Source of the DNA: a virus
Lineage: Duplodnaviria > Heunggongvirae > Uroviricota > Caudoviricetes
Reading direction: 5' to 3' (one strand)
Length of the DNA stretch: 45,506 nucleotides
Virus record (IMG/VR): IMGVR_UViG_2563366923_000008
Span: 1-45,506 of that record
Shown here: positions 1-45,506 of the stretch, piece after piece
Position numbering within the stretch: the stretch's first letter is position 1
How the letters are laid out: the number at the start of each line of letters is the position of its first letter
Program-made: the position numbers and the translations under genes
Notes under the pieces: generated by a model
What the model was told of the DNA's origin: nothing
Databases searched by the model: none
Seen by the model: the letters and a program-made list of their open reading frames with translations, nothing else

Positions 1-1194
1 ATGATCACCGACACAAAGCTCAGGAAGGCGCTCGGCAAGAAAAGAGATGATATCGAGATTATTTCTGATTCGCACGGGCTCAACGCCAGAATCAGCCAGG
101 CCGGAAAAATATCATTTTTCTATCGGTATCGCTGGGCCGGTAAAGCGGTAAAACTCAATGTTGGTGATTATCCTGCAATGAGTATCACCCAGGCAAGAGA
201 GCGTCGCCAACAATTCAGAAACTGGTTAACTGAGGGACTGGATCCGCGAGAGCAGGTGAAGCTGGATAAGCAGACCCGACAGGAAGCGATGTCCGTTGCC
301 GAAGCGTTCAATTACTGGATTGAAAGGCACTGTATCGCTAACGGGCTAGTTAAAGTCGATTACTATCGCCAGGTGTTTGAGAAACATATCGCCGAACCGA
401 TGAAGAATGTCAAAGTCGATAACACAGCGAAAATGCACTGGATCAACGTCTTCGATTCTATAGAAAGCAGGGTGATGGCTCATTACATGCTTTCGCTGTG
501 CAAACGGGCGTTTAGGTTCTGCGTTAACAGAAGTGTGATCGCCTCAAACCCACTCGAGGGATTACTGCCATCTGATGTCGGGCAAAAGCCTAAAAAGAGA
601 ACTCGCAGGATGGACGATGACGATCTGCGCAAAATCTATCAGTGGTTGAAAAGCCATATGTCGATAGAGTCCGTTTTCCTGGTGAAATTTATTATGCTTA
701 CCGGATGCCGTACGGCTGAGATTCGACTTAGTGAGAGATCATGGTTTCGATTGGATGATAATGAGTGGGTCGTGCCTGCGGGCAGTTATAAAACTCGGGT
801 ACATATTAGAAGGGGACTCTCAGACGCCGCCGTTAACCTGGTCAGAAATCACCTCAAGAAAATAAACACCAATCACCTGGTGACTTCACAACGTAAAATT
901 GATGGCGGGATCAAAGATTCGCCCGTTCATTCACCTGTGGCATCCAATTACGCCCGTTCTATTTGGAATGGAACAGGTATGGCAGAGTGGTCGCTTCATG
1001 ATATGAGGCGGACGATAGCCACAAATCTCTCTGAGTTAGGTTGCCCGCCGCACGTAATTGAAAAGCTGCTCGGGCATCAGATGGTGGGGGTTATGGCGCA
1101 TTACAACCTTCATGACTATATCGATGATCAGAAACACTGGCTCCGCGTTTGGCAGAGCCATCTTGAAGAGATCATCGGAGAGCCCTTCAGTTAA
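1..1194 (+). CDS. int: Tyrosine integrase, P4-type (N-terminal arm-binding domain plus catalytic domain)
   Basis: 397 aa; N-terminus LTDTKLRKA...[24 protein letters not shown] typical of P4-family integrases; C-terminal LLGHQ...HY catalytic region; located at prophage end. Confidence 0.85.
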
Positions 1195-1388
1195 TTTATC
1201 TTCTTTTTATCCTCCCACTCTTTGATTGACTCAGAGCGCCAGCGGTTAGGGTTGCCGGGCCAGTCAGGGGGTGGGAACGGGCATACGAAGCCCCGAGGCA
1301 TTGTGTCTGCACTTTGCCATGACCAAAGGGTTTTGCGTGAAATTTTGTAGCGACTGGTCAGGTCTGACGTTACCAAAATATCATCCAT
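1191..1388 (-). CDS. AlpA/excisionase-like small DNA-binding protein
   Basis: Track ORF 1191..1433 begins at TTG; in-frame ATG at 1388 has a GGAGAG SD; product ...[12 protein letters not shown]...[11 protein letters not shown]...IKEWEDK fits AlpA/Xis pattern; overlaps int stop. Confidence 0.55.
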
Positions 1389-1429
1389 AGCTCTCTCCAG
1401 TTGCCCGTTCGGGCCATTCAAAATCTTTT

Positions 1430-1672
1430 TCAACCAACCTGCCCGGGCAGGGAGCGGAGACGGCGCATGCCGGTCATCGCTGTGGCCACGTAGCTCGCCT
1501 TTCGGTTCACCACCTCCACCCAGACTTTCACGCCTTCAACCTTCACCGTATAAGTCTCTTTCATCTTGCTTCGCCCATAGTCGCCATATGTTTGCAAGTG
1601 AGCTGCCAGCGCGATGTCGCATGCTTGGCGAGCTAAAGGTGATTGCTTACTTCCTCGATTGATCAGTCGCAT
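1430..1672 (-). CDS. Hypothetical small protein (early-left operon)
   Basis: 80 aa, ATG with AGGAG SD, start overlaps upstream gene stop pattern; no recognisable motif. Confidence 0.5.
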   Translation of the reverse strand: MRLINRGSKQSPLARQACDIALAAHLQTYGDYGRSKMKETYTVKVEGVKVWVEVVNRKASYVATAMTGMRRLRSLPGQVG

Positions 1673-1710
1673 ATAATCTCCTTGAGGGAGGGTTACCCCT
1701 CCCGGTCTCG

Positions 1711-2829
1711 TCAGGCCACGTATTCCGGTTTCATATCCGCCAGGGTGATGCTGAATTGATCGTGCAGTTCATCGCCTAAGTGACGCTTTGAAGATGCAAG
1801 CATGCGCTCGGCTTCAGCGAACCGTTCGGCTGCATGCGGCTCGTCGGGCTGGGGCAGGGATTTAATAGCCTCCTCAACCTTGTTGCGTGCATCCACTAGG
1901 TAATAACGCTTTACGGCTTTGTTTTTCAGCTCGGTGAATAGTGCGGATCCCAGCGTAGCTTTCGCCGTTTCAATGTCGGCACGCAGCGATTTGGCGCTAT
2001 CCACGTCCTGAGCAGATTCGATGCGTTCGCGGAAATCATCGGCAAGAGAGTCGACATTTACCGACGATTCCTGTGCGCTTTGCGTGGTTGTGACGGTGTC
2101 ACCTGAGATATCAGCCAGGCTAACGCGTTGCGGCGTTGGGTTGATCTCTTTTTCTGTGCGCTGTTCAATCTCATCAGGGGTGTACACACCAAGAACAACT
2201 GCAGGGCAATATAGGCGCGCCCAGTATTTGAGTGCCAGATAAGCGATCTGCTGTTTCGGGTTTGATACCCAAAGTGGAGAATTACGTGTGATTACGCTGG
2301 AGAGGAAAACAGGCTCTCCCCAGGTGATATCACTTTCACCGCGAATAACGGCACCTACCCGTACCGACAGTCCTTGTTCATCAGCACTTTCCCAACCGCG
2401 TACCATTTCTTTCTTGTCGTACGTCCCGCCACCTTTCGCAGGCTTTTTAACGGTTATCTCGCGGCTGCTGGCACATTTCGACCAGTCGCCCTCGTACTCA
2501 TAGTGAAAGCGGCCAACGATGGCGTTTGAGCTGGAGATCACCGCATTAACCAGTTGCGCTTCGTATCCCAGGACACCGTTAACCAGGTGCGTCTTTTGCG
2601 CCACGGCGTAAGGGTTCATACCCCACTGCATCGCCTGCATGATGATGGCCATGCAGTCTGCCGGATTGCCGCGGAGGTGCTCAGGCACCGTTACGGCTGC
2701 CTGTGCCATCAACCCGGCGACAGACTGAAGCTGGGTTAAAGCCTGCACGTTGAAAATGGCATTGCTGGCTGAGATCGTGTTTGGAGTCTGCTGTTCAGCG
2801 GTTACGATATTCGTGTTTTCCATCATCAT
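1711..2829 (-). CDS. Single-strand annealing protein, RecT/Red-beta family
   Basis: 372 aa; segment AIIMQAMQWGMNPYAVAQKTHLVNGVLGYEAQ resembles the lambda Bet/RecT core; immediately downstream of the RecE-like exonuclease on the same strand. Confidence 0.65.
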   Translation of the reverse strand: MMMENTNIVTAEQQTPNTISASNAIFNVQALTQLQSVAGLMAQAAVTVPEHLRGNPADCMAIIMQAMQWGMNPYAVAQKTHLVNGVLGYEAQLVNAVISSSNAIVGRFHYEYEGDWSKCASSREITVKKPAKGGGTYDKKEMVRGWESADEQGLSVRVGAVIRGESDITWGEPVFLSSVITRNSPLWVSNPKQQIAYLALKYWARLYCPAVVLGVYTPDEIEQRTEKEINPTPQRVSLADISGDTVTTTQSAQESSVNVDSLADDFRERIESAQDVDSAKSLRADIETAKATLGSALFTELKNKAVKRYYLVDARNKVEEAIKSLPQPDEPHAAERFAEAERMLASSKRHLGDELHDQFSITLADMKPEYVA

Positions 2830-2834
2830 TCCCC

Positions 2835-5800
2835 TTATGCCTGAGTACGCAGCGCTTCAAGGCGGCGCAGGTCGAAGTCGTTCAGTTCGTCGGTGTAGTC
2901 AGCAGTGATTGGCGCTGGCCATTCACCTGTGTCGAATCCGGTTGCGATATTGCGCATCGCTTTGCGGTACTCGAGCATACCCAGCTCCAGTAGTTCAGCG
3001 GATGCCTCGATGATGGCGATCCAGTGGTAGTTCTCGTCTTTGTTGACGAAAATCCAGAAGAACTGATCCAGCGCTGCGGTTTCGCAGTACATAGCCGCGC
3101 TCAGGTGATAATCACGTTCAATAATTTCCCGGTGTAGCCTGGCGCGCAGGCTTTCCTGCTTAACATTCCACATGCTGATGGTTTTCAGGTCTGCACCTAT
3201 ACGCACGCCATCCAGGTCGATCTCAAGGTCAGGGCGCACACGAACTTCCAAGCCCGTCTCCTCGTCAAAACCAAAGTAGCTCACCTCAACGGCTCGGCTA
3301 GGGTGGGTCAGCAGCATGCCGGCGGTCGGGTGTGCCAGAAGCGCTTTTTGAATATTCAGCGCGGTGCTCAGCTGCTGGCGGGTGACCAGCACTTTTCCTT
3401 CCGGGTTATCGCGCCAGGCATCCAGCAGTTCGTCGGCAAATACGGCATCTGGTTTGACTGCCTTCACGGCCTGGATCATGTCTGCTTTGGTACCGGACAC
3501 TTTCAGTGGTGCCGGTTTCTGTGCTTCCTGAGCCACAAGGTCAGGGTTGATGATTGCCAACTGCTCCAGCAGCGCGTCACGGCTGCCGCTGGTTTTAACC
3601 GGCGGCGGCAGGGTGGCGTTGTACTCTTTAATGCATGCCTTCATTGCCGTCGCCGTCTGCTTCTGGTCACCATCAATACGCTGGAAGTCAGCTGGCAGCG
3701 CCATATAGTTCTGTGCCGTTTCTTCCAGGTTAGCGCCAAGCGGAACCTGCGGCGGCAGGGTGGCGTTGTACTCTTCCAGTAACACCTTGATGTCGTCGGC
3801 AGACAGCAGCGCCGGCAGGCTGGCATTGTGCTCATCGATAAAGGCGCGCAGGGTCGCGGCCGTTGTGAATGCGCCTTCAGGGATCACCGGTTCAACGCTG
3901 AATTCTGCGTCCAGTAGTTCAGGCTGCAACGCCAGCGCATGCACCAAGTTGCCCATGTCCAGCACCGCTGAGCGCTCTTTGACGATGGTTTTCTCTACGT
4001 GGCGCGCATTGAAGTACATCAGCGAAACGCGCGCATCTTTCACCTGGGTTGAGCTGATGCCGTTGGCGGCGTGGTAAACCTCGTTTGGCAGCCCTTCATA
4101 GCGGCCTGGCTCGAAATAAGCGGGATAAACAACAGCTGGTTCGTCAGATTGCGCTTCTGGCTCGGTTTGTGCTGCAACTGGTTCGGTTTGGCTTACAGAA
4201 TCGCTATTTTTGGCGACAGAATCCGTATTCTGGTCTACATCGTCCTTCTGGCTGGTATCTGACTCTTCACCAGACTCCAGACTGCTTTCGCCTGGCTGTA
4301 CTTCATCACCAGCTTGTTTTTCATCACTGACAGTTTCTTGAACCTGCACATTGCTGGTGGTCTCCGTAGCCTTTTTCGTGCCATGAGTTGCTGAGTTCTG
4401 CAGCAAAGCCGTAACGTCGAATATTCCGTTGCCGACATTTTTAACCAGTTCTTGTTCGACTTTCTGCGGTTGTGCTGCCGCTTCCTCTGCGCGGCGGCGT
4501 GCTCCTTCTTCACGCACGCGTTGCAGGTTCTCTTCGTGAGTGCAGAAGGATTTGCGCGGAGACTCCTTACCTTCAGGTTGGGGAATTTCCTGTGCTGCGG
4601 GTTCAGTCTCATGCAACGGCAATAACTCGACCGCGGAATTGAACGCGGCTGTCATGGTCTGGTTAACAAATTCCAGGTGAGCGACAGGAGTTAAATGAAT
4701 ATTTTCCGGTGCGATACGTACCAGGTTAAAAATAGCCGTGCGGTTAACACCCAGAACGCCTGGCTGATTGCGCAGGATGTTGCTCCATGATTTCCATGGT
4801 TCTTCTTTTTTGGTCACGATTTCTTTAGCGCGACGAAGAATGCTGCCCGGGATCTCGAAGTGGTTGAAGTCCATAGGCAGAAGGGCACACGCAATCTCTA
4901 AATCGAGAGTGTCCAGTGTGTGGTGTGCGTCAGGTCCACGGTCAGTGACGTAACCGCCGTCGGCATTAGTGCCGGAATCAGTACGCTGCACACTACTGAT
5001 GCGATTACCGGCGGCCCATTCGCGAACGAGGATACCGCGGTCGATGTGATCTGTAGCGAACCACAATTTCAAAAACTGGATTAAGGTTGCGAGTTCAGGG
5101 ATTTTTCCATCGACAGGGAAGACTTTCTTAACGGCATTCACGACTTTATGAATATCGTGCTCAATGGCTTTTTTGAATGCTTCCACATTCTCAGCTGCCA
5201 GCAGCAGGTTCTGGACGTACGCGTCATCGGTGTCCATCTCAAGGCGGACAATCTCATTTTTCTGCCCTGCGTCGATGTGATAGAGATATTCACCATCACC
5301 GATGAACTGAGCCAGTACGCGCTGGCGGAATGGCAGGGTGGCAACAACGATCAGGTTCGGTTGCTGTGTCTGCTGGGATTGCTCTTCGGTATCGACTTCA
5401 CCATCAACGACGCCACCTTCTGCCCGGCCGTTCTCGTCGGTCTGGATACCGTCCTCAACAGTGAGATCTTGACCCGTTGTAACGTCAGCAGCGTTGCTGG
5501 TTTCAGTTTTGAGCAACTGCAACTTACCACTGCGCCAGTCTTCTACCAGTTGATTGCGGTCACCGGCATCGGTGTTCACCCAGTCAGACATGAATGCAGC
5601 GATCAATCTTGGTTCGTGCTCTTCGTCTGGTGTGAAAATGTCCTTAACCGCCCGAATCATTTTCCACTCAGCATTCAGGCTGAGTTTGGCGGTCGCGGGC
5701 ACATCGTTCCTTGCCACAAGCAGGCTATGGAGATATGTATTGCCTTCATCTAGTGACATTTCGCTGGCAGCCAACTGCTGCTCTTTAGTGACGTGGGTTT

Positions 5801-6224
5801 GGTATTTATCGTTCATCAGATGGACGGCAAAGCGGACCGCTGGAGTACGGTTTTCAACCGGGACAATTTCGGACGCAGTCGCATCTTCAACGATTACGGT
5901 CGGAGTAGGTGTGTAGGGGGCGTCAACGGAACCAGTAGACACACCAGCGGCTTTTGGCAGCCAGGTGCGCCCATCGTCCTGAAGCTCGTAGCGATCACAC
6001 CAGGTAAAATCAACTTCACCTTCTTTCGGCAGGCCGTCGACAACTGGGAAATCAGTGCGAATCGGTTTGGCGTAGTCCTTACCCCGACCTGTTTCGATAC
6101 CTGCATCTTCCAGCGCAACATCCAGCATCAGATTGGCGCGAGCCTCGGTTTTAGCAGTGAACCAGACCACTGCATCTTGCTTTCCGGATTTCTGAGTGGC
6201 TTTAACCACATTAAAGAATTCCAT
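2835..6224 (-). CDS. recE: Exodeoxyribonuclease VIII (RecE-like 5'-3' exonuclease)
   Basis: 1129 aa; N-terminal DFPVVDGLPKEGEVDFTWCDRYEL matches the RecE N-terminus from memory; long acidic linker; C-terminal nuclease domain; paired with the RecT-like gene. Confidence 0.7.
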   Translation of the reverse strand: MEFFNVVKATQKSGKQDAVVWFTAKTEARANLMLDVALEDAGIETGRGKDYAKPIRTDFPVVDGLPKEGEVDFTWCDRYELQDDGRTWLPKAAGVSTGSVDAPYTPTPTVIVEDATASEIVPVENRTPAVRFAVHLMNDKYQTHVTKEQQLAASEMSLDEGNTYLHSLLVARNDVPATAKLSLNAEWKMIRAVKDIFTPDEEHEPRLIAAFMSDWVNTDAGDRNQLVEDWRSGKLQLLKTETSNAADVTTGQDLTVEDGIQTDENGRAEGGVVDGEVDTEEQSQQTQQPNLIVVATLPFRQRVLAQFIGDGEYLYHIDAGQKNEIVRLEMDTDDAYVQNLLLAAENVEAFKKAIEHDIHKVVNAVKKVFPVDGKIPELATLIQFLKLWFATDHIDRGILVREWAAGNRISSVQRTDSGTNADGGYVTDRGPDAHHTLDTLDLEIACALLPMDFNHFEIPGSILRRAKEIVTKKEEPWKSWSNILRNQPGVLGVNRTAIFNLVRIAPENIHLTPVAHLEFVNQTMTAAFNSAVELLPLHETEPAAQEIPQPEGKESPRKSFCTHEENLQRVREEGARRRAEEAAAQPQKVEQELVKNVGNGIFDVTALLQNSATHGTKKATETTSNVQVQETVSDEKQAGDEVQPGESSLESGEESDTSQKDDVDQNTDSVAKNSDSVSQTEPVAAQTEPEAQSDEPAVVYPAYFEPGRYEGLPNEVYHAANGISSTQVKDARVSLMYFNARHVEKTIVKERSAVLDMGNLVHALALQPELLDAEFSVEPVIPEGAFTTAATLRAFIDEHNASLPALLSADDIKVLLEEYNATLPPQVPLGANLEETAQNYMALPADFQRIDGDQKQTATAMKACIKEYNATLPPPVKTSGSRDALLEQLAIINPDLVAQEAQKPAPLKVSGTKADMIQAVKAVKPDAVFADELLDAWRDNPEGKVLVTRQQLSTALNIQKALLAHPTAGMLLTHPSRAVEVSYFGFDEETGLEVRVRPDLEIDLDGVRIGADLKTISMWNVKQESLRARLHREIIERDYHLSAAMYCETAALDQFFWIFVNKDENYHWIAIIEASAELLELGMLEYRKAMRNIATGFDTGEWPAPITADYTDELNDFDLRRLEALRTQA

Positions 6225-6363
6225 GTGAGATCCTCATTTTTGGGTGTTAGAATCCCCGGACCATTGATAGCGCCCATTGGGTTAACTTTGGTTTTAATGT
6301 TGTTTCCGGTGTAACTTTGGTCGGTACCACCGGACGTAGATCCCGCCTTGCGCGGGTTTTACG

Positions 6364-6525
6364 TTAGCCTTCGTGAGCCATCTGGTCGTGCGAAGCGCAA
6401 CGTTTGGAGCAATACTCTTTTTCTTTGCGCGCCAGCTGTGAGCCGTTGCGATAGAGAAGGGTGCTCTTGATTACTTCCTCCGTTTTAACCGGCTTGCCGC
6501 AATATCCGCATTTCTTGTCTAACAT
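6364..6525 (-). CDS. Small zinc-finger-like protein (53 aa, CxxC...CxxxC)
   Basis: ATG preceded by GGAGG SD at 5-nt spacing; MLDKKCGYCGKPVKTEEVIKSTLLYRNGSQLARKEKEYCSKRCASHDQMAHEG; below the 60-aa ORF-track cutoff, found by manual translation. Confidence 0.45.
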   Translation of the reverse strand: MLDKKCGYCGKPVKTEEVIKSTLLYRNGSQLARKEKEYCSKRCASHDQMAHEG

Positions 6526-6735
6526 GACATCCTCCGCTAGTGGCTGAGTCCATGCCCCAACCCGTTCAGATAAACTTCAACCAGCAAGTCGGTTGTGTAA
6601 GTCCGCTCAATCCCACGATGCAGATACAGGCGGCCGCGTTTATTTGCTGATGCTGTCCAGGTGCTTTCCCGATGCTTAACGAGCATCCCTGGGAGAACGG
6701 CGCCGCGGTTAACAGTCTGTGTCCCGTAATGATGA

Positions 6736-6846
6736 CTAACCATTGAACACCCCCGTGAAATGCATAATTTCGACAGCCAGGCCAGCCCAGAAAACCACAC
6801 CAATGGCCAGCGCGATAACCAGTGAGCGAATGCCGTTTCTGCTCAT
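6736..6846 (-). CDS. Putative small single-pass membrane peptide (36 aa)
   Basis: In-frame ATG inside track ORF 6736..6924; product MSRNGIRSLVIALAIGVVFWAGLAVEIMHFTGVFNG is one hydrophobic helix; first coding candidate downstream of PL; weak RBS. Confidence 0.25.
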   Translation of the reverse strand: MSRNGIRSLVIALAIGVVFWAGLAVEIMHFTGVFNG

Positions 6847-7031
6847 ACCGCACCCCAGCACTGAACGCTTACGAATGCGACCAAAGCCAACAACAGAGCC
6901 ACCTTCACCTTGAATCTGTTCCACGCAGGAACCTCATGTTCTCGGATCATCTCTTCACCTTTGCCTTATCGCGGCTAACGGGACGTTTTGACTTCACCCC
7001 GGCGTTGCCGGTGTTGTTTGGATGAGATGAT

Positions 7032-7101
7032 AATACTCCTGGTATTATTTTATATCAATACCGCCAGTATTATTATGTTTAATAAAAATACTAAAGGTAT
7101 G
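7032..7101. promoter_or_regulatory. OL operator cluster (three sites, consensus AATAC-N5-GTATT) with the leftward PL promoter
   Basis: AATACtcctgGTATT (7032-7046), AATACcgccaGTATT (7057-7071), AATACtaaagGTATg (7087-7101); same palindrome as the OR sites next to cI. Confidence 0.6.
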
Positions 7102-7171
7102 ATTTTAAAGTTAATTTATTTTTGTAAAAAGTGCTGTTATGCTCAAAAAAACATCATAAAGGGGTGTTGGC

Positions 7172-7375
7172 ATGTCAAATGAGGATGAGTTTTTCGCAGA
7201 AATGCACCCGCAGATAGCGCAGGTCATCGGGATAGCGGTTATGCAACTGCTGGTTGAGAAGCGCGAGCCCTCAAGAGAGGCGCTGATAGAGATGATTCAG
7301 GTGTTGTGGCAGGAAGACCAGGTCGATCTGGCTGTGGAGTTGGCGCTGGACGTGCTGATGCTGAGGGAAGAGTAG
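7172..7375 (+). CDS. Small acidic helical protein (67 aa), function unknown
   Basis: ATG with AAAGGGG SD; AT-rich promoter-like region overlapping OL upstream; MSNEDEFFAEMHPQ...ELALDVLMLREE is strongly acidic; convergent with the cI-downstream cassette. Confidence 0.55.
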   Translation: MSNEDEFFAEMHPQIAQVIGIAVMQLLVEKREPSREALIEMIQVLWQEDQVDLAVELALDVLMLREE

Positions 7376-7379
7376 GGCA

Positions 7380-7403
7380 GTAAAAACCCGGCGCGGTGGC
7401 CGG
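7380..7403 (-). terminator. Rho-independent terminator ending the cI-downstream cassette
   Basis: Hairpin CCGGC-gcggtg-GCCGG (7388-7403 on plus) followed on the minus strand by GUUUUUA; lies between the convergent genes ending at 7375 and 7412. Confidence 0.4.
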
Positions 7404-7411
7404 ATCAAAAG

Positions 7412-8293
7412 TTATGCTGCAGTTTGCAATATTAACCTTGCTGCATGCTCGGCAGTGCTTACAGAAGTGATTGATACATCGTAGGTGTTAGCCAAGTCCT
7501 GTAAAGAAAGGTACGCACTATTTATTGATGCTATGTGCCTATCATTGTATGCAGGGCTATCATCTTCCGGTTTGTAGATAATCATTTGATGAGTTTCTCT
7601 TGGAAAAATATCGCCTTGCCTTTTTATCATTGATAAGTCAGATATTTTTGCTTTTCCATCCTTAACCTGCTCATTCAAGTTGTGGGGTAACAGTTTTCCG
7701 GTGTTGATAGCTGCATGATCGCTTAGATAGAAAATTTTAGCCGGTCTGTGTCCATCACTAAAGGTGAAGCTTCTATTGAAAAAAATATCCCTGCGTCCGT
7801 CAGCGCTGATAACCGCATCAAAGATTTGAATTGGCCACCTGTCTTTAGTTCTTGATTGCTTAGCTGGCAACCCATCGGAATCTTCTTCAGCCTCAAGGAG
7901 TGATGACAAACTCGATGACAATGATACCGCTTGGCGGAGTATGCCAACAGGGCTTGATGACGCAGCATTCCTTACGGCGCTTATAGTGACGCCTGTAACT
8001 GGAGGATGCCATGATACGAAATCCCCCTTAGCAGCCAGATGCAACTTCAAACTCGACAAAATCAGATCAACCACATTGATAAATGCTGGTGCTTTGAAGC
8101 CATACATAGCTTCTATAACTTCTTTTCTGATTGCCGGCTTAACTAAAATTTCACCAGATGATGTTATCGTGGCAACTGCTACCGTGAGCCGCTCTCCTGA
8201 GCCGATCATTGGTTCAAGATAAACAGATGCCCAGCGCCCTGATGTTGCAGGCATAGCAGGAGCTGACTTAAGAAGCTGATCAAGATTTAGCAT
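7412..8293 (-). CDS. Hypothetical 293-aa protein, second gene of the cI-downstream cassette
   Basis: ATG start overlaps the upstream gene stop by 14 nt (translational coupling); AT-rich; no motif recognised. Confidence 0.7.
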   Translation of the reverse strand: MLNLDQLLKSAPAMPATSGRWASVYLEPMIGSGERLTVAVATITSSGEILVKPAIRKEVIEAMYGFKAPAFINVVDLILSSLKLHLAAKGDFVSWHPPVTGVTISAVRNAASSSPVGILRQAVSLSSSLSSLLEAEEDSDGLPAKQSRTKDRWPIQIFDAVISADGRRDIFFNRSFTFSDGHRPAKIFYLSDHAAINTGKLLPHNLNEQVKDGKAKISDLSMIKRQGDIFPRETHQMIIYKPEDDSPAYNDRHIASINSAYLSLQDLANTYDVSITSVSTAEHAARLILQTAA

Positions 8294-9044
8294 CGTATAT
8301 CATCTGTGTTTGTTGGGGCTTGATTTGATCATAAAGAATGTCTCCTAGTAACTCAATTCTAGATGAAAGGAAAGACATTATTTGATTTTTCTCTTTACCT
8401 TGAACTGTTTCGGATATCTCTCCATCTAATAGCGTTAGGGTGTTACTCTTGCAAGACATGGTCCAAGCTCTCGCCTCATTTGCCATCATCTGAACGGCTA
8501 TATCATTACTTCTATCGAGTATGTAAGTTGCTACCTGCAGCAATTGATTGGAGTAATAATCTATCCCGAAAAGGTCAGGGGCAAGACCTTGGGGAATTGC
8601 CGATTCATGGTCTATCAGGAAGAAACCATCACCATTGAAAAGCAAATTTCCGTTGTGACGGTCATCCATCGCAATCCACTCATCAAAATAGCTAGCTTTT
8701 TTCAATAACGGCCATGATGCCAAAGCATCAGAAACGGCCTGATCTGAAGAGTTAGAAACATACTTCATGAAACTCGGATAGGTAGCATCAACACTACCAA
8801 AAAATGCTTTGTTTGAGCTGTCAAACAGTAGTACTGGCTCGGGTATAGGCAGGGATAGAGCTCTTCCCAAGGCTGCGCAGGTTATTTCTATAGAAATGCT
8901 CCTAGAAGATATTTCTTTTGCAAAAACAACAATCTCTTCTGGTTCGCTATTTTCTTTTATCAAAAGAGCAACGCCCTTTATCGGGTGATGTTGCCCTTCG
9001 TCAATTGCAATGCCGCCAGGTAGTAACCTTCCTATTCTGATCAC
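8280..9044 (-). CDS. HipA-like (PI3/4-kinase-fold) putative Ser/Thr kinase core, 254 aa
   Basis: GTG start with AGAGG SD 7 nt upstream; motif WIAMDDRHNGNLLF followed 8 aa later by FFLIDHESA resembles the HipA catalytic loop (D-x-H-x-x-N) plus downstream Asp; about 100 nt downstream of cI on the same strand. Confidence 0.6.
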   Translation of the reverse strand: MIRIGRLLPGGIAIDEGQHHPIKGVALLIKENSEPEEIVVFAKEISSRSISIEITCAALGRALSLPIPEPVLLFDSSNKAFFGSVDATYPSFMKYVSNSSDQAVSDALASWPLLKKASYFDEWIAMDDRHNGNLLFNGDGFFLIDHESAIPQGLAPDLFGIDYYSNQLLQVATYILDRSNDIAVQMMANEARAWTMSCKSNTLTLLDGEISETVQGKEKNQIMSFLSSRIELLGDILYDQIKPQQTQMIYDAKS

Positions 9045-9145
9045 ATTTAAGCCTCTAAGTTATTGCTATCTTCTCATCACCCAAACACCTTGTCAGTCCA
9101 CTACCGACTACCCATGCTTCCTGTACGTCCGCGGCATGCTGCTGA

Positions 9146-9856
9146 TCACACAAGTCTCAACTTAGTTTCTACAGCCACACCAATGATCCGGCAATTCCCA
9201 TTGATGGGAACCAATGGCCATTGAGGGTTTAAGCCCTTCAGGTACTTCTGGCCCCCATCAATAATCAGCTTTTTGAATGTCGCTTCGTTTGATTCGGATA
9301 GCTTTGCGATCACAAGGCTGCCATTTACTGGCTCTCGGCCGGTATCAAACAAAACGTAGGTACCCTCTGGTATGCTGAGCCCGACCGGGGCAGTCATGGA
9401 TTCCCCCTCGACCAACAACCAGAACGCATCCCCCTGGATGTGAGCGTCTGATTCTAGCCATAGATCGATATCTTTAAGTGCATACGGCTCGCACGCTTCC
9501 GACCAATGCCCAGCCTGAATCTTGCTTAATACAGGGTATTTAATGCCTGGGGTGTACTGGCCTGCATACTTGGCATTCGATGTAGCGGAAGCACTCATTG
9601 CAGATATTTCTTTCGCAAGGCTGGGGCTAAAATCAGAGACATCCACCTGGAGGGCTCTGGCAAAAACAGCAGCCACGGCAGCATTAAGGGCATTCCTGCC
9701 ATTCAAGTAATGCCCAACGCCCCCCTGAGATATGTCTAGCATGTCAGCTATTGATTGCTGTGTTATCCCAAGCTCTTTTTTCTTGGCTTCATAGAGGGCT
9801 TTCAGCCTTTCTGCGTCAGCGATCTGAGCCGATGTCAGTGTCTTTTTCTTTTCCAT
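9146..9856 (-). CDS. cI: CI repressor (Cro/C1 HTH plus LexA-like S24 autopeptidase domain)
   Basis: Near-colinear with lambda CI from memory (LKALYEAKKKELG...SMTAP...FKKLI...LNPQWP...); ATG at 9856 has no SD, consistent with a leaderless PRM transcript; track start at 9862 is TTG. Confidence 0.9.
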   Translation of the reverse strand: MEKKKTLTSAQIADAERLKALYEAKKKELGITQQSIADMLDISQGGVGHYLNGRNALNAAVAAVFARALQVDVSDFSPSLAKEISAMSASATSNAKYAGQYTPGIKYPVLSKIQAGHWSEACEPYALKDIDLWLESDAHIQGDAFWLLVEGESMTAPVGLSIPEGTYVLFDTGREPVNGSLVIAKLSESNEATFKKLIIDGGQKYLKGLNPQWPLVPINGNCRIIGVAVETKLRLV

Positions 9857-9890
9857 TTTCAAATAGTAATACCAATGTTCTTATTTTAAA

Positions 9891-9929
9891 AATACTCGCG
9901 GTATTGCAATGTTTAATACTTGTGGTATT
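9891..9929. promoter_or_regulatory. OR operators (two clear sites) with divergent PRM/PR
   Basis: AATACtcgcgGTATT (9891-9905) and AATACttgtgGTATT (9915-9929) between cI and cro; a third degenerate site may lie at about 9868-9885. Confidence 0.65.
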
Positions 9930-9960
9930 GTTTACTCATGAGTTGATAGGAGCTAACCAC

Positions 9961-10152
9961 ATGAAAATTTCTTTAGCTGAATACGTTGACGAAGTTGGAC
10001 AGGCAAGAGCTGCTGATGCCATCGGCGTTCACCAGACCGCAATTAGTAAAGCTATCCGGGTAGGGCGGAAGATTTTCGTTAACACCCTGCCTGATGGAAA
10101 AATTAAGGCTGAGGAGATCAAGCCTTTCCCACATAACAGAAATCCTGATTAA
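9961..10152 (+). CDS. cro: Cro repressor
   Basis: 63 aa, AGGAG SD; MKISLAEYVDEVGQARAADAIGVHQTAISKAIRVGRKIFVNTLPDGKIKAEEIKPFP resembles lambda Cro; track ORF 9751..10152 is an upstream extension artefact. Confidence 0.85.
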   Translation: MKISLAEYVDEVGQARAADAIGVHQTAISKAIRVGRKIFVNTLPDGKIKAEEIKPFPHNRNPD

Positions 10153-10157
10153 ACAAA

Positions 10158-10199
10158 GCTGAATTGAGCAGTCAGCGGGTTCTGACTGAGTAATTCAGC
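10158..10199 (+). promoter_or_regulatory. Long imperfect stem-loop between cro and cII (tR1/nutR-like position)
   Basis: GCTGAATTGAGCAGTCAG-cgggtt-CTGACTGAGTAATTCAGC inverted repeat. Confidence 0.3.
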
Positions 10200-10231
10200 C
10201 ATTCCAAACACCACCAGAGGAAGTATCACAA

Positions 10232-10453
10232 ATGGAGAGTTCAACGACACGCAACAAAGTGGAGGCTCGCAGGATAGAAAGCTGGTTACACAGCCAGATA
10301 GCTGAACTGGGAACCACGAATATCGCCAAAGTGGCCGGAGTGAATAAGTCGACGGTGAGTCGCTGGCGGGAAAGTCTGCTGCCGAACATGTCGCTACTGC
10401 TGGCCATCCTGATTTCTAACAGGCCGGGAGAGAAAGGTGATTTTGAAGCATGA
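10232..10453 (+). CDS. cII: CII-like transcriptional activator
   Basis: 73 aa; RIESWLHSQIAELGTTNIAKVAGVNKSTVSRWRE...MSLLLAIL resembles lambda CII (RIESALLNKIAMLGTEKTAEAVGVDKSQISRWK). Confidence 0.8.
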   Translation: MESSTTRNKVEARRIESWLHSQIAELGTTNIAKVAGVNKSTVSRWRESLLPNMSLLLAILISNRPGEKGDFEA

Positions 10454-10538
10454 GTGGAAACAGAAGGGCGAAAGCCGCAGTGCGGGAACACTAACGGCTT
10501 TCTACGCGAATTAACTGAACAAATTCACAGGAGTAATT

Positions 10539-11558
10539 ATGGCAAATACTGCCGAAGTAATCAATTTCCCTGTGCCGGAAAAGGTACAGCAGGAGAGTCG
10601 CATGGCTGATCTGGACAATGGCTATCTGCGCCTTGCTAACCAGATTCAGGACGCCTTGTGTGTAGTGGAGCTTTCGGGGCGCGAATTTCGCGTGCTGAAT
10701 GCAATTGTTCGCCTGACGTATGGCTGGTCGAAAAAAGAAGACCGGATCGCTAACAGCCTCATCGCTGACAAAACCATGCTGGCGGTTAAGCACGTTTCTG
10801 AAGCGGTTCTCAGCCTTGCTTATCGCAACATCATCAAGGTTCGCAGGATTGGGCAAACACGATACATCGGGATCAACACCTGTCTGGATGCATGGGCTTA
10901 TACCAAACCGAAATGCCCTAAATGTCCGGTGAGTTTTCCGGTCGCTGAAGTTGAAACGCAGGTTATCACCATCCCTGAAATTAGGGATAGCAGAATAGCC
11001 GCGCCAACCATCCCTGAAAACAGGGATAACCATCCCCAAAAACAGGGAAAGGTATCCCCGGAAACAGGGAACACCAAAGACATTCTTTCAAAGACAAATA
11101 TAAAAACAGATCTAACCCCTATAGTCCCCGCTGGGGACGAGTGTGGAAAACCAGATCCCGATCCGGTTATTCAGGAGCAGCCGAAGACCGACCCTGTAAG
11201 ACTGGTTTTCACCCACTGGCAGAAAGAACATGACCACCCGTCAGCAAAACTCGACGACAAACGCCGCAAGCGCATCAAGGCGCGACTGGCGGAAGGCTTC
11301 ACTGTGGACGAGCTGTGCCGGGCCATAACTGGCGCAAAAGGCGATCCGTGGCTTATGGGAAAGAACCCTTCCAGAAAGCGCTATGACGGCATTGAGACGC
11401 TCCTGCGAGACGCTGCTCAGGTCGAAAAACTTCGTGATATGGCCGGCGATGCTCACGCAATGGCAATTGCTCAGGGCCAGTACTCAGCCACAACGGCTCG
11501 CAACCTTGAAACCCTCCAGCGCTGGGCTGGCGGCACTGATTCAGGAGAACTTTTCTGA
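10539..11558 (+). CDS. O: Replication initiator protein O
   Basis: N-terminus colinear with lambda O (LDNGYLRLAN...RVLNAIVRLTYGWSKKEDRI); iteron repeats embedded mid-gene. Confidence 0.85.
   Translation: MANTAEVINFPVPEKVQQESRMADLDNGYLRLANQIQDALCVVELSGREFRVLNAIVRLTYGWSKKEDRIANSLIADKTMLAVKHVSEAVLSLAYRNIIKVRRIGQTRYIGINTCLDAWAYTKPKCPKCPVSFPVAEVETQVITIPEIRDSRIAAPTIPENRDNHPQKQGKVSPETGNTKDILSKTNIKTDLTPIVPAGDECGKPDPDPVIQEQPKTDPVRLVFTHWQKEHDHPSAKLDDKRRKRIKARLAEGFTVDELCRAITGAKGDPWLMGKNPSRKRYDGIETLLRDAAQVEKLRDMAGDAHAMAIAQGQYSATTARNLETLQRWAGGTDSGELF
10971..11071 (+). repeat. Replication origin iterons (4 copies of about 18 bp) inside the O gene, followed by an AT-rich stretch
   Basis: ATCCCTGAAATTAGGGAT (10971), ATCCCTGAAAACAGGGAT (11010), ATCCCCAAAAACAGGGAA (11032), ATCCCCGGAAACAGGGAA (11054); AT-rich 11078-11110. 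Confidence 0.7.
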
Positions 11559-12148
11559 TGAACGATTCTGAAAAACCAAAGTTCGCCCAGTCCATGGCAG
11601 CGATCGGCGAGATTTACGGAAAGGATATATCCGAGGTGATGGTGGGTATTTACTGGAATGCCCTCAAGCCTTACCCGGTTGAAGATGTGATGCGCTCCTT
11701 CCAGGGGCATACCCGCGATACCGACAACGGCCAGTTTTTCCCTAAGCCTGCGGATCTTCTTCGTCACATCGAAGGCAACAAAGATGGCAAAGCGCTGATG
11801 GCCTGGTCGAAAGCATACAGGGCAATCTGCAGTTATGGGCGCCGCAACAGCGTTGTGTTTGATGATCCGATCATCCATGCGGTCATTGCCGATATGGGTG
11901 GGTGGATTGAATTTGCCGGGATGAGCGAAGAGGAATTGCCGTTCCGTTCCCGCGAGTTCGAAAAGCGTTACCGCTCTTACCTGATAACCGGCGTCAGCAA
12001 GTGCGAAACGGTGATGATCGGCATGGATGATGCGCAGAACATGCGCGCGGGATTCCTGCGCGAACCAATGCCATTTCTGATTGGCGAGAAGGACAAGGCC
12101 AAGCTCATTCGCAACGGACAGGCGCTTCTTGAGAACAGGTGGCAATGA
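11558..12148 (+). CDS. Hypothetical protein in the helicase-loader (P) slot
   Basis: 196 aa, ATGA overlap with the O stop; no resemblance to lambda P by eye. Confidence 0.5.
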   Translation: MNDSEKPKFAQSMAAIGEIYGKDISEVMVGIYWNALKPYPVEDVMRSFQGHTRDTDNGQFFPKPADLLRHIEGNKDGKALMAWSKAYRAICSYGRRNSVVFDDPIIHAVIADMGGWIEFAGMSEEELPFRSREFEKRYRSYLITGVSKCETVMIGMDDAQNMRAGFLREPMPFLIGEKDKAKLIRNGQALLENRWQ

Positions 12149-12441
12149 TGACAGGCAAAGACGCAATTCTGAACTACCTGAAAACGCATAAAACCTGCAG
12201 CTCTCCAGATGTCGCCGCGGCTTCAGGAATGACGCATACCTGCATCAACCAGGCTGCAAATATCCTGGCAAAGCAGGGGGTGCTGGTAGCGGAAGCTCGG
12301 GTGTGGCGTACGGTTTACTACCGGTTGGCCACTGAAGAAGAAATTTCAGGCAGGAAGAGCACCAATCAGATTTTTAACGAGTGTCGGCAAAGCCCGGCGA
12401 TGAAGCGGGTACTGGCTGTTTACGGGAGAACATCAGCATGA
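12145..12441 (+). CDS. Hypothetical small protein, possible winged-helix DNA-binding
   Basis: ATG at 12145 overlaps the upstream stop (track start 12139 is GTG); MMTGKDAILNYLKTHKTCSSPDVAAASGMTHTCINQAANILAKQGVL. Confidence 0.45.
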   Translation: MMTGKDAILNYLKTHKTCSSPDVAAASGMTHTCINQAANILAKQGVLVAEARVWRTVYYRLATEEEISGRKSTNQIFNECRQSPAMKRVLAVYGRTSA

Positions 12442-13061
12442 CTATCACACTACAGGCAGTAAACGAGCTCATCGCCTTCTTGGAGAGCGCAGGCGAGCTG
12501 TCGATCAGAGAGCAGAAGTATCTGGACGTTATGCGCTGGGCGATTCGTGTTGCTGGCGAGCGTGATGCGGCGCTGAATGCAGAGCTTGTATGGGAAAAGA
12601 CCATGATGGAAGCTTGCGGCGAGGATGGCCCTGCGTCGGTAGCCAACGAAATTCGCTCGTTGCGGGCTCTACGGGATACGGCAATTCAGGCGCTTAAGTC
12701 TCAGGTTGAGCAGCTGTCTGCGGAGAATGTGGCGCTGAAGGCAGCCGTTGCGGAAGAAATTGAAGTTATCAATCGTGGTGGACAGCGGTATTGCGTGAAG
12801 GACGGCATGTCTATAAACCCGATATATGCGCGCGGATGGAATGACCACCGGGCTAATTTGACAGCAGTAGAAACCCCCGCCACAGATCGCTTCGTAGTCG
12901 GGATTAAGGCTGATGGGGTGGAAGAGTTTGCAGCGATGACAGAAAAAGTTGGTGATGAAGAGGAGTTTTACGATCACGGGGAGTCTTCTGAGACGCTGAA
13001 ATACACGGCTAAGCAAGCAAGATTATTCGCCCAGCAGCTGCGCGATGGGGCCGACAAATGA
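12438..13061 (+). CDS. Hypothetical protein with coiled-coil segment
   Basis: ATG at 12438 overlaps the upstream stop; 207 aa. Confidence 0.5.
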   Translation: MTITLQAVNELIAFLESAGELSIREQKYLDVMRWAIRVAGERDAALNAELVWEKTMMEACGEDGPASVANEIRSLRALRDTAIQALKSQVEQLSAENVALKAAVAEEIEVINRGGQRYCVKDGMSINPIYARGWNDHRANLTAVETPATDRFVVGIKADGVEEFAAMTEKVGDEEEFYDHGESSETLKYTAKQARLFAQQLRDGADK

Positions 13062-13633
13062 CCAAATCAACCATAACCAGAGAGCGAATAGCTCAGATAG
13101 CAAATCCTGGCGCATGGGTGAAGTGTACGCACGAAGAGGTGCAGGAACTAGCCCGCATGGCTCTGGCCGCAATGGACAGCGAGTCTGAGTGTTTGCCTAT
13201 CGACTACCTACAGGGACACAAAGACGGTCTGGAGTGGGCCGCCAAACTGGCGGAAGCCAACCACCCTGAAACCGGAGACTGGCTTTACGATGACCCTATC
13301 GAGCTGGCAAAAGCTATTCGCAAAGGTCCAGATATGCCGCCAGCGCAGCCGGTAGCGGACAGCGAGCCGGTGGCGGTAATTGACCTGGCTAACCTTGATT
13401 ATCTCCTAAGTGGTGCTGATGCCGATGTGTGGCCTCCTGAGCGCGAAGAGATGGGAGATGTGCTTCTCTGTCGCCACGCGCAGCCAGCGACGGTAGTGCC
13501 GAAAGACCATCAAATCCGCGAACTGGTTAATCAGTTGCGCGATATTGCGATTGAATATCATGGGACACAGCAACTTCGTGAACGCATTGCGCGGGTTCTA
13601 CGCGCCGCCATGCTCAACGGAGGTAAGTCATGA
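13058..13633 (+). CDS. Hypothetical protein
   Basis: 191 aa, ATGA start/stop overlap. Confidence 0.5.
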   Translation: MTKSTITRERIAQIANPGAWVKCTHEEVQELARMALAAMDSESECLPIDYLQGHKDGLEWAAKLAEANHPETGDWLYDDPIELAKAIRKGPDMPPAQPVADSEPVAVIDLANLDYLLSGADADVWPPEREEMGDVLLCRHAQPATVVPKDHQIRELVNQLRDIAIEYHGTQQLRERIARVLRAAMLNGGKS

Positions 13634-14097
13634 AATTCGAAGAATGGTTATCGCAACAAAACGGCGTCATTGAGGTTGATTGCGGCTGTGTTACCTCTGA
13701 AGCTTTTTATCACTGGATGCGCGTAGCTTATGAGGCTGGCAACTCTCAGGTGATTCCGGATGGTTGGACATGCAACGATAAAGCAAACGCAGCGCTGATG
13801 ATGCTTGATCGGATTGAAACGGTAGACCCTGTTGATGATGACCGTATCGACAGCATTAAGCGCATTGTTCGTGAGCTCGCAGCCGCCCCGCAGTCTCCCG
13901 GCAGTGACCCTGCCACCGTGCCGGGTAAATGGATTCCGGTAAGCGAGCGGATGCCGGAGAATGATGTATCTGTTCTCACATTCGACGGAATGTATAAGCG
14001 AGTTCATCATGCCATGTATGGTCATTGGCAGTGCTGGGAGCCAGAGAAAATCACCCACTGGATGCCGCTGCCAGCAGCGCCGCAGGAGGTGAGGTGA
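13630..14097 (+). CDS. Hypothetical phage protein (DUF551-like C-terminal region)
   Basis: 155 aa; C-terminal KWIPVSERMPEND...HWMPLP pattern. Confidence 0.5.
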   Translation: MKFEEWLSQQNGVIEVDCGCVTSEAFYHWMRVAYEAGNSQVIPDGWTCNDKANAALMMLDRIETVDPVDDDRIDSIKRIVRELAAAPQSPGSDPATVPGKWIPVSERMPENDVSVLTFDGMYKRVHHAMYGHWQCWEPEKITHWMPLPAAPQEVR

Positions 14098-14219
14098 TGA
14101 CCAAGTGCAATGCTCTGCTTTATGCCATGGTGATTGGCTTCGGCCTGGTTGCTGGTATCCGGGTTTATATTGCCTGGGAGTCATTAATCAATCTGGCGTG
14201 GAGTGCGATTCGTGGCTAA
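14097..14219 (+). CDS. Small membrane peptide (40 aa)
   Basis: ATG overlapping the upstream stop; MTKCNALLYAMVIGFGLVAGIRVYIAWESLINLAWSAIRG. Confidence 0.35.
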   Translation: MTKCNALLYAMVIGFGLVAGIRVYIAWESLINLAWSAIRG

Positions 14220-14295
14220 ATCCCCCGCAGAACGCAAAGCCGCGCAGCTAATCTGTTAGTGATATATAATCCCCTTCATAACCTGAGGGGGATTT

Positions 14296-14544
14296 ATGTT
14301 TAAAGAAAAAATGAACCTTGAAGCTGGCTACACTCTTTTGGACGATGGAACAGTCAGGAGGGGGCATTTAGCAAGCCGCATAGATAGAAGTTACATTGTC
14401 CTGGATGAGAATCAGAACAAAATTGGCACAGCTACAGTGACTGTTATCGAGCAAACCAAGCCGCCATTTAAGGAAGATGTTCATATTGTGAGAAAGGACC
14501 TTGATGGAAACGTGGTTCTGGATGTGCGATATGTAGATGATTAA
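14296..14544 (+). CDS. Hypothetical protein (low-GC nin insert, gene 1)
   Basis: 82 aa; AT-rich; hairpin ATCCCC...GGGGAT just upstream. Confidence 0.5.
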
Positions 14545-14546
14545 TC

Positions 14547-14804
14547 ATGAGTAAATTCAACATTGCAGCCAAATCGAAAGACGATCAGGACAAGGTCAAC
14601 GTCGACCTGGCAGCGTCCGGCGTCGCTTACAAAGAGCGCCTGAACATGCCGGTTGTCGCCGAAGTGGTGGCCAGAGAGCAGCCTGAGCATCTACGTGAGT
14701 ATTTCATGGAGCGCGTCCGCTACTACCGCGAGCAGAGCATCCAACTCCCCAAGGCATCCGATCCGCGCTATATTGAAATGGCCGAGCAGAACTCTAAGAA
14801 ATAG
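14547..14804 (+). CDS. Hypothetical protein (low-GC nin insert, gene 2)
   Basis: 85 aa; 2-nt gap to the upstream gene. Confidence 0.5.
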
Positions 14805-14823
14805 CCGATTAATCGAGGGTGAA

Positions 14824-15102
14824 ATGAATAAAATTCAATATTTGCTAGTAGGATACGGGCGTGATGGAGAAATCCATGAAGATACAGAATTAAAAAGCAG
14901 GTTGACTATTTTTGAATCATCAGTAGGCAGTAGTCATCGGCCGCCAAACGCACAATTCAATCGTTCATATGATGTTCATTTGATTCCAGTAGATGGCAAA
15001 GTCTACGCGGTTGGTGTTGGGCGAACTTTACATGGCAATGAGTTGCCTGATTTAATTTCTCTATCTGGTATATCTCCTGTTCCCAAGGAATTTACCCATT
15101 AG
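14824..15102 (+). CDS. Hypothetical protein (low-GC nin insert, gene 3)
   Basis: ATG at 14824 with GAGGG SD; 92 aa MNKIQYLLVGYGRDGEIHEDTELK... Confidence 0.5.
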   Translation: MNKIQYLLVGYGRDGEIHEDTELKSRLTIFESSVGSSHRPPNAQFNRSYDVHLIPVDGKVYAVGVGRTLHGNELPDLISLSGISPVPKEFTH

Positions 15103-15192
15103 TTGTCCATTGATTTATAAGCATCAGCCATCCATAATTACTTGGTCAGTCTGGACAACTGACAACTTTACCCCGGCGCCAAGTGGGGACAC

Positions 15193-15789
15193 ATGGCGCA
15201 AACACTGCAATTTGAGAAAAGTTATCAAAACGTACTGATTCCCGCAGAGCCGGGAACCAGCGAATACCTGCAACTTATCCCCGTAGGGCAACTGCTTTGC
15301 GGTGAGTTCCGCAAGCCCAGGAATTACGCATTCCACAAGAAGTTCTTCAAACTTCTGACTCTCGGGTATCACTACTGGACGCCTTCCGGTGGTCTCATTG
15401 AGCCCGCGGAGCGTACCCTCATATCCGGTTTTATCGACTTTCTCTCATCCGACCTCGATCAGCGCGCTGCACTCCAGAATGCCGCGGAGATGTATCTCTC
15501 CTCGGTCGGTATATCCCGTTCCCGCGATATGGCGCTGCTGAAACACTTCGAATCCTTCCGCGAGTGGGCAACCATTCAGGCTGGCTTTTATGACGAATAC
15601 CAGATGCCTGACGGCAGCCGTCGTCGTGTCGCAAAGTCGATCTCCTTCGCCAGCATGGACGACAGCCAGTTTAACGGCGTCTACAAATCAGTGCTGAATG
15701 TGCTTTGGAACTACATTCTGCGTCGCAAGTTCCACTCGCCGGCTGAGGCTGAAAACGCCGCCAGTCAGCTGCTGAGCTTTGCGGGGTGA
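15193..15789 (+). CDS. Nin-region hypothetical protein
   Basis: 198 aa; sits where ybcN/ninB-type genes lie in DLP12-like nin regions; family not verified. Confidence 0.55.
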   Translation: MAQTLQFEKSYQNVLIPAEPGTSEYLQLIPVGQLLCGEFRKPRNYAFHKKFFKLLTLGYHYWTPSGGLIEPAERTLISGFIDFLSSDLDQRAALQNAAEMYLSSVGISRSRDMALLKHFESFREWATIQAGFYDEYQMPDGSRRRVAKSISFASMDDSQFNGVYKSVLNVLWNYILRRKFHSPAEAENAASQLLSFAG

Positions 15790-15995
15790 TGGCGATGAAA
15801 TACTCATGGTTCCAGCATCCCGACTGCACAACCGAGCAGGCCGAACAGTTAGTGTCCAGATATCAGGCGCGAGGCATTGTCACAGAGAAAAGCCTTAACG
15901 CGGATTATCTGAGTTGGACGGTCAGCGCCCGGCTGCCGGTTTGTGTTCGCCCGGAGCATACTCCGCGATCACTTCGTCAACGTATATGGGGGTGA
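15789..15995 (+). CDS. Hypothetical small protein
   Basis: ATG overlapping the upstream stop (track start 15786 is GTG). Confidence 0.4.
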   Translation: MAMKYSWFQHPDCTTEQAEQLVSRYQARGIVTEKSLNADYLSWTVSARLPVCVRPEHTPRSLRQRIWG

Positions 15996-15997
15996 GC

Positions 15998-16288
15998 ATG
16001 GCCAATCTTCGTAAAGCAGCTCGCGGTCGTGAATGCCAGGTTCGCATCCCGGGCGTCTGCAACGGCAACCCTGAAACCACGGTATTGGCCCATATCCGCA
16101 TTGCTGGATTGTGCGGGACGGGGATTAAGCCGCCTGATCTGCTCGCCGCTATCGCCTGTTCATCCTGTCACGATGAAATAGACCGCCGCACGCGCCTGGT
16201 AGATGCGGAGTATGCGAAGGAGTGCGCGCTGGAGGGAATGGCCAGAACGCAGGTTATCTGGATGAAAGAGGGGTTGATAAAAGCATGA
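15998..16288 (+). CDS. YbcO-like small Cys-rich protein (putative nuclease family)
   Basis: [34 protein letters not shown]...[11 protein letters not shown]; lies directly upstream of rusA as in DLP12. Confidence 0.6.
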
Positions 16289-16647
16289 AACAATATCGCA
16301 TTTCATTACCCTGGCCGCCAAGCAACAACCGCTACTACCGGCACAACCGGGGACGCACACACATCAGCGCGGAAGGGCAGGCATACCGCGACAGCGTCGC
16401 CAGAATCATCAAAGACTCGATGCTTGATATCGGCCTGGCCACGCCATTGAAAATCCGTATTGAGTGTCACATGCCGGATCGCCGGCGCCGTGACCTGGAC
16501 AATCTGCAAAAGGCAGCATTCGACGCCCTGACGAAATCGGGTTTCTGGCTCGATGACCAGCAGGTTGACTACTACAGCGTGAAGAGAATGCCTGTCGTCA
16601 AAGGTGGGCGGCTTGAGCTAACCATTACTGAAATGGAGTCCGCATGA
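16285..16647 (+). CDS. rusA: Holliday-junction resolvase RusA
   Basis: [42 protein letters not shown]...[19 protein letters not shown]...[10 protein letters not shown] is near-identical in pattern to E. coli RusA. Confidence 0.85.
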
Positions 16648-16784
16648 GCCGTGACGTTATCGAACGCATCCGCGACCGCTGGCAAAAGCTTCGCCTCCTG
16701 CGTAGCCGCGGCACCGTGCTGGTCGACTACAAAATATTACGCAATTTCGTCCGTATCTATAAGCGCCTGGGAGAAGCAGCATGA
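16644..16784 (+). CDS. Small protein (46 aa), YlcG-like position
   Basis: ATGA overlaps at both ends (rusA stop and Q start); [46 protein letters not shown]. Confidence 0.35.
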
Positions 16785-17470
16785 CAGCTCAATACTTGGA
16801 ATTTGTTCGCCAGCAGCTGATAGTGGCCACCGCCGATCTGAGTGGTGCGACGAAAGGGCAACTGGTAGCTTTTGCAGAGAACGCGCAATTTACCGCTACG
16901 GCGCGCAGCCGTGGCCGGAAGAAGGTGTATAGCGAGGTGAAGCAAAAAATGGTTAACCCGGATGGACCGCCGATGAGCGGCAGCCAGTCCCGCGCTAAGG
17001 GTTCCTCAATCGCTCTCGTTCTGCCCGTTGAATACTCGACAGCCAGCTGGCGCCGCGCCCTCCTGTCGCTGGAAGACCACCAGAAATCCTGGTTGCTGTG
17101 GAACTACAGCGACAATATCCGCTTTGAGTATCAGGTAGCGATAACACAGTGGGCATGGGAAGAATTCCGTGATCAACTCGGCGCTAAGAAAGTGGCCGGC
17201 AAGACGATGGAGCGGCTGAAGAAACTGATATGGCTGGCGGCACAGGACGTGAAAGCAGAGCTGGCGGGTAAGTATGTATATCAGCACCAGGACCTTGCAG
17301 CCCTGTGTGGCGTTAAGCCTGATAACTGGTGCCATAACTACGCTGATTACTGGCGGGCTATGTGCGCCATTTTTAAGCGGCTTGATAGCGACTCTCTTCT
17401 CTGTGCTGTGAGAACACGATCACAACAAAAAGCGACTTTTTCGCAGCAGGGTCTTGCAAAAGTCAATTAA
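16781..17470 (+). CDS. Putative late antiterminator Q
   Basis: 229 aa directly upstream of the PR'/tR' region and lysis cassette; call is mainly positional. Confidence 0.6.
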   Translation: MTAQYLEFVRQQLIVATADLSGATKGQLVAFAENAQFTATARSRGRKKVYSEVKQKMVNPDGPPMSGSQSRAKGSSIALVLPVEYSTASWRRALLSLEDHQKSWLLWNYSDNIRFEYQVAITQWAWEEFRDQLGAKKVAGKTMERLKKLIWLAAQDVKAELAGKYVYQHQDLAALCGVKPDNWCHNYADYWRAMCAIFKRLDSDSLLCAVRTRSQQKATFSQQGLAKVN

Positions 17471-17559
17471 ATACGTCATATTTGAGTCTACTTTGATATG
17501 CTGCCTTAACTTTAAGTGGCGGCATGAAGATGATAGTCATATACCAGTTTGTAAAATTA

Positions 17560-17586
17560 GCCTCGGCAATCCGCCGGGGCTTTTTT
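17560..17586 (+). terminator. Rho-independent terminator downstream of Q
   Basis: GCCUCGG-caauccg-CCGGGGC (one G-U pair) followed by UUUUUU. Confidence 0.4.
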
Positions 17587-17723
17587 ATGCCTGCGATCCG
17601 GTCAGGGCTCTTGGGTAGAGACGTGCTGCACGACACGTCAAAGCCCTTCCGCGCAGAGCCCTGAACCAGATTGAAGTTACTCAGCAATAAGAAAACTGCA
17701 TGTCATCATTTGCTTATATCTTA

Positions 17724-17753
17724 TTGACCAGAAAATTAACATGTTGTTAATCT
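17724..17753 (+). promoter_or_regulatory. Candidate late promoter PR'
   Basis: TTGACC (17724-17729), 18-nt spacer, TAATCT (17748-17753). Confidence 0.45.
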
Positions 17754-17759
17754 ATTCGT

Positions 17760-17923
17760 GTGGTGAATCCCCCTATGCGGAGGGGCGACCAGTCAAACTT
17801 TTTTGTCCAGGTTTGTTTGCGCGGAACTAGTCGGCTGGGGCTGTTCCACCGGGAGGCACCCGGCGCCACCTCCTTGACGGTATTGTTATTTTTCATGCCT
17901 GTTCGTCCGAGCAGGCTTTTTTT
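17760..17923 (+). ncRNA. Putative short PR'-initiated, tR'-terminated transcript (lambda 6S RNA analogue, Q-modification target)
   Basis: Promoter at 17724-17753 and strong terminator GCCTG-ttcgtccgag-CAGGC plus T7 at 17897-17923; no convincing ORF between them. Confidence 0.3.
17897..17923 (+). terminator. tR'-like Rho-independent terminator
   Basis: GCCTGttcgtccgagCAGGC followed by TTTTTTT. Confidence 0.55.
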
Positions 17924-18332
17924 GCCCGCATTATCTTCATTGAAAACTGGCAACTCAGAGAATCATCCAAATTAAAAAAGCAGCAACGAGAGCGATTACT
18001 AATACATTCTTCGCTTTTTCTCTTCTGCTGGCCTTCACAAAAGGATTCACTATCCGGCAGTGGCTACACACAAGTGATTCTGGGTTAATTAACTTTCCGC
18101 AGTAGGGGCAGGGCTTGATAATCATTGGTACTAATTAAGTTGTGAGAACGTAGTCTCATTTAACCACATTTATCGAGTTGTTTTACTAATGGTCTAGTTA
18201 TTTCAGACATATTCATCAATTTCAGGCTCACGGGAATCATCCGCTACGTGCTTTGTTGATAAATCCAGCCCGTGAAGCCTGACCCTTTTCAAACACACAC
18301 ACAGCGCCATCCGAAAAATCGGAGGTGAGGCT

Positions 18333-18610
18333 ATGACCAGAATGAGCACCATTTACAGCAGACTTTCATATGGAACAGGAACCACGCTGACCGCTGCGGT
18401 GTATCAGCGAAGGCATATGCCGAAACAGCTAAAACAGCAAAAGAGGTGTCCTGGATGTTGGCCGACAGAATTGCAGGGTTAAGCCTGAGCGACTGGGCAA
18501 TTATTGTCGGTATCGCATGCACTGTTATTACCTGTGCAGTGAACTGGTATTTCCGCTGGAAAGAACGGGAGGATCGGCGCAATGGCTATGCCACCAAAGC
18601 TGAAGAATAG
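18333..18610 (+). pseudogene. Pinholin (S21-like class II holin) interrupted by a 47-nt insertion, leaving two small ORFs (18333..18482 and 18455..18610)
   Basis: Frame A gives MTRMSTIYSRLSYGTGTTLTAAVY... (SAR/TMD1-like); frame B gives [42 protein letters not shown]... (TMD2 plus basic tail); deleting 18405-18451 restores one S21-like frame. Confidence 0.5.
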
Positions 18611-19154
18611 CGTTATTGCAGCGATACCCGCTGGCGCTATTGCTATCGCTGCGGCGTTGATTACTGGCCCAACGGGTAATGATGGCCTTGAAGGTGTACG
18701 CTATCAGCCTTATCGGGATGTTGTTGGAGTGTGGACTGTATGCTGGGGCCATACTGGTAAAGATATTATCCTCGGCAAGACCTACACCAAAGCAGAGTGC
18801 CAGGCGCTGCTGGATAAAGACCTGAATATTGTCGCCCGACAGATTAACCCATATATCAATGCTCCGATCCCCGAAACGATGAGAGGGGCGCTGTACTCAT
18901 TTGCGTATAACGTAGGCGCGGGAAACTTCAAAACCTCCACACTGTTACGAAAAATCAACCAGGGTGATTCGAAAGGCGCATGCGAACAACTGCGGCGCTG
19001 GATCTATGCTGGTGACAAACAGTGGAAGGGTTTAATCACGAGGCGTGAGATTGAGCGTGAAGTTTGCCTGTGGGCAGAGAAACCTCAGGTTCTGGGGGAT
19101 GGACTCGGGCCGCTTAACCCTGGCATTCCGGTATCAGTTCCGGGGGTATTCTGA
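18582..19154 (+). CDS. SAR endolysin (GH24 lysozyme with N-terminal signal-anchor-release domain)
   Basis: N-terminal [26 protein letters not shown] then [19 protein letters not shown]...[13 protein letters not shown]; near-colinear with phage 21 R from memory; start may be ATG 18588. Confidence 0.85.
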
Positions 19155-19696
19155 TGAAACCCAGAAAAATTACGATTGTTGCGGTTCTGCTGGTGGCTGT
19201 CGTAATCATTATTGCAGTGCTTAGCGTATTACTGGTTCGTAGCCGCTCAGCTCTTGAAACAGAACAGAGTGAGAATCGGGTATTACGTAATGATAACGCG
19301 CTGCAGGCGACGGTGATAACTACACAGGCTTTCAACTTCAATCGGTTTAACCAGATAGCAGAGAACGCCAACCGCCTTAACTCGCTGATCGATGCCGGTA
19401 CTGAGAAAACTGTCATCGAATACCGGGAGATTCTCCGACGTGAAAAGACCTGTGATCTGCCTGTTCCTGCTGATGTCGCTGGTGGGCTGCTCAAATACGC
19501 GTACCGTTTACGTGCCAGCGCAATGCACCCCGATACCGGGAACACTAACGCAACCGATGATAGTACCGCTGCCGCCAGCTCAATGACGTATTGCCAGGCC
19601 GTCCTCTGGATTGAACCTTTGCTGGCAACGATAGAAAAGGGTAATGGCAATTTTTCCGGAATACGGGAAATAGAGAACGTAAGAGCCTCGCAATAG
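19154..19696 (+). CDS. Rz-like i-spanin
   Basis: 180 aa with N-terminal TM helix (IVAVLLVAVVIIIAVLSVLLV) and coiled-coil periplasmic domain; embedded +1-frame lipoprotein ORF. Confidence 0.75.
   Translation: MKPRKITIVAVLLVAVVIIIAVLSVLLVRSRSALETEQSENRVLRNDNALQATVITTQAFNFNRFNQIAENANRLNSLIDAGTEKTVIEYREILRREKTCDLPVPADVAGGLLKYAYRLRASAMHPDTGNTNATDDSTAAASSMTYCQAVLWIEPLLATIEKGNGNFSGIREIENVRASQ
19392..19586 (+). CDS. Rz1-like o-spanin lipoprotein embedded in Rz
   Basis: Lipobox LVGC followed by a Pro-rich mature peptide CSNTRTVYVPAQCTPIPGTLTQPMIVPLPPAQ; start uncertain (ATG 19392 or GTG 19440). Confidence 0.6.
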   Translation: MPVLRKLSSNTGRFSDVKRPVICLFLLMSLVGCSNTRTVYVPAQCTPIPGTLTQPMIVPLPPAQ

Positions 19697-19726
19697 CGGG
19701 GTTCTTTAACAATAAGAGAGGGAGTA

Positions 19727-20020
19727 ATGGAAAAAGAACAAAACGGCGCTGCAATCTTTCCTGTAGCAAAAGACTTTAAATTCTGTCTTGGGCAACTAGT
19801 GAACTTGCGCATTAGTGATGAGTTCGGCGAGGTACAGGCCCGCTCCCAGCATGTGACAGGTGAGAACCAGTACTTTATTTACTACCAGGCCGCCAATAAA
19901 TGTGCGACTGAGCGCTGGTATTCCGAATCGCAACTGGTAGCGGTGGAAGATGACCGTTCTCCGGGTATGCCTGTCTTTGGTTGTGTTGAGTTGCCGGAAG
20001 GTGCGGCGGTTGAAGAGTAA
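19727..20020 (+). CDS. Hypothetical protein
   Basis: 97 aa, good RBS. Confidence 0.5.
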   Translation: MEKEQNGAAIFPVAKDFKFCLGQLVNLRISDEFGEVQARSQHVTGENQYFIYYQAANKCATERWYSESQLVAVEDDRSPGMPVFGCVELPEGAAVEE

Positions 20021-20148
20021 GGCATTACAGCAGGCATTCACTGAGTGCCTGCGACAAAGCTAAATGGCATCAAGCATGCGATGATGATTGATTAATAATT
20101 GAGCTATGCATGGTATAATAAGCCACATTCATTGAAAGGTTAACCACC

Positions 20149-20313
20149 ATGTCATTTTTCGATTATGCAATGCAGCGTGTTGGGCTTGCAGCCAATACGA
20201 CTGTCATGTGCCCGATATGCGGACATAAATCCACACACTCGACCACGAAAGTACGCCAACAACAGGCGTTACTTTGCCCTAAATGTAAATCTCTGTTTGT
20301 CATTCACAGGTAG
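20149..20313 (+). CDS. Small zinc-ribbon protein (54 aa), stand-alone moron
   Basis: MSFFDYAMQRVGLAANTTVMCPICGHKSTHSTTKVRQQQALLCPKCKSLFVIHR; own extended -10 promoter (TGgTATAAT 20111-20119) and a perfect terminator. Confidence 0.5.
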   Translation: MSFFDYAMQRVGLAANTTVMCPICGHKSTHSTTKVRQQQALLCPKCKSLFVIHR

Positions 20314-20338
20314 TGGGTCGCGATACAAATAACCCCAG

Positions 20339-20362
20339 GCCTCGCAATTGCGAGGCTTTTTT
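20339..20362 (+). terminator. Rho-independent terminator of the zinc-ribbon moron
   Basis: GCCTCGCAATTGCGAGGC followed by TTTTTT. Confidence 0.6.
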
Positions 20363-20505
20363 ATACCAGCAGTAAACGCGCATCTCACGCGCATATTAAC
20401 GAGAGCCTTTCAGTAAGCGAGCCTGAGAAATGCCGTTATAGGTGGCGACCTCTCTCGGGCGGCTTTTCTGTGAGACAGGCTCACTTTCTAAAAGGTAAAG
20501 ACGCT

Positions 20506-21003
20506 ATGAAAGCAATCACGCTTTTTAATACACCGATCCGTGTTGATGAATCAGGAATGATCTGCCTCACTGATATGTGGAAAGCCAGTGGTAAAAGTGA
20601 ATCTGAATCTCCGTACCACTACCTGCGAAACAAGCAGACCAAAGAGTTCTTAGCCGAGCTGGAGAAAAACCACGAATCTGTGGTTTTTACTGAGCGCGGT
20701 GTACACGGTGGAACATATGGCGGGAAGTTTGTTGCTTACGATTATGCGGCTTGGTTAAACCCCGGGTTCAAGTACGCGGCCTATAAAGTCCTCGATGACT
20801 ACTTCACTGGAGAACTTCAGCATCGCAACAGCTTAAGTGCGCAGCTCAACATGAAATGTCATGAGTTTGACCAGAAGAAAGACATGGCGAGCTTCTGCGG
20901 ACAAGGGCTGGCGGCATGGCGCTATACGAAGCCAGTGTTGGTCGCTGAGATTAACTCCCTGGCTAACCAGCTGCAGATTACGATCCCCGGGCTTCCGGGA
21001 TGA
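20506..21003 (+). CDS. KilA-N domain protein (antirepressor-like)
   Basis: MKAITLFNTPIRVDESGMICLTDMWKASGKSESESPYHYLRNKQTKEFLAELEK fits the KilA-N pattern; track start 20470 is GTG, ATG at 20506 has a better RBS. Confidence 0.7.
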   Translation: MKAITLFNTPIRVDESGMICLTDMWKASGKSESESPYHYLRNKQTKEFLAELEKNHESVVFTERGVHGGTYGGKFVAYDYAAWLNPGFKYAAYKVLDDYFTGELQHRNSLSAQLNMKCHEFDQKKDMASFCGQGLAAWRYTKPVLVAEINSLANQLQITIPGLPG

Positions 21004-21257
21004 GTGATCGTGTCATTGAATGCGCCTCCAGAGCGGGGCGCGACTTCTCAGAGTTCATGAAAGGCGAGAAGGGCATGATGGAAGCATTGGCCTCGGTGGA
21101 TGAGTTTGGCGAGCAGCTGCGCCTCAACGGCTGTGTCAATCATCACTTTGTTAGCTACATGATGCGGAACTCGATCATGCAGGCATTCATGGACATGGCA
21201 AAAGCCGAGAGGAAAGAAGAGCGCCGGCGTAAGCGAGCGGAAGCAAAAGCGAAGTAG
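21000..21257 (+). CDS. Hypothetical protein translationally coupled to the KilA-N gene
   Basis: ATGA overlap; 85 aa with basic Lys/Arg/Glu-rich C-terminus. Confidence 0.5.
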   Translation: MSDRVIECASRAGRDFSEFMKGEKGMMEALASVDEFGEQLRLNGCVNHHFVSYMMRNSIMQAFMDMAKAERKEERRRKRAEAKAK

Positions 21258-21391
21258 CCATTACAAAGCTCATCTGCGGGTGGGCTTGATAATGGGGATG
21301 AATATCGCAATTTTTATTGTGGTTGACATAATTAGCTGATTTGCAATGATTATTTTGCTGTTGGTATAATTAATCCTCTACTACGAGAGGG

Positions 21392-21676
21392 ATGACTATG
21401 CTGACAATAATTTTGTTTGGTGCTGGCTGGAAAGGTGATGTTTGGGCTCTCGAGAGCTACAGTCCCGTTATTAAGGCTCCTGATCGGACATTTAGGCTTC
21501 TGAAAAGCTCTGGGGGTGCCCCGATCTTCGAGGATGCTGAGTTTGATGTTTTCGAATATCAGCTTGGTGATGAAATTTATCTGGTTGGCTGTCATGGGAA
21601 TAAGCCTAGTGACGATGTGATTATGTCACACATCCAGCATGGTGACCCTAAGCCGAAACCATACAAAACACTGTAA
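21392..21676 (+). CDS. Hypothetical protein (94 aa), stand-alone moron
   Basis: Own promoter TTGCAA-18 nt-TGgTATAAT (21341-21370), SD, and terminator. Confidence 0.55.
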   Translation: MTMLTIILFGAGWKGDVWALESYSPVIKAPDRTFRLLKSSGGAPIFEDAEFDVFEYQLGDEIYLVGCHGNKPSDDVIMSHIQHGDPKPKPYKTL

Positions 21677-21696
21677 CCGCCTCCGGGCGGTTTTTT
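21676..21696 (+). terminator. Rho-independent terminator of the 94-aa moron
   Basis: CCGCC-tccg-GGCGG followed by TTTTTT. Confidence 0.55.
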
Positions 21697-21786
21697 ATTG
21701 CCATCACCGAACAGGCATTACAGCAGGCATTCCCTGAGTGTCTGCGATAATGCTTTATTATCATTGTTAACGACGGGGTAAAAATC

Positions 21787-21984
21787 ATGAAAATTTTAGT
21801 TGAACACAACTCCAAAGTTATCTGGATGCGTGATAATGAAACATCTGAAGGTGTGGCCTGCAGGAGTTATATTAAGGACGGCGTACAGCAAAAGATTATT
21901 GCCGCCCTTGAGGATGCCTTAGCTCAGGCAAAGGGTGAGTTATTATGCTGGAATGACTCTGATGCTGTGAGTGACATTTCCTGA
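21787..21984 (+). CDS. Hypothetical small protein
   Basis: 65 aa ORF with plausible RBS. Confidence 0.4.
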   Translation: MKILVEHNSKVIWMRDNETSEGVACRSYIKDGVQQKIIAALEDALAQAKGELLCWNDSDAVSDIS

Positions 21985-22023
21985 GCCACCACCTAAATCA
22001 ATCGTAACGTTCCAGTATCCCAT

Positions 22024-22278
22024 ATGAGGCGCAACCAACCGGGTCGGAAGTCTCTCGAAGAAACCACCACCACCATGATGATGAAAACCCCGGTTATTTT
22101 TATAACTATTGAAGTTACTGTCGGTAGTGAGAAGGATGTTGCACTGGTGCGAGCAGTCAACAACAACGACATCACCTGCATTCAGGTGCATTCGTTTGTG
22201 AAGAAATTGCATAAGTCTCCTTATCAAGAGGCAATCAGCACTCCTCTCAAGGCTGGTACGCCAACGTCCCACCGCTGA
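22024..22278 (+). CDS. Hypothetical small protein
   Basis: 84 aa ORF; start uncertain. Confidence 0.3.
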   Translation: MRRNQPGRKSLEETTTTMMMKTPVIFITIEVTVGSEKDVALVRAVNNNDITCIQVHSFVKKLHKSPYQEAISTPLKAGTPTSHR

Positions 22279-22380
22279 CGGGCTGAGCCATTACCTTACC
22301 CAGACTCAACGATAAGTAACATCCTGATATTCAGACAGTAACTGTAATCGATAATGCTGAAGAATAGGCAGTAAATACAG

Positions 22381-23028
22381 GTGACTGATATGGCAACACT
22401 GAAGGATTTATCAAACCAGTTAAAGCAACTGCAAAAGCAAATCCCGTTTGCCACAGCTCAGGCGATGACAAAAGTTGTACGCCAGATTGAGTTGGCTCAG
22501 AAGACGGCATTCGAACGACATCTGGAGAGCCCCACGCCGTTTACCGTTAAATCAGTTGGTTCGGTGGCGGCAAGAAAGAACAATCTGACCGCAAAGGTTT
22601 TTGTCCGCGATACCGCTGCTGGTTATCTGGAACCATTCGAGTTTGGCGGAGAGCACAAGCTCAATAGCCAGGCTCTATTAAATCCCAAGAACGTTAAGCT
22701 AAACAAATACGGCAACATGCCGCGTAATAAGCTCTCACAGCTTAAAACAAAGGAAAATGTATTCGTAGGTGAGGTTGATGGCGTTAACGCTGTCTGGCAG
22801 CGTAAGAAGCCGATGAAAGCTAAGAAGCGACGGGCCAAACGTTCCGCTAACGGGACGCGAAGACCGAAACGCAAACAGCGTTCTCCAAAGCTTTTGATCC
22901 GGTTTGGTGATGCGCTACCTGTGACTCCAGTGCTGGGGTATATGGATAGGTCCCATACCATGGCGAACGCACTGCTACCGTCTGCTTTAAATCAGGCGAT
23001 AGCAGAAGCCATCAGGACGGCAAAATAA
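22381..23028 (+). CDS. Hypothetical protein with very basic C-terminal region
   Basis: 215 aa; KKPMKAKKRRAKRSANGTRRPKRKQRSPK tract suggests nucleic-acid binding. Confidence 0.5.
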   Translation: MTDMATLKDLSNQLKQLQKQIPFATAQAMTKVVRQIELAQKTAFERHLESPTPFTVKSVGSVAARKNNLTAKVFVRDTAAGYLEPFEFGGEHKLNSQALLNPKNVKLNKYGNMPRNKLSQLKTKENVFVGEVDGVNAVWQRKKPMKAKKRRAKRSANGTRRPKRKQRSPKLLIRFGDALPVTPVLGYMDRSHTMANALLPSALNQAIAEAIRTAK

Positions 23029-23038
23029 AAGCAGTAAC

Positions 23039-23542
23039 TTATAAGTTAATTTCGCAAGCTTTTATGAAGCTGTTTACTGCAGTTGTCGATCCAGAAACAT
23101 TGGCTGACATGGAATGCTGGTTTCCGCCATCCTTTGTTTGCACACCAACTAACACTTTGGATTTCGCCCCCTGAAGCTGCTTAAGCACTGTTTTTAGTTG
23201 GTCCGCGTCATCCGATTGAATCTGGAGGCTCTGAACATTACGTCTTGAAAGGGTAGCATCGAGCTTCACTGCGGTATTCCCGTCGACCTTCATTATCAGG
23301 TCCATTGGTACCTCTGATAGTGATTCGGTGCTTTTATCCATTTCAACGTATGCCGCCGATAGCTTTTCTTTAGTGCAGTCAAACACAATGGCGCCATTGT
23401 CGGATGAAACCTCGCCAAGCATCATTGCTTTCTTACCACCAGAGAAAAGGTCATCTTCAGTATTAGTTACCCACTGGGCATGAGCAATTGGTGATGCCAG
23501 CACTGCGGCTACGAAAGTTATTTTGATTATATTGTTACCCAT
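23039..23542 (-). CDS. Secreted or periplasmic protein of unknown function (opposite-strand moron)
   Basis: ATG at 23542 with AAGGAG SD at 6-nt spacing; signal peptide MGNNIIKITFVAAVLASPIAHA|QW; AT-rich; only minus-strand gene in the late region before the fibre switch. Confidence 0.6.
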   Translation of the reverse strand: MGNNIIKITFVAAVLASPIAHAQWVTNTEDDLFSGGKKAMMLGEVSSDNGAIVFDCTKEKLSAAYVEMDKSTESLSEVPMDLIMKVDGNTAVKLDATLSRRNVQSLQIQSDDADQLKTVLKQLQGAKSKVLVGVQTKDGGNQHSMSANVSGSTTAVNSFIKACEINL

Positions 23543-23685
23543 TACATTCTCCTTGTATTGAATAGGAATAATCATAGTCGGAGCGAATGGTCGAAGCCAT
23601 AAAAAAATGGGTCCTTCCTGAGACTTTTGTAAGGTACGGGCATTGCGCGCCGCGGTGTTTTCCTAGCTACAACTTTCAGATTTGT

Positions 23686-23832
23686 GTCCCATGTCCCACC
23701 TCTGGCGATCATTACGGACACCTCGCCAGCTCTGGCTATTCCAGTTTATTCCAGTGGGACATTCTGGTGGGACATGGCAAAAATGTCCCAGACGAATGTC
23801 CCACCCCAGAAAATGTCCCAGGTGATGTCCCA
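23686..23832. repeat. Array of ATGTCCCA / TGGGACAT repeats immediately upstream of and overlapping the terS start (candidate terminase-binding or cos/pac-associated sites)
   Basis: GTCCCA at 23686 and 23693; TGGGACAT at 23755 and 23768; ATGTCCCA at 23783, 23796, 23813 and 23825, the last overlapping the terS ATG. Confidence 0.6.
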
Positions 23833-24401
23833 TGACCACGATGAACCAGAGTCAGTACGCACAACATTCAGGTGTGGATCGCAAAACAATTGGCCGGTGG
23901 ATTAAAGCCGGGCGCTTCATTGTGATGGACGGAGACCTGATTGACGTAGAGGCCAGCGATGCGGCATTGAAGAAAAACCGCGATGGCAAAGACCCGCGTG
24001 CCTCGAACGCGAAGAAAAAGAAAACTCCCGTCGTTAGCGATAACGATGATGACGGTGATGAAATCAATAAAACTGTCCGCCAGATAATGCTCACTGAAGG
24101 GGCAGATCTTTCGAGAGAGGAAGCGGGACGTATCCGCGAGAATTACATGGCCCTACAGGCAAAGCTGCAGTATGAAAAAGACAGCGGCCAGCTTATTGAG
24201 CTGACAGCAGCCGAGGAGGTTTTATTCAACGCCTTTCGCCAACAGCGTGATGCCTGGCTTAACTGGCCGTCCAGGGTGGCGCCGCTAATGGCTGCTGATC
24301 TGGATGTACCGGCGGACAGGATGACAGAGGTGCTGATTGAACATGTCCACAAACACATCTCAGTCCTCGGAGAGCCAGAGTTTAACCCGGCAGAAGATTG
24401 A
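23832..24401 (+). CDS. Terminase small subunit (N-terminal HTH)
   Basis: 189 aa; N-terminal QYAQHSGVDRKTIGRWIKAG HTH; acidic linker; directly upstream of the large terminase. Confidence 0.7.
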   Translation: MTTMNQSQYAQHSGVDRKTIGRWIKAGRFIVMDGDLIDVEASDAALKKNRDGKDPRASNAKKKKTPVVSDNDDDGDEINKTVRQIMLTEGADLSREEAGRIRENYMALQAKLQYEKDSGQLIELTAAEEVLFNAFRQQRDAWLNWPSRVAPLMAADLDVPADRMTEVLIEHVHKHISVLGEPEFNPAED

Positions 24402-26466
24402 GCGTCTTGAATTAAGCGTCCGCAAAGGCTGGACACCCCCGCCGCGTATCAGTGTGCCGCAGTGGGCAGATGACTATCGTAAGCTGGCAAAAGAGGCTGG
24501 GAGCACTTCGGGAAACTGGGAAACATCGACGGTAGAAATTGCCCGCGGACCGATGCTTGCCGCGACGGAGTCCGGGGTTCATATCATCACTGTAATGTGC
24601 TGTACCCAGTTGATGAAGACAGCACTGCTGGAAAACCTTTTTGGCTATTTTGCCCACCTCGATCCTTGTCCGATACTGCTGCTGCAGCCGAAAGAAGAAG
24701 CCGCTGAACAGTTTTCGAAAGAGCGTATTAGCCCGCTGGTAAGGGTGACGCCGGTACTGCGTAAAATCATCGGTGATTCGAAACAGAAAAGCTCGAAAGA
24801 AACCATTCTTTACAAGGCATTCACTGGCGGATTTCTGGCGCTGGCGGGTGCTGGTAGCCCTGATAACCTTGCGCGTCGTCCGATTCGTGTCCTGCTGGCG
24901 GATGAAGTGGACAAGTACCCGATAACCCGCGAAGGCGATCCAATTGCGCTGGCCGAAGAGCGTACAGCGACATTTGGCCTGACCTGGCTGTCTGTACGCG
25001 CCTGTTCGCCGACGGTGGAGGATGAGAGCCGCATTGCTGACAGCTACGCCGACTCCGATCAGCGCCGGGCATCTGTGGTTTGCCCGCACTGTGGCCACCG
25101 CCAGTTCCCCGACTTTTTCAAACACGTTCAGTGGCCGAAAGAGGGAGATAAACACCTGACTAAATCGGCGATGCTCTATTGCGAATGCTGTGGTAGTGGC
25201 TGGTCCGAAGGACAGCGCCTCAGAGCTCTGCACACTATTCGATGGCATCAGACGCGCCCATTTGAGTGCTGCGGGGAGCGGCACTCACCGCTGATGGATT
25301 ATGACCTTGCCTGGCGGGCGGCAGACGAGGGCAGCGTTGAAAAGGTCTGGCAATGGTCAGAGTCGGAACGGCATGCGGTCTATCGCGCAATCTGCCCCTC
25401 CTGTGGAAAGGAGGCAGTCGATAACCACCACGCGGGGTACCAGGCATCCAAGCTTTTCAGCCCCTGGCAAAAAGATAAGCCGTCGGATATTGCGAAAAAA
25501 TATATCGATGCGAAGGGCGATCCGGATAAGGAACAGGCGTGGTGGAATACCCAGATGGGGCTTCCGCACCGACCTAATCATGGGAAACAGCTCCCTGTTG
25601 ATGTTCTGCTGGCGCGCCGGGAAATATTTCCGGCCGTCGTTCCGGACGGGGTGGCATTGTTAACAGCTGGAGTTGATACCCAGGACGATCGCTTCGAAAT
25701 TACGATCACCGGCTGGGGGAGAGATGAAGAATCGTGGTCGGTCGCGCATGACGTTATTTATGGTGACCTTGAGACGGAAGAACCCTGGAAGCGACTGGAT
25801 GCATACCTGAAACAGATCTGGCGACGTGGTGACGGGCGCGGCCTGAATATCATGGCAACGTGCATGGACTCCGGCGGCCACCATACGCAGAAGGTATACG
25901 AATTCGCCAAAGAGCGTCTTGGCCGTCGTGTCTGGGCAATTAAGGGGGAGTCTGCACAGGGAGGCAAACGCAATCCTGTCTGGCCGACCAAACGACCATC
26001 ATCGAAAAGCAAAGCCAGTTTCCGCCCTGTCATTCTGGGGGTTAACTCAGCGAAAGACGTGATACGCGGTCGCCTGCATCTTGAGCCACCCAAACCTGGC
26101 GCCGCCGCTGCGGGTTATATGCATTTTCCTGACGATCGCGATCTCGGGTACTTCAATCAGCTGCTGGCGGAGCGACTGGTTTACAAAGTCATTTCCGGGC
26201 AGCGGTACAGTATCTGGGAAGCAATACCAGGACGAGCTAACGAAGCGCTTGACTGCCTCGTTTACAGCTATGCCGCGCTGTGCGGTCTCAAACATATGGG
26301 GTTAAAACTCAACGTCCGGGCCGCCAACCTCGAAGCCGATCCGGATAAGTTCCTGCCAGCGCCAGTTGGACAGGAAGAAAAAATCAATTACGAGCTGCCG
26401 GGTGCGGTTATTGAAGAACCAGCGCCGGTCAAACGTAAGCGAATATCGCAACTCCTGCCGAAATAA
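24343..26466 (+). CDS. Terminase large subunit (lambda gpA family)
   Basis: About 700 aa with ATPase region (VLLADEVDKYP) and C-terminal nuclease; track start 24337 is TTG, ATG at 24343; overlaps terS. Confidence 0.85.
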   Translation: MSTNTSQSSESQSLTRQKIERLELSVRKGWTPPPRISVPQWADDYRKLAKEAGSTSGNWETSTVEIARGPMLAATESGVHIITVMCCTQLMKTALLENLFGYFAHLDPCPILLLQPKEEAAEQFSKERISPLVRVTPVLRKIIGDSKQKSSKETILYKAFTGGFLALAGAGSPDNLARRPIRVLLADEVDKYPITREGDPIALAEERTATFGLTWLSVRACSPTVEDESRIADSYADSDQRRASVVCPHCGHRQFPDFFKHVQWPKEGDKHLTKSAMLYCECCGSGWSEGQRLRALHTIRWHQTRPFECCGERHSPLMDYDLAWRAADEGSVEKVWQWSESERHAVYRAICPSCGKEAVDNHHAGYQASKLFSPWQKDKPSDIAKKYIDAKGDPDKEQAWWNTQMGLPHRPNHGKQLPVDVLLARREIFPAVVPDGVALLTAGVDTQDDRFEITITGWGRDEESWSVAHDVIYGDLETEEPWKRLDAYLKQIWRRGDGRGLNIMATCMDSGGHHTQKVYEFAKERLGRRVWAIKGESAQGGKRNPVWPTKRPSSKSKASFRPVILGVNSAKDVIRGRLHLEPPKPGAAAAGYMHFPDDRDLGYFNQLLAERLVYKVISGQRYSIWEAIPGRANEALDCLVYSYAALCGLKHMGLKLNVRAANLEADPDKFLPAPVGQEEKINYELPGAVIEEPAPVKRKRISQLLPK

Positions 26467-26474
26467 GGAAAATC

Positions 26475-26738
26475 ATGTTCAACCGGAACACCAGCCTGCT
26501 TGCCGGCGCAATGACTGACGATCAGCTCAGGGATGCGCTTGCGAAAGCTCAGCAGGCGTACATTGATTTAGCAACCGGGAGCCACGGTGTTTCGTTTTCC
26601 TATACGCAGGGAGACGGGACGCGATCAGTGTCCTATCAGCAAAGCACCCTGGCTGATCTGCTGGCCCTGATTCAACTTCTGCAGGCGCAACTGGGGATTA
26701 TCTCTCGTCCCCGGAAACCAGCGAGGTTTAGATTCTGA
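26475..26738 (+). CDS. Head-tail joining protein (gpW-like)
   Basis: 87 aa between terminase and portal; pattern similar to lambda W. Confidence 0.6.
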   Translation: MFNRNTSLLAGAMTDDQLRDALAKAQQAYIDLATGSHGVSFSYTQGDGTRSVSYQQSTLADLLALIQLLQAQLGIISRPRKPARFRF

Positions 26739-28375
26739 TGAATAAAGTACAGATACTGGGCTCTGATGGGCAGCCGTTGCGACAGCAGCGTCCCTCTATG
26801 CTGGTGGGGGGGAGCCGCGTACCTTATGACGCAGCTGACTCTTTCAGCGATCAACTGGCGAACTGGCAACCCGCGCTGTGGTCCCCGGACAATGAAATTA
26901 ACATTTACCGGGATCGCATCGTGTCCCGCGCACGCGATCTGGTCCGTAATGACGGCTGGGCAAACGGTGCGGTCACACGTCTGCTGGATAATGCGGTTGG
27001 TGCCAACTTCCGCCCCATCATGAAACCCGATTACCGTGTTCTCAGAATGATCACCGGAAACAAGGCGTTTGATGCGTCCTGGGCGGAAGAGTACGGAAAA
27101 GCACTGGACGGGCACTGGCGGACCTGGAGTAACGATCCTGGCCGGTATTGTGATGTTGAACGAAAACTCACCGTGTCGCAGATGTTGCGCCTGGGATTTC
27201 GTCACAAGCTTATTGACGGGGATGCTCTGGCCATTCTCCAGTACAGAACTGACAGGCTTGGTCCCGGAAGAGGGCGTTACGCCACCACGGTACAGATTGT
27301 CGATCCTGACCGCCTCAGTAATCCTCAGCAGAATTTCGATATGCCAAATGTCCGTGGTGGCGTTGAAATTGATGCGGACGGTGCGCCGGTTGCTTACCAC
27401 ATCAGGGAGGCCCATATCGGTGACTGGTGGAGCGGGGCTAAAACCATGACGTGGCAGCGTATCCCGCGTGAAACTGACTGGGGCCGCCCGCATGTGGTTC
27501 ACGATTTTGATCATGAGCGTGGCGCGCAGCACCGCGGTAACGGCATCCTGACTCCGGTTATTCAGCGTCTGAAAATGCTGGTGAAGTATGACCAGAGTGA
27601 GCTTGAGGCAGCAATTCTTAATGCCATATTCGCCGCTTACATTGAGTCACCCTATGACCCTGCGATGGTTCAGTCTGCCCTGGGCGAGACCTATGACGAG
27701 TCGGAGTTAGGCACTTATCAGGACGGGCGTGTTGAGTTCCATAACGATCGGCGTCTGACACTTCAGAATGGTGCCCGAATGCCCATTCTTTATCCTGGTG
27801 AGAAAATCACGACGGTTAACGCGGCGCGGCCCTACAGCAATTTTGAAGTCTTCGAATCTGCTGTTCTCCGTAATTTTTCTTCAGGAACAGGGTTGTCCCC
27901 ACAGCAGGTCACCCAGGACTGGTCTGACGTTAACTACAGTTCTGCACGCTCCTCGTTGCTGGAGGCATGGAAAACACTGACTCGCCGCCGGGACGATTTT
28001 TCTACCGGCTTCGCTCAGCCCATTCTCACCGCCTTTGTTGAAGAAGTTCACGACAATGAGGATTTACCCCTGCCCGCAGGCGCACCTGATTTTGTTGACG
28101 CCAGAGCCGCGTATTCTCGCGCGCGCTGGATGGGGCCAGGGCGCGGCTGGGTGGATCCGGTTGCAGAGAAAAAAGGCGCCATTCTTGGTCTGGATGCCGG
28201 ACTTTCCACCCTCGAGATTGAGGTGGGTGAAAACGTCGGTGAAGACTGGGAAGAAGTGCTTGATCAGCGCCAGAGAGAAATTGAGTCATGTCTTAAACGC
28301 GGATTACCGCTTCCGAGCTGGGCACAGGCTGACCAGTTTGCGAGCCAGACCATTACCGATCCGGAGGAAAAGTGA
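26738..28375 (+). CDS. Portal protein (lambda gpB family)
   Basis: 545 aa following gpW, ATGA overlap; lambda-B-like N-terminus and size. Confidence 0.85.
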   Translation: MNKVQILGSDGQPLRQQRPSMLVGGSRVPYDAADSFSDQLANWQPALWSPDNEINIYRDRIVSRARDLVRNDGWANGAVTRLLDNAVGANFRPIMKPDYRVLRMITGNKAFDASWAEEYGKALDGHWRTWSNDPGRYCDVERKLTVSQMLRLGFRHKLIDGDALAILQYRTDRLGPGRGRYATTVQIVDPDRLSNPQQNFDMPNVRGGVEIDADGAPVAYHIREAHIGDWWSGAKTMTWQRIPRETDWGRPHVVHDFDHERGAQHRGNGILTPVIQRLKMLVKYDQSELEAAILNAIFAAYIESPYDPAMVQSALGETYDESELGTYQDGRVEFHNDRRLTLQNGARMPILYPGEKITTVNAARPYSNFEVFESAVLRNFSSGTGLSPQQVTQDWSDVNYSSARSSLLEAWKTLTRRRDDFSTGFAQPILTAFVEEVHDNEDLPLPAGAPDFVDARAAYSRARWMGPGRGWVDPVAEKKGAILGLDAGLSTLEIEVGENVGEDWEEVLDQRQREIESCLKRGLPLPSWAQADQFASQTITDPEEK

Positions 28376-29238
28376 ATCTACCCCATCTGGCCCAGCGATT
28401 ATTTAACACCCCGCTGGCGCTGCACCCGAGTAAAGCCGAAGTCATCATGGCATCCGTAATGGACCGATTTGGTATCAGTAAAATCGAATCTTCTCTTGCC
28501 ATGGAGGATGACTGGTACGGATATGACGATAACCGGGGACGTGAATCCCGTAGTGATCCGGGTTATGACAATGTGCTGGGTGTCGCCGTCATCCCGATAT
28601 GCGGAACGCTGGTGCAAAAACTGGGCAGTCTGCGTCCGTACAGTGGAATGACAGGGTATGACGGCATTCGTCAGGCGTTTCTTACTGCGATGGAAGATCC
28701 CGACATTTCGGGCATTTGCCTGGATATCGACTCACCCGGCGGCGAGGTCGCTGGATGCTTCGATCTGGTTGATGTCATTTACGGCTCCCGGGGGAAAAAG
28801 CCTATCCATGCCATTCTGACGGAAAGCGCTTATTCCGCTGCGTATGCCATTGCCAGTGCAGCGGACCGGATTTCTGTTCCGCGCACCGGCGGAGTGGGTT
28901 CTGTGGGTGTGATCACCATGCACCTTGACTGGACGCAGCGGATTAAAGATGACGGTCTTAAAGTTACGATCATCACCTATGGATCCCGCAAGGCTGAAGG
29001 TTCGCCGCTGAGAGAGTTGTCAGATGAAGCGCTGGCCGCCATCCAGCAGGACATTAACACCATGGGCGAATTGTTTGTGAACACTGTTGCCAGAAACCGG
29101 GGGATTAGCGCAAAGGTTATAAAAAGTACCCAGGCCGCCTGTTTTATGGCTGCTGATGGCGTTGAAATTGGACTGGCTGATGAGGTGTGTCCTCCTGACG
29201 CTGCGTTCAAAAACTTACTTGAAAAAACAGGAGCCTGA
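28372..29238 (+). CDS. Prohead protease, S49 (SppA/ClpP-like) family
   Basis: 288 aa; ...GICLDIDSPGGEVAGCFDLVDVIYGSRGKKPIHAILTESAYSAAYAIASAADRI... typical of S49 peptidases; GTG start overlapping the portal stop. Confidence 0.8.
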   Translation: MNLPHLAQRLFNTPLALHPSKAEVIMASVMDRFGISKIESSLAMEDDWYGYDDNRGRESRSDPGYDNVLGVAVIPICGTLVQKLGSLRPYSGMTGYDGIRQAFLTAMEDPDISGICLDIDSPGGEVAGCFDLVDVIYGSRGKKPIHAILTESAYSAAYAIASAADRISVPRTGGVGSVGVITMHLDWTQRIKDDGLKVTIITYGSRKAEGSPLRELSDEALAAIQQDINTMGELFVNTVARNRGISAKVIKSTQAACFMAADGVEIGLADEVCPPDAAFKNLLEKTGA

Positions 29239-29239
29239 A

Positions 29240-29830
29240 ATGGCAAAGAAAAAGACGTTTAGTTTTGCTCACCTCATTGGTCTTGGCCCTTCCGCTTCTG
29301 AGGAAGAAGAGGATAAAAAAGCCAAAAAAGCGAAAGCCCGTCGCGCGGAAGAGGATGAGCGCGAAGATGATGCCGATGATGATGAGCGCGACGACGACGC
29401 GGAAGAAGACGAACGCGACGATGATGCTGAAGATGACTGCGATGATCCGGATGCGTCAGAAGATGATGATTCTGAAGACGACGGCGACGACGATCGCAAA
29501 GAGAGTAAGGCGGTAAAAAATGCACGCGCTGCTGAGCGTAAACGCTGCGCCCGTATTTTCGGCAGTAAGCATGCAGCTGCGAATCCTTCACTGGCCGCGT
29601 CACTGGCTTTCAATACCGGGATGAGTTCTGCGGCAGCAATTAATGTCCTAGCCTCTTCGGCTCCGGCCGCAGCCGCATCTCAGCCATCCCGTAAACGCTC
29701 TCTCGATCAGCGTATGCAGGAAAGCCACCAGGTCCGGCTTAATCCGGATAGCGGACAGAAAGAGACCGGAAAGTCTGCGCTGGTAAGTAAAATGACCGGC
29801 CTCTACAACTCCACAAGAGGAGAGAAATAA
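29240..29830 (+). CDS. Putative scaffolding protein with acidic tandem-repeat region
   Basis: 196 aa between protease and decoration/capsid genes; three 27-bp repeats encoding ER(E/D)DDA(D/E)(D/E)D. Confidence 0.55.
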   Translation: MAKKKTFSFAHLIGLGPSASEEEEDKKAKKAKARRAEEDEREDDADDDERDDDAEEDERDDDAEDDCDDPDASEDDDSEDDGDDDRKESKAVKNARAAERKRCARIFGSKHAAANPSLAASLAFNTGMSSAAAINVLASSAPAAAASQPSRKRSLDQRMQESHQVRLNPDSGQKETGKSALVSKMTGLYNSTRGEK

Positions 29831-30234
29831 TGGATCAGTTTGGTCAGAATGCGTTTGCGCCTGGCATGAAGAGCGCGCTGTTTGTTCCGGATCAGCTTGT
29901 CGCTGGCACGCTCCAGCTGGTGACTGACACCGGGATCATTACGGGCGGTGCCTTTAAGCGTGGTACTGTCCTGGGCCTGGTGGCTGCCAGCGGGAAATAC
30001 ACGCAATGTGTGAAAACGGCTGAAGATGGCAGTCAGTTACCCGTTGCTATTCTGGTTGATGATGTTGATGCATCGTCTTCCGATCAGAACGGCGGCCTGT
30101 ATCTGATGGGGGAATTCAACCAGCACCGAATTATTTTTGATAACTCCTGGACGACCGCTGACCTGAAAAAAGCGCTCCGACCGCTGGCTATCTTCCTGAA
30201 AGACAGTGACCAGGCACCTGTAACCACCTCCTGA
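29830..30234 (+). CDS. Head decoration protein (gpD-like)
   Basis: 134 aa immediately upstream of the major capsid protein. Confidence 0.6.
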   Translation: MDQFGQNAFAPGMKSALFVPDQLVAGTLQLVTDTGIITGGAFKRGTVLGLVAASGKYTQCVKTAEDGSQLPVAILVDDVDASSSDQNGGLYLMGEFNQHRIIFDNSWTTADLKKALRPLAIFLKDSDQAPVTTS

Positions 30235-30331
30235 TTTCCCCCACGGCTCTCCTGACGAATGCTTTAACTGGCAGGGGCTGGCTCGTTTAAATTTTTTGCC
30301 AGCTGCGGCTGGCACTATCAAGAGACTGAAT

Positions 30332-31381
30332 ATGGAAAATATTTTTGATACCAGCGTGCTGGTGCAGGTTGTTCCTAACCTGAAAACCAGTCAGAACTGG
30401 CTGCTCGATCGCTTCTTCCCGAATGTCGTGACTTACGAGACTGAAGAAGTGGCGATTGATGTTGATGTCGGCCTGCGTCGTATGGCGCCGTTCGTCTCCC
30501 CGCTGGTGGAAGGTAAGCTGGTCGAATCCCGTAAATACCAGACCAATACCTTCAAACCGGCATACATCAAAGATAAGCGCGCTCCGGACCTGCGCAAACC
30601 TATCCGCCGCCAGATTGGTGAGCGTATTGGCGGGGAATATACCGCTGCCGAGCGCGAAATGCTGAACCTTCAGTTTGAAATGACTGACCAGATTGACATG
30701 ATCAACCGTCGTCTGGAATGGATGGCGGCGAGTGCGCTGGTGTCTGGGACCGTAACCGTCGCCGGGGAGGGCTATGAAACTAAGGTGGTGGATTTCGGGC
30801 GTGCTTCGGATCTGACCATCACTCTTAGCGGCTCGGATAAATGGCCACTGACCGTTGCAGCTGGCGCTACCAATACCCAGCCATCAGATGACATTGAAAT
30901 CTGGCAGACTACTTTCCTGAAAGAGTCCGGCTCTGTCGCCACGGATCTGGTCTTTACGAATAAGTCATGGCGTGCATTCCGACTGGATACCACCATCAAG
31001 GATAACGCCATTACATTCCCGGCGCTGAGCCCGTTTGGTAACCAGATTAACGCCGGCCCACAGGTAATGAAGGGCGCAATTTATAAAGGGCGCTGGGGTA
31101 ACTTTGACCTCTGGTTATATAACGACTGGTTTATTGACCCGCTGGACAACGTCGAGAAGCCTATGATCCCCGATGGCGCTGTCATTATGAGTGGTGCCGA
31201 TCTGATGGGTACCCGCGCCTTTGGCGTTATCCTGGACCCGGCTTTCAACTACGGTCCGCTGGCTTATGCGCCAAAATCCTGGGTGAAAGAAGATCCAGCC
31301 CAGCGTCTTATCCTGATGCAATCCTCCCCGCTGGTTATTCCGAGCCGGGTAAATGCATCCCTCTGCGCAACGGTGGTCTGA
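30332..31381 (+). CDS. Major capsid protein (lambda gpE family)
   Basis: 349 aa; position and pattern (MENIFDTSVLVQVVPNLK...LVIPSRVNASLCATVV) match E-family capsid proteins. Confidence 0.8.
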   Translation: MENIFDTSVLVQVVPNLKTSQNWLLDRFFPNVVTYETEEVAIDVDVGLRRMAPFVSPLVEGKLVESRKYQTNTFKPAYIKDKRAPDLRKPIRRQIGERIGGEYTAAEREMLNLQFEMTDQIDMINRRLEWMAASALVSGTVTVAGEGYETKVVDFGRASDLTITLSGSDKWPLTVAAGATNTQPSDDIEIWQTTFLKESGSVATDLVFTNKSWRAFRLDTTIKDNAITFPALSPFGNQINAGPQVMKGAIYKGRWGNFDLWLYNDWFIDPLDNVEKPMIPDGAVIMSGADLMGTRAFGVILDPAFNYGPLAYAPKSWVKEDPAQRLILMQSSPLVIPSRVNASLCATVV

Positions 31382-31382
31382 T

Positions 31383-31763
31383 ATGGCAAAACAACCTAAT
31401 ACCGGGCTGGCTGATGATCTGAATGCAGAAGGATCTGCCAAAGACGGCCTGAGCGTTGACAACCTGAATGCTGGCGATAACACCCAGGAAAAACAGCCTT
31501 TGAGCAAAACAGATGATGCCGAATTGTCTGTTGATGACGATGGTGGTGACGAAAAATCCGGAGACACTGAATCGCAGGAGTATGTGGTGTTGAAAGGGAA
31601 TTGCATTCGTCATGACGGGGAGATGTACCGCGAAAATATGCGCATCCCTGTAACCGGCAAAGATGCTGAGCGTCTTCTGCAGTCCGGCGTTATTGCTGAT
31701 GTTGATGTGCTTCGTAAGCGAGTTCTTGCTTCTCAGCCATCAGTTTCAGTTACGACAGGGTAA
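31383..31763 (+). CDS. Hypothetical head protein (FI-like position)
   Basis: 126 aa acidic protein right after the capsid gene. Confidence 0.45.
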   Translation: MAKQPNTGLADDLNAEGSAKDGLSVDNLNAGDNTQEKQPLSKTDDAELSVDDDGGDEKSGDTESQEYVVLKGNCIRHDGEMYRENMRIPVTGKDAERLLQSGVIADVDVLRKRVLASQPSVSVTTG

Positions 31764-31767
31764 TGAC

Positions 31768-32127
31768 ATGGGCGTGGACTGGGATTCTCATCTTCTGAGT
31801 CCGCTGCATGATGTCTTTGGCGATGAGCACGAGTACCGTCCACGTAACGGTACTCCTTTTACAATTAACGGGATTTTTGACCGTGGTTATGCGCAGGTTG
31901 CTGAAAACCTTGATGGCGATTCAGAAATTAACACCTCCAGCCCGATGTTGGGTGTGCGCGATGCTGAATTTCGCAAGCTGGGTAAATCGCAACCTGCTGT
32001 ATCTGACCGGGTATTTATAAAGACGGTCGGTGGTCACATCATCAATCAGTTATTTGTTGTGTCAAACGTCGAACCCGACAGTCATGGCGGATCTCGTCTT
32101 GTCCTCAATGTGGTAAAACCGCGATGA
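31768..32127 (+). CDS. Putative head-tail connector or head completion protein
   Basis: 119 aa; positional call. Confidence 0.45.
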   Translation: MGVDWDSHLLSPLHDVFGDEHEYRPRNGTPFTINGIFDRGYAQVAENLDGDSEINTSSPMLGVRDAEFRKLGKSQPAVSDRVFIKTVGGHIINQLFVVSNVEPDSHGGSRLVLNVVKPR

Positions 32128-32669
32128 ATTCAGCAGCGATACGGCAAATGGTTGTCACTGCACTAACCGGGACAACCAGCGCGGGCGACCGCGTATTCTC
32201 TCCACGCGACTGGTCAACTTCACCAGATATGTATCCTGTGTTGTTGGTTCAGACGCCTTTTGAACAGAAAAAATCACAGGGGCGTAATACCCCTGCTTTT
32301 ACCACCCTCACCACTGTCAGGATCACTGGGCGCGTTCAGGAGTATGACGGCGATACAGTGGATGATGGAGCCATGCGGGCAGAGCTGGCGCTTGAAAGCC
32401 TTCGCGAGCAGGTGGAGCGCGCGGTGATCAACAGCTACGAACTGACGCGGAATATTCAGAAATACGCGGAAGTTCGTTCAACCATCAATGTTGATTCAGA
32501 AGGAGAGGCCCATATGGGGCAGCTTCTTTTCGAGATCGACATAGAGCATTACCAGGGGCCGGAAGATTTTTATCCTGTCCAGTCGGTTCCCCTTGAGGGC
32601 ATGGATATTGCGGTCGATATGCCAGACGGCACAGTTAAACCGGGTATCAGCCTCAATCTTCAGGAGTAA
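32124..32669 (+). CDS. Putative tail completion or neck protein
   Basis: 181 aa; ATGA overlap; positional call. Confidence 0.45.
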   Translation: MNSAAIRQMVVTALTGTTSAGDRVFSPRDWSTSPDMYPVLLVQTPFEQKKSQGRNTPAFTTLTTVRITGRVQEYDGDTVDDGAMRAELALESLREQVERAVINSYELTRNIQKYAEVRSTINVDSEGEAHMGQLLFEIDIEHYQGPEDFYPVQSVPLEGMDIAVDMPDGTVKPGISLNLQE

Positions 32670-32672
32670 TCC

Positions 32673-32870
32673 ATGTTTGTTAAGCCGAACAACGGGCTCA
32701 GCGTTCGCTGCCCCGTCAAGGGCATCCCATTGCCTAAAGAGGGTGCTGAAGTACCTGACAATATTTTCTGGCGTCGCCGTCTGAGCGATGGGGACGTGAT
32801 CCTCTCTAAAAAGGATGAGGGCGCGCCAGAGAAACAATCATTACCTAAAAAAGCGGGAGAAAATGAATGA
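32673..32870 (+). CDS. Hypothetical small protein upstream of the sheath gene
   Basis: 65 aa ORF. Confidence 0.4.
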   Translation: MFVKPNNGLSVRCPVKGIPLPKEGAEVPDNIFWRRRLSDGDVILSKKDEGAPEKQSLPKKAGENE

Positions 32871-34369
32871 CCGTACCTTTCGCTCGTGTTCCCGATAACC
32901 TGCGGGTAGGGCTTTTCTTCGTTGAGTTTGATAACTCAATGGCGAATAACGCCACTGCCACGCAGCGCACCCTGCTTATCGGTGGGATGCTCAGTACCGG
33001 CTCAACCCCCCCTGGTATTCCGCAGCGAGTTTCCTCTTCGGATACCGTCGGTGAGCTGACAGGAAAAGGGGGAATTCTGCAGGCCATGATGGCGGCGTAT
33101 CAGAAAAATGATACCGCAGCCGAAGTCTGGATCCTGCCGCTGGAGGAAGACTCCGATTCCATGGTGGCTGCAACCGGCACCATTAAAGTGAGCAGCGCAC
33201 CGACGGCAACCGGAGTGATCTCCCTTTATATTGCTGGTGAGCGCATTCAGTTGACCGTTGTAGCAACAGATACGGTGGCAGCGATCGCCACCTCTCTGGC
33301 CGCGGCGATTAACGCAAAAACCACGCTACCTGTAACCGCAAGTGCGACTACGGATACCGTAACCCTGACCGCGAAGAATCTTGGTGCTACGGGTAATGGG
33401 ATCGACATTCGCCTGAACTTCCTCGGCTTACCTGGAGGCGAGTCCACACCTGCAGGCCTGGAACTGACGATTACTGCTATGTCTAACGGAGTCGGGGCTC
33501 CGGATATTACCGGCGAGCTGGCAAACCTGCAGGATCGGACATTCGATTTCATCATCAACCCTTACGACGATACAACCTCGTTGAATGTGATGAAGGAGTT
33601 CCTGTCAGACACTGGCGGTCGCTGGGCATGGGACAAGCAGCTTTATGGCCATTCCTTTGGTACCACCACCGGGACTTACGCCCAGCTCGGTACCAAAGGT
33701 GAGCTGCGCAATAACCAGCATGAGACCCTGCTGGGCGTAAATAAATCGCCGTCCCCTTCCTGGGCATGGTCTGCAGCTTACACCGGCGCAGCTGCGGTGA
33801 GTCTGCGTAATGACCCCGGCCGCCCGCTACAGTCGCTCGCTGTTCAGGGGGTGCTTGCGCCAGAACTGCAGGATCGCTTTGAGCTGACCGAGCGTAACAA
33901 TCTGCTGTACAGCGGCATTTCGACATTTACGGTCGATGACGATGGCACGGTGCGCATTGAAAACCTGATCACCACCTACCAGAAAAACAGCTATGGCGAT
34001 GCAGATGACAGTTATCTGGAAGTGGAGACGCTGTTCAGCCTGATGTTTGTGACCCGCTACCTGCGCACAGCGGTGACCAGCAAGTTTGGCCGTATGAAGC
34101 TTGCTGCGGATGGAACCCGATTTGCACCTGGCGCGGCGATCGTCACGCCAAACATTATCAAGGCCGATCAGATTGCCGAGTACCAGACTCTGGTATGGAA
34201 CGGTTATGCGCAGGATGCGGAGGCATTCGCAAAAAATATCATCGTCGAGCAGAACGCCAAAAATCCGAACCGCGTCGATGTGCTGTGGCCGGGAACCCTC
34301 ATGAACCAGTTGCGCATTTTCGCGCTGCTCAATCAGTTCCGCACTCGGGCTGAATCAACAGGAGCTTAA
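32867..34369 (+). CDS. Tail sheath protein (Mu gpL-like)
   Basis: 500 aa; MTVPFARVPDNLRVGLFFVEFDNS... and size typical of contractile-tail sheath proteins; followed by a tube gene. Confidence 0.8.
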   Translation: MTVPFARVPDNLRVGLFFVEFDNSMANNATATQRTLLIGGMLSTGSTPPGIPQRVSSSDTVGELTGKGGILQAMMAAYQKNDTAAEVWILPLEEDSDSMVAATGTIKVSSAPTATGVISLYIAGERIQLTVVATDTVAAIATSLAAAINAKTTLPVTASATTDTVTLTAKNLGATGNGIDIRLNFLGLPGGESTPAGLELTITAMSNGVGAPDITGELANLQDRTFDFIINPYDDTTSLNVMKEFLSDTGGRWAWDKQLYGHSFGTTTGTYAQLGTKGELRNNQHETLLGVNKSPSPSWAWSAAYTGAAAVSLRNDPGRPLQSLAVQGVLAPELQDRFELTERNNLLYSGISTFTVDDDGTVRIENLITTYQKNSYGDADDSYLEVETLFSLMFVTRYLRTAVTSKFGRMKLAADGTRFAPGAAIVTPNIIKADQIAEYQTLVWNGYAQDAEAFAKNIIVEQNAKNPNRVDVLWPGTLMNQLRIFALLNQFRTRAESTGA

Positions 34370-34372
34370 ACG

Positions 34373-34744
34373 ATGGCAGGTGATACTACTAACCGCCTGG
34401 CGGGAACCGCCTATGTCACTGTTAACGGTGTGACGGTAATGGTGGAGGGCTCGTTTAAATACCAGGCTGCCACCGTAAACCGTACCACCCTGACAGGGAT
34501 GGATGGTGTGCACGGATATAAGGAAAAACCTGTGGCGCCATACATTTCTGCCCGACTGCGTGACAGTGGCGGAACGAATGTGCAGGGCTTTAACCAGCAG
34601 ACGAACGTCAACGTGATCGCCGAGCTGGCTAACGGGAAAACTATCATTGGCCGTTCACTCTGGACGGTCAACGTCCAGGAAGTGGAAAGCGAAGATGCAG
34701 TATTTGATGTTCGCTGGGAAGGCCGCGACGTAACGGAGAACTAA
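34373..34744 (+). CDS. Tail tube protein
   Basis: 123 aa directly after the sheath gene. Confidence 0.7.
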   Translation: MAGDTTNRLAGTAYVTVNGVTVMVEGSFKYQAATVNRTTLTGMDGVHGYKEKPVAPYISARLRDSGGTNVQGFNQQTNVNVIAELANGKTIIGRSLWTVNVQEVESEDAVFDVRWEGRDVTEN

Positions 34745-34745
34745 G

Positions 34746-35024
34746 ATGGCTGAGATTGAACGCGTTAAAACCATTCCATTAACCGTAGCGCTGGATGATG
34801 CTGCGGAGAAGACCACTTATACGCAGCTGGAGCTGAAAGCACCCACGCTAAGCCAGGCTGAGCAGTTTTACGAGAAACAGGCTGCGTCAACGTCGCTCGC
34901 GGCGATGCGCCTGCTTATTGCGCTGGTTTCCGGTACGCGTGAAAGCGTACTGCAGCCGATGGATTTTCTCGACTTCCGTAAGTGTGAGGAGTATCTGCTC
35001 AGTTTTTTGACCTGGAAGCCCTGA
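34746..35024 (+). CDS. Tail assembly chaperone with predicted -1 frameshift extension to 35173
   Basis: Slippery heptamer T-TTT-TTG at 35003-35009 near the 3' end; the -1 frame stays open for 50 codons to TAA at 35171-35173, overlapping the tape-measure start. Confidence 0.6.
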   Translation: MAEIERVKTIPLTVALDDAAEKTTYTQLELKAPTLSQAEQFYEKQAASTSLAAMRLLIALVSGTRESVLQPMDFLDFRKCEEYLLSFLTWKP

Positions 35025-35165
35025 CAACCTGGCAGGAAATGGCCGCTGACGTCACCTTCTATTTCCGCTGGTCTGAGGACAGGGCGTGGGGAATGACCCG
35101 CGCCCGGCTGAAATGGTGGGTGGCGCAGGCATCCCGGATAAACAAGCTTAGGAAACCTGAAGACG

Positions 35166-37094
35166 ATGAGTAATTCTTTTGATTTTGAGCTGGTGGCCAG
35201 CGACCAGGTTAGCGAGGCTATAGACCGCATTAATGAGGCTGTCCGTGACCTGGAGCCGAAGCTAGATAAAACTAAAGAAGGGCTCAAGTTAGGCGGTCAG
35301 GAAACAGCCGACGGACTGAGCGGTTTTATTTCTCGCCTCGAGAATATGTCGAAGAGCGCGCGGGATAACGTGCAGTTTATTGGCGACATGGTTCCCCCAC
35401 TGAAAATGGTGGGGGAGCTCACGGGGAAGATGGGGGCGCTGGGGTTAGCCGGTGCTGCCGGCTACGGACTGAAACAGGTCGCTTATGGATTTCGGGAGGC
35501 ATCCCGTCAGGCCTATAATCTTGATGTCTCGGCAAAAAATGCGGGAATGCGCGTTGACGATTTTACCCGACTTTCCGGGGCAATGCGTATTCTTGGGGCA
35601 GACAGCGAGAGCGCTAATGCATCAATAGAAGGTATTTTCAAAGCATTCAATGAGGCTGCCAGTGGTAAAAACGAGGGGGTTATGGCAGCGATGGCGCAAA
35701 TTGGTGCTCAAATCCAAAAAAACAGCGATGGTTCAGTAAATACCCTTAAAACACTGGAGTCTATCGCAAAAATTTTTCCAACCTTGCGACCTGAACAGCA
35801 GAAGTCCGCCGCTGATGCACTTGGGCTGACGCCCGAATTGCTGGCGCTAATGCGTGACGGTGAGCGCATGAAAAAGCTGCTGGCGAAATCGGATGAATTT
35901 GGTCTGACTGTGGATCCGGCACTAAATCAGCAATTGAGTGAAGTGAACGGCACTATGAATGAGCTCAGCGCATCCTGGGATGGTCTGTGGCAACGTTCAA
36001 AAAACAAGGCACTTAAGACCATTCTTTCGGATGGTTCAGTCAAAGACGGCCTTGAAGGTGTTACCGATCTGTTCACTAATGGTGATTTTACTGGGCTGTC
36101 TCATGCTCTCGGTTTTATCAACAGCAATGATGCTGAGAAACTACGGCGCATTCAGAACGATAAGGAACTTTATAACAGCTTACCCCGCAGTGAACGTGGG
36201 CAGGTTGACGCGGGTTTCATGACTGATGCTGTAAGAAAGCGGTACGATGCGAATTACCGCGCGACCGATTCTGCGATTCAATTGCAGAATGACTTATCCG
36301 CTATCAGCCAGCCACAATCCAACGTTGCACGCGGCAATGTTCCTTACGGGGAAACAAGGAATAACGCAATTGGCTTCAGAAATAATAATCCCGGTAATTT
36401 GAGGGTTGCAGCAAACGCAACGGGTAAAAATGGCGGATTTTCTACCTTTGCGAATGATGCCGACGGAAGAACTGCAATGGCGAGACAGCTGATGTTGTAT
36501 GGTGACAGGGGGAATAATACTCTGGATGGGATTATTCATACCTATGCTCCGCAATCAGAGAATAATACTCGTGCATATATTGACTCCGTCTCAAAAGCCA
36601 CTGGATATGGAGCCAAAGAGCAAGTAAATCTGCACGATCCGGAAACATTAAAAACGATAATGGCAGCCATGATTAAACATGAGAATGGCGCACAACCTTA
36701 TACTGAGGAACAACTGCTAAACGCCATCCAGACCGCCATTACTGATGATCGGTGGTCAGGGAAGAGAAATCCGGATGTGCTGGCCCAGCAGCGGTATGAC
36801 ATTATCTCAGGTTCGCAAACTGGAAATCGTGACTCCAGCACTCTTAGTAACCCGAGTGATGAAACTGATATTCTCTCAGGCTCGCAGAACAGAAATCGGG
36901 AATCCATCATTCTGAGTGATACGGGTAAGAAAAGTGATGAAAGTGTACTCGGCGACAATCTGGCTAAGTCTCTTAAAGAGGCAATGTCAGAACAACCACT
37001 TAAGCTCGAAATCACAATGGTTAATGATAAGGGTGAGCGAAAAACCTATAATGCGGAAAATAATGGCAGAATAACAACGGCCATGAATTACTGA
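35166..37094 (+). CDS. Tail tape measure protein
   Basis: 642 aa, helical and Ala/Gly-rich, downstream of the frameshifted chaperone; C-terminal repeats (ISGSQTGNRDSS / LSGSQNRNRESI). Confidence 0.7.
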   Translation: MSNSFDFELVASDQVSEAIDRINEAVRDLEPKLDKTKEGLKLGGQETADGLSGFISRLENMSKSARDNVQFIGDMVPPLKMVGELTGKMGALGLAGAAGYGLKQVAYGFREASRQAYNLDVSAKNAGMRVDDFTRLSGAMRILGADSESANASIEGIFKAFNEAASGKNEGVMAAMAQIGAQIQKNSDGSVNTLKTLESIAKIFPTLRPEQQKSAADALGLTPELLALMRDGERMKKLLAKSDEFGLTVDPALNQQLSEVNGTMNELSASWDGLWQRSKNKALKTILSDGSVKDGLEGVTDLFTNGDFTGLSHALGFINSNDAEKLRRIQNDKELYNSLPRSERGQVDAGFMTDAVRKRYDANYRATDSAIQLQNDLSAISQPQSNVARGNVPYGETRNNAIGFRNNNPGNLRVAANATGKNGGFSTFANDADGRTAMARQLMLYGDRGNNTLDGIIHTYAPQSENNTRAYIDSVSKATGYGAKEQVNLHDPETLKTIMAAMIKHENGAQPYTEEQLLNAIQTAITDDRWSGKRNPDVLAQQRYDIISGSQTGNRDSSTLSNPSDETDILSGSQNRNRESIILSDTGKKSDESVLGDNLAKSLKEAMSEQPLKLEITMVNDKGERKTYNAENNGRITTAMNY

Positions 37095-37227
37095 TCACTG
37101 TCGTCATTTCGTTAAGGAAGAAGTTATGAATGAAAAAGTTTTTGGAGCAAAAGCCATTTAGACTCCAAAGGTTTTTGCGCTTGTTTACCTGGTAATTGGC
37201 ATTTTCCTCGTTTTTTCTGTTGTCTCA

Positions 37228-37374
37228 ATGAATTTCACGGCGATTACGATATCGGTGGTAAGTGCATTGCTTTTACGTGTGCTTTATGAGTTCCTAATGA
37301 ACTCATTCAAGGCGACTGAGCATCTTTACAGGATCGCCGAATCTCTTGACCGTAATGGATCCAGCGATAAATAG
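37228..37374 (+). CDS. Possible small membrane protein (48 aa) inserted between tape-measure and baseplate genes
   Basis: MNFTAITISVVSALLLRVLYEFLMNSFKATEHLYRIAESLDRNGSSDK; AT-rich; followed by a strong terminator; no clear SD. Confidence 0.25.
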   Translation: MNFTAITISVVSALLLRVLYEFLMNSFKATEHLYRIAESLDRNGSSDK

Positions 37375-37397
37375 ATAAGTCATTTCAGTGCATATGT

Positions 37398-37423
37398 AAA
37401 CCGCCGACATGGCGGTTTTTTTA
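37398..37423 (+). terminator. Rho-independent terminator inside the tail operon
   Basis: AAACCGCC-gacat-GGCGGTTT followed by TTTTTTT. Confidence 0.55.
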
Positions 37424-37437
37424 TTTCCGGAGGCGTG

Positions 37438-38841
37438 ATGCCGTCAATTATCCAGGACGCAATAACTTCTCTTTTGGGGGGAGATACCAGCGATGACTGG
37501 CAGGGGCAGTTACGGCCCAGCTCATTCAGAGGTGTGCCATTTGCAATTGTTGCTGAGGAAGGGAGCCACGGCCGACGCCAGGCGGTACATGAATATCCCT
37601 ACCGTGATACAGCCTGGATAGAGGATATCGGGCGGGCAACACGGCGATTTGTTATTCGCGGTTTCTTGATCCAGAACAGCCAGGTTTACGGCGGCGGCGA
37701 TGCTATCACGCAGCGCCAGTCACTGATTGAAGCCTGTGAACAAAAAGGTAGCGGTACGCTTGTCCATCCGACACTGGGCGAATTAACGGTTTCCATCCCT
37801 GAGAATGGTTTGCGTATTTCCGGTTCGATGGAGAACGGGCGAGTATTTGAATTTACCCTGATGGCAATTGAATCAGGGCTTAAAGTGTTTGCTGTCACGG
37901 GCAGTACCGTTGCAGGCGCCACGGTGAAAACCAACTATCTGAAACTGGTCAGCACTGCTGTGCTGAGCACGATTGCCAGAGTTAAGAGTGAAATCCGCGG
38001 TGTCACACAGGCTATAAACACCATCAGAGGCACGGTCACGTTCTGGACTAACATGGTTGACAGCACCATCAGTCAGGTCACGAATCTCAGCAATGTCCTG
38101 AACTCCACGTTCGGGAATACCCGGTACGGACGTTACAGTAAAGGCTCTGTGGGCGGTAGTTCCTCTGCTGTTGCTGGCAAATCGTCAGTTGCTGATGTGG
38201 ATGATGAGAGAGCACTGGCTGACAAGGTAACAGCCCAGTCGGTAATGGACCGGAAAAATGTTACCGACAGGTCGAGCCAGCTTAGCAGCTCCAACACACC
38301 TGATGAGTTTGTCCAGGGCGTCGCCGACGTGGTAAACGCAATTCTTAACAGCGCCGGCAGCGTTAATGACCGAATCACAGCGCTGGAAAAACTGGCTAAT
38401 TCAATCAGCACGGAGTACCAGCAGTCCGACAGCAGCAAAGCGATTTCGGCGACCATGAACACGCTGATTGTTGTGCTATGTACTGGTGCCATGACCAGTG
38501 CCGCTGCGGACTCCAGACCAGCCAGTACAGACGAGGCAGAAGAGTTAACTCAACGAGTTTCTGTGCAACTTGATACGGCGCTGGTTCTGGCTGGAGACCG
38601 CGCAGACGATGATATGTATAACGCGCTTCTCGCCGTCAGATCGGCATTCCTTTCTACGATGAGTGAGCGTGCTTCTGGTCTGAGCGAGCTTCTGCAGGTT
38701 ACTACCGCTCAGCCGCTTCCGGCGCTGACGCTGGCAAACCGATTATACCAGGATGCCACCCGTGCAGATGAACTGGTACAGGAAGCGCGCGTACCGCATC
38801 CGGCGTTTATGCCGACAACCATGAAGGTACTGAGGCAATGA
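37438..38841 (+). CDS. Mu gpN-like DNA circulation protein
   Basis: 468 aa; ATG at 37438 with GGAGG SD (track start 37435 is GTG); position after the tape measure in a Mu-like tail module. Confidence 0.65.
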   Translation: MPSIIQDAITSLLGGDTSDDWQGQLRPSSFRGVPFAIVAEEGSHGRRQAVHEYPYRDTAWIEDIGRATRRFVIRGFLIQNSQVYGGGDAITQRQSLIEACEQKGSGTLVHPTLGELTVSIPENGLRISGSMENGRVFEFTLMAIESGLKVFAVTGSTVAGATVKTNYLKLVSTAVLSTIARVKSEIRGVTQAINTIRGTVTFWTNMVDSTISQVTNLSNVLNSTFGNTRYGRYSKGSVGGSSSAVAGKSSVADVDDERALADKVTAQSVMDRKNVTDRSSQLSSSNTPDEFVQGVADVVNAILNSAGSVNDRITALEKLANSISTEYQQSDSSKAISATMNTLIVVLCTGAMTSAAADSRPASTDEAEELTQRVSVQLDTALVLAGDRADDDMYNALLAVRSAFLSTMSERASGLSELLQVTTAQPLPALTLANRLYQDATRADELVQEARVPHPAFMPTTMKVLRQ

Positions 38842-39923
38842 ATGCAGACAGCGATCTGGATGTTGTTTCTTTGACGGTCGACGGCAAAATCATCGAGGGG
38901 TGGGATTCTGTCCGGGTAACGCGGGGTATTGAGCGTTTTCCCTCTGATTTCGATCTTGGGCTAATGGATTACTTCCCTGGCAACGAAGATCGTCAACTCG
39001 TTGAAGAGGGAATGTCTTGTGAAGTTCGTATCGGAGATGATCTGACACTGACGGGATATGTTGATGACTGGGAACCCGCACTATCGCGCTCCCGCCATGA
39101 GGTCCGCGCCACGGGCAGGAGCAAATGTCAGGACCTGGTGGATTGCTCAGCCGAGTGGCCTAACAACGTCATCAATGCCAGTAATGCGCTTGAAATTGCT
39201 TCTCGCCTGGCATCCTACTACGGCATCACCGTAACCACGGATGTTGATGAACTTGTGAAGGTACCCCAGTTCACTCTGAACTGGGGTGAGTCTCCGCAAG
39301 AAGTCATCGATCGGGTGGCCAGATGGTCTGCTCTGCTTTACTACGATCAGCCCGATGGAAACCTGTTACTGACCCGGGTGGGAACACGTCGTGCGGCAAG
39401 TGGGATAGCCGAAGGGGTAAATGTCGAGCAGGCATACTACCGCAAATCGATGGCTGACAGGTTTTCAGATTATGTCGGTGTATCAATGAGCGTTTCTCCA
39501 ATTGCAGGGTATTCGCCTGATACGGCCTATGACGCTGTGACTCTGGCAACGGCGAGAGATCCGGAGGCCGCCCGCATGCGGTACCGAAAACATATATCGA
39601 TTGTGGAAAGTACCCTGATGGCTACTCAACAGGCACAAAGTGCGATCGACTGGGAAATGAACCGGCGGTACGGACGTTCAAAACAGCTCTCGGTAACCAT
39701 CGATTCCTGGCGGGATAAAGACGGGAAACTGTGGGAACCAAACACATTGATCCCCGTTGATCTTCCCACCTTACGGTTGCCGAAGACTGAATTGCTACTG
39801 GCAGAAGTCACCTATATGCGCGATGACTACGGCACCCATGCACGCATGACGCTGATGCCGCCTGAAGCATTCTCCGTTCAGCCATATGCCTTCTACCAGA
39901 ACCTGGCGGGATTCAATACATGA
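38838..39923 (+). CDS. Baseplate hub protein (Mu gpP / gpD-like)
   Basis: 361 aa; ATGA overlap; positional and size match. Confidence 0.6.
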   Translation: MNADSDLDVVSLTVDGKIIEGWDSVRVTRGIERFPSDFDLGLMDYFPGNEDRQLVEEGMSCEVRIGDDLTLTGYVDDWEPALSRSRHEVRATGRSKCQDLVDCSAEWPNNVINASNALEIASRLASYYGITVTTDVDELVKVPQFTLNWGESPQEVIDRVARWSALLYYDQPDGNLLLTRVGTRRAASGIAEGVNVEQAYYRKSMADRFSDYVGVSMSVSPIAGYSPDTAYDAVTLATARDPEAARMRYRKHISIVESTLMATQQAQSAIDWEMNRRYGRSKQLSVTIDSWRDKDGKLWEPNTLIPVDLPTLRLPKTELLLAEVTYMRDDYGTHARMTLMPPEAFSVQPYAFYQNLAGFNT

Positions 39924-40504
39924 AGCAACTATTTAAACATGCAGCGACCAGGATCGCCGGCATGCTGGGGATTGGCCGGATCACGGCTATGAAAGATGGT
40001 GGGGTGGTGCAGTCTATCCAGTACCAGACTCCGCTGGAGGTGGCCAGCGCTCCGCGGATGGCAGAATTTGGCTTTTCATCCGGCCTGCCGTCAGGGACTG
40101 ACGTGGTTCTGGCTTTTATTGGCGGTGATCGTTCCAGCGCGGTGGTAATTGCGTCCAACCATCAGGGGTTCCGTCATACAGGCCTGAAAGCGGGCGAAAC
40201 GGTCATGTATAACCAGTGGGGCCTTAATATTCTCCTGACGGAGAAGGGGATCTTCCTGGATGCAAAGGGCCAGAATGTTGAGGTCAATAACGCCACTAAC
40301 GTGACCATCAATGCCAGCCAGGGGATCCTTGCAAATACCCCGATCCTGAGGTGCACGGGTGACATTGTTGATAACTGTGAAACCAATACCCGAACACTGA
40401 AAGAGCTGCGGGATGCACATAATGACCATGATCATGTGGTTAAAAATGCCCAGAGTGGCAATGACAATATCCGCAGCCAAAAAACAGAGGATCAGGTGAC
40501 ATGA
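39920..40504 (+). CDS. Baseplate assembly/spike protein (gpV-like)
   Basis: 194 aa; positional call. Confidence 0.6.
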   Translation: MKQLFKHAATRIAGMLGIGRITAMKDGGVVQSIQYQTPLEVASAPRMAEFGFSSGLPSGTDVVLAFIGGDRSSAVVIASNHQGFRHTGLKAGETVMYNQWGLNILLTEKGIFLDAKGQNVEVNNATNVTINASQGILANTPILRCTGDIVDNCETNTRTLKELRDAHNDHDHVVKNAQSGNDNIRSQKTEDQVT

Positions 40505-40938
40505 GTGACATCGCTTCATTCTGGAATGTGGATGAGATGTTTGCTGACTGGCAGAAAGGGCTGGGTGAACTCACCACGGGGAACGATTTACAGACTGCAA
40601 TACTGGACAGCCTGTTTACCGACAGGCTGGCGCGCGCTGACGATGATTATGAGGATAGCGATCGCCGCGGCTGGTGGGGGGATTCCGGGGAGGAATCCCA
40701 ACTGGGATCCCGGCTGTGGCTGCTACGGCGGAAAAAACTGACCCCGGATGTAGCAAAAAAAGCGGAGGAATACTCGAGTGAAGCGCTCAACTGGTTAAAG
40801 GTTGATGGCGTTGTCAGCGAGGTTATTCCTGTTGCAAGGATCGTCCTGCCTGACCGGCTCAATCTCATTATCCGCTATCAGGCACCGGGGAAGGACTGGC
40901 AGGAATTCAGGTTTTACTGGATATGGGAGCAACGTTAA
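40501..40938 (+). CDS. Baseplate protein (gp25/GPW-like)
   Basis: 145 aa; positional call. Confidence 0.55.
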   Translation: MSDIASFWNVDEMFADWQKGLGELTTGNDLQTAILDSLFTDRLARADDDYEDSDRRGWWGDSGEESQLGSRLWLLRRKKLTPDVAKKAEEYSSEALNWLKVDGVVSEVIPVARIVLPDRLNLIIRYQAPGKDWQEFRFYWIWEQR

Positions 40939-40939
40939 T

Positions 40940-42082
40940 ATGCCGTTTAAACGACCGACGCTGAGCGAACTCCGCGACGGAAACCGGAAATTTATGCAGG
41001 CGGAGCTTGAGGATGTTGGTGCGCTCCTGCGCTTCGCGAACCTGAAGGTACTGGCTGACATGGATGCGGGGATGGGGCATCTGCATTACGCCTACCTTGA
41101 CTATATTGCCCTGCAGACAAACCCGTTTACCTCTACCGATGAGTATCTCGCCGGGTGGATGGCCCTTAAGCAGGTATTCAGAAAACCAGCTGCAGCGGCG
41201 AAGTCGCCTGCGGTACAGGCTAGTGGCAGTGTTGACTGTATTATCCCTGTTGGCTCGATCATTAACCGCGGGGACGGATACCAGTACCGGACGGATGCAG
41301 ATCTTAAAATTCAGGCAGATGGATTTGGTATCGTCGCGGTGACGGCCATACTGCCGGATATTACCAGTGATGTAACGGGTGGAGGCGCGCGCGGTAACGC
41401 TGATGCCGGGACCATAATGACCCTGGACGCGAATATTGCTGGCGTGGATCCACAGGTAACGTTACTGTCCGCTGCGACCGGCGGAGCCGATATTGAAACG
41501 GAAGAGGATTTTCGCAGTCGTGGCTTGCTGGCATGGCAGAATCCGCCTCAGGGTGGAAGCGACGCCGATTATAAAAAATGGGCGCTTGAGGTTTCGGGCG
41601 TCACCCGCGCGTGGGTAAAGCGGCGTCTGAACGGGGCCGGGACCGTTGGCGTGTATATCATGTGTGATCGGAATGACAATGGTGGGTTTCCGGTCGGTAC
41701 CGACGGAATATCCCAACTTGAGGACTGGGGGGCTGTTAAAGCCACCGGAGACCAGCTCGCTGTCGCCGACCACATCTATCCGCAGCAGACAGACACTGCC
41801 ATTGTTTTCGTATGTTCCCCGATCAAGAAAGTCATCAATATTGAAATCTCTGGGATCAAAAATGCCGACAGCACCACAGTTCAGGGGATAAAAGACGCGC
41901 TGACGGCGCTGTTTTTTGATGAAGCTAACCCTGATGGTTCCGGGAAAGTTTACCTCTCTGATATTAACGGGAGTATCGGCGGTGTTAGCGGCACGACGGG
42001 CTATATTCTTAACTCTCCGACGGCCAATATCACCTTTGCTGTTGGCGAAATTCCGGTGCTTGGCGGGGTGAATTTTGTATGA
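40940..42082 (+). CDS. Baseplate J-like protein
   Basis: 380 aa; ATG at 40940 directly after the upstream TAA; size and position fit baseplate J. Confidence 0.7.
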   Translation: MPFKRPTLSELRDGNRKFMQAELEDVGALLRFANLKVLADMDAGMGHLHYAYLDYIALQTNPFTSTDEYLAGWMALKQVFRKPAAAAKSPAVQASGSVDCIIPVGSIINRGDGYQYRTDADLKIQADGFGIVAVTAILPDITSDVTGGGARGNADAGTIMTLDANIAGVDPQVTLLSAATGGADIETEEDFRSRGLLAWQNPPQGGSDADYKKWALEVSGVTRAWVKRRLNGAGTVGVYIMCDRNDNGGFPVGTDGISQLEDWGAVKATGDQLAVADHIYPQQTDTAIVFVCSPIKKVINIEISGIKNADSTTVQGIKDALTALFFDEANPDGSGKVYLSDINGSIGGVSGTTGYILNSPTANITFAVGEIPVLGGVNFV

Positions 42083-42672
42083 GCCTCTTTTCAAAAAATG
42101 ATTATGCCGGTGCGCTTGGTGCGCTGCTACCGACGGGCAGGGCGTGGCCCCGGTCGCAAAGAACGGTACAGGCTGCGGTATTACGGGCACTGGGCAGCGC
42201 GTTTCAGCGTTCTGACAACGATGCGCAAAGCCTGATTACTGGTGCTTTTCCCCCTACAGCGACGGTAATGTTGTCAGAATGGGAAAGCTCTCTGGGGTTA
42301 CCAGATGATTGTGCGATTGGTGAATCCGGTGGCGTCAGCGATCGCCAGCGCGCCGTGGTGGCAAAGTTAATCAGCACCGGCGGCCTGAACCGCGATTATT
42401 ACATCCGGGTGGCTGCAGCTCTTGGTTATACCATCACTATCACACAGTTCCGGCCCGCTATGAGTGGCATGTCAGTATGCGGTGATGCGCTTAACGGTGA
42501 CGAGTGGCCATTTACCTGGCGGATAAATGCGCCACAAACAACGATCAAGTATTCGCTTGCTGGCGCGTCCTACTGCGGAGATCCGCTCGCATCGTGGGGC
42601 AATAAACAACTGGAGTGTTCAATCAACAAAATTGCCCCATCCCATCTGAACATCATTTTCAATTATTCATAA
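42079..42672 (+). CDS. Tail protein (Mu gp48-like)
   Basis: 197 aa; ATGA overlap with J. Confidence 0.55.
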   Translation: MSLFSKNDYAGALGALLPTGRAWPRSQRTVQAAVLRALGSAFQRSDNDAQSLITGAFPPTATVMLSEWESSLGLPDDCAIGESGGVSDRQRAVVAKLISTGGLNRDYYIRVAAALGYTITITQFRPAMSGMSVCGDALNGDEWPFTWRINAPQTTIKYSLAGASYCGDPLASWGNKQLECSINKIAPSHLNIIFNYS

Positions 42673-42723
42673 CTGATATTTCCCCCTCTGATTTTATCGC
42701 TTAACACTAAGTGAGGATTAACT

Positions 42724-43398
42724 ATGCTCCGAATCGGGCAAGTCGAAGCCACTGCAACGCAGGATGGCAAATATACTGATGGAAGTGTTGCTGGTGGTAT
42801 TGCCGCAACGAGGCTGCGGGCAGCAGCGTTTAATGCCATGCAGGAAGAGTTAGCGCATATCGTAGAGTCAGCAGGATTGGCGCTCGACATTAACGATATG
42901 ACTCAGGTTTTAAAAGCCATTCAAAAACTCACACTGAGCCGTGCAAACCCATTTGCCGATATCAAATCAGATGGTGCAGCGGCGATTTCTACGGCTCTCA
43001 CAAACCTTGGTTTGGGAGAAGCGGCAACGAGGAACGTCGGAACGGGTACCGGCCAAGTACCAGATATGAGCAGTTTTACAACGGGGCACTCTGGAGCAGC
43101 AGACTGGCCGATTCCTAAATCTGGATGGAGTAAGGGGCCGGATGGGGTAATTACACAATGGGGTACTTTCGGTTTCCCCGTTGGACAGACAGGGACGAAT
43201 GTTGTTTTCCCGCTACCTTTCCCCGCGCGGGTCGAATCAATTACACTGACAATGGCAGATATCCAGGAGTCTCTGCTTTCTCCAGCAACCATGCCTGCTT
43301 ATGGAGTTAACTCAACTGGTACTTCAAGAACGGGTTTTACAGCCCGTATGTCAGGCGCCGGTGGGTTTAATCTTTGCTATATAGCGAAAGGGAGATAA
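42724..43398 (+). CDS. Tail fibre protein (constant N-terminus plus variable C-terminus, currently expressed orientation)
   Basis: N-terminal MLRIGQVEATATQDGKYTDGSVAGGIAATRLRAAAFNAMQEE typical of fibre N-termini; inversion crossover site inside the gene at about codon 95. Confidence 0.7.
   Translation: MLRIGQVEATATQDGKYTDGSVAGGIAATRLRAAAFNAMQEELAHIVESAGLALDINDMTQVLKAIQKLTLSRANPFADIKSDGAAAISTALTNLGLGEAATRNVGTGTGQVPDMSSFTTGHSGAADWPIPKSGWSKGPDGVITQWGTFGFPVGQTGTNVVFPLPFPARVESITLTMADIQESLLSPATMPAYGVNSTGTSRTGFTARMSGAGGFNLCYIAKGR
42995..43020. promoter_or_regulatory. Left gix/hix-like inversion crossover site
   Basis: CTCTCACAAACC-TT-GGTTTGGGAGAA; shares the half-site GGTTTGGGAGAA with the inverted copy at 44873-44898. 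Confidence 0.6.
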
Positions 43399-43402
43399 CA
43401 GA

Positions 43403-43846
43403 ATGAATAAAGTTAAAAGTGTTTACAGCCCGTCCGAAAATGCAATCTACAACGCAGCGCTATATGAAAGTTATATCAAGGAGGGGACATGGCCGCAGGA
43501 TGGTATTGAAATCAGCGATGAGGATGCTGTCAGATTTAATGGGGGAAATAAGCCAACAGGAAAAATGCTGGGAATGGTTTCAGGGACCCTTGCATGGGTT
43601 GATGAGCCGCCGCTTTCACCAGAACAGAAAATATCAGATGCAGAAAACATGAAAGCCACATTTCGTGCAAAAGCTGACAGTGAAATATCCTGGCGTCAGG
43701 ATGCTGTTGATGCTGGTATCGCAACTGATGAAGAAACTTCAACTCTCACCCAATGGAAGAAATACCGTGTGCTGCTGATGCGTGTTGATACGTCAACAGC
43801 ACCCGATATTGAATGGCCTACGCCTCCGGCAGCTCAGGCCAGATGA
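43403..43846 (+). CDS. Tail fibre assembly protein (Tfa)
   Basis: 147 aa; C-terminal ...TSTAPDIEWPTPP motif shared with the opposite-strand Tfa'. Confidence 0.7.
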   Translation: MNKVKSVYSPSENAIYNAALYESYIKEGTWPQDGIEISDEDAVRFNGGNKPTGKMLGMVSGTLAWVDEPPLSPEQKISDAENMKATFRAKADSEISWRQDAVDAGIATDEETSTLTQWKKYRVLLMRVDTSTAPDIEWPTPPAAQAR

Positions 43847-44420
43847 CATCAGGCGCGGTGCTGGTATCTGTTGCCGTCACCGCGTCAATGTAATCCAGCA
43901 CGACGTTAAGTCGGGTTGTTTCTGCCTGCGTCAGTTTCCGCCCGGCCTGTAATTTCAGCTGAATCAGACTAATGGAAGCCATTGCTGCATCAATCAGTGA
44001 CTGGCGCTGTGCTTCTGCCGCGTCTACTGCGGCACTGTGTTGTGCCTCAGTGTCTGTCACCCATTTCTCACCATCCCATTTATCGTATGGCGTTAACGGG
44101 GCGATAGTGGTTGTATTTTCGGGGTAATCACCCAGAGCTGTGATTTCTTTGGCGTCTCCCGTTTCGGTGTTATAGACGATTTCACCGCGATGGTCTGGCA
44201 CATATTCCCATGAGTTTAAATCTGCCGAACGGCAGATTGCATAACCAGCCTTATGTATACCAGGTTCATCCAGACAGGAATATGCCGGGATACCAACACC
44301 AACGGCAAGATATTCATTTGAAGTGGAAATATATTCCCGAGTTTCACCATCATAGCTATAGACGGTAATATCCCCCGCCTTCGTGGCAATAAGCTCGCTA
44401 TTTAATACAGCGTTATCCAT
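43818..44420 (-). CDS. Alternative tail fibre assembly protein (Tfa'), inverted orientation
   Basis: 200 aa; C-terminal ...TSTAPDVIWPELPEA; convergent with and overlapping Tfa. Confidence 0.65.
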   Translation of the reverse strand: MDNAVLNSELIATKAGDITVYSYDGETREYISTSNEYLAVGVGIPAYSCLDEPGIHKAGYAICRSADLNSWEYVPDHRGEIVYNTETGDAKEITALGDYPENTTTIAPLTPYDKWDGEKWVTDTEAQHSAAVDAAEAQRQSLIDAAMASISLIQLKLQAGRKLTQAETTRLNVVLDYIDAVTATDTSTAPDVIWPELPEA

Positions 44421-44905
44421 TATGCAGCCCTCACGATAAAGTTAAATGCAATATTTCGCGCACGTGTTTCCGTTGATGTTCTGGCAACAAGTGATGCATC
44501 AAAATAATAATTCGCCTGTTTATATGTACCACCTGTCGCAATTGATGCGAGATTTGGTGTCAATGTTGAAGAGGTAAATGCGCCGAAAGTATTATTATTT
44601 GTCCCCGTGGTCATATCAAAAAAGCTACCTGTAATATTTTGCAGCGTATCGCTCTGAGCACTCAATAACGCTCGCCCACTGTCCACTCCACGCCCATCAT
44701 CCCAGCCACGAATAAACTCACCACGTAAATCAGGCAATTTATTTGTCGGGTAAGCCTTTGCCAGCTCCGGGTATTCTTCAGCAGAAAAAGCTGCACCATT
44801 GCATTTCAACCAGCCTGTCGGTGGTGTAGCTGAAGGCCACGGAACAGGCACACCAACCGGTAATGCAGAGCCTTCTCCCAAACCAACCTTTTTTATAACC
44901 ATCAA
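44420..44905 (-). CDS. Alternative variable tail-fibre C-terminal segment (Sv'), currently silent orientation
   Basis: 161 aa; ORF runs leftward through the right crossover site (...VGLGEGSA... matches fibre ...LGLGEAA...); would fuse to the constant fibre N-terminus after inversion. Confidence 0.6.
   Translation of the reverse strand: MMVIKKVGLGEGSALPVGVPVPWPSATPPTGWLKCNGAAFSAEEYPELAKAYPTNKLPDLRGEFIRGWDDGRGVDSGRALLSAQSDTLQNITGSFFDMTTGTNNNTFGAFTSSTLTPNLASIATGGTYKQANYYFDASLVARTSTETRARNIAFNFIVRAA
44873..44898. promoter_or_regulatory. Right gix/hix-like inversion crossover site
   Basis: Reverse complement reads TTATAAAAAAGG-TT-GGTTTGGGAGAA, comparable to Mu gix (TTATCCAAAACC-TC-GGTTTACAGGAA). 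Confidence 0.6.
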
Positions 44906-44957
44906 AAATCTGGTGATGCTTCGCCGTTTCTCCTGTTTTCATAACAGGAGAAATCCC

Positions 44958-45506
44958 ATGATTTACGGTTATGCCCGAGTATCAACAAACCACCAGGACA
45001 CTGAATTGCAACTAACGGCGCTCAAGTCAGCGGGTTGTGAGAAAATTTTTGAAGAGCATGCCAGCGGGAGGAAATCGAATCGGCCGGTTCTAAAACGGCT
45101 CATCGCCACTATGCAGCCGGGGGATGAACTGGTGGTCTGGAAGCTGGACAGGATAGGCCGCAACGTTCTGCATGCGCTGTTGATGTTCCAGCAGTTACAG
45201 GAAAAGGGTATCAACTTCCGCAGTATTACCGATGGCGTGGATCTCAAAACAGCCAGCGGCCGCTATAACTTTCGTAACATCCTTTCCGCAGCACAATATG
45301 AATCTGATCTTAATAGCGAACGTACCTTAGCAGGGCTGGCCGTAGCCAGGGCAAAAGGGCGAGTTGGTGGTCGCAGGCCTAAGTTCACGGATGAGCAATG
45401 GCGGGAAATGGGGGAGCGGATGGCAACCGGTGAATCACGACAAAGCGTATCAAAAACGTATGGAGTAGGGCTCTCAACTCTGTATAAAAAGTTTCCAGCT
45501 AGCTGA
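44958..45506 (+). CDS. Serine DNA invertase (Hin/Gin/Cin/Pin family)
   Basis: MIYGYARVSTNHQDTELQ... catalytic Ser motif; C-terminal HTH; AGGAG SD; adjacent to the invertible fibre segment. Confidence 0.9.
   Translation: MIYGYARVSTNHQDTELQLTALKSAGCEKIFEEHASGRKSNRPVLKRLIATMQPGDELVVWKLDRIGRNVLHALLMFQQLQEKGINFRSITDGVDLKTASGRYNFRNILSAAQYESDLNSERTLAGLAVARAKGRVGGRRPKFTDEQWREMGERMATGESRQSVSKTYGVGLSTLYKKFPAS

What the first reader, a model, noticed from the sequence alone, without database searches (positions are those of the whole stretch)
20506..21257. KilA-N domain gene translationally coupled to an 85-aa partner
The KilA-N protein (166 aa from ATG 20506) and a downstream 85-aa ORF share an ATGA overlap. 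KilA-N domains occur in antirepressors and in some prophage-encoded defence proteins. A coupled two-gene arrangement in a moron block could be either an antirepressor module or a defence pair.
Basis: inference. Interest (0 to 1): 0.4.

Follow-up and report, generated by a model that had tools for sequence, protein, structure and literature searches.

The report
Leader-gated KilA-N gene with coupled partner
This is the uncharacterised hkbK-hkbL gene pair of lambdoid phages, a DNA-binding KilA-N protein and a small helical protein translated in tandem; it sits behind a conserved folded RNA leader that hides its ribosome-binding site, and its function is still unknown.

Summary
ATG 20506 to TGA 21003 encodes a 165-aa KilA-N + ORF11CD3 protein, not 166 aa. 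It overlaps by ATGA an 85-aa ORF (21000-21257). The pair is hkbK/hkbL of phage HK620 and occurs in 1130 of 5426 complete E. coli genomes.

The partner is a narrow Enterobacterales family under purifying selection (dN/dS 0.05-0.22), modelled as three helices with a basic tail. In 247 of 249 loci it abuts an upstream gene (8-nt overlap to 2-nt gap). That gene varies: KilA-N+ORF11CD3, KilA-N+P63C, or Rha-type. The partner's core domain also occurs fused to T5orf172 nuclease-like domains.

An unreported feature precedes the pair: a terminator plus a ~130-nt leader whose long hairpin pairs CCUUU with the KilA-N Shine-Dalgarno. Covariation supports it (24 of 31 pairs compensatory) and Rfam has no match. 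The same leader precedes Rha and HNH endonuclease genes elsewhere.

No homology links the pair to characterised antirepressors or defence systems. Most likely it is a late-operon, translationally throttled DNA-directed accessory cassette. Antirepressor, defence and selfish-element readings remain open.

The parts
20337..20364 (+). Intrinsic terminator hairpin with a U-run. It travels with the cassette.
   Evidence: The terminator scan finds it in the window. An equivalent hairpin plus U-run lies at the same distance upstream in HK022, Klebsiella and Enterobacter loci that have different upstream genes. It is present in most of the 20 aligned leaders.
20378..20392 (+). Small GCGC...GCGC hairpin (leader helix 1).
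   Evidence: It is predicted in the minimum-free-energy fold of most of the 20 leaders. It is 100% paired in 61 distinct sequences, and all 4 pairs show a both-sided change somewhere.
20405..20496 (+). Long irregular hairpin of the leader. Its base pairs GCCUUU (20405-20410) with AAAGGU (20491-20496), which contains the Shine-Dalgarno of the KilA-N gene.
   Evidence: Minimum-free-energy and centroid folds of the window leader. Seventeen of the 20 individually folded leaders give the same architecture, with the anti-SD paired to the SD at the base. RNAalifold finds 13 of 21 pairs compensatory. Pair counts: 87.9% paired against 35-51% for slid controls; 90.4% against at most 50.4%, with 24 of 31 pairs compensatory against 6-10. 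The covariance model finds one copy in the window at 20376-20510, 103 bits.
20506..21003 (+). hkbK-like gene, 165 aa: KilA-N domain (aa 7-101) plus ORF11CD3 domain (aa 109-161).
21000..21003 (+). ATGA start/stop overlap (translational coupling junction).
   Evidence: Read from the sequence. Tight junctions are conserved in 247 of 249 loci.
21000..21257 (+). hkbL-like gene, 85 aa: three-helix protein with a basic C-terminal tail (EERRRKRAEAKAK).
   Evidence: It matches phrog_875 (unknown function) at E 3e-54 and has no Pfam, NCBIfam or PADLOC family. The AF2 model has pLDDT 92.8 with helices 3-20, 26-42 and 48-84. A profile search of 1.84 billion cluster representatives finds only 21. dN/dS is 0.05-0.22.

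Best explanation
The locus is a mobile, non-essential accessory cassette of temperate enterobacterial phages, embedded in the late operon between Q/lysis and terminase. It has three parts: (1) an intrinsic terminator followed by a ~130-nt structured leader; (2) a Bro-network DNA-binding protein (KilA-N plus an ORF11CD3 helical hairpin); and (3) a translationally coupled 85-aa helical, basic protein (HkbL).

Shown: the gene organisation; conservation of the tight junction; the covarying leader hairpin that pairs an anti-SD with the KilA-N Shine-Dalgarno; the APSES-like DNA-binding fold; and the narrow, purifying-selected partner family.

Inferred: transcription reaches the cassette only when Q-modified RNA polymerase reads through the terminator, so expression is late and lytic. 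The leader keeps translation of the first gene low or conditional. The partner has no SD of its own, so it is made only by ribosomes that terminate on the first gene. One RNA switch would therefore gate both proteins, at a ratio of one to one or less. The two proteins then act on nucleic acid as a late accessory regulator. KilA-N would bind DNA. HkbL would supply a second nucleic-acid-directed or targeting module, because its core domain elsewhere forms the N-terminal module of T5orf172 (GIY-YIG-like) proteins.

Both genes swap partners freely, so the coupling is more likely an expression device than a sign of an obligate specific heterodimer.
For: - Identity and spread: the region is 98.4% identical to HK620 hkbK-hkbL, which lies between Rz and terminase. 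It is present in 1130 of 5426 complete E. coli genomes.
- Late-operon setting in a lambdoid prophage: int, CI-like repressor, O-like protein, Q-like protein, lysis genes, then terminase.
- Elsewhere the cassette sits between tail chaperone and tape-measure genes or before the tailspike, always co-oriented with late genes.
- No sigma-70-like promoter lies between the terminator and the ATG in four independent contexts.
- Leader structure: 90.4% of cells paired against at most 50.4% for slid controls; 24 of 31 pairs compensatory against 6-10; 0 of 500 shuffles reach the observed score. Frequent G-U pairs on the sense strand favour RNA over DNA.
- Coupling: 247 of 249 junctions lie between an 8-nt overlap and a 2-nt gap.
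- Partner domain fused to T5orf172/MUG113: hhalign probability 96.7 and 95.6. Those fusion genes sit in the same hot spots, and two are preceded by the same leader.
- Promiscuity: the partner follows KilA-N+ORF11CD3, KilA-N+P63C, Rha+ANT and a Rha protein with an unassigned C-terminal region. More distant KilA-N+ORF11CD3 genes are coupled to unrelated small ORFs.
Against: - No experiment or homologue gives either protein a function.
- The single-sequence folding z-score of the leader is only -1.55, so the structure rests on covariation. Part of that covariation comes from an alignment fitted to the model.
- What opens the hairpin is unknown. No internal promoter and no trans-complementary RNA was found in the window.
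- Late expression is inferred from position only; no transcript data were available.
- The fold of HkbL is a generic helical bundle with no informative structural neighbour, so nucleic-acid binding is a guess from its basic tail and its domain partners.
- A physical HkbK-HkbL complex was not tested.
Confidence: 0.42

Rival explanations
1. Selfish, homing-like cassette. The leader-plus-gene unit is a mobile element that spreads between related phages, and the proteins mainly serve its own propagation. In this reading KilA-N and HkbL are DNA-targeting modules related to those of free-standing endonuclease genes.
For: One leader subfamily precedes alternative genes at equivalent positions: HNH_3(+AP2) endonucleases, an HkbL-like::T5orf172 fusion, Rha proteins and KilA-N proteins. 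The cassette sits sporadically in several intergenic late-region hot spots with sharp homology boundaries. Terminators and RBS-sequestering hairpins are part of the documented control of free-standing and intron-encoded homing endonuclease genes in T4-like phages (PMC2988022). Some loci carry two leader-gene units in tandem.
Against: HkbK and HkbL have no recognisable nuclease domain. Strong purifying selection on the 85-aa partner and carriage in about a fifth of complete E. coli genomes also fit a useful function. No target site or homing asymmetry could be tested. Lower-scoring leader copies also precede cargo that is not DNA-directed, such as a protein annotated as tellurite resistance.
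Confidence: 0.2
2. Antirepressor module. HkbK, with or without HkbL, binds and inactivates a CI-type repressor. Made late, it would prevent re-repression or cross-induce co-resident heteroimmune prophages.
For: The protein belongs to the Bro/KilA-N/Rha/ANT domain-shuffling network that includes antirepressors (PMC10111431). In some phages the partner and its upstream Rha-type gene lie directly downstream of arc/mnt-like genes and a P22-type ant gene (L086, L099). In L091 the cassette sits next to such a module. There are weak PHROG matches to families labelled anti-repressor.
Against: There is no ANT, Bro-N, P22_AR_N or P22_AR_C domain. The best PHROG families are labelled 'unknown' or 'transcriptional regulator'. 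The window shows no arc/mnt-like gene next to the cassette and no C4/isrK-type RNA. A gene behind a terminator in the late operon with a hidden SD is mistimed for triggering induction. Database 'anti-repressor' labels on relatives such as P22 rha are annotations, not tests.
Confidence: 0.15
3. Prophage-encoded defence or superinfection-exclusion pair, acting like the KilA-N-containing abortive-infection protein BstA.
For: [quoted passage not shown] There is a local PADLOC match to the candidate PDC-S22 (E 6.8e-9, aa 60-90). The pair lies in an accessory region rich in small, separately regulated genes.
Against: There is no match to a BstA model, and the partner matches no PADLOC model convincingly. 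BstA lies downstream of the cI repressor and is highly expressed in lysogeny. This pair lies in the late operon, behind a terminator, without a promoter-like site and with a sequestered SD, so expression in lysogens is not expected.
Confidence: 0.12
4. Kill/antidote pair. The KilA-N protein is toxic to the host, as reported for P1 KilA (my own knowledge, not checked here), and the coupled small protein tempers it.
For: Tight translational control by the leader, and obligatory co-translation of the small protein, would suit a toxic first gene. HK620 hkbK is annotated as similar to P1 KilA.
Against: The partner also follows unrelated upstream proteins (KilA-N+P63C, Rha+ANT). KilA-N+ORF11CD3 genes elsewhere are followed by unrelated small ORFs or by none (phiEt88). 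Rha+ORF11CD3 genes behind the same leader have no partner at all. Natural deletion derivatives keep the partner but lose the upstream gene. None of this fits a cognate toxin-antidote pair.
Confidence: 0.08

Closest known systems
hkbK-hkbL of coliphage HK620; the same pair occurs unannotated in HK022, in mEp234/mEp235/mEpX1/mEpX2 and in many Stx-converting phages
   Same: The two genes are 98.4% identical at nucleotide level to HK620, with the same ATGA overlap and the same position after the spanin gene and before terminase.
   Different: Nothing of substance differs in the genes. In the window extra small genes lie between Rz and the cassette. No function is published for hkbK or hkbL in the library searched.
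Bro-network (KilA-N / Bro-N / Rha / ANT / ORF11CD3 / P63C / T5orf172) domain-shuffling phage proteins (Iyer et al. 2002, as cited in PMC10111431)
   Same: An N-terminal DNA-binding module joined to an interchangeable C-terminal module. Swaps are seen here directly: KilA-N with ORF11CD3 or P63C, and Rha with ORF11CD3 or ANT.
   Different: The conserved coupled 85-aa partner, and a partner-like domain acting as the N-terminal module of T5orf172 proteins, are not covered by any Pfam or NCBIfam model scanned here.
P22 rha (same slot, after Rz)
   Same: It sits at the same position and is preceded by the same leader (103 bits). P22-type Rha carries the same ORF11CD3 C-terminal domain.
   Different: The N-terminal domain is Rha rather than KilA-N, and there is no coupled partner.
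RBS-sequestering hairpins and upstream terminators that control homing endonuclease genes in T4-like phages (I-TevI, segB, Aeh1 mobE; PMC2988022)
   Same: A stable hairpin hides the Shine-Dalgarno of a gene carried on a long polycistronic transcript, a terminator limits read-through, and the same leader here also precedes HNH and GIY-YIG-like genes.
   Different: In T4 a late promoter inside the structure produces a shorter transcript with a free RBS. No such promoter-like site was found here, and the releasing signal is unknown. The sequences are unrelated.
BstA abortive-infection protein (PMC8585504)
   Same: A KilA-N(-like) N-terminal domain, carried by a prophage.
   Different: No match to a BstA model in PADLOC. 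BstA is encoded downstream of the cI repressor locus and is expressed in lysogeny with a cognate aba element. This pair is in the late operon behind a terminator.
P1/P7 c4 and P4 CI / IsrK RNA control of Bro-network genes
   Same: An RNA-level control element placed in front of a Bro-network gene, with translational coupling used to pass the control on to a downstream gene (PMC10111431).
   Different: No Rfam C4 or isrK match at E up to 1. Here the element is a cis hairpin and no antisense partner was found.

Membership tests
KilA-N domain proteins (PF04383) | Match to the KilA-N profile above the curated cut-off | tested here: met
   58.5 bits against a cut-off of 23.8, E 6.6e-16, aa 7-101.
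KilA-N domain proteins (PF04383) | APSES-like alpha/beta DNA-binding fold | tested here: met
Bro-network domain-shuffling proteins | C-terminal module from the network (ORF11CD3, PF10549) | tested here: met
   50.5 bits against a cut-off of 25, aa 109-161.
Bro-network domain-shuffling proteins | Evidence of module exchange among close relatives | tested here: met
   A relative with Rha+ORF11CD3 is 97% identical over the C-terminal 77% of the query (P0148). KilA-N+P63C and Rha+ANT occupy the same place upstream of the partner.
Characterised antirepressors (P22 Ant type; ANT/KilA-C type) | Bro-N / P22_AR_N / P22_AR_C or ANT domain | tested here: not met
   None of these Pfam families matches at E up to 0.01.
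Characterised antirepressors (P22 Ant type; ANT/KilA-C type) | Dedicated control that allows expression before late genes (Arc/Mnt or antisense RNA) | tested here: not met
   The neighbouring window ORFs scanned show no Arc/Mnt-type family. Rfam finds no C4/isrK match. The gene lies behind a terminator in the late operon. LexA boxes were not searched for.
Characterised antirepressors (P22 Ant type; ANT/KilA-C type) | Binds and inactivates a CI-type repressor | not testable with these tools
   This needs interaction or induction assays.
BstA abortive-infection family | KilA-N-like N-domain plus the conserved BstA C-terminal domain | tested here: not met
   KilA-N is present, but there is no PADLOC BstA hit at E up to 0.1. 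The only hit is local, to PDC-S22. BstA features were taken from PMC8585504.
BstA abortive-infection family | Encoded downstream of the prophage repressor and expressed in lysogeny | tested here: not met
   The CI-like repressor is at 9146-9862 and the pair at 20506-21257, downstream of Q and the lysis genes. Expression was not testable.
BstA abortive-infection family | Cognate aba self-immunity DNA element spanning the start of the gene | not tested
   No sequence criterion for aba applies outside BstA homologues.
Moron (promoter - gene - terminator unit) | Own promoter upstream and terminator downstream | tested here: not met
   No sigma-70-like site lies between 20365 and 20505. The terminator is upstream of the pair and none lies between 21257 and the next promoter-like site at 21323. 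The same holds in L082, L089 and HK022. Consensus scans can miss weak or activator-dependent promoters.
C4 / IsrK antisense-RNA control elements (Rfam RF01695, RF01394) | Match to the covariance model | tested here: not met
   No hit at E up to 1 in 19900-21500. The hits listed rest on the terminator hairpin or are chance-level, and none reaches its gathering score.
T4-type hairpin control of homing endonuclease genes | Shine-Dalgarno sequestered in a stable hairpin on read-through transcripts | tested here: met
   GCCUUU 20405-20410 pairs with AAAGGU 20491-20496, with covariation support.
T4-type hairpin control of homing endonuclease genes | Internal late promoter that yields a transcript with a free RBS | tested here: inconclusive
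   No sigma-70-like site lies in the leader. Lambdoid phages have no separate late-promoter class to scan for, so another release mechanism would be needed.

The most novel reading that the evidence does not exclude
The terminator-plus-leader is a previously undescribed cis-regulatory RNA family. It defines a widespread 'gated accessory slot' in temperate enterobacterial phages (lambda-like, P22-like, HK97-like, Stx phages, Klebsiella and Erwinia phages). A single SD-sequestering hairpin throttles interchangeable DNA-directed cargo in that slot: KilA-N, Rha, HNH/AP2 and T5orf172 genes. HkbL would be a new stand-alone module of the Bro network, passed between these genes by recombination at the stop/start junction. 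The slot may be the lambdoid counterpart of the regulated free-standing homing-endonuclease insertions of T4-like phages.
Probability: 0.4. Interest if true: 0.65.

Novelty: new variant of a known kind. Interest (0 to 1): 0.5.

Why it matters
The pair is carried by about a fifth of complete E. coli genomes, including Stx-converting phages, yet it has no known function. The analysis turns a vague choice between 'antirepressor' and 'defence' into a concrete, testable anatomy. One covarying RNA hairpin should gate two proteins through translational coupling. The same leader in front of Rha, HNH and GIY-YIG-like genes suggests a general control module for potentially harmful DNA-directed accessory genes in temperate phages. 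If confirmed, it would add an RNA family to the catalogue. It would also clarify how the long-puzzling Bro-network genes are expressed, and it would correct gene starts such as P22 rha.

Tried and rejected
- Zinc site: C8, C45, H48 and H49 are nearly invariant within the family, but the remote homologue P0134 replaces C8, C45 and H48. A general zinc site was dropped.
- PDB sequence search with the KilA-N protein gave no hit. NCBIfam has no family for either protein.
- Natural fusions of HkbL to its upstream gene: the few longer proteins are frameshift or read-through artefacts. The exhaustive profile search shows no genuine C-terminal fusion.
- A domain shared by all partner-associated upstream proteins: none exists. 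KilA-N or Rha occurs at the N-terminus; ORF11CD3, P63C, ANT or an unassigned region at the C-terminus. Rha+ORF11CD3 genes lack the partner.
- Trans-acting RNA: neither hairpin arm has a second copy or complement in the window at up to 3 mismatches.
- Rfam: only sub-threshold hits, on the terminator hairpin or at chance level.
- Literature: no paper mentions hkbK or hkbL as phage genes (the 'hkbK/hkbL' search returned only unrelated papers), and none combines KilA-N with anti-defence.
- The genome-contig scan returned only 5 loci. That confirms the narrow host range but adds little context.
- P0113 was not on record for context look-up.
- Structure prediction of the HkbK-HkbL complex was not attempted, because the tool reports no interface measure.
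Full report
**Observation**

The window carries an ORF from ATG 20506 to TGA 21003 (498 nt, 165 aa) and a second ORF from ATG 21000 to 21257 (85 aa). They share ATGA at 21000-21003. Pfam assigns KilA-N to aa 7-101 (E 6.6e-16) and a second domain, ORF11CD3, to aa 109-161 (E 2.4e-13). The 85-aa protein has no Pfam, NCBIfam or convincing PADLOC family. It belongs to PHROG 875, of unknown function. The bases before ATG 21000 (CTTCCGGG) offer no Shine-Dalgarno at workable spacing, so translation by termination-reinitiation is the natural reading (inference).

**Setting**

The window is a lambdoid prophage. It carries an integrase at 1-1194, RecT and exonuclease genes, a CI-like repressor at 9146-9862 on the minus strand, and an O-like replication gene. 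A Q-like antiterminator lies at 16781-17470, the endolysin and spanin genes at 18582-19696, and small and large terminase genes from 23832. The pair therefore lies in the late operon, inside an accessory block (19727-23575). That block also holds a YnfU-like zinc-ribbon ORF, a 94-aa ORF with its own promoter-like site and terminator, and a DUF1883 gene on the other strand.

**Identity**

The region is 98.4% identical to hkbK-hkbL of coliphage HK620, where the pair lies between the spanin gene and terminase. Matching DNA occurs in 95 phage records, including many Stx-converting phages, Salmonella phages and the mEp phages. It also occurs in 1130 of 5426 complete E. coli genomes. HK022 carries an unannotated version. 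The literature library holds nothing on the function of either gene.

**The partner protein**

- The family is narrow. A word-indexed search found 138 relatives, all of those that carry a source name being from Enterobacterales, and mostly 83-88 aa.
- An exhaustive profile search of 1.84 billion cluster representatives found only 21. A scan of 185,579 species genomes found 5 loci.
- Pairwise dN/dS is 0.05-0.22 with saturated dS, so this is a real protein under purifying selection.
- AlphaFold gives a confident model (pLDDT 92.8) with helices 3-20, 26-42 and 48-84, ending in a basic tail, EERRRKRAEAKAK.
- Structural searches return only generic helical bundles.
- Two Cys and two His are nearly invariant within the family but are not kept in a remote homologue, so a general zinc site is unlikely.

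**The pairing is tight but not exclusive**

I fetched loci with several divergent partners and analysed 249 with an upstream ORF.

| Junction | Loci |
|---|---|
| 4-nt overlap | 156 |
| 2-nt gap | 86 |
| 1-nt gap | 4 |
| 8-nt overlap | 1 |
| Apparent frameshift | 2 |

The upstream gene falls into four architectures:
- KilA-N+ORF11CD3 (about 155 loci).
- KilA-N+P63C (about 90 loci, including HK022).
- Rha+ANT (1 locus).
- A Rha protein with an unassigned C-terminal region (3 loci).

Both major partner clades occur with both KilA-N types. Conversely, more distant KilA-N+ORF11CD3 genes are coupled by the same ATGA overlap to unrelated small ORFs. Examples are a Yersinia prophage and a contig carrying the phiEt88 protein; in phiEt88 itself that ORF looks disrupted. 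P22-type Rha+ORF11CD3 genes have no partner. Five loci are deletion derivatives that keep the partner while nearly the whole upstream gene is gone. No single domain accounts for the association. That argues against an obligate cognate heterodimer or a toxin-antidote pair. It favours coupling as an expression device, or two proteins that act on a common third target.

**The partner core is itself a shuffled module**

Two remote relatives, P0132 and P0134, align over partner residues 4-59 and 5-59 (hhalign probability 96.7 and 95.6). They continue into a T5orf172/MUG113 domain of the GIY-YIG type. A third such fusion turned up independently. These genes sit in the same hot spots, between lysis genes and terminase or inside the tail cluster next to a KilA-N+P63C gene and an arc/mnt/Bro-N module. 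In these proteins the HkbL-like domain occupies the position usually held by a DNA-targeting module. This is the only, indirect, hint that HkbL is directed at nucleic acid.

**An unreported leader**

In every context examined, the KilA-N gene is preceded by about 170 nt that travel with it. This holds after Rz in the window, HK620, HK022 and phiEt88, and between tail genes in Klebsiella and Enterobacter prophages. The conserved stretch has three elements:
- An intrinsic terminator (window 20337-20364).
- A small GCGC hairpin (20378-20392).
- A long irregular hairpin (20405-20496).

Folded one at a time, 17 of 20 divergent leaders give the same architecture. At its base GCCUUU (20405-20410) pairs with AAAGGU (20491-20496), the Shine-Dalgarno 10 nt before the AUG.

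Covariation evidence:
- RNAalifold finds 13 of 21 pairs with compensatory changes.
- On 19 sequences, a 31-pair structure is 87.9% paired against 35-51% when partners are slid. Sixteen pairs change on both sides against 2-6, and 0 of 500 shuffles reach the covariation score.
- On 61 distinct sequences gathered with a covariance model, it is 90.4% paired against at most 50.4%. Twenty-four pairs are compensatory against 6-10.

Caveats: the structure was derived from these sequences, the larger alignment was fitted to the model, and the single-sequence z-score is only -1.55. G-U pairs are frequent on the sense strand, which favours an RNA rather than a DNA structure. Rfam 15 has no convincing match, including C4 and isrK, which control other Bro-network genes. 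No sigma-70-like promoter lies between terminator and start codon in four contexts. Neither hairpin arm has a complement elsewhere in the window.

**The leader is portable**

The model hits directly upstream of three other kinds of gene:
- P22 rha (103 bits). The hit implies that the annotated rha start lies inside the leader and that the true start is the ATG at L263 2146.
- An HkbL-like::T5orf172 gene (42.5 bits).
- With lower scores, other accessory genes.

A pattern scan for one leader subfamily in viral contigs returned at least 120 stretches. The genes that follow are KilA-N+ORF11CD3 with coupled partner, Rha, Rha+ORF11CD3, other KilA-N proteins, HNH_3(+AP2) endonucleases and an HkbL-like::T5orf172 fusion. 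Some loci hold two leader-gene units. The window's pair is therefore one occupant of a polymorphic slot with a terminator, an SD-sequestering leader and a variable, mostly DNA-directed gene. The closest documented logic is in T4-like phages. There, RBS-sequestering hairpins, and in some cases terminators, restrict homing endonuclease genes on polycistronic transcripts (PMC2988022). In T4 an internal late promoter frees the RBS, and nothing comparable was found here.

**The KilA-N protein**

**Weighing the interpretations**

- Antirepressor: the pair belongs to the domain network that includes antirepressors. In a few phages the partner and its Rha-type neighbour follow an arc/mnt/ant module. 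However, no antirepressor-defining domain is present. PHROG matches to families labelled anti-repressor are weak. A gene behind a terminator in the late operon with a hidden SD is mistimed for triggering induction.
- Defence: BstA shows that KilA-N proteins can mediate abortive infection. But BstA is encoded next to the repressor and is highly expressed in lysogens. This protein lacks the BstA match and has the opposite regulatory setting.
- Selfish, homing-like: the shared leader and the endonuclease alternatives support this reading. The lack of any nuclease domain, the strong purifying selection and the high prevalence weaken it.
- Toxin-antidote: the two-way promiscuity and the partner-only derivatives contradict it.

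My best account is a late-operon, read-through-dependent, translationally throttled DNA-directed accessory cassette in which one RNA hairpin gates both proteins. I put it at about 0.4, with the selfish-element reading next at about 0.2.

**Novelty**

The gene pair itself is long sequenced and ordinary in the databases. Three things appear undescribed, as far as the tools show:
- The conserved coupling of the HkbL family to interchangeable Bro-network genes.
- The HkbL-like domain as a module of T5orf172 proteins.
- The covarying SD-sequestering leader shared with Rha, HNH and T5orf172 genes.

I rate the finding a new variant of a known kind, of moderate interest. None of it establishes the function.

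Noticed in passing
window 20337-20505: A conserved terminator plus a structured leader whose long hairpin sequesters the Shine-Dalgarno of the KilA-N gene. Covariation supports it, Rfam 15 does not contain it, and it is shared with Rha, HNH and T5orf172 genes in other phages.
   Followed up: yes
L263 (phage P22, NC_002371) 2007-2149; record about 39506-39648: The annotated rha start (locus 2076, GTG) lies inside the leader hairpin. The leader model ends at ATG 2146 (MNELIANH...), which is probably the true start.
   Followed up: partly
L093 (phage HK022, NC_002166) 1767-2498 and 2501-2758: The reference record annotates nothing here, but a KilA-N+P63C gene and an intact 85-aa partner are present, preceded by the same terminator and leader.
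   Followed up: partly
L165, L167, L170, L171, L174 (about 2347-2755): Deletion derivatives. The 5' half of the leader is fused to the last 15 codons of a KilA-N+P63C gene (…AFPVKGQMKLLYAAA*). The partner is intact and is followed by a terminator. An SD-like AAAGGG precedes the internal ATG of the remnant.
   Followed up: partly
L094 (Actinobacillus phage vB_Apl-pPE4, PP818812) 1941-2569: A phage recorded as infecting Actinobacillus carries a KilA-N gene whose product is identical to the window's. Its partner is cut off after 22 codons. A partial leader copy precedes a gene annotated as 'tellurite resistance'. This is odd for the stated host.
   Followed up: no
L194, L286, L297, L298: Two leader copies per locus, each in front of a different gene (for example HNH_3+AP2 and Rha, or KilA-N and an unassigned 198-aa protein). 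The slot can evidently be duplicated in tandem.
   Followed up: partly
window 20092-20358: A promoter-like site (TTAATA-16-TATAAT with an upstream TG), a 54-aa YnfU-like zinc-ribbon ORF (20149-20313), then the terminator at 20337. Together they look like a classical moron that shares the cassette's terminator.
   Followed up: no
window 21323-21692: Two overlapping promoter-like sites, a 94-aa ORF (21392-21676, phrog_17438, unknown function) and a bidirectional terminator at 21675-21692. This is a self-contained moron-like unit just downstream of the pair.
   Followed up: no
window 21943-22272 (-) and 22381-23028 (+): A DUF1883 protein lies on the opposite strand. A 215-aa ORF matching PHROG 1924 ('minor tail protein') lies upstream of the terminase genes, an unusual place for a tail gene.
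   Followed up: no
window 21201-21254 (partner aa 68-85): The C-terminal tail AERKEERRRKRAEAKAK resembles the arginine-rich RNA-binding motifs of lambdoid N proteins. This is from memory and may be no more than a low-complexity resemblance.
   Followed up: no
L102 (contig of a 'Candidatus Nanosynbacter' MAG): A 4-kb contig binned to a Patescibacteria MAG carries a partner 99% identical to the window's, plus the leader. It is most likely an enterobacterial phage contig that was mis-binned.
   Followed up: no

Follow-up and report, generated by a model that had tools for sequence, protein, structure and literature searches.

The unit described here consists of a small accessory gene with a putative promoter, leader and terminator of its own, and its sequence and distribution support the reading as a moron. 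It is located in the window, i.e. the whole stretch of 45,506 nucleotides under study, which represents a complete lambdoid prophage of E. coli. According to our best explanation, which we consider rather probable as a whole, the moron occupies a recombination-prone slot of lambdoid prophages, would be expressed in the lysogen from its own promoter and would be insulated against translation from read-through RNA. A role of its product in conflicts is guessed. This is the weakest step of the explanation and should be taken as a best guess.

Besides a lambda-type portal and a contractile tail sheath, the prophage contains the following landmarks:

1–1194: integrase
9146–9862, minus strand: CI-like S24 repressor
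16781–17470: Q antiterminator
18582–19154: lysozyme
24337–26466: gpA-type terminase

The unit lies in an accessory stretch of about 4 kb (19.7–23.8 kb), which is bordered by the lysis genes on one side and by the small terminase subunit on the other. It has the same orientation as the late operon and is found downstream of Q and the lysis genes. The initial annotation had placed it within the late region. This is correct with regard to orientation and to the position downstream of Q, but the surroundings are the accessory stretch between lysis and terminase genes and not the structural genes. The accessory stretch holds genes for:

a 97-aa protein
a YnfU-like zinc-ribbon protein, with its own TGGTATAAT and terminator
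a KilA-N/ORF11CD3 protein
an 85-aa protein (phrog_875), directly upstream of the unit
the 92-aa protein of the unit
a 65-aa protein (phrog_21096)
a DUF1883 protein, convergent
a 215-aa protein
a secreted 178-aa protein, convergent

The GC content of the whole accessory stretch (0.43–0.48) is below that of both sides. Over 21200–21800 it amounts to 0.44–0.45, compared with 0.54–0.56 at 20750–21200 and 0.51–0.56 in the terminase genes. A stretch of 8.3 kb around the unit is 100% identical to the E. coli assembly GCA_000351325.1. No Rfam family was found between 19000 and 24500.

In related prophages the unit behaves as a cassette within a slot, which is bounded by a predicted conserved hairpin on the left and a predicted conserved terminator on the right:

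21258–21295, plus strand: two-tier left boundary hairpin, immediately behind the 85-aa gene's stop codon
21295–21707, plus strand: cassette body, present, absent or exchanged as one according to megablast and the comparison with mEp235
21675–21698, plus strand: intrinsic terminator from the scan, with a 7-bp stem, the loop UCCG and T6; the stem overlaps the stop codon

In megablast comparisons, a block of about 450 bp (21255/21258–21707) travels alone, reaching from the upstream stop codon to just past the terminator, and 21707 is the right end of identity. Over 412 nt the identity is 99.5–100% in 11 complete E. coli genomes, and the exact 92-aa protein is encoded on at least 401 contigs. Among 5426 complete E. 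coli genomes, no more than about 24 carry a family member, always on the chromosome and always as a single copy. Neither the 50,697 phage isolates nor the 72,556 plasmids searched by tblastn contain a family member, which has been seen in prophages only. At least three packaging and head module backgrounds carry the identical block (P22-portal/Sf6-terminase, Terminase_2/portal_3 and lambda gpA/gpW), and Q and the lysis genes also differ among the prophages that bear it. The position is constant across these prophages, between the lysis genes (often with KilA-N or Rha) and terS. In mEp235 the cassette is absent: the upstream gene and the left hairpin are kept, similarity ends right after CTTGATAATG, and different DNA follows. 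In strain MDK9L1 an unrelated 99-aa gene is enclosed by the same left hairpin and by the same terminator with its downstream bases. A deletion of 204 nt in strain ET846 (window 21559–21762) took the 3' part of the gene together with the terminator.

The outer stem of the left hairpin (CCAUUA/UAAUGG) is constant across loci (CCAUU./.AAUGG). The inner stem, with −12.8 kcal/mol (z −4.0) in the window, occurs in four covarying versions, namely AAGCUCAUC/GGUGGGCUU, which is the one of the window, AAGCGUCC/GGGCGCUU, GAAGCUCUUC/GAGGGGCUUC and GGCGCA/UGCGCC. For 20 distinct loci the whole structure is calculated at −16 to −24 kcal/mol. Since a U tract is absent, it is not a canonical terminator. This predicted hairpin is a part of the slot and not of the cargo.

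A moron is described as an extra segment that is found in some phages, is missing in related ones and has its own promoter and terminator (PMC3594210; Juhala et al. 2000). A base composition unlike that of the neighbours and expression from the repressed prophage are further characteristics (PMC3594210). The unit under study is absent from mEp235, replaced in MDK9L1 and present in the three or more packaging backgrounds named above. On the level of sequence it possesses a promoter of its own, and its terminator comprises a 7-bp hairpin with five G-C pairs and T6. Its GC content of 0.44–0.45 contrasts with 0.51–0.56. The description as an autonomous moron in the initial annotation thus withstands comparison with related prophages, in which the unit is present, absent or replaced and moves as a 450-bp block, with a conserved −10 hexamer and terminator of its own and a lower GC content.

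The coding part of the unit comprises the following features:

21386–21391, plus strand: Shine-Dalgarno (SD) sequence AGAGGG, 6 nt before the ATG at 21398
21398–21676, plus strand: gene for a 92-aa acidic, mainly beta-strand, predicted cytoplasmic protein (PHROG 17438)

The SD sequence had been noticed before, and a purine-rich GGAG/GAGG is kept at this position in all homologs. The ORF ending at 21676, initially reported with 94 aa, is real, but its length has to be corrected. Counted from the first ATG it spans 21392–21676. This ATG abuts the SD sequence, and homologs show GTG or no start codon there (GGGGTGATTATG, GGGGTTAATATG). The homologs are 91–92 aa long, except for two calls of 94 aa with extra upstream codons and two frameshifted alleles of 73 aa. 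Because the ATG at 21392 is not conserved and the homologs have 91–92 aa, we assign the start to ATG 21398, which gives 92 aa. Pairwise dN/dS values range from 0.15 to 0.38, with dS from 0.4 to saturation. This substitution pattern shows that purifying selection acts on the conserved ORF, which is thus a real gene. The region might otherwise be non-coding, or coding by means of an 81-aa ORF on the minus strand (21350–21595), which would suit an annotation that reads 'hypothetical' only and offers no domain match. Low dN/dS values in deeply diverged copies rule this out, and the conservation of length, start and SD sequence also speaks against it, so that we assign it next to no probability. 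The coding sequences diverge to 34–50% identity, and the proteins fall to 48–55%, while the −10 hexamer and the terminator stay nearly invariant.

Homology and structure searches assigned the protein to a single family, phrog_17438 (E 2e-36, full length), a PHROG without assigned function. RefSeq WP_001548473.1, an entry without function, belongs to the same family. No match to the 92-aa protein was obtained in Pfam and NCBIfam (E up to 1) or among the defence profiles of PADLOC-DB 2.0 (E up to 1). Searches of PDB sequences with the single sequence and with the profile gave nothing below E 0.67, and fold searches gave no credible match, known anti-defence folds included. Clustered at 90% identity, the family falls into about 33 groups, all of them from Enterobacteriaceae (Escherichia, Salmonella, Leclercia, Enterobacter, Kluyvera, Atlantibacter and Cronobacter). 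An exhaustive profile search of 1.84 billion representatives returned four real relatives and one spurious repeat protein. No relative appeared in a profile search of genome contigs with protein alignment. A scan of metagenome DNA with a loose pattern yielded 120 loci, three of which were real family members.

Conserved in the protein are F7, G10 and G13 within an F-G-x-G-x-x-G motif, a core V-x-E-(F/Y)-Q ... I-Y-L-(I/V)-G-x-x-G-x-x-P and a basic tail P-K-P-Y-K-T-L. The net charge, counted by hand, is about −4. The protein lacks a signal peptide and membrane segments, and homologs carry Asp or Glu at position 3. AlphaFold models reached pLDDT values of 65 and 72 and disagree with each other in residues 8–21. 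A Rossmann-type glycine-rich loop, which was considered for the F-G-x-G-x-x-G motif (residues 7–13), was rejected: one clade has Asp in place of the first Gly, the protein is too short, and no evidence speaks for binding of nucleotides. The name 'PP2C family serine/threonine-protein phosphatase', carried by a few RefSeq records, was rejected as well. Such an enzyme needs a catalytic domain of about 230 aa or more with metal-binding aspartates, compared with the 92 aa found here, and profiles of PP2C, SpoIIE and other phosphatases matched none of the 28 family members at E up to 10. This name is best treated as an annotation error.

The terminator, read initially as CCGCC/GGCGG plus T6, was recovered at the end of the gene. 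Its hairpin AACCGCC-TCCG-GGCGGTT (21675–21692), with five G-C pairs, is followed by the T run and is calculated at −12.8 kcal/mol on the plus strand (z −3.3) and −11.4 kcal/mol on the minus strand. Being foldable on both strands, it may act bidirectionally. Across the family the terminator is 82–100% identical, though the proteins are only about 50% identical, and the last 15 nt of the gene are almost invariant along with it. A distant 91-aa homolog has a different yet equivalent hairpin with a T run.

Upstream of the gene, three elements are relevant for the assignment of a promoter:

21321–21331, plus strand: near-invariant box GGTTGACATAA from the leader alignment, containing a perfect TTGACA (21323–21328)
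21341–21346, plus strand: −35 hexamer TTGCAA from the consensus scan, with four of six matches, 18 nt from the −10 hexamer
21362–21370, plus strand: extended −10 element TGGTATAAT from the consensus scan (TATAAT at 21365–21370, after TG)

The promoter sequence TTGCAA-18 nt-TGgTATAAT, already proposed in the initial annotation, is thus present at 21341–21370. It matches 10 of 12 hexamer positions and in addition has the TG of an extended −10 element. In the 7 kb scanned for consensus matches, 8 promoter-like sites compare with 8.1 expected from dinucleotide shuffles, and 9 terminator-like sites with 7.6. TGNTATAAT occurs three times in the window (about one expected). Since consensus matches as such are at chance level, the case for both promoter and terminator rests on conservation. 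The distance from TATAAT to ATG is 27–29 nt in every TATAAT-bearing leader examined, even where the surrounding leader sequence has diverged; in two others the hexamer reads TAAAAT. Only two leaders lack the TG upstream of it. In relatives the −35 hexamer keeps its TTG (TTGTAA, TTGAAA, TTGCAT, TTGAAT), and it is deleted, with 12 nt, in the MFD/MFE clade. The usual distance between a −10 hexamer and the transcription start is 7–10 nt, from which a start at about 21377–21380 is predicted.

The perfect TTGACA is less readily accounted for. No distinct leader departs from TTGACATAA, and only two lack the full GGTTGACATAA. The distance of this box to the −10 hexamer is 36 nt, or 24 nt in the deletion variant, and neither is a working −35 distance. 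In the scan TTGACA is paired with TGcAATGAT at a distance of 16 nt, a −10 element that is not conserved in relatives. CI-type operators (AATAC-N5-GTATT) are confined to 7032–7101 and 9891–9929 in the window, and neither a CI operator nor a conserved palindrome was found near the promoter of the unit. As there is no CI operator nearby, we infer a constitutive promoter driven by the host polymerase. A stretch resembling a Fur box (TTGCAATGATTATTTT) was spotted by eye and rejected because it is not conserved in relatives.

The leader contains one further feature:

21359–21406, plus strand: predicted fold-back hairpin with a 5' arm at 21359–21379 and a 3' arm at 21386–21406

Its 5' arm is made up of the −10 region plus the bases with which the leader begins, and its 3' arm of the SD sequence, the AUG and codons 2–3. 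The putative promoter region is thus complementary to the translation start. RNA covering 21357–21410 is predicted to form one long interrupted hairpin of −18.8 kcal/mol (z −5.3), in which UGUUGGUAUAAUUAAUCCUCU pairs with AGAGGGAUGACUAUGCUGACA in 19 modelled pairs. If the RNA begins at the predicted own start, 7 nt behind the −10 hexamer, it folds into no stable structure (0 kcal/mol). Transcripts of the own promoter cannot hold the full 5' arm, because the arm includes the −10 hexamer itself. A minus-strand CCTCT/AGAGG hairpin from the terminator scan was discarded as a terminator, being the inner part of this fold-back.

The first 14 distinct leaders of the MLT clade all fold with −14 to −22 kcal/mol (z −2.5 to −5.9), and a 15th one with a GTG start is weaker (−12.6 kcal/mol, z −1.5). 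Over positions −13 to +3, from the SD sequence to the AUG, the mean unpaired probability in the 14 leaders is 0.14–0.30 for read-through RNA versus 0.46–0.72 for RNA from the own start. The pairs between anti-SD and SD sequence vary (CCUCU/AGAGG, CUCUCUU/AAGAGGG, CCCUCU/AGAGGG, CUCGU/ACGAG). In the alignment of the 14 leaders, 87.6% of the cells are paired compared with 38–63% for slid partners, where the structure was taken from one of the aligned sequences and the sequences are related. Three pairs are changed on both sides, among them U-A to C-G and A-U to C-G; the six cells of this kind were reached by none of 500 shuffles. When the 31 gene starts of the window are compared within a frame of −41 to +15, that of the unit is more structured than any other (z −5.2), the remaining 30 having z values from −2.5 to +1.2. 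In the leaders of the MFD/MFE clade the fold-back structure is absent (z about 0). RNAalifold found no consensus structure for the leaders because the register differs between lineages, and leader structure was judged by folding each sequence and by explicit pair counting. Taken together, the leader looks as if it were built so that only transcripts from the own promoter are translated.

The following course of events would be in agreement with these features. Host polymerase with sigma-70 would fire the promoter without phage factors, starting at about 21377–21380. A monocistronic RNA of about 320 nt would end at the terminator, with its SD sequence open. Presumably, the protein is then made in the lysogen and probably also right after DNA entry; we infer expression in the lysogen because no CI operator is nearby and the leader would favour RNA from the own promoter. 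After induction, Q-modified polymerase would cross the upstream hairpins and terminators, and the unit would become part of the late RNA. Such read-through RNA would carry the 5' arm, and a fold-back of about 19 bp would hide the SD sequence, the AUG and codons 2–3. Loading of ribosomes would be blocked, and little protein would be made late. The small, acidic and presumably soluble and non-enzymatic product would bind a partner in a conflict between phages or between phage and host. Superinfection exclusion or defence are the options here, and counter-defence is less likely. A wider generalization seems doubtful to us, namely that late-operon morons can carry a built-in translational insulator in which the −10 region serves as anti-SD/anti-AUG arm, together with a 92-aa product that founds a new family of conflict folds.

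Two other readings concern the same sequence elements. The gene could simply be one of the accessory genes of the late operon, transcribed mainly in the lytic cycle under Q antitermination, with the promoter- and terminator-like sequences conserved as mere recombination linkers between modules. Its orientation and its position downstream of Q and the lysis genes agree with this, as do the promoter-like matches at chance frequency and the fact that the flanking hairpin and terminator are shared by phages with other cargo and without a cassette, as linkers would be. Against this stands the fixed distance of TATAAT to the ATG even in diverged leaders, and a read-through RNA that buries the translation start makes little sense for a gene expressed late. 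We consider this reading quite unlikely. To the same low degree we believe that the hairpin belongs to the gene's own 5' UTR. In that case transcription would start further upstream, near 21357, from the TTGACA at 21323, and the hairpin would be a switch responding to temperature or to a trans-acting RNA or protein, or else a site for RNase III. The invariance of TTGACA in all leaders and its pairing with TGcAATGAT in the scan point in this direction. RNase III cuts helices of such kind, as in lambda sib, and the interrupted helix of about 19 bp resembles a substrate of this enzyme. The −10 partner, on the other hand, is poorly conserved (AATGGT, ATTGGT, ATAGCT), and in the deletion clade the spacing is shifted by 12 nt while TTGACA stays. 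Typical RNA thermometers are also much less stable than the −14 to −22 kcal/mol of the helix.

As to the product itself, the protein might be a counter-defence factor of the phage, made constitutively right after DNA injection, instead of a factor of lysogenic conversion. Many anti-defence proteins are small, acidic orphans, and so is this one. The homolog in a Leclercia prophage has a gene for a protein of the Acb2/Tad1-hairpin family as its immediate upstream neighbour, so that anti-defence genes can have their place in this same accessory stretch. Without a need for phage regulators the promoter would act early, and silencing on late RNA would be compatible with an early role. Against this stand the lack of resemblance to known anti-defence families and folds, the restriction to prophages with no member among the phage isolates, and the L023 prophage, which has retained an intact gene although its lysis genes look degraded. 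In our opinion this makes such a factor unlikely. For the role as such, a partner-binding protein in conflicts between phages or between phage and host, acting in exclusion or defence, is our tentative assignment. Counter-defence is an improbable one, and the remaining probability falls to other contributions to host fitness or to a function outside these categories. A literature search for the accession and for morons in this slot retrieved nothing specific.

With the classical lambdoid morons (HK97 gene 15, lambda bor and lom) the unit shares the own promoter and terminator, a deviating GC content, patchy presence and the vicinity of late genes. Its place directly behind the lysis genes is also that of lambda bor. 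The protein of the unit is unrelated to gp15, Bor, Lom and Cor; it carries neither a signal peptide nor a lipobox, and a cytoplasmic location is predicted. Another difference from the classical morons is the leader predicted to block translation of read-through RNA. To our knowledge, a leader of this kind has not been described for any moron, and a literature search on read-through insulation of morons found nothing specific.

Known systems with related principles are IS10 and lambda sib. In IS10 the sequence just upstream of its own start complements the ribosome-binding region; transcripts from outside fold and are untranslatable, whereas own transcripts remain open. As far as sequence and predicted folds go, the unit resembles IS10 in that its upstream sequence is complementary to its own ribosome-binding site and start codon. 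It differs from IS10 in being a cargo gene of a phage and not a transposase, and its 5' arm is formed by the −10 hexamer itself together with the initial bases of the leader. Davis, Simons and Kleckner reportedly described fold-back inhibition for the transposase of IS10/Tn10 in 1985 (Cell 43:379). Lambda sib controls int by retroregulation, through RNase III cleavage and decay. Common to sib and the unit is a structure that would exist only in antiterminated read-through RNA, so that the promoter used decides between expression and silencing. The sib structure, however, lies 3' of int and leads to cleavage and decay, whereas that of the unit lies 5' and would occlude the SD sequence and AUG. 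RNase III may cleave the hairpin of the unit as well, as in sib.

A moron with a hypothetical protein is one among thousands and carries little weight alone. The unit is an uncharacterised addition to the well-known class of morons, and the predicted fold-back of the leader is its modestly novel part. The slot, with its left hairpin, right terminator and swappable small genes, is a very clean natural cargo site and can serve as a landmark for mining accessory, defence and counter-defence genes. The predicted fold-back would account for lysogen-specific expression of a gene that lies within a late operon of very strong transcription. If true, it may provide a sequence signature that separates lysogen-expressed cargo from late genes.

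Some database entries for the 92-aa protein encoded by the cassette (RefSeq WP_001548473.1 in NZ_AP045775.1 and NZ_CP085637.1; GenBank MCV5591556.1 and MCV5720426.1) call it 'PP2C family serine/threonine-protein phosphatase' or simply 'serine/threonine-protein phosphatase'. Profile, sequence and fold searches gave no support for a PP2C phosphatase. The name is therefore likely an annotation error, which may spread to further records. A hydrophobic N-terminal strand of the protein is followed by a glycine-rich motif that resembles a dinucleotide-binding loop and in which Asp replaces the first Gly in one clade; nucleotide binding was supported neither by fold nor by profile.

Features of the window
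7032-7101 and 9891-9929, repressor operators of the form AATAC-N5-GTATT
20092-20358, a further self-contained unit (promoter-like sequence, ORF, terminator)
20149-20313, 54-aa YnfU-like zinc-ribbon ORF
20337-20358, strong terminator of the YnfU-like unit
21258-21295, two-tier RNA hairpin (conserved, no U tract)
21321-21331, box GGTTGACATAA with a perfect -35 hexamer (near-invariant)
21398-21436, glycine-rich motif F-G-x-G-x-x-G, residues 7-13 of the 92-aa protein
21708-22300, next cassette downstream
21787-21984, 65-aa ORF, phrog_21096
21943-22272, minus strand, DUF1883 protein gene
23039-23575, minus strand, gene of a 178-aa protein (phrog_19473) that has a clear signal peptide

Upstream of the cassette's own promoter, the core TTGACATAA of the box is the same for every member of the protein family, and the full box differs in two of them. 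It lies 36 nt from the -10 element, or 24 nt in the deletion clade, and this distance is not a functional -35/-10 spacing. The hairpin that bounds the slot on the left is located directly 3' of the stop codon of the preceding gene. Across prophages its inner stem occurs in four covarying variants, and the hairpin is shared by phages that carry the cassette, lack it or have different cargo in its place. It could stabilise the 3' end of the mRNA, be a site of RNA processing or act as a linker in recombination. Elsewhere in the prophage, five matches to the operator form were found versus 0.7 expected; the left operator has three such sites and the right has at least two.

The YnfU-like unit, whose promoter-like sequence reads TTAATA-16-TGGTATAAT, is probably the 'first moron' of the initial annotation. 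Its -10 flank GCAUGGU is complementary to the start-codon region ACCAUGU; the corresponding fold in the leader is not significant (z -1.1). In the next cassette downstream, the DUF1883 gene is convergent with the 65-aa ORF, which its 3' end overlaps. This pair is present in E. coli ET846, where the 92-aa gene is not intact, and alongside that gene in two other comparison loci (L024 and L027), a distribution that makes it a mobile unit separate from the 92-aa cassette. The 178-aa gene, which is convergent and lies a short way 5' of the gene for the small terminase subunit, likely encodes another lysogenic-conversion candidate, a secreted protein.

Features of the comparison loci
L003 5028-5869, decayed copy, E. 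coli ET846
L008 5001-5276, most divergent family members, 91 aa, about 35% identical
L010 4634-4870, Acb2/Tad1-hairpin family protein gene, Leclercia prophage
L016 2560-2597 and L017 2111-2150, left hairpin

In ET846, a 204-nt deletion (window 21559-21762) removed the 3' end of the 92-aa gene together with the terminator, and the protein collection holds two frameshifted 73-aa alleles (P0016 and P0017). The most divergent members (L008) belong to an element of a different kind, where they follow a Zn-ribbon primase/Toprim/DUF927 gene, precede structural genes and have their own terminator, unlike that of the cassette. In the Leclercia prophage, the Acb2/Tad1-hairpin gene lies directly upstream of the family member, and the left hairpin seen in the window comes after it here too. 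Its product is anti-CBASS/anti-Thoeris sponge-like, so the post-lysis slot can carry counter-defence genes.

Follow-up and report, generated by a model that had tools for sequence, protein, structure and literature searches.

An antisense gene for a putative periplasmic protein, inserted as moron-type cargo beside the packaging site of a tailed phage

Introduction

What is a small gene doing directly beside the packaging site of a tailed phage, if it reads against the late genes and its product looks like an exported protein? The question is raised by positions 23039..23542 of the IMG/VR virus record IMGVR_UViG_2563366923_000008 (Caudoviricetes), whose 45,506 nucleotides were analyzed as a whole and are referred to as the window in the following. 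A sequence-only reading of the window had described this gene, hereafter the target gene, as the gene of a secreted protein on the opposite strand and had proposed that it is lysogenic-conversion or superinfection-exclusion cargo. We asked whether the gene is real and conserved, where exactly it lies with respect to the packaging site, how it came to lie there, what its product is likely to be, and which role in the life of phage and lysogen is best compatible with these data.

Results

Reading frame, conservation and composition

On the minus strand a reading frame spans 23039..23575, and its conserved start is the ATG at 23542, resulting in a coding sequence of 167 amino acids (23039..23542, minus strand, stop codon at 23039..23041). 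This assignment is based on the list of open reading frames, homologues, alignments, PHROG 19473 and RefSeq, which annotates the same 167-aa coding sequence in E. coli. The alternative longer start at 23575 would yield 178 amino acids; it has no Shine-Dalgarno sequence and its ATG is missing in the Salmonella relatives. The strong Shine-Dalgarno sequence ascribed to the gene by the sequence-only reading was found as AAGGAG at 23549..23554 (minus strand), 6 nt before the conserved ATG; in relatives this site reads either AAGGAG or AAGGGG.

Over its full length the protein matches PHROG 19473 (HMM, E 1.6e-99, residues 1-167 aligned with all 167 profile positions), indicating that this is its own family, one that lacks both an annotation and a tested function. 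Between orthologues pN varies from 0.09 to 0.35 against a pS of 0.55 to 0.93, with synonymous sites near saturation, and dN/dS is at most 0.2 for every pair of orthologues for which it was computable. Evidently, the target gene is a real, well-conserved gene under purifying selection.

The GC content of the gene is 44.6% (GC3 44.6%) compared to 51.2% for the window, 52.8% for the structural genes, 52.3% for the small terminase gene (terS) and 55.5% for the large one (terL). The AT-rich composition noted earlier is therefore evident relative to the window as a whole; the contrast is only modest, however, because the adjacent cargo stretch (19700..23028) is also low in GC (47.5%).

Gene map and packaging site

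Along the window, the gene of the Q antiterminator (16781..17470) is followed by endolysin, an Rz-like spanin, the cargo stretch, a gene of 215 codons, the target gene in antisense and the terminase genes, small then large. The 215-aa gene (22381..23028, plus strand; PHROG 1924, 'minor tail protein') is a homologue of phiBZS1_p72 and phiNP_029 and converges on the target gene, the two stop codons being 10 nt apart. On the other side, terS (23832..24401, plus strand; PHROG 57) diverges from the target gene and is the first gene at the left virion-DNA end.

Between these two divergent genes lies the 12-nt cohesive end cosN, GCATTGCGCGCC (23640..23651, plus strand), which the window contains only once as an exact match. 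The same 12 nt are annotated as cosL in Serratia phage vB_SspM_BZS1, whose overhang was determined with PhageTerm and confirmed by PCR and sequencing (PMC7556043), and they are also present in the relative loci L006-L011 and in phiNP. The cos end of the window phage is thus mapped by homology. It lies 98 nt from the ATG of the target gene, which closes the right arm of the virion DNA as its last gene and is read towards the interior. Just inside the right virion-DNA end the element AAAAAAATGGGTCCTTCCT (23601..23619, plus strand) is invariant in the window, in the Enterobacter, Citrobacter and Salmonella relatives and in phiNP; by its position it may be cosQ-like.

On the terminase side a cluster of eight (A/G)TGTCCCA repeats in both orientations (23684..23832) ends at the terS start codon. 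The exact form ATGTCCCA is present in seven copies, all of them within 23691..23832, and seven copies were reached in none of 100 shuffles. Furthermore, the repeats give way to GGTAAC repeats wherever the small terminase is of the other type. Probably, the cluster represents cosB-like binding sites of the small terminase. Both the overhang mapped in BZS1 and the seven repeats behind it bear out the earlier placement of the gene just upstream of the packaging site.

A second positional claim, that the late region before the fibre switch has no other gene on the minus strand, does not hold, because a DUF1883 gene (21943..22212, minus strand; Pfam E 9e-26, 90 bits compared to a cut-off of 26) is also encoded on this strand, and gene callers place it on the strand of the target gene in relatives as well. 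A minus-strand reading frame of locus L006 (9672..9998) was considered as a further instance and turned out not to be the DUF1883 gene. In relatives, the stretch between lysis genes and cos consists of variable cargo, including Ivy-like, TolA-like, Acb2/Tad1(-hairpin), HicAB and DUF1883 genes.

Insertion at cos

The nearest deposited phages are Citrobacter phage phiNP and Serratia phage BZS1, whose large terminases are 48% identical to that of the window. In phiNP the gene phiNP_029, 75% identical on the amino acid level to the 215-aa protein, is located directly before cos and terS with no intervening gene; the authors of the BZS1 study describe the p72 homologue as always lying just upstream of terS (PMC7556043). 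Both phages keep the 215-aa gene and the cos core and lack the target gene. Pairwise comparison with phiNP (locus L021) delimits a cassette composed of the target gene and 55 nt upstream of it (23029..23597), and homology between window and phiNP starts again at 23598. Where the window has about 570 bp carrying the target gene, phiNP and BZS1 have 54 bp. Because the two phages retain both flanks and lack what lies between them, we regard the target gene as an insertion of about 570 bp, in agreement with the earlier description of the gene as inserted.

The order 215-aa gene, target gene, cos was found in about 48 of 58 IMG/VR loci with protein identities between 62 and 100%, and the same arrangement is present in prophages of Enterobacter, Citrobacter, Salmonella, Klebsiella aerogenes and E. 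coli. Judged by these sequence comparisons, the insertion is old and stable and not a recent or one-off event. Compared to locus L006 the DNA identity amounts to 98.9% for terL and 96% for terS, and to 75% for the target gene and 74% for the 215-aa gene. Since the latter two drop together from the level of terL, the alignment identifies cos as a mosaic junction. The same pair of values (75% versus 74%) rules out that the target gene evolves faster than its flank, as would be expected in an arms race. No match to the target gene was obtained when 50,697 deposited phage genomes were searched on the DNA level and with tblastn. Prophages and viral contigs from metagenomes are the only known phage carriers of the family.

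Other genomic settings and moron status

Homologues of the target gene occupy at least five positions in phages, and others are chromosomal. In Mu-like prophages of E. coli a homologue with 63% identity lies directly after com-mom and before the Mu-type right end TTTTCGTGCGCCGC, being the last gene before this end, and the prophages that carry it are inserted beside different host genes. This Mu-like form was detected in 5 and the form of the window in 22 of 5426 complete E. coli genomes. In a Mu-type tail module of Dryocola and of one viral contig, homologues with 48-57% identity are found after the tape-measure gene, between it and a gp43-like DNA-circulation gene. Other homologues (39-44% identity) precede the tape-measure gene directly or at a distance of one gene, where they adjoin a Doc-like toxin or a membrane-protein moron. 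In yet another setting the homologue is situated between the lysis cassette and a terminase of a different type, and has taken along the cos core and a leftover piece of the 215-aa gene. Outside of phages, a stand-alone homologue (62% identity) resides on the Leminorella chromosome beside a cobW/yjiA-type gene, and distant relatives with 22-28% identity are found on chromosomes of Alphaproteobacteria among housekeeping genes, for example in the order recA-X-alaS.

These settings demonstrate that the target gene has moved between phage backbones. An obligate pair of 215-aa gene and target gene was considered and discarded, as the target gene lacks this neighbour in the Mu-like, tail-module and chromosomal contexts. 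As a side aspect, the repeated adjacency of the family to tape-measure genes is mildly interesting.

The concept of the moron reportedly goes back to Hendrix and colleagues. The target gene is absent from the same site in the syntenic relatives phiNP and BZS1, and its nucleotide composition differs from that of the neighbouring terminase genes. Its designation as cargo by the sequence-only reading fits this lower GC content and the occurrence of the gene at several unrelated phage positions. We regard it as ordinary moron-type cargo, which would not surprise phage biologists, of a family that is itself uncharacterised.

Export signal, cysteines and family of the protein

The N-terminus of the protein, MGNNIIKITFVAAVLASPIAHA followed by QW, carries one positive charge, a hydrophobic core and the residues A-H-A at positions -3 to -1, with a predicted signal-peptidase I cut of the AXA type between A22 and Q23. 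The corresponding coding part for residues 1-22 (23477..23542, minus strand) was assigned from the sequence together with family-wide statistics. The protein contains neither a lipobox cysteine at +1 nor a twin-arginine motif, and its first cysteine is residue 56. In an alignment of 85 divergent family members, which reaches down to 22% identity, this architecture is retained according to rule-based counts: alanine occupies position -1 in 71/85 members and position -3 in 56/85, the median signal length is 21 residues, the median of the maximum 9-residue hydropathy is 2.7, and 80/85 carry a net charge of at least +1. A Sec signal peptide with cleavage after AHA, as proposed before, is thus in line with the rules for such signals in the target protein and with the architecture shared by the 85 members, and on the strength of these rules the protein is predicted to be exported by Sec to the periplasm.

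The mature part would comprise 145 amino acids (15.5 kDa, pI 4.9). It contains exactly two cysteines in 84/85 family members; C56 and C163 are invariant in the alignments, W24 varies little or not at all, and conservation extends to the motifs EDDLF, KVD and RRN. Signal peptide and cysteine pair are kept in all aligned examples from the differing genomic settings. Probably, a disulfide between Cys56 and Cys163 stabilises the mature protein.

At 90% identity the close relatives of the target protein form 33 clusters, in Enterobacteriaceae, and a profile search of 1.8 billion representatives extended the family to 270 clusters at 50% identity. Most members have about 165 amino acids and a few carry two to four tandem copies. 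The exact target sequence is present on at least 1000 contigs, for which the sole name is 'hypothetical protein [Enterobacteriaceae]', and a literature search by accession numbers and PHROG retrieved no study of the protein. Among the strains with the protein WP_016237001.1 is E. coli GN05064.

Scans of the target protein with Pfam, NCBIfam and PADLOC matched no family, including any known defence, exclusion or virulence family, and PADLOC in particular revealed no homology to known exclusion or defence proteins. Marginal matches in these scans to DUF7767 (E 0.03) and SigF (E 0.015) were rejected as noise, as was a match to the type I specificity (S) subunit of PADLOC-DB, whose score is at noise level (E 0.007, 13 bits). 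Pfam scans of 85 + 35 divergent family members yielded no recurring family, and neither an enzyme family nor an obvious catalytic motif was found in the target protein. Homology to a structural virion protein, which the sequence-only reading had named as one of three observations that would speak against its view, was looked for among head, tail and connector proteins, and no match was obtained with PHROG, Pfam or NCBIfam.

Predicted fold and relation to IalB

An AlphaFold2 model of the target protein was built on an alignment of 25 sequences and reached a mean pLDDT of 85 and a pTM of 0.78. Residues 1-20 are disordered in the model (pLDDT <50), as expected for a signal peptide, and the modelled mature domain consists of about ten strands and of helices at 113-124 and 152-162. 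For comparison, IalB is reported to possess one signal peptide, two helices and 11 strands (PMC6299047). Like IalB (PF06776; PDB 3dtd), the target protein is thus predicted to combine a signal peptide with a beta-rich domain of about 145-165 amino acids that includes two helices. Beta-rich folds of this kind occur elsewhere in periplasmic proteins. Both families are common in Alphaproteobacteria. In contrast, the two proteins share 13% sequence identity and IalB is chromosomal.

No sequence link between the two families emerged. Scanned with PF06776, neither the target protein nor the 85 + 35 aligned members of its family gave a match. The lone match (18.7 bits, E 0.002, below the cut-off of 22.1) came from P0066, one of ten longer or multidomain relatives which were scanned apart from the aligned members. 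Sequence searches of the PDB with three profiles missed 3dtd and, apart from noise, yielded nothing but a de novo designed protein. Foldseek against the PDB revealed nothing significant and did not find 3dtd; TEAD and fibre-head matches with TM values of about 0.25 were rejected. Against BFVD, only uncharacterised proteins of T4-like phages were recovered (TM about 0.5).

As the predicted helix and strand make-up is similar and the sequence link is absent, we describe the target protein as a compact beta-rich domain with two helices that appears IalB-like in fold and is not a member of the IalB family. Both mechanism and location of IalB are unsettled and under dispute (PMC6299047); an IalB-type fold therefore provides no mechanism for the target protein. 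The presence of such a fold in phages would be a mildly interesting point in itself.

Promoter and expression

A scan for consensus sigma-70 promoters and intrinsic terminators detected none for the gene in the window or in the loci L001, L019 and L024. A candidate -10 element, TATGAT (23571..23576, minus strand), is separated by an 18-nt spacer from a weak -35-like ATGGCT (23595..23600), and a TAT(G/A/C/T)AT-like element recurs at the same distance in relatives located next to cos as well as in the Leminorella copy that stands alone. A hand-picked TTGCTT-N17-TATAAA upstream of the Mu-like copy in E. coli fails the rule of the scan and was not relied on. Because neither a consensus promoter nor a terminator was detected in the four contexts, expression of the target gene from the prophage is something we infer, and it is the weakest link of the proposal outlined below.

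Discussion

Proposed role

We propose, with about as much confidence as doubt, that the target gene encodes a Sec-exported periplasmic moron which binds a conserved envelope component and thereby protects the lysogen. According to this proposal, the gene would be accessory cargo and not a virion or packaging component. It was inserted antisense to the late operon of a temperate enterobacterial phage with lambda-type head and Mu-type tail, between the last late gene and cos, and has since been retained at cos and moved between other phages. Its small soluble product would be exported to the periplasm by the Sec pathway and cut by signal peptidase I after Ala22. As no enzyme family and no catalytic motif were recognized, binding is favoured over catalysis. 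The partner would be a conserved constituent of the host envelope and not a fast-evolving part of a phage, a choice which follows from the strong purifying selection, the conservation across unrelated phages and the distant chromosomal relatives.

The pay-off would most likely be protection of the lysogen at the envelope. As to its nature, a block to the entry of other phages is our best single guess, and a tentative one, put at little better than one chance in three. Either role suggested by the sequence-only reading, lysogenic conversion or superinfection exclusion, is a plausible candidate. Several phages carry the gene co-oriented with their late genes, so that it could equally serve a late lytic function.

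Alternative readings

Only slightly behind a block to phage entry, though again improbable when taken on its own, comes a host-fitness or virulence factor comparable to lambda Bor or Bartonella IalB, which would aid the survival of the lysogen with no effect on other phages. Its scope, stated equally tentatively, would be the animal host or envelope stress (serum, lysozyme, oxidative, pH, adhesion, invasion). This reading would account for the IalB-type predicted fold and for the genome slot and antisense orientation, which are those of bor on the lambda map. It also accommodates the homologues among housekeeping genes of Alphaproteobacteria and the stand-alone copy in Leminorella, chromosomal relatives that suggest an ancestral cellular envelope role. 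Furthermore, relatives hold other periplasmic cargo in the same region, such as the Ivy-like and TolA-like genes, selection is strongly purifying, and the carriers include a bloodstream isolate of E. coli. However, the protein belongs by sequence neither to the IalB nor to the Bor/Iss families, it is predicted to be soluble and not anchored at the surface (no lipobox, no beta-barrel), few E. coli carry the gene (22 + 5 of 5426 complete genomes), and no enrichment in pathogens is in evidence.

Clearly less probable is a periplasmic helper of the lytic cycle or of entry that is tied to the tail and made late or first after injection. Such a helper might bind tape-measure or tail-tip proteins or the receptor, which would stop progeny from re-adsorbing to debris; it might instead tune lysis, or assist or limit the passage of DNA across the periplasm. 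In four independent arrangements the gene is indeed co-oriented with late genes, three of them adjoining the tape-measure gene or lying one gene from it, and the copy in Mu-like prophages comes after the late gene mom. In the window, moreover, the target gene is the nearest gene to the right cohesive end, the end that is packaged last and injected first in lambda. Nevertheless, in the commonest arrangement the gene opposes the late operon and the tape-measure gene is 12 kb away, phiNP and BZS1 manage without the gene, and chromosomal homologues exist outside of phages. Morons commonly lodge in tail operons, so that the adjacency may mean nothing.

A more far-reaching variant, which we consider improbable even by this measure, envisages a new class of periplasmic proteins, of IalB-type fold, that serve in exclusion or in the control of entry, act on tape-measure or tail-tip passage across the periplasm and are encoded by a gene parked as the first to enter. 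In lambda and Mu the genome end that is packaged last enters first, which is the right cohesive end in the case of lambda. With its ATG 98 nt from the right end and reading inward, the target gene would enter ahead of all others and might also be expressed first, and the tape-measure adjacency seen elsewhere would reflect a functional link to the tape measure. Irrespective of this variant, it is mildly interesting that the target gene lies at the end which, if the phage resembles lambda and Mu in this respect, would be packaged last and enter first.

Finally, a chance reading frame or decaying remnant without function, as might be suspected from the missing match to any family of known function and the missing consensus promoter, is refuted for practical purposes by full-length conservation across genera (46-100% identity), a pN far below pS, the invariant cysteine pair and motifs, the confidently predicted fold and the 270 clusters at 50% identity.

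If the proposed periplasmic action in lysogens is true, a fairly widespread family would be added to the phage cargo that remodels the envelope, and the poorly understood IalB-type fold would gain a tractable model in E. coli or Enterobacter. The locus offers a clean natural experiment, as close phages with and without the gene and several backbones are available, making isogenic comparisons straightforward.

Comparison with known systems

Small phage proteins with export signals that act at the envelope of an infected or lysogenic cell in superinfection exclusion include T4 Spackle (Sp), T5 Llp, Cor of phi80 and N15, and HK97 gp15. Of these, Llp and Cor belong to the lipoproteins and gp15 to the membrane proteins; Spackle is much smaller than the target protein. 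None of the four showed a sequence or fold match to the target protein; gp15 resembles the target family in occurring as cargo in tail-gene regions.

SodCI of Gifsy-2 is a soluble periplasmic enzyme with a Sec signal peptide, carried as cargo by a temperate enterobacterial phage and of cellular family origin. The target protein is likewise predicted to be soluble periplasmic prophage cargo with cellular relatives. In contrast to SodCI, which is an enzyme of a recognisable family, it matches no enzyme family and displays no obvious catalytic motif.

In phage lambda, bor encodes an exported protein in antisense between the lysis cassette and cos/Nu1, is lower in GC and is absent from similar phages. 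Its product Bor, a lipobox-bearing lipoprotein of the outer membrane, is expressed in lysogens and confers serum resistance. The target gene shares the small size, a predicted exported product, the slot between lysis genes and cos, the antisense orientation, the lower GC content and the absence from relatives. The target protein differs from Bor by its AXA site for signal peptidase I and by the absence of a lipobox cysteine; it bears no sequence similarity to Bor and has no Pfam match. With respect to position, lambda bor is the closest precedent for the target gene.

Mosaic junction and terminase types at cos

When positions 22381..26466 of the window were compared at the DNA level with the related locus L006, the identity amounted to 98.9% for the large terminase TerL, 96% for the small terminase TerS and 89–95% for the cos region, while the minus-strand gene of the predicted exported protein (23039..23542) and the neighbouring 215-aa gene, which lie on the opposite side of cos, reached only about 74–75%. 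A sharp mosaic junction between the two sequences is therefore located at cos, and this drop in identity suggests that phage lineages have recombined at or near this site.

Between cosN and terS, the window carries a cluster of TGTCCCA repeats (23684..23832), which was compared with the corresponding intervals of loci L012, L023, L039, L060, L072, L074, L021 and L022. Eight TGTCCCA repeats were present where the TerS identity to the window was 88% or higher, and six to nine GGTAAC repeats took their place where it was only about 57–61%. In the Citrobacter phage phiNP and the Serratia phage BZS1 three GGTAAC repeats occupy the same position. Across both TerS types the cosN 12-mer was unchanged or differed in its last base. 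One cos is combined with two small-terminase specificity types, and the putative cosB sites and the DNA-binding domain of TerS look as if they had been exchanged as one clean natural swap.

The 215-aa protein encoded directly upstream of cos and terS (22381..23028) belongs to PHROG 1924, annotated as 'minor tail protein', and is homologous to phiBZS1_p72; no match was found for it in Pfam or NCBIfam. It contains a very basic stretch, KKPMKAKKRRAKRSANGTRRPKRKQRSPK, and its gene keeps this place in many phages, distant from other structural genes. Both a structural and a packaging- or DNA-associated role are candidates.

The gene of the predicted exported protein in other contexts

In one group of viral contigs (L062–L066 and L078; e.g. 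L063, 3492..4700) the predicted exported protein is 67% identical to that of the window, and its gene is accompanied by the cos core 11-mer and a 100–150-nt remnant of the 215-aa gene. This cassette is flanked by Rz/endolysin genes on one side and by a different terminase pair (PHROG 83/PHROG 9) on the other. Either the cos-proximal cassette was transplanted into a foreign packaging module, or the terminase genes were exchanged for others. The Enterobacter roggenkampii locus L007 (CP099308, 4318..6000) has kept the gene, cos and the 215-aa gene and has lost terS, terL, gpW, portal and protease, and a head-decoration gene directly adjoins baseplate genes; it is a decayed prophage which still retains the cargo gene.

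In some high-GC relatives among the distant family members (P0151, P0177 and P0180), the domain is repeated two to four times in tandem within one secreted protein of 470–655 aa. The Trp and the Cys pair are kept in every copy, which suggests a modular binding domain.

Late cargo region and tail-fibre end

A second antisense cargo gene of the late cargo region encodes a DUF1883 protein (21943..22212, minus strand; Pfam E 9e-26), which is 89 aa long when counted from its conserved Met. The gene occurs in only some relatives (L009–L011, L030, L031, L050, L051 and L083) and is overlapped by a plus-strand ORF of 84 aa, for which no family match was found. The late cargo stretch 19727..21257, which follows the Rz-like spanin gene, contains genes for a YnfU-like zinc-ribbon protein (20149..20313) and a KilA-N/ORF11CD3 protein (20470..21003) as well as several small genes with only a PHROG match. 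Most of these genes are missing from L084, a relative in E. coli, and the stretch is therefore a variable cargo hot-spot.

At the tail-fibre end (43403..45506) a fibre C-terminus with its chaperone on the plus strand (42724..43846) faces an alternative chaperone and fibre C-terminus on the minus strand (43818..44905), and a further ORF (44799..45506) continues past the window end. In its gene layout, this opposition of two fibre/chaperone sets resembles the arrangement of the Mu/P1 invertible segments.

Follow-up and report, generated by a model that had tools for sequence, protein, structure and literature searches.

The array of short repeats that runs into the start of the small terminase gene (terS) of this E. 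coli prophage is very probably the cosB segment of a lambda-type cos site, in which the repeats would act as TerS docking sites for the initiation of packaging beside cosN. The window (the whole stretch of viral DNA analysed here, 45,506 nucleotides long) combines early, lysis and Q-type genes of the lambdoid kind with a lambda-like head module and a contractile tail. The prophage recurs at an identity of at least 99% in several dozen complete E. coli genomes; among 5426 such genomes, 59–63 contain its cos/terS region.

TGTCCCA has 10 exact matches in the 45.5-kb window, with 8 of the 10 inside positions 23685–23832. The array is made up of the following elements:

Starts 23685, 23692, 23784, 23797, 23814 and 23826, + strand: direct copies of TGTCCCA (exact search).
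Starts 23755 and 23768, − strand: inverted copies of TGTCCCA (exact search).
23684–23698, + strand: GTGTCCCA and ATGTCCCA as a proximal tandem pair, spaced by 7 bp and covering +46 to +59 counted from the left end.
23699–23754, no strand: variable spacer, with the conserved TTTATTCCAG (23745–23754) as its right edge.
23755–23762 and 23768–23775, − strand: inverted pair TGGGACAT, R2-like (exact search).
23783, 23796, 23813 and 23825 (span 23783–23832), + strand: four direct ATGTCCCA sites, R1-like (exact search).

The direct 8-mer ATGTCCCA has five exact copies plus GTGTCCCA, with a single mismatch, at 23684–23691, and the inverted TGGGACAT has two exact copies; overall, 7 of the 8 array 8-mers are exact. 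The final repeat (23825–23832) has as its last base the A that opens the terS ATG at 23832. These six direct and two inverted copies agree with a sequence-only reading of the same DNA, which had described at least six direct and two inverted copies ending at the terS ATG and had placed the array correctly to within 1–2 bp. That reading had also distinguished the motif from the lambda R site and, indeed, lambda R3 (AGGCGTTTCCGTTCTT, bp 50–65) bears no resemblance to ATGTCCCA. Relative to the predicted left end, the positions and orientations of the copies are 46+ 53+ 116- 129- 145+ 158+ 175+ 187+. The four distal direct sites are spaced by 13, 17 and 12 bp, and the dominant spacings in relatives are 12–13 and 16–17 bp. 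Between 23754 and 23804, the inverted pair and the first two direct copies make up an imperfect palindrome with 22-nt arms.

Chance does not explain the clustering of TGTCCCA, which lies far beyond it: about 0.019 copies are expected per 148 bp (Poisson P for at least eight copies, ~5e-19), and the largest cluster in 300 shuffles had two copies. Conservation follows the motif as well. In 40 near relatives the motif columns are 99.2% conserved (49/56 invariant) versus 83% for the other cosB columns (50/125 invariant; Fisher 9e-10). Columns of the spacer at 23699–23754 are only 40–70% conserved save for the invariant TTTATTCCAG at 23745–23754, making this stretch between the R3-like and R2-like sites, TTTATTCCAG excepted, the least conserved part of cosB.

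Directly upstream of the array are the counterparts of lambda cosQ and cosN:

23609–23615, + strand: cosQ-like GGGTCCT, identical to lambda 48473–48479 and at the same distance from the nick region.
23640–23651, + strand: cosN, predicted 12-nt 5' cohesive end GCATTGCGCGCC, from its identity to BZS1 cosL.
23652–23683, + strand: conserved cosN–cosB spacer GCGGTGTTTTCCTAGCTACAACTTTCAGATTT, near-invariant in all motif classes up to CTAGCTA.

Lambda 48473–48479 is cosQ (Wieczorek and Feiss 2001), and its GGGTCCT counterpart is invariant in the 40 near relatives. The string formed by GGGTCCT, 22 nt, ACG, the 12-mer and CGCGG aligns without gaps to lambda cosQ/cosN (lambda: GGGTCCTTTCCGGTGATCCGACAGGTTACG, GGGCGGCGACCT, CGCGGGTTTTCGCTA; window from 23609: GGGTCCTTCCTGAGACTTTTGTAAGGTACG, GGCATTGCGCGC, CGCGGTGTTTTCCTA), and the cosQ-to-cosN spacing is equal in the two. 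Furthermore, the cosN flanks (ACGG and CGCGG) are the same as in lambda, and the cosN–cosB spacer GCGGTGTTTTCCTAGCTACAACTTTCAGATTT resembles lambda CGCGGGTTTTCGCTA. The exact GCATTGCGCGCC 12-mer has one copy in the window. Bases 1–12 of the linear deposit of Serratia phage vB_SspM_BZS1, annotated as cosL, are GCATTGCGCGCC and thus identical to the window 12-mer; the BZS1 authors derived this 5' overhang from virion reads using PhageTerm, then verified it by PCR and by sequencing through the prophage cos (PMC7556043). The predicted placement of cosN at 23640–23651 follows from this identity. Nick positions are uncertain by ±1 because the BZS1 end and the lambda register differ by 1 nt: the register of lambda, whose own 12-mer is GGGCGGCGACCT, would put cosN at 23639–23650 (GGCATTGCGCGC). 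A megablast of the region against sequenced phages gave no match, hence no close isolated phage with end data.

The predicted cosN lies ~34 bp upstream of the TGTCCCA array, and in coordinates that start at the predicted left end the terS ATG falls at +193, compared with +191 for lambda Nu1. Homology to relatives without the upstream insert begins at ~23608, at cosQ. The array is assigned to the cosB position because cosQ and cosN are directly upstream with lambda spacing and the 12-mer is identical to that of BZS1. The same features support a packaging site that is almost certainly cos rather than pac. The initial likening of the array to small-terminase sites at a cos or pac region is upheld by cosQ/cosN in the lambda register, by the identity to the BZS1 end and by the covariation of motif and TerS helix-turn-helix (HTH) described below; where a search for an adjacent nicking site had been proposed, cosN is now predicted at 23640–23651.

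The genes to the right of the array encode both terminase subunits:

23820–23825, + strand: Shine-Dalgarno sequence AGGTGA of terS, read from the sequence, 6 nt before the ATG at 23832.
23832–24401, + strand: terS, small terminase, 189 aa (phrog_57, E 4.6e-36, full length).
24343–26466, + strand: terL, gpA-type large terminase with ATPase and endonuclease (Pfam GpA_ATPase 2.8e-64, GpA_nuclease 2.2e-78).

The Shine-Dalgarno sequence falls between the last two repeats, and the start at 23832 is the one used by RefSeq in E. coli ECCWS199. Downstream of terL are gpW and then a lambda-family portal gene. The phrog_57 family ('terminase small subunit') also takes in lambda Nu1 (E 1.3e-76). In Pfam, TerS matched no family at E ≤ 0.01, the Nu1 (Phage_Nu1) model included, and a PDB sequence search with TerS gave marginal HTH matches only. 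The RefSeq name of the 189-aa protein is 'hypothetical protein' in every E. coli locus fetched.

An AlphaFold2 model of TerS built from 27 homologues (mean pLDDT 67, N-domain 72–78) has an N-domain with a beta strand, helices at residues 6–13 and 17–26, a beta wing and a helix at 39–50, followed by a disordered linker (52–75) and a helical C-terminal half. Foldseek against the PDB matched only the N-domain, with weak E-values (0.2–0.9), to MerR-like winged HTH proteins: Pukovnik Xis, BldC, RacA, gpNu1 (1J9I) and 6HN7 chain B. The best structural matches, Xis and BldC, act on repeat arrays in roles that differ from packaging (excision and transcription, respectively). Xis and BldC oligomerise head-to-tail on direct repeats, which offers a mechanistic analogy only. 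The match to the gpNu1 DNA-binding domain (1J9I) had a probability of 0.82 and a TM-score of 0.52 on the target. An hhalign comparison of the TerS alignment with Nu1 (probability 6.9%) covered the HTH region only, with residues 4–61 on Nu1 3–61, and put TerS helix 17–26, which varies between motif classes, on the lambda recognition helix (Nu1 residues 17–24; PMC9026076). The relationship between TerS and Nu1 rests on PHROG co-membership and fold, and the predicted structure supports, short of proof, a Nu1-like reading of the sites by the TerS N-domain.

The pairing of repeat motif and TerS type was examined across relatives by scanning two public collections for GGGTCCT-N18-26-ACGGGCATTGCGCG. 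Among the 172 cos regions analysed, 148 had a recognisable TerS HTH open reading frame (ORF) after them, and these reduce to 107 distinct cosB sequences. Each of four TerS HTH types goes with one of four motifs, and in the 107 unique cos regions no motif occurs with another type:

Class A: TerS HTH YA.H..V[DN]RKT[IV].RW; motif TGTCCCA, 5–9 copies.
Class B: TerS HTH FA[KR]LH.VSRKT.T.WK.RGW; motif GGTAACA.
Class C: TerS HTH YAEH.G[MI]SRR.FYNWESK; motif TTCACAC.
Class D: TerS HTH YAKHAGMSRQALY.WE; motif TTGACAC.

The motifs of classes C and D are one base apart, and their recognition helices differ in a few residues. Extended logos read RTGTCCCA in class A and RGGTAACA in class B, and the long class B layout (47+ 54+ 123- 135- 153+ 166+ 179+ 190+) is near that of the class A window. 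Nearly all class A and class B relatives have the pair at +46/47 and +53/54, and the two classes have common spacings of 7 bp in the proximal pair and 12–13 bp between distal copies. A comparison of the window with a class B relative (L008) separates the parts that change from those that do not. The protein of 215 aa encoded upstream is 81% identical, TerL is 92% identical and cosQ/cosN are near-identical. The C-terminal half of TerS is 82.5% identical versus 52% for the N-terminal 50 residues, and the cosB motif is replaced. Of the compared proteins, the TerS N-domain alone changes together with the motif.

We infer TerS binding to the repeats from the exclusive covariation of motif and HTH, the conserved layout and the conservation footprint; some of the covariation could be linkage, because the motif and the TerS N-domain are adjacent. 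In late growth, the N-terminal winged HTH of TerS would bind the ATGTCCCA sites, presumably using all eight: the R3-like pair at +46 to +59, the R2-like pair at +116/+129 and the four R1-like sites at +145 to +193. Bound TerS would anchor the gpA-type TerL, which is predicted to introduce staggered nicks at cosN (23640–23651), ~34 bp to the left, leaving the 12-nt 5' overhang GCATTGCGCGCC. Packaging would then proceed rightwards into terS, with cosQ (23609–23615) serving to end it at the following cos. Repeat motif and TerS recognition helix would together constitute a specificity cassette open to exchange, a parallel to lambda versus phage 21.

Matching packaging sequences occur in an island that has no terminase. 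This island of ~17 kb is flanked by rcnR and thiM in E. coli 2015C-4136CT1 (L195, NZ_CP027550) and encodes an integrase, a primase-family protein, SSB and regulators, with no terminase or virion genes. Its end has cosQ, cosN (GCATTGCGCGAG) and at least nine TGTCCCA/CGTCCCA copies. A 259-bp cosQ–cosN–cosB block is 97% identical between the island and a phage contig with a class A terS (L147); its left end lies ~6 bp ahead of cosQ, and its right end falls immediately in front of the terS ribosome-binding site. Taken with the start of homology at ~23608, the ends of this block would delimit the functional unit to roughly 23606–23832.

In all, the island has two cos sites (L195 10964–11160 and 16004–16255) in the same orientation and with the same cosQ/cosN, one with a TTTACAC-type array (class C/D-like) and the other with the TGTCCCA array. 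They may belong to one satellite addressable by two helper specificities or to two tandem elements. The second cos region is complete in only 2 of 5426 complete E. coli genomes.

Other roles for the repeats were weighed against a cosB function. An operator through which TerS or another regulator controls terS/terL, instead of or besides packaging, is improbable, even though the last two copies flank the Shine-Dalgarno sequence and the final one overlaps the terS ATG. Among unique sequences, ~80% in class A and ~90% in class B have a repeat adjoining the terS start codon, as does the short BZS1 layout. However, a scan of 22900–24000 found no terminators or sigma-70-like promoters (sigma-70 consensus; 0 promoter-like sequences versus 1.6 expected in shuffles). 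The late transcript of lambda-type phages starts far upstream, which we also count against an operator. Furthermore, in several class A relatives (L115, L130 and L147) the last copy is set back upstream from the terS start by an extra 11–27 nt relative to the common layout, and the array persists in the terminase-less island, where there is no terS for it to control. Operator function alone would also leave the fixed distance to cosN unexplained. Autoregulation of terS is unsupported but may exist as a secondary role. We give even less credence to copies acting in the late mRNA as a hairpin upstream of terS that tunes translation or stability. The RNA of 23740–23850 does fold at −41.1 kcal/mol (z = −3.65 versus shuffles), but a hairpin is the automatic by-product of any palindromic arrangement of DNA sites. 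Conservation extends to the proximal pair and the last two copies, which stay unpaired in the RNA fold; class A relatives of other orientation (e.g., 47+ 54+ 124+ 138- 157+ 174+ 195+) lack the 2+2 palindrome, and an Rfam search gave no match.

There is very little to recommend a headful-phage pac site, whose TerS boxes would be of the SPP1 pacL/pacR kind. Several TerS boxes close to terS are known at pac sites too (PMC4669245), but TerL is of the gpA type, a lambda-like cosQ/cosN is directly upstream and the nearest isolated relative, BZS1, has measured 12-nt cohesive ends. It is just as hard to believe that the repeats are non-functional or that their link to the TerS type reflects hitch-hiking during recombination. 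The cosB and the region coding for the TerS N-domain are <100 bp apart and would be co-inherited anyway, which favours hitch-hiking. Yet the motif columns are far more conserved than the spacers between them, and different motifs occupy the same positions, spacings and orientations. Classes C and D, moreover, are set apart by a single motif base and a few recognition-helix residues. Retention of the array in an island without terS and clustering far beyond chance argue against a lack of function.

As a cosB, the array has its closest parallel in lambda. The likeness extends to an identical 7-bp cosQ, the same cosQ–cosN spacing, conserved cosN flanks, a TerS start ~190 bp from the left end, and a gpA-type TerL and Nu1-PHROG TerS encoded directly to the right of cos. 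The order of sites is also alike, with a cluster of TerS sites at the R3 position, then inverted and then direct sites (+ + / − − / + + + +). Lambda cosB consists of R3 (bp 50–65), I1, R2 (inverted) and R1, as passages in PMC4669245 and PMC9026076 set out, and the R3 of N15, its single critical site, occupies bp 48–60 (PMC9026076). The two arrays differ in that the window has the core ATGTCCCA in place of the 16-bp lambda R sequence and eight short sites (2+2+4) versus three, each R site being replaced by a doublet or quartet. The predicted cohesive end differs as well (GCATTGCGCGCC, or GGCATTGCGCGC in the lambda register, versus GGGCGGCGACCT in lambda). Unlike lambda, the window has no IHF consensus between the R3-like and R2-like sites: a scan of its cosB for WATCAANNNNTTR with at most one mismatch found none, and the lambda control recovered I1 at bp 79. 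We therefore dropped an IHF-bend model from the claim because the consensus scan was negative in the window. Bending of cosB may instead be intrinsic, TerS-induced or due to another or divergent factor. The array is very probably a new sequence specificity class of the lambda-type cos family, with a mechanism that is classical rather than new.

The lambda and phage 21 pair offers a second parallel. These phages have cosQ/cosN and TerL in common and differ in cosB sites and TerS recognition helix, and classes A–D do likewise. The specificity module of lambda and 21 was shown genetically to be cosB plus the 5' end of terS, according to the section of PMC4669245 that treats it. In contrast, at least four motif classes sit on one cosN here, and specificity is read from covariation.

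The closest isolated phages, Serratia phage vB_SspM_BZS1 and Citrobacter phage phiNP, are more distant (TerL ~48% and TerS ~33% identical). They have the same cosQ and the identical 12-nt cohesive end (measured for BZS1) but differ in the motif (GGTAACA), of which three copies only precede the terS ATG at +75. The cosB repeats are not described in the BZS1 paper (PMC7556043), packaging is not discussed in the phiNP paper, and a literature search (the 12-mer, the motif with terminase, and the cosQ sequence) gave the BZS1 paper only and no description of the repeats. In N15, passages of PMC4669245 describe a simple cosB with a critical site at the R3 position and an accessory inverted rR2 within terS. 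The BZS1-type layout is like that of N15, whereas the window array is a complex cosB wholly upstream of terS.

BZS1-type genomes (L010 1–700; phiNP L012, about 3000–3720) have 5–7 more GGTAACA copies inside terS. These intragenic copies encode a Gly-Asn-Lys/Arg-rich linker, and the overlap of cosB and gene recalls N15 rR2.

E. coli phage-inducible islands (PICIs) of the EcCICFT073 type are terminase-less and have helper-like cosQ/cosN (PMC9026076), and the L195 island follows the same logic. The described PICIs, however, have a cosB unlike that of the helper and use Rpp to redirect TerS. The L195 island differs in having a TGTCCCA array of the phage type and, in addition, a second cos that bears a different motif.

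These results place the packaging origin at single-site resolution in a prophage type that ~1% of complete E. coli genomes carry and that occurs in many other Enterobacterales, and assign a function to a protein that RefSeq calls 'hypothetical protein' in the E. coli loci examined. Four natural matches between a TerS recognition helix and its DNA motif, set in an almost identical background, provide a system for studying how TerS reads DNA and how specificity evolves. From the pairing it can also be predicted which helpers are open to exploitation by a given cos-bearing island. More speculatively, the cos regions could constitute a modular packaging 'address code', an idea that we hold only tentatively and consider rather doubtful as a whole. 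Its conserved chassis would be cosQ, cosN, the TerS C-terminal domain and TerL, and its swappable cassettes would be a short-repeat cosB with the matching TerS winged HTH, with at least four motifs and an IHF-free, multi-site TerS–DNA assembly. Islands would copy one or two cassettes, each giving access to the packaging of a different helper, and the site at the terS start may feed back on TerS synthesis.

Two proteins are encoded upstream of cos. The first (window 22381–23028; 215 aa) has no Pfam match, is a homologue of BZS1 p72 (as annotated in the phiNP record) and occupies this position immediately before cos in phages of classes A and B alike. This protein and TerL were considered as specificity partners and rejected; they are 81% and 92% identical, respectively, across the motif switch. 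The second (23039–23575, − strand; 167–178 aa) lies between the 215-aa gene and cosQ, has no family match and occurs in a subset of relatives only. Its N-terminus is signal-peptide-like by eye, and it looks like a moron insertion because homology with the other relatives starts at 23608.

The scan also matched more distant or atypical genomes. Matches in actinobacterial and Elusimicrobia metagenome-assembled genomes (L014, L029, L032, L039, L044, L048, L049 and L067) were set aside because no TerS-like ORF followed and the gap was always 18 nt; they are probably conserved unrelated sequence and not cos. A contig of 226 kb labelled as the Gram-positive Vagococcus sp. WN89Y (L018) has a class A cos/terS near-identical to the enterobacterial ones and likely reflects contamination or mislabelling. 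In L150 and L068 (Klebsiella sp. WOUb02), cosQ/cosN and 6–8 GGTAACA copies have no TerS ORF next to them; the next ORF in L150 has a stretch matching the window portal, which suggests that terS and terL were deleted. Beta- and alphaproteobacterial genomes, among them L025, L112 (Chromobacterium), L024, L051, L182 (Rhizomicrobium), L035 and L046, have the pattern followed by an HTH-type TerS-like ORF 44–54 bp after the left end, with no repeated 7-mer. These cos regions look like a short, 'simple' cosB.

What the first reader, a model, noticed from the sequence alone, without database searches (positions are those of the whole stretch)
37100..37437. Terminator-bounded AT-rich insert between tape-measure and baseplate genes
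A strong intrinsic terminator (37398-37423) and a possible 48-aa hydrophobic ORF interrupt an otherwise tightly coupled tail operon. The downstream tail genes then need read-through or a new promoter. This is an unusual place for a terminator and a possible small moron.
Basis: seen in the sequence. Interest (0 to 1): 0.35.

Follow-up and report, generated by a model that had tools for sequence, protein, structure and literature searches.

The report
Amber-broken membrane gene before conserved terminator
The AT-rich spacer in this E. coli prophage tail operon holds a small accessory membrane-protein gene, broken here by one stop codon, lying just upstream of a transcription terminator that related phages carry even without the gene; it is an ordinary phage "moron"-type add-on.

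Summary
In detail: a 343-nt low-GC spacer (37095-37437) lies between the tape-measure gene and the Mu gp43-like DNA_circ/baseplate-hub gene, and ends in a strong hairpin plus U-tract (37398-37426). The interpretation needs two corrections.

1. The 48-aa ORF is the 3' remnant of an 82-codon gene (37126-37374, good SD) for a two-helix, DUF4282-like membrane protein. One amber codon (TAG, 37159-37161) interrupts it where relatives have Trp (TGG). This amber allele is the common one: 21 of 22 complete E. coli genomes and about 24 of 31 viral contigs. Inside that lineage the frame has been restored twice, by TAG>TAT (Tyr12) and by a +T insertion that brings an overlapping ATG into frame.

2. The terminator does not belong to the insert. 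Cargo-free relatives (phiNP, BZS1, SfV, ST64B, YeP1) have the same hairpin, U-tract and SD directly after their tape-measure stop codons. All 11 stems differ and show compensatory changes. The gene sits exactly between the TMP stop and this older terminator.

The phage encodes Q (16781-17470), so lytic read-through is the expected solution. The layout mirrors the HK97 gp15 moron, but the proteins are not homologous. Function (superinfection exclusion?) is inferred only. Verdict: new member of a known kind, modest interest.

The parts
16781..17470 (+). Q antiterminator gene. It is the context that explains read-through of the tail-operon terminator.
   Evidence: PF06323 Phage_antiter_Q, 268 bits. 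A PR'-like site at 17530-17557 is followed by a tR'-like terminator at 17559-17581.
35166..37094 (+). Tape-measure protein gene (642 aa) with a lytic-transglycosylase-like region. Its stop codon is the upstream boundary of the insert.
   Evidence: phrog_2276, E 1e-155. The C-terminus GRITTAMNY* is homologous to the last residue with cargo-free phiNP (GRISMPMFY*).
37024..37052 (+). Sigma-70 promoter-like site (ATGATA-17-TATAAT) inside the TMP 3' end. It is a candidate promoter for the small gene and is unproven.
   Evidence: 10 of 12 matches. It scores in the top 2% of 101 200-nt windows in the structural block. Cargo-free relatives score at background, and the HK97 gp15 control scores 8 against 10 here. 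It lies in coding sequence, so its conservation is not independent evidence.
37114..37120 (+). Shine-Dalgarno sequence AAGGAAG of the small gene.
   Evidence: Read from the sequence; it lies 5 nt before the ATG at 37126.
37126..37374 (+). 82-codon gene for a DUF4282-like two-helix membrane protein. In this window an amber codon at codon 12 disrupts it.
   Evidence: Translation. The intact 82-aa CDS WP_023157309.1 is annotated at the same place in NCTC9040. Homologues of 79-83 aa occur at the same locus. omega is about 0.1-0.2. The AF2 model is a helical hairpin with pLDDT 81.
37159..37161 (+). In-frame TAG. Relatives have TGG (Trp12, ancestral) or TAT (Tyr12, derived).
   Evidence: Asn59 is linked only to the TAG and TAT alleles.
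37130..37195 (+). Overlapping alternative-frame ORF (21 aa) starting at ATG 37130. In T6 alleles of relatives it becomes the start of a full-length 81-aa protein.
   Evidence: for the frames. L004-L006 and L048 carry TAG plus T6.
37172..37176 (+). T5 run. It is T6 in the frame-restoring alleles.
37228..37374 (+). It is the 3' remnant of the gene, has no SD, and Met35 is not conserved.
37398..37426 (+). Intrinsic terminator: an 8-9 bp GC-rich hairpin (37398-37418) plus a U-tract. It is ancestral to the tail module.
   Evidence: It is invariant in 33 of 33 close loci. The same structure is present in cargo-free phiNP, BZS1, SfV, ST64B and YeP1.
37429..37433 (+). SD GGAGG of the DNA_circ gene, directly after the U-tract.
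   Evidence: Read from the sequence. The stem end lies 15-22 nt before the ATG in the 10 junctions measured; SfV was not measured.
37438..38841 (+). DNA_circ_N / Mu gp43-like baseplate-hub gene. It is the first gene downstream of the terminator.
   Evidence: PF07157, 105 bits; phrog_184 baseplate hub; RefSeq start.

Best explanation
The spacer is a cargo slot at a conserved terminator inside the Mu/SfV-type contractile-tail module of a Q-dependent lambdoid E. coli prophage. It has two separable layers.

(1) An ancestral intrinsic terminator (37398-37426) abuts the SD of the gp43-like gene. In lytic growth, Q-modified RNA polymerase coming from PR' is expected to read through it. That makes the baseplate genes strictly Q-dependent. 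Without Q, the terminator stops any transcription entering from upstream, including transcription of the cargo (inferred).

(2) An 82-codon gene (37126-37374) with its own strong SD is inserted exactly between the TMP stop codon and that terminator. It probably also has its own sigma-70 promoter in the TMP 3' end. It encodes a DUF4282-like helical-hairpin inner-membrane protein, probably with both termini in the cytoplasm. My best guess for its function rests only on position and layout, by analogy with HK97 gp15: a prophage-expressed accessory protein that interferes with DNA entry by incoming phages (superinfection exclusion).

In this window the gene carries TGG>TAG at codon 12. It therefore yields an 11-residue peptide and, at most, traces of read-through product. 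It is a null or strongly hypomorphic allele. This amber allele is the majority form in E. coli. Relatives have restored it twice (TAG>TAT, and +T with the alternative ATG), which argues that the protein is useful when it is made.

Shown: the anatomy, the alleles, the conservation and the cargo-free junctions. Inferred: Q read-through, promoter use, topology and function.
For: Gene and amber codon:
- The in-frame TAG is shown. The intact annotated orthologue differs by 1 nt in 371.
- Trp12 occurs in the intact close homologues and in most diverged ones; Citrobacter P0012 has Leu. TGG is confirmed at DNA level in L007-L010 and L020.
- There is no suppressor tRNA in the window.

Allele survey:
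- 21 of 22 complete E. coli genomes carry TAG/T5.
- Over the 50 sequences classified (the window plus 49 loci): 28 TAG/T5, 4 TAT, 4 TAG/T6, 5 TGG. Asn59 is linked only to TAG and TAT.
- The Tyr12 protein occurs on 134 contigs.
- Only 1.1% of substitutions and 13.7% of +1 insertions would restore the frame.

Real protein-coding family:
- The gene sits at the same locus in modules whose DNA_circ is 72-80% identical.
- pN is about 0.3 against saturated pS.
- It matches phrog_12129 at 6e-11. Profile links reach proteins that pass the DUF4282 threshold.
- The AF2 model is a helical hairpin and the protein is hydrophobic over residues 16-51.

Insert is extra DNA: phiNP and BZS1 have only 33-36 nt between TMP and DNA_circ.

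Terminator is ancestral and selected:
- All 11 junctions have a perfect 7-12 bp stem plus a U-tract. In the 10 junctions measured, the stem ends 15-22 nt before the ATG.
- The 11 stems are all distinct and show compensatory changes.
- Unrelated cargo ORFs in AH07 and L017 occupy the same slot.

Autonomy: in L062 the homologue lies in the same slot but on the opposite strand, with a promoter-like site upstream. The window's promoter-like site scores in the top 2%.

Q context: Q is encoded in the window, in phiNP and in SfV.

Precedent: HK97 gp15, followed by a terminator and then 12 nt to the next tail gene. gp15 is a small inner-membrane exclusion protein (PMC3594210).
Against: - No expression data exist. 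The promoter is only a consensus match inside coding sequence, and strict scans find no + strand promoter upstream of the gene in L011, L014 or L015.
- With only 31 nt after the TMP stop and a strong SD, the gene could simply be co-transcribed late.
- The protein is not homologous to gp15 and hits nothing in PADLOC, so the exclusion function is pure analogy.
- The amber allele dominates in E. coli, and all ORF variants within that lineage are non-synonymous. Both facts fit a dispensable, decaying gene as well as anything else.
- The lineage is too young to separate decay from constraint: 0.175% divergence in the ORF plus UTR against 0.169% in DNA_circ (from the counts).
- The T6 allele was first found through a protein database, which introduces ascertainment bias, although L048 confirms it in the unbiased set.
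- phiP27 is lambdoid but lacks the terminator, so the link between terminator and Q is not strict.
Confidence: 0.62

Rival explanations
1. The small gene is not a lysogeny-expressed moron. It is a late gene co-transcribed with the tape-measure gene and acts during morphogenesis or infection, for example by handling the hydrophobic TMP or the inner membrane at assembly, injection or lysis.
For: - It lies upstream of the operon's terminator rather than downstream of it, only 31 nt after the TMP stop, and has a strong SD.
- The TMP-to-DUF4282 adjacency recurs in the distant Edwardsiella phage GF-2, where the two genes abut.
- The small protein has diverged about as much as the TMP, which indicates long co-residence.
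- Strict promoter scans are negative in three relatives.
Against: - In L062 the homologue is on the opposite strand to the tail genes.
- The gene is absent from phiNP, BZS1, SfV and ST64B, which have the same tail module.
- The amber allele is the majority form in E. coli prophages.
- True DUF4282 members occur in non-phage chromosomal contexts.
- The 5' regions of 91-108 nt in L013 and L015 are longer than coupling would need.
Confidence: 0.2
2. The amber allele is not a null. The protein is still made at useful levels by stop-codon read-through, by reinitiation at Met35 (the 48-aa product the first reader saw), or by a frameshift from the overlapping ATG. On this view the TAG acts as an expression throttle or on/off switch.
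For: - The TAG allele is widespread and the spacer is otherwise very well conserved; the 3'UTR is invariant in 33 loci.
- The base after the TAG is A, a context known to favour UAG misreading (my own knowledge, Bossi 1983).
- The 48-aa remnant retains the most conserved part of the protein, LRVLYEFLM.SFKATEHLYRIAE.
- An ATG in the alternative frame reads across the TAG.
Against: - There is no SD before ATG 37228, and Met35 is not conserved in distant homologues.
- There is no X XXY YYZ slippery heptamer between 37162 and 37193, and a T5 run is too short for transcriptional slippage (sequence).
- The window has no tRNA genes.
- All changes inside the amber lineage are non-synonymous, and one of them removes the stop codon.
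- The existence of frame-restoring alleles implies that the amber form is not equivalent to the intact gene.
Confidence: 0.1
3. The main role of the terminator hairpin is quantitative. Even with Q present it partly attenuates transcription or stabilises the upstream mRNA 3' end, and so sets high sheath, tube and TMP expression against low baseplate expression. This is compatible with the best explanation and differs only in emphasis.
For: - The hairpin is conserved by structure at exactly this junction whether or not cargo is present, in 11 lineages with compensatory changes.
- It is the only strong terminator in the 20-kb structural block.
- It separates genes needed in many copies (sheath, tube) from genes needed in few copies (baseplate).
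- HK97's record likewise has putative terminators after the major tail gene and after gp15.
Against: - There are no transcript data.
- Mu, phiAP1 and phiP27 assemble the same kind of tail without the hairpin.
- Q-modified polymerase is generally terminator-resistant (established lambda knowledge).
Confidence: 0.3
4. The whole 340-nt block, including the terminator, is a single recently acquired moron cassette (promoter, 48-aa gene, terminator).
For: The block has low GC, and the layout of a gene followed by a terminator resembles HK97 gp15.
Against: - Cargo-free relatives keep a homologous hairpin, U-tract and SD directly after the TMP stop.
- The gene has co-diverged with the module down to 54-60% identity, so it is an old resident.
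- The 48-aa ORF is a fragment of a longer gene.
Confidence: 0.04

Closest known systems
HK97 gp15 moron (Juhala et al. 2000; Cumby et al. 2012; reviewed in PMC3594210)
   Same: - It is a small inner-membrane protein gene inserted between two conserved tail genes, next to the tape-measure gene.
- Its GC content is lower than its neighbours'.
- It is followed at once by an intrinsic terminator that ends about 12-20 nt before the next tail gene.
- The host phage is Q-dependent.
   Different: - There is no sequence homology (hhalign probability 0.9%).
- gp15 is 62 aa with one TM helix and belongs to the YebO family. This protein is 82 aa with two helices and is DUF4282-like.
- gp15 lies upstream of the TMP gene, whereas this gene lies downstream.
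- Here the terminator predates the insert.
- The copy in this window is inactivated by an amber codon.
- An exclusion function has been demonstrated for gp15 and is untested here.
Pfam PF14110 (DUF4282), small integral membrane proteins of unknown function
   Same: - The length (about 80 aa), the two hydrophobic helices and the motif order (..TPK.. TM1 TM2 R..(Y/F)E..M..FK..E(H/Y)L.RIA.) all match.
- The family profile retrieves proteins that pass the DUF4282 threshold.
- UniRef labels the Tyr12 protein DUF4282.
   Different: - The window-clade protein scores below Pfam's gathering threshold (22.1 bits against 27).
- Typical members carry FKNNEYLRRI rather than FKATEHLYRI.
- At least one typical member is chromosomal and not phage-associated.
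- No function is known for the family, and the searchable library holds no paper that mentions it.
Mu gp42-gp43 (Y/N) junction and the SfV-type tail module
   Same: The gene order is the same: sheath, tube, chaperone, TMP, DNA_circ (gp43), gp44, gp45, gp46, gp47.
   Different: - Mu has 4 nt and no hairpin between gp42 and gp43.
- SfV, ST64B, YeP1, phiNP and BZS1 have the hairpin but no cargo.
- The window clade has both the hairpin and the cargo.
- The stretch of SfV's record I read (9176-14568, which spans this junction) lists no terminator feature there, although the record annotates putative terminators elsewhere.
Edwardsiella phage GF-2 ORF-19
   Same: It is a DUF4282 protein (31.9 bits), 33% identical to this one. 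It is encoded immediately after the TMP/lytic tail protein gene and is followed at once by a hairpin plus T7.
   Different: The tail module is distant. The gene abuts the TMP stop with no gap. An Arc/Ant regulatory module, not the baseplate genes, follows the terminator.

Membership tests
Moron (Hendrix/Juhala definition, as restated in PMC3594210) | Extra DNA between two genes that are adjacent in related phages | tested here: met
   phiNP has 33 nt, BZS1 36 nt, ST64B 33 nt and SfV 45 nt between TMP and DNA_circ, against 343 nt here. The TMP C-terminus is homologous to the last residue.
Moron (Hendrix/Juhala definition, as restated in PMC3594210) | Nucleotide composition differs from the flanking genes | tested here: met
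   GC is 0.41 against 0.46 and 0.53 in the flanks. In diverged relatives the spacer is 0.32-0.36 against 0.39-0.54 in the flanks. Part of this may simply reflect the T-rich codons of a membrane protein.
Moron (Hendrix/Juhala definition, as restated in PMC3594210) | Own promoter | tested here: inconclusive
   The ATGATA-17-TATAAT site at 37024-37052 scores in the top 2% of the structural block, above the gp15 control. However, it lies in TMP coding sequence, and strict scans are negative in L011, L014 and L015. The opposite-strand copy in L062 must have its own promoter.
Moron (Hendrix/Juhala definition, as restated in PMC3594210) | Own terminator | tested here: inconclusive
   A strong terminator follows the gene. 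It is homologous to the one that cargo-free relatives already have at this junction, so the gene uses a terminator it did not bring with it.
Moron (Hendrix/Juhala definition, as restated in PMC3594210) | Expressed from the repressed prophage | not testable with these tools
   This needs a transcriptome or a reporter in a lysogen.
Pfam PF14110 DUF4282 | Score at or above the gathering threshold of 27 bits | tested here: not met
   The score is 22.1 bits at E 2.3e-4 for the restored window protein. The relatives GF-2 ORF19, P0020 and P0025 pass with 31.9-40.8 bits, and the clade profile reaches them at E 1e-8 to 1e-6. The protein is therefore best described as a divergent branch below the threshold.
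HK97 gp15 / YebO family | Sequence homology to gp15 | tested here: not met
   hhalign probability is 0.9% over 8 aligned columns.
Intrinsic (Rho-independent) terminator | GC-rich stem of 5 or more bp, loop of 3-8 nt, U-tract immediately 3' | tested here: met
   The stem has 8-9 bp with 5 GC pairs, the loop is 3-5 nt, the tail is U7AU3, and dG is about -12 kcal/mol.
Intrinsic (Rho-independent) terminator | Structure maintained by selection (compensatory changes among homologues) | tested here: met
   All 11 junctions form perfect stems, and the 11 sequences are all distinct. G-C changes to A-U at position 2, and C-G to U-A at position 3. The alignment was anchored by hand on each sequence's own fold, because MAFFT put the long stems in the wrong register.
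Intrinsic (Rho-independent) terminator | Terminates transcription, and is read through by Q-modified polymerase | not testable with these tools
   This needs in vitro transcription or Term-seq, with and without Q.
Programmed recoding site (stop read-through or -1 frameshift) | Slippery heptamer or stimulatory element, a suppressor tRNA, and conservation of the stop codon among homologues | tested here: not met
   There is no X XXY YYZ motif between the TAG and the alternative-frame stop and no tRNA gene. The stop codon is absent from every homologue outside one young lineage.
Known anti-phage defence proteins (PADLOC-DB) | Match to a defence-system HMM | tested here: not met
   There is no hit for the restored window protein or for P0012. 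P0009 has only a weak Csx18 hit (E 0.003, 15.7 bits), which is hydrophobic-helix noise.

The most novel reading that the evidence does not exclude
DUF4282-like proteins that sit next to the tape-measure gene are a new family of inner-membrane superinfection-exclusion, or injection-modulating, factors matched to the neighbouring tape-measure protein. Their expression is switched off and on in natural populations by nonsense mutation and reversion (TGG>TAG>TAT, or a +T frameshift onto an overlapping start) under fluctuating selection. The conserved hairpin at the TMP|gp43 junction would be a general attenuator that sets tail-to-baseplate stoichiometry in Q-dependent myoviruses.
Probability: 0.12. 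Interest if true: 0.55.

Novelty: new member of a known kind. Interest (0 to 1): 0.3.

Why it matters
- **Annotation:** RefSeq leaves this spacer empty in all 21 complete E. coli genomes that carry the amber allele. It should be marked as a pseudogene of the WP_023157309-type DUF4282 protein.
- **Phage genome architecture:** The case shows that what looks like a moron with its own terminator can be a gene dropped in front of an existing terminator inside the operon. The TMP|gp43 junction of SfV-type tails is a reusable cargo slot: three unrelated cargos are seen there, and one copy is inverted.
- **Function discovery:** It offers a small, tractable candidate with natural null (TAG), ancestral (Trp12) and restored (Tyr12, T6) alleles. 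These are ready-made controls for testing whether DUF4282 proteins protect lysogens.

None of this changes current concepts.

Tried and rejected
- **Close phage matches:** A megablast of the region against 50,697 phage records found nothing. A distant search found only the DNA_circ flank.
- **Source genome:** No single E. coli genome holds the whole window. The early region is mosaic.
- **Rfam:** Nothing reached a gathering score. The best match was an Aggregatibacter sRNA at 29 bits against 51, which is simply the terminator.
- **Suppressor tRNA:** None in the window.
- **Protein libraries:** PADLOC, NCBIfam and PDB sequence searches gave nothing significant, only TM-helix noise.
- **Fold search:** A Foldseek search of the AF2 model against BFVD returned only generic helical hairpins (E 0.27 or worse), so I did not pursue it.
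- **Literature:** There is no paper on DUF4282. The phiNP paper does not mention terminators or morons. The SfV and HK97 gp15 primary papers are not held.
- **Species-representative genomes:** Only one locus was found.
- **MAFFT covariation test:** I dropped the column-based test of the hairpin because the long stems were aligned in the wrong register. I replaced it with a per-sequence fold table.
- **TMP diversity:** The ungapped estimate (pi 0.27) is an artefact of indels and I discarded it.
- **Decay versus constraint:** Comparing diversity in the ORF and in DNA_circ within the amber lineage was inconclusive.
- **L045/L050:** An apparent deletion of the terminator turned out to be a lost stop codon (TAG>CAG) that had misled my script.
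- **Rejected readings:** the 48-aa ORF as a gene; a terminator imported with the insert; programmed frameshifting.
Full report
**What is at the coordinates.** The window is a mosaic lambdoid E. coli prophage. It has a Q antiterminator (16781-17470; PF06323, 268 bits), lambda-type head genes and a Mu/SfV-type contractile tail. Its late region (23608-43021) is 99.4% identical to a prophage of E. coli ECONIH4. The tape-measure gene ends at 37094 (phrog_2276, E 1e-155). The next tail gene starts at ATG 37438 and is a DNA_circ_N/Mu gp43-like baseplate hub (PF07157, 105 bits). The 343 nt between them have GC 0.41, against 0.46 and 0.53 in the flanks. The spacer ends in the hairpin AAACCGCCG-ACA-TGGCGGTTT (37398-37418) followed by U7AU3. 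This is the only strong + strand terminator in the roughly 20-kb structural block. The other strong ones cluster between Q and the terminase genes and include a PR'/tR'-like pair at 17530-17581.

**The ORF is larger than reported and is broken.** The 48-aa ORF (37228-37374) is in frame with an ATG at 37126 that is preceded by AAGGAAG. The 82-codon frame has a single stop, TAG, at 37159-37161. In E. coli NCTC9040 the same 371 nt differ at one base: TAT (Tyr) replaces TAG, and RefSeq annotates an 82-aa protein, WP_023157309.1. A protein search found homologues of 79-83 aa in Enterobacter, Citrobacter, E. coli and metagenomes. The intact close homologues and most diverged ones have Trp at position 12; Citrobacter P0012 has Leu. 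The DNA of L007-L010 shows TGG at this codon. The window allele is therefore a TGG>TAG nonsense mutation. ATG 37228 has no SD, and Met35 is not conserved in distant homologues. The window has no tRNA gene. There is no slippery heptamer between the TAG and the stop of the overlapping frame. I conclude that this copy is a null allele or a very leaky one.

**Alleles in nature.** Among complete E. coli genomes, 21 of 22 copies carry exactly the window's TAG/T5 sequence, and RefSeq annotates nothing there. The 31 IMG/VR contigs were found by tblastn and are therefore independent of gene calling. Among them, about 24 are TAG/T5, 3 are TAT, 1 is TAG/T6 and 1 is TGG. Asn59 occurs only with TAG or TAT, and Thr59 only with TGG. 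The TAT haplotype is otherwise identical to the major TAG haplotype. The parsimonious order is therefore TGG>TAG>TAT.

A second rescue exists. L004-L006 (Enterobacter) and L048 keep the TAG but have T6 instead of T5 at 37172-37176. This puts the overlapping ATG at 37130 in frame and gives an 81-aa protein with a different N-terminus, MKKFLEQKPFRLQRF... I predicted this change from the protein sequence of P0006 and then confirmed it in the DNA. The Tyr12 protein occurs on 134 contigs. Only 1.1% of point substitutions and 13.7% of +1 insertions would restore the frame. Seeing both among about six mutational events has a probability of roughly 1% under neutrality. That is suggestive of selection for the intact protein, although homopolymer indels are mutational hot spots. 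The other variants within the amber lineage are F27Y, F27C, T64S and one loss of the stop codon. All are non-synonymous, as expected under relaxed constraint. Overall divergence in the ORF plus UTR equals that of the neighbouring gene (0.175% against 0.169%, from the counts), so the lineage is too young to tell decay from constraint.

**The protein.** The family is under purifying selection: pN is about 0.3 while pS is saturated, and omega is about 0.1-0.2 where it can be calculated. The most conserved part is LRVLYEFLM.SFKATEHLYRIAE. AlphaFold gives a helical hairpin with helices at residues 3-34 and 37-76 and a mean pLDDT of 81. Residues 16-51 are hydrophobic, the turn (SMNF) is short and uncharged, and the N-terminus is net positive. 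I infer a topology with both termini in the cytoplasm. The protein scores 22.1 bits on Pfam DUF4282, below the threshold of 27, and 6e-11 on phrog_12129, a family of unknown function. A profile of the clade retrieves only 25 representatives among 1.84 billion proteins. These share the motifs ..LITPK.. and FKNNEYLRRIAE and do pass the DUF4282 threshold. One of them lies in an ordinary chromosomal context. PADLOC, NCBIfam, PDB and BFVD searches gave nothing meaningful. No paper in the searchable library mentions DUF4282.

**The insert is extra DNA, but the terminator is not part of it.** Homologues occupy the same slot in tail modules whose DNA_circ proteins are 72-80% identical to the window's. 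The small proteins themselves are 54-60% identical, about as diverged as the TMPs, so the gene is an old resident. The closest sequenced phages are Citrobacter phiNP (DNA_circ 68% identical) and Serratia BZS1 (51%). They have the same gene order with only 33-36 nt between TMP and DNA_circ and no small gene. Those 33-36 nt nevertheless consist of a GC hairpin, a U-tract and the SD. The same holds for SfV, ST64B and YeP1. It also holds for Pantoea phage AH07, where an unrelated 164-aa ORF sits between the TMP stop and the hairpin. L017 has an additional 188-aa ORF in the slot. GF-2 has its DUF4282 gene followed by a hairpin right after its TMP.

All 11 junctions fold into perfect stems of 7-12 bp. 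In the 10 junctions measured, the stem ends 15-22 nt before the ATG. The 11 stem sequences are all different and include compensatory changes, G-C to A-U and C-G to U-A. Mu, phiAP1 and phiP27 lack the hairpin. The window's TMP C-terminus is homologous to phiNP's up to the stop codon. The cargo therefore lies exactly between the TMP stop and a terminator that predates it.

**How it most likely works.**
- *Shown:* the anatomy, the alleles and the conservation.
- *Inferred from the lambda/HK97 paradigm:* late transcription starts at PR' just downstream of Q and is made terminator-resistant by Q. The hairpin at 37398 is therefore read through in lytic growth, and the baseplate genes have no promoter of their own because there is no room for one. 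phiNP and SfV, which keep the hairpin, also encode Q. Without Q, the hairpin ends any transcript coming from upstream, including a cargo transcript. Whether it also attenuates transcription or stabilises mRNA when Q is present cannot be decided here.
- *Cargo expression:* the ATGATA-17-TATAAT site at 37024-37052 is in the top 2% of the structural block and scores higher than the upstream region of the gp15 positive control. Cargo-free relatives score at background. In L062 the homologue lies in the same slot on the opposite strand, with its own AT-rich upstream region. Both points favour an autonomous, moron-type unit. However, strict promoter scans are negative in three relatives, so late co-transcription remains a live rival.
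- *Function:* the closest precedent is HK97 gp15. It is a small inner-membrane protein encoded beside the TMP gene and followed by a terminator 12 nt before the next tail gene, and it blocks DNA entry by superinfecting phages (PMC3594210). gp15 is not homologous to this protein, so I offer exclusion as the most likely function with low confidence.

**Comparison and verdict.** The region meets two of the moron criteria, extra DNA and distinct composition. The promoter criterion is inconclusive, and the terminator criterion is met only in the sense that the gene uses a terminator it did not bring. The protein is a divergent DUF4282-like protein that falls below the Pfam threshold. It belongs neither to the gp15/YebO family nor to any known defence family. 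The region is not a recoding site. This is a new member of a known kind, a moron-type accessory gene at a terminator inside the late operon, present here as a natural amber pseudogene. The points worth keeping are:
- the corrected annotation;
- the finding that the terminator is a conserved and apparently undescribed feature of SfV-type tail modules that defines a reusable cargo slot;
- the natural allelic series (Trp12, amber, Tyr12, T6), which would make a functional test easy.

Interest is modest, at 0.3.

Noticed in passing
L062 3001-3246 (GCA_022712525.1 contig JALAGG010000100.1): The next-closest homologue (P0017, 81 aa) occupies the same TMP|DNA_circ slot but on the opposite strand to the tail genes. 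The arm nearest DNA_circ looks like half of the usual hairpin (GGCGGGTT), which suggests an inversion with a breakpoint inside the terminator.
   Followed up: partly
L017 3375-3941; L058 (Pantoea phage AH07) 155-649: Unrelated extra ORFs of 188 aa and 164 aa occupy the same slot between the TMP stop and the conserved hairpin. They have no Pfam or PADLOC hits (the 188-aa ORF) and no NCBIfam hit (the 164-aa ORF). AH07's ORF has an SD (AAGGAAGAA) very similar to the window's.
   Followed up: partly
window 37205 (codon 27 of the small gene): The same base has changed twice within the amber lineage: T>A (F27Y, 6 loci) and T>G (F27C, 2 loci). Tyr27 also occurs in a Trp12 Enterobacter homologue (P0005). 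This is either a hot spot or a selected site, and it is odd for a supposedly silent pseudogene.
   Followed up: no
L045 and L050 (same IMG/VR genome 2744054990), equivalent to window 37372: The small gene's stop codon has mutated from TAG to CAG, so the frame runs on through the terminator. Two contigs of one genome carry the same variant, so that genome has two copies of the prophage.
   Followed up: partly
E. coli NCTC9040 (NZ_LR134247.1); second place in the record; protein P0007: This strain has two copies of the region. The other copy encodes a Tyr12 protein whose middle part is frameshifted by two compensating indels in homopolymer runs. These may be errors of the long-read assembly. The TMP is also split into two CDSs in this record.
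   Followed up: no
window 43696-44886 compared with L018 43007-44191: The tail-fibre and fibre-assembly segment matches ECONIH4 in reverse orientation (87-94% identity), next to a recombinase-family gene. This looks like an invertible host-range segment of the Mu G/Gin type, caught in the opposite orientation.
   Followed up: no
window 17530-17581, 17897-17916, 20337-20358, 21675-21692: A PR'-like promoter (ATGATA-16-TAAAAT) is followed immediately by a strong terminator just downstream of Q, which is the lambda 6S/tR' layout. Three more strong + strand terminators lie between Q and the terminase genes, a region likely to hold further moron-type cassettes.
   Followed up: no
L054 (SfV NC_003444.1) 2465-2490: The annotated ATG of SfV orf15 (DNA circularization) lies inside the U-tract of the conserved hairpin. 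By comparison with YeP1 and AH07, the true start is probably after the downstream GGAG. The stretch of the SfV record I read, which spans this junction, lists no terminator feature there, although the record annotates terminators elsewhere.
   Followed up: partly
L051 (Edwardsiella phage GF-2) 4917-6825: After the TMP, DUF4282 gene and terminator unit, GF-2 carries an Arc-like repressor and Ant antirepressor module (like P22 immI) before the baseplate genes. The same junction therefore hosts regulatory cargo in that phage.
   Followed up: no
window 35166-37094 (residues about 390-560 of the TMP): The tape-measure protein contains a lytic-transglycosylase-like region (phrog_873 and phrog_7182 hits; PF01464 SLT in the L014, L015 and L017 orthologues). 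It is annotated only as a hypothetical protein in RefSeq.
   Followed up: no

Follow-up and report, generated by a model that had tools for sequence, protein, structure and literature searches.

Does the right end of this prophage hold a switch that still exchanges the tip of its tail fibre, and does the recombinase encoded beside it work in the way of the invertases known from other phages? The stretch of DNA analyzed here, 45,506 nucleotides that we call the window, is a complete E. coli prophage with the phi80 attachment site and carries integrase, RecT/RecE, replication protein O, terminase, portal, capsid, sheath and baseplate genes. Invertible host-range switches have been known since the 1980s, and an earlier note on this DNA had proposed one here, of Gin/Cin type. 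As a host-range switch, it is of a known kind and adds nothing conceptually, RefSeq already labeling the genes of such elements; judging from its sequence, it is the divergent recombinase alone that appears unusual.

Results

The segment in question is 1876 bp long and is bounded by two 26-bp sites inverted to each other (Table 1), whose coordinates, shared half-site and central TT are as the earlier note had given them. Both are imperfect palindromes with 12-bp half-sites around an asymmetric 2-bp crossover dinucleotide common to the two. In particular, the reverse complement of the right site reads TTATAAAAAAGG TT GGTTTGGGAGAA, and the sites are identical at 20 of 26 positions, among them the full 14-nt TT+GGTTTGGGAGAA. 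The longest inverted pair found in a repeat search, 42986-43021 and 44872-44907, contains both of them. The sites are non-random: searching with the palindromized 26-mer and allowing up to 3 mismatches gave one match in the window and none in any of 100 shuffles, the half-site TTCTCCCAAACCWW has no occurrences in the window beyond the two sites, and even the loose core pattern AAASS NN SSTTT matches exactly these two. In control loci, the same pattern picked out exactly the annotated boundaries of the Mu G segment, the annotated P1 cixL and the two e14 sites, and the left site shares its architecture and core with the annotated gix and cix sites and with those of e14. What is more, positions 43007-43022 agree with TTGGTTTGGGAGAAGG, a published e14 repeat, in 15 of 16 bases, and positions 44871-44886 are identical to the published e14 repeat CCTTCTCCCAAACCAA (PMC12529663). 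The AAAGG of the right site's outer half-site is typical among PinL-linked sites.

Table 1. Coordinates of the fibre cassettes, recombination sites and invertase gene in the window.
Feature	Position	Strand	Description
Fibre ORF	42724-43398	+	224 aa, Gp53-like_C
Sc, constant fibre N-terminus	42724..43008	+	95 aa, ends ...AISTALTNL; outside the invertible segment
Left recombination site	42995..43020	+	CTCTCACAAACC-TT-GGTTTGGGAGAA; crossover dinucleotide 43007-43008
Sv, currently expressed variable tip	43009..43398	+	129 aa; Pfam PF21882 Gp53-like_C, 1.6e-10
Tfa, assembly chaperone of the expressed tip	43403..43846	+	147 aa; Pfam PF02413 Caudo_TAP, 9.8e-33
Tfa', chaperone of the silent cassette	43818..44420	-	200 aa, TfaE-like; Pfam PF02413 Caudo_TAP, 4.1e-32
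Sv', silent alternative tip	44420..44884	-	154 aa + stop codon, StfE-like; Pfam PF07484 Collar, 2e-15
Right recombination site	44873..44898	+	TTCTCCCAAACC-AA-CCTTTTTTATAA; crossover dinucleotide 44885-44886
Short leader MMVIKKV	44885..44905	-	TTG start; outside the segment; start of ORF 44420-44905(-)
Perfect 11-12-bp hairpin/palindrome	44926..44954	+	TTTCTCCTGTT-TTCAT-AACAGGAGAAA; covers the invertase Shine-Dalgarno
PinL, serine DNA invertase (= phi80 PinL)	44958..45506	+	182 aa; Pfam Resolvase 3.6e-39 and HTH_7 1.5e-9; last prophage gene

What would an inversion between these sites do to the fibre? The left site lies inside the fibre gene at the ...NLGLGE... junction, where the earlier note had placed it, and the crossover falls in codon 95: namely, bases 2-3 of the Leu95 codon (CTT) are the central TT, and codon 96 begins at 43009. 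Inverting the segment in silico yields an uninterrupted 249-aa fibre (...TNLGLGEGSALPVGVPVPWP...) in which Sc is fused in frame to the alternative tip, so the reading frame is open in both fusions, over 224 aa in the present orientation and 249 aa in the inverted one, and the swap of the fibre C-terminus that had been proposed holds at this level. Each cassette pairs its tip with a Caudo_TAP chaperone gene downstream, and the cassettes run toward each other, the tfa genes on opposite strands overlapping by 29 nt at their 3' ends. The layout read earlier from the letters, a tip with Tfa on the plus strand and Sv' with Tfa' on the minus strand, was recovered in full by Pfam (Gp53-like_C, Collar and two Caudo_TAP domains). 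That the two Tfa proteins share only a C-terminal motif, as was also claimed, turned out to be wrong: both are full Caudo_TAP proteins, and BLASTP aligns about 96 of their residues at 31% identity (E 6e-7). The two variable tips, on the other hand, are unrelated, one from the Gp53-like_C and the other from the Collar family, and for this reason the two orientations likely target different receptors.

Over its entire length, the 224-aa fibre is WP_001548481.1 of E. coli KTE233. Its homology to e14 StfP (33% identity, E 5e-21) likewise extends from end to end and takes in the NPF.DIKSDG...NLGLGE junction, and Sv' is 58% identical to e14 StfE, the first 64 aa being the same in both. The counterpart of Tfa' in related loci is annotated tfaE in RefSeq, and a search of NCBIfam assigned none of the five proteins to a specific family. 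The five ORFs are intact, as are both sites.

Just outside the segment, the short leader gives the silent cassette an ORF of its own, which is only predicted and which corresponds at its start to e14 stfE/stfE2. Could inversion then serve mainly the lysogen, by yielding a leader-fused, Sc-less tip protein from 44905(-) that blocks receptors against other phages? In K-12, inversion of the e14 P segment makes StfE2, the product of a chimeric gene, which is reported to block T2 adsorption (PMC12529663), and the window shares with e14 both the leader ORF outside the segment and identical repeats. However, e14 is a defective remnant and the window a complete prophage, whose fibre gene immediately follows the baseplate genes in the late tail operon, and its gp53-like tip shares only 33% identity with e14 StfP. 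A scan for promoters and terminators over 42600-45506 gave no more matches than shuffled sequence, with no convincing promoter above chance for the minus-strand leader ORF. As the main role of the element, we therefore deem this very unlikely. Defense of the lysogen and a host-range role of the virion are not mutually exclusive.

Has the segment been caught in both orientations? For the exact allele, the inverted orientation is unrecorded: 7 contigs carry the present fibre, and an exact look-up of the 249-aa fusion predicted for the inverted state gave no match in a collection of 15 billion proteins. Among complete E. coli genomes, no record covered at least 80% of the window region, be it as is or inverted in silico; since this combination of allele and backbone is absent from them, they cannot show its flipping directly. 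That said, both orientations are found for a 98%-identical copy in a P2-like prophage, for a second allele linked to PinL and at the level of the population. Namely, strains LF4-1 and 22-245 share a P2-like prophage; the flanks of the segment are collinear between the two (100% and 97.8% identical), while the 1.9-kb segment, 99.8% identical, is inverted, with the breakpoints inside the repeats. Complete genomes with the same backbone, the yciI-tonB insertion and an identical PinL are seen in both orientations, and two PinL-linked loci, L003 and L047, carry one allele (97.4%, full length) in opposite orientations next to identical Sc and PinL. Finally, the 42 PinL-linked loci with both sites are divided about half and half between the orientations. 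Such differences between strains are no proof of the action of PinL, because other resident invertases act in trans, as PinQ does on the e14 segment (PMC12529663).

One may also ask if the repeats are mainly joints for the exchange of cassettes between prophages, the two orientations being independent acquisitions and not the outcome of flipping in place. In other strains, identity to the window is 100% up to exactly 43021 and resumes exactly at 44872, with the inner segment at 85-94%, and one and the same segment (98-99.6%) is present in three unrelated backbones with a different invertase in each: the phi80-att backbone with a Mu-like tail, an e14-like prophage, in which it adjoins pinE and is 99.6% identical over 1876 nt, and the P2-like prophage. 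Moreover, among the 42 PinL-linked segments, L003 and L047, with their opposite orientations, are the only pair with at least 97% identity over at least 90% of the length. Exchange of this sort is, however, compatible with inversion, inversion in place is the simplest explanation for the LF4-1/22-245 and L003/L047 pairs, and inversion of the e14 P segment has been directly established by experiment (PMC4272514; PMC12529663). We give hardly any credence to exchange as the main explanation of the repeats.

Turning to the enzyme, the gene next to the segment encodes a serine invertase, as the earlier note had it. The protein has the catalytic N-terminal domain and the C-terminal helix-turn-helix of a small serine recombinase, and the catalytic residues R7, S9, R42, D64, R65, R68 and F87 are all present. 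Of the proteins with solved structures, Gin is its best relative (3UJ3; E 1.4e-56, gapless over residues 1-181), the match to gamma-delta resolvase being weaker (4e-25). Two other roles were considered and rejected, that of a multi-site shufflon, the window having two sites only, and that of a resolvase in transposon resolution, there being no res-like direct-repeat arrangement and Gin being a far better match than the resolvases. The invertase is 100% identical to that of mEp237 and 99.5% to phi80 pinL. Gin and Cin are 72% identical, and Gin, Cin and Pin 72-81% among themselves, whereas PinL stays at 48-54% with members of this set (48-51% to Gin/Cin, 54% to PinE) and reaches at most 56% with canonical Pin/Hin-type phage invertases. 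PinL is a sister lineage outside the classical cross-complementing set. The designation Gin/Cin type is right as to the family, but the nearest relative of the whole element is the e14 P segment with Pin, not Gin or Cin.

The PinL clade is strongly conserved across Enterobacterales, with neither the catalytic residues nor helix E varying over its 120 protein clusters. Helix E reads YNFRNI instead of FFFHVM (Y103, N104, F105, R106, N107, I108), followed by the further invariant residues A111, Q113 and Y114. Upstream of the gene, the hairpin over the Shine-Dalgarno is predicted by RNAfold at -15 to -19 kcal/mol. About 80 loci have it conserved upstream of pinL, and a compensatory change turns T-A into C-G at the base of the stem. 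The hairpin is annotated as IR3 in phi80 and has weaker versions upstream of pinE and gin. A biochemical test of PinL was not found in the literature.

Does PinL carry the features by which its relatives respond to Fis? Residues K47, K/R48, K/R51, Q151, R154 and L155 of Hin are uniquely conserved in Fis-dependent invertases (PMC3798978). In the window protein, E150, E153 and R154 stand in place of the Q, R and L of Hin, Gin and Cin; in helix B, K46 and R47 are kept, and A50 replaces the third basic residue. Over the 120 clade clusters, the five commonest residues at position 50 are non-basic (A/T/G/D/S, 114 of 120), R153 is found in 44 and L154 in 55, and divergent members of the clade are without the Fis-contact triad. 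Of the Hin positions that control Fis dependence, F105, H107 and M109 correspond to N, R and I in PinL, and Q151, R154 and L155 to E, E and R.

As for a Fis enhancer in the 5' end of the gene, for which the earlier note had proposed a search, it is not clearly there. The Cin enhancer occupies nt 19-90 of cin in the P1 record, and we placed the Fis cores at nt 22-36 and nt 71-85 from this annotation and the G-N13-C rule, not from a published source. The first candidate site in pinL (GTATCAACAAACCAC) is kept, but lies within codons of the catalytic motif, while the second has lost both its flanking G and its flanking C, in the window and in the whole clade alike. The Fis consensus GNNYRNNWNNYRNNC, too degenerate to decide the matter, has its sole match in pinL at nt 178-192, probably by chance. 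Conservation at synonymous sites is of no discriminating power, since a general dip over the first 45-60 nt of the gene is all that is seen in the PinL clade and in the canonical control alike. Overall, the sequence signals for Fis/enhancer dependence of PinL are weak.

In light of this, could the copy in the window be a frozen relic, one that no longer inverts, its PinL being inactive or poorly activated, and that offers the gp53-like fibre only? Several observations would fit: the unconserved Fis-contact residues, the exact allele on record in one orientation only, the decayed cassettes of some related loci (a pseudogene in L002, stop codons in L051), and the fact that in phi80 and mEp237 PinL adjoins a decayed segment, so that it can persist without a working switch. 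Nevertheless, nothing in the five ORFs or the two sites of the window is broken, loci known in both orientations have the very same sites and PinL, these orientations are near 50:50 over the 42 PinL-linked loci, and the clade has kept its catalytic residues and helix E without change. On balance, we find such a relic unlikely.

Discussion

It is our belief that the region is, with high probability, a working site-specific inversion switch of the kind of the e14 P segment, Mu G and P1 C. Namely, the sites are non-random and match gix, cix and the e14 sites, the inversion joins Sc in frame to the second of two cassettes of tip plus Caudo_TAP chaperone with homology to StfP and StfE, and near-identical segments are found naturally inverted. 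Mechanistically, PinL would bind the two sites as dimers, synapse them and cut with a 2-bp stagger at the central TT/AA, after which half of the PinL tetramer would rotate by 180 degrees and religation would leave 43009-44884 inverted. In the present orientation, the late tail operon would express Sc with the gp53-like tip and Tfa, and in the inverted one Sc with the collar-domain, StfE-like tip and the TfaE-like Tfa', such that a population of lysogens would release virions of two alternative receptor specificities. We infer that PinL itself catalyzes the inversion of this copy and that inversion changes host range; activation of the reaction may proceed through Fis and an enhancer, as in Gin and Hin.

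A different view of the activation step can be put forward tentatively. Hin substitutions giving Fis-independent activity include F105N, which is the natural state of PinL (N104), and changes at M109, where PinL naturally has I108; in Hin, F105N is known to induce SOS. Since helix E is invariant in the clade exactly where such substitutions act, since the Fis-contact triad and the third basic residue of helix B are not conserved, and since the flanks of the distal Fis site are lost, it is possible, if somewhat doubtful, that PinL represents a distinct and widespread enterobacterial invertase lineage that does without classical Fis/enhancer activation or is under other control. Were this so, the main brake on its activity would be very low translation, imposed by the conserved hairpin over the ribosome-binding site.

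The modest value of the locus, in our opinion, is twofold. On the one hand, one 1.9-kb tip cassette circulates among phi80-like, e14-like and P2-like prophages, and it is precisely at the recombination sites that it is joined to them. On the other hand, PinL is a conserved sister lineage of Gin/Hin/Cin/Pin whose regulatory residues differ just where Hin becomes Fis-dependent. If PinL proved to be naturally Fis-independent and yet well behaved, it would be of interest both for the control of serine recombinases and for the building of recombinase tools.

Among known systems, the e14 P segment with PinE (in E. coli K-12, ymfQ-stfP-tfaP / tfaE-stfE / pinE) has a gene order identical to that of the window: a YmfQ/Mu-gp48-like gene, a short fibre, Tfa, the convergent Tfa', Sv' and the invertase. 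The segment is about 1.8-1.9 kb in both, the crossover dinucleotide is TT, the repeats share their core (TTGGTTTGGGAGAAG / CCTTCTCCCAAACCAA), and the window's fibre and Sv' are homologs of StfP and StfE. The differences are that e14 has PinE, not PinL, and other outer half-sites. Mu G with Gin and P1 C with Cin likewise have a small serine invertase adjoining a segment between 26-bp inverted sites, one of them in the fibre gene S, with alternative Sv/U and Sv'/U' cassettes, and the baseplate genes upstream in the window are Mu-like (gp44-48). However, the segments of Mu and P1 are 3-4.2 kb long and their fibres are long, as opposed to 224 or 249 aa here, the Mu crossover dinucleotide is GA/TC and not TT/AA, and the Fis-contact and helix-E regulatory residues of Gin and Cin differ from those of PinL. 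Hin/hix of Salmonella is a member of the recombinase subfamily to which PinL belongs, uses sites of the same 26-bp design and provides the mechanistic model of Fis-bound enhancer, invertasome and subunit rotation (PMC3798978, PMC4513852), but Hin flips a promoter, whereas the system described here flips a coding cassette.

The closest comparison for the invertase is with phi80, mEp237 and HK225, in which pinL encodes the same protein (99.5-100%) and, as in the window, no other gene lies between pinL and attP/attR at the yciI-tonB site. The upstream hairpin (IR3 of phi80) and the right recombination site are common to the window and to pinL of the phi80 type. Both phi80 and mEp237 are siphoviruses, in contrast to the contractile-tail phage of the window, and all that remains in these two is the right site and a fragment of a tip gene, annotated as a pseudogene, which makes their pinL an orphan. 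While phi80 PinL itself is uncharacterized, its original job was evidently to operate a two-cassette switch such as the one that the window preserves intact.

Recombination sites and gene content

The two putative crossover sites form the longest inverted repeat pair in a repeat search of 42600-45506. When palindromised, the 26-mer finds, with up to 3 mismatches, a single match in the window and none in 100 shuffles, and the inner half-site TTCTCCCAAACC plus WW has no further copy in the 45.5 kb. What is more, a relaxed pattern for the core, AAASS-NN-SSTTT flanked by 7 nt on either side, matches only the left and the right site in the window, and on control loci it returns exactly the two annotated boundaries of the Mu G segment, the annotated P1 cixL crossover and the two e14 sites. 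Since the pattern retrieves these Mu, P1 and e14 sites, the window's sites are, judging by their sequence, genuine members of the gix/cix/hix class. On the side of PinL, the serine invertase of the window, the outer half-site (44887-44898 in the window; also phi80 and the comparison loci L026, L027, L028 and L030) consistently has an AAAGG end toward the crossover, whereas on the canonical pin and gin side this end is AAAC(G/C), a difference which may reflect a clade-specific binding preference.

Coordinates of the sites and genes of the invertible module
Feature	Coordinates	Strand	Site sequence or Pfam domain
Fibre, 224 aa	42724-43398	+	Gp53-like_C
Left site	42995-43020		CTCTCACAAACC-TT-GGTTTGGGAGAA
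Tfa, 147 aa	43403-43846	+	Caudo_TAP
Tfa', 200 aa	43818-44420	-	Caudo_TAP
Sv' ORF, 161 aa	44420-44905	-	Collar
Right site	44873-44898		reverse complement = TTATAAAAAAGG-TT-GGTTTGGGAGAA
Recombinase (PinL), 182 aa	44958-45506	+	Resolvase + HTH_7

The gene content proposed in the earlier note, namely a fibre tip with its chaperone Tfa on one strand and an alternative tip, Sv', with Tfa' on the other, is borne out by the open reading frames and their Pfam domains. Bases 2-3 of the Leu95 codon of the fibre are the central TT of the left site, and inverting 43009-44884 in silico places the collar tip (Sv') in frame with the 95 constant N-terminal residues (Sc) to give a 249-aa fibre, as the proposed exchange of receptor-binding tips would have it. 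Compared with each other, the gp53-like and the collar tip are unrelated. The two Tfa proteins had been described as sharing only a C-terminal motif; in fact, their homology spans about 96 residues (31% identity, E 6e-7). Their genes are convergent, on opposite strands, with 3' ends that share 29 nt (43818-43846), and each stops just past its own TSTAPD(I/V)xWP motif.

Evidence for inversion

The evidence for inversion comes from comparing strains and loci. In particular, one and the same P2-like prophage, with collinear flanks (100% and 97.8% identical), is found in strains LF4-1 and 22-245, yet their 1.9-kb segments, 99.8% identical to each other and 98% to that of the window, are inverted, the alignments overlapping by 18 bp at each repeat. 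Among the backbone-matched loci, namely those that share the window's backbone, its chromosomal site and a PinL protein without any difference (WP_000639140.1), the gp53-like cassette adjoins Sc in the window, L002, L003, L014 and L015, and the collar cassette does so in L001, L004, L016 and L017. One allele is common to L003 and the IMG/VR locus L047 (97.4% across the full 1845 nt) but lies in opposite orientations in the two, their Sc flank and PinL being identical. Either orientation is found in about half of the PinL-linked loci with both sites recognisable (n=42). Against inversion, however, the exact fibre of the window is recorded on 7 contigs (E. coli KTE233), whereas an exact look-up of its predicted inverted fusion protein returned no entry from the protein collection. 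Since an invertase can also work in trans, PinQ on e14 being an example (PMC12529663), strain comparisons are no proof of which enzyme flipped the segment. Taken together, the sites, the genes, the in-frame fusion and the strain comparisons confirm what had been noticed from the sequence and support its interpretation as a Gin/Cin-type switch of the tail fibre.

Decaying copies were seen as well. Strain Z22-7 (L002, 3725-4820) has a truncated fibre gene, annotated as a pseudogene, and a left site altered by a G-to-A change (GGTTTGAGAGAA), and in locus L051 there are stop codons in the tip adjoining Sc.

Exchange of cassettes

The flanks of strain PCP06171 show 100% identity with the window, on the left as far as exactly 43021 and on the right from exactly 44872, and its inner segment is about 86% similar, in parts only; relative to other strains' copies (L001) the 100% identity gives way to about 86% precisely where the repeats end on their inner side (43021/43022 and 44871/44872). 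The segment recurs, at 98-99.6%, in three unrelated backbones (phi80-att, e14-like and P2-like) with a different invertase in each. The PinL-linked segments are highly variable: among 42 of them (L034-L113 and E. coli loci), L003/L047, in opposite orientations, is the sole pair to reach 97% identity across 90% or more of the length. Given the identity breaks at the repeats, the same segment in three backbones and this variability, the recombination sites also serve as the junctions at which a hypervariable module is exchanged horizontally. The tail/Sc backbone of the window was also found at other chromosomal sites, namely near tRNA-Pro/yejM in strain mussel ST536 (L013), with a different, canonical-type invertase of 186 aa, and adjoining hpaR in strain TC24 (L017), with PinL. 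It follows that invertase and fibre module can be exchanged separately.

The PinL lineage and its control

Gin, Cin and PinE resemble one another at 72-81% identity, but PinL matches them at only 48-54%. By far its best solved relative is nevertheless Gin (E 1.4e-56, gap-free), with gamma-delta resolvase at 4e-25. A protein search with PinL gave 7163 proteins at E < 1e-20. In the best-scoring 120 clusters identity is never below 79%, and their sources include Escherichia, Citrobacter, Klebsiella, Enterobacter, Salmonella, Serratia and Morganella. Less similar members (62-74% identical) from Morganella, Erwinia and Kluyvera likewise adjoin site pairs, spaced 1.7-2.4 kb apart.

A perfect 11-12-bp hairpin (44926-44954, -15 to -19 kcal/mol) spans the invertase ribosome-binding site, AGGAGA, which precedes the start codon of PinL by seven bases. 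About 80 PinL loci retain this hairpin, with a single compensatory change (T-A to C-G) at the base of the stem, and in phi80 it is annotated as IR3; the regions upstream of pinE and gin have shorter, imperfect versions. Most likely, such a structure would hold invertase translation low, or else the palindrome could be one that a protein binds.

Does PinL depend on Fis? The start of helix E is invariant in 120/120 of the best clusters and unlike the canonical set: positions 103-108, 111, 113 and 114 are Y, N, F, R, N, I, A, Q and Y in the PinL clade and F, F, F, H, V, M, L, E and M in the canonical enzymes. Hin F105 and M109, which correspond to PinL positions 104 and 108, keep the dimer locked in its inactive state; roughly half of the substitutions there are active without Fis or the enhancer element, and with F105N inversion in vivo becomes Fis-independent and SOS is strongly induced (PMC4513852). 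The residues said to be uniquely conserved in Fis-dependent invertases, Hin K47, K/R48, K/R51, Q151, R154 and L155 (PMC3798978), correspond to K46, R47, A50, E150, E153 and R154 in PinL. Across the 120 clusters, position 50 is mainly A, T, G, D or S, with no basic residue among these five commonest, and fewer than half have the R-L pair. Some members, such as those of Citrobacter phage Omnitron and locus L022, have a canonical-looking C-terminal domain, which suggests that these mosaics reflect domain swapping. The Omnitron gene (L009, 5175-5726) is 97% identical to the window's pinL up to about nt 445 and then encodes another C-terminal DNA-binding domain, in which the canonical R-L Fis-contact pair is present.

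As for a Fis enhancer in the 5' end of the invertase gene, which the earlier note suggested looking for, none is clearly apparent. In the P1 record, nt 19-90 of cin are annotated as the Cin enhancer, and the two Fis cores considered here (nt 22-36 and nt 71-85) were derived from this annotation and the G-N13-C rule rather than from literature positions. The proximal candidate is kept in pinL, but within catalytic-motif codons; the distal G at nt 71 and C at nt 85, which the genes of Gin, Cin and Pin and three other canonical ones retain, are both lost in the PinL clade. In a synonymous-site scan, the clade and the canonical group were not separable. On these observations PinL may or may not depend on Fis and an enhancer; we do not conclude that such dependence is absent.

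Prophage context and comparison with known systems

The window is an entire prophage, with the integrase (1-1194) as its first gene and the invertase as its last. The integrase is followed by RecT and RecE-like genes, a replication O gene, and lambda-type terminase, portal and capsid genes; the tail has a contractile sheath and Mu-like baseplate genes (gp44-48 homologues, Baseplate_J, YmfQ/Mu-gp48), and directly after these comes the fibre gene. In e14, according to a 2025 study, segment inversion produces a leader-fused tip protein, StfE2, which blocks T2 adsorption (PMC12529663). By analogy, the switch might serve defence of the lysogen, and an equivalent short leader ORF does lie outside the segment (44885-44905, minus strand). 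However, because the prophage looks complete and its fibre gene lies within the late tail operon, we rank host-range switching of the virion first and this effect after it.

The element is of a well-known kind, its nearest counterpart being the P segment of e14, whose inversion has been proven experimentally by sequencing, PCR and qPCR (PMC4272514, PMC12529663). The e14 gene order, ymfQ-stfP-tfaP / tfaE-stfE / pinE, is that of the window, and the published e14 repeats, 5'-TTGGTTTGGGAGAAGG and 5'-CCTTCTCCCAAACCAA (PMC12529663), match it exactly at 44871-44886 and at 15/16 positions at 43007-43022. StfP is a full-length homologue of the window's fibre (33%, E 5e-21), and StfE is 58% identical to Sv', the first 64 residues being identical. 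Indeed, the whole 1876-bp segment is 99.6% identical to one beside an annotated pinE in an e14-like prophage of strain NADC1036. Wider interest is limited to the divergent PinL lineage and its control.

The left 3 kb are 99.9% identical to phage mEp237, and the invertase protein is 100% identical to that of mEp237 and 99.5% to phi80 PinL. In complete E. coli genomes, the prophage lies beside yciI-tonB, which is the phi80 attachment site; the phi80 prophage junctions are kch-int and pinL-tonB (PMC5727415). The window resembles phi80 in its int/att module and differs in its tail, which is contractile and Mu/e14-like, whereas that of phi80 is of the siphovirus type. Upstream of pinL, the siphoviruses phi80 (L018, 4733-5000) and mEp237 (L019, 4700-5000) keep only the right site, TTCTCCCAAACCAACCTTTCAAATAT, and a tip-gene fragment annotated as a pseudogene, which corresponds to the opening codons of a minus-strand tip of the gp53 type. 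In mEp237, a site-like CTCGCACAAACC-TC-GGTTTAGGCACA (L019, 2917-2942) falls within the side tail-fibre gene, but its central TC is mismatched with the TT/AA of the site adjoining pinL. Neither locus has a partner site on the left whose crossover would match, and pinL there is therefore an orphan adjoining a decayed switch. The window holds the intact form of the module that survives as a relic in phi80.
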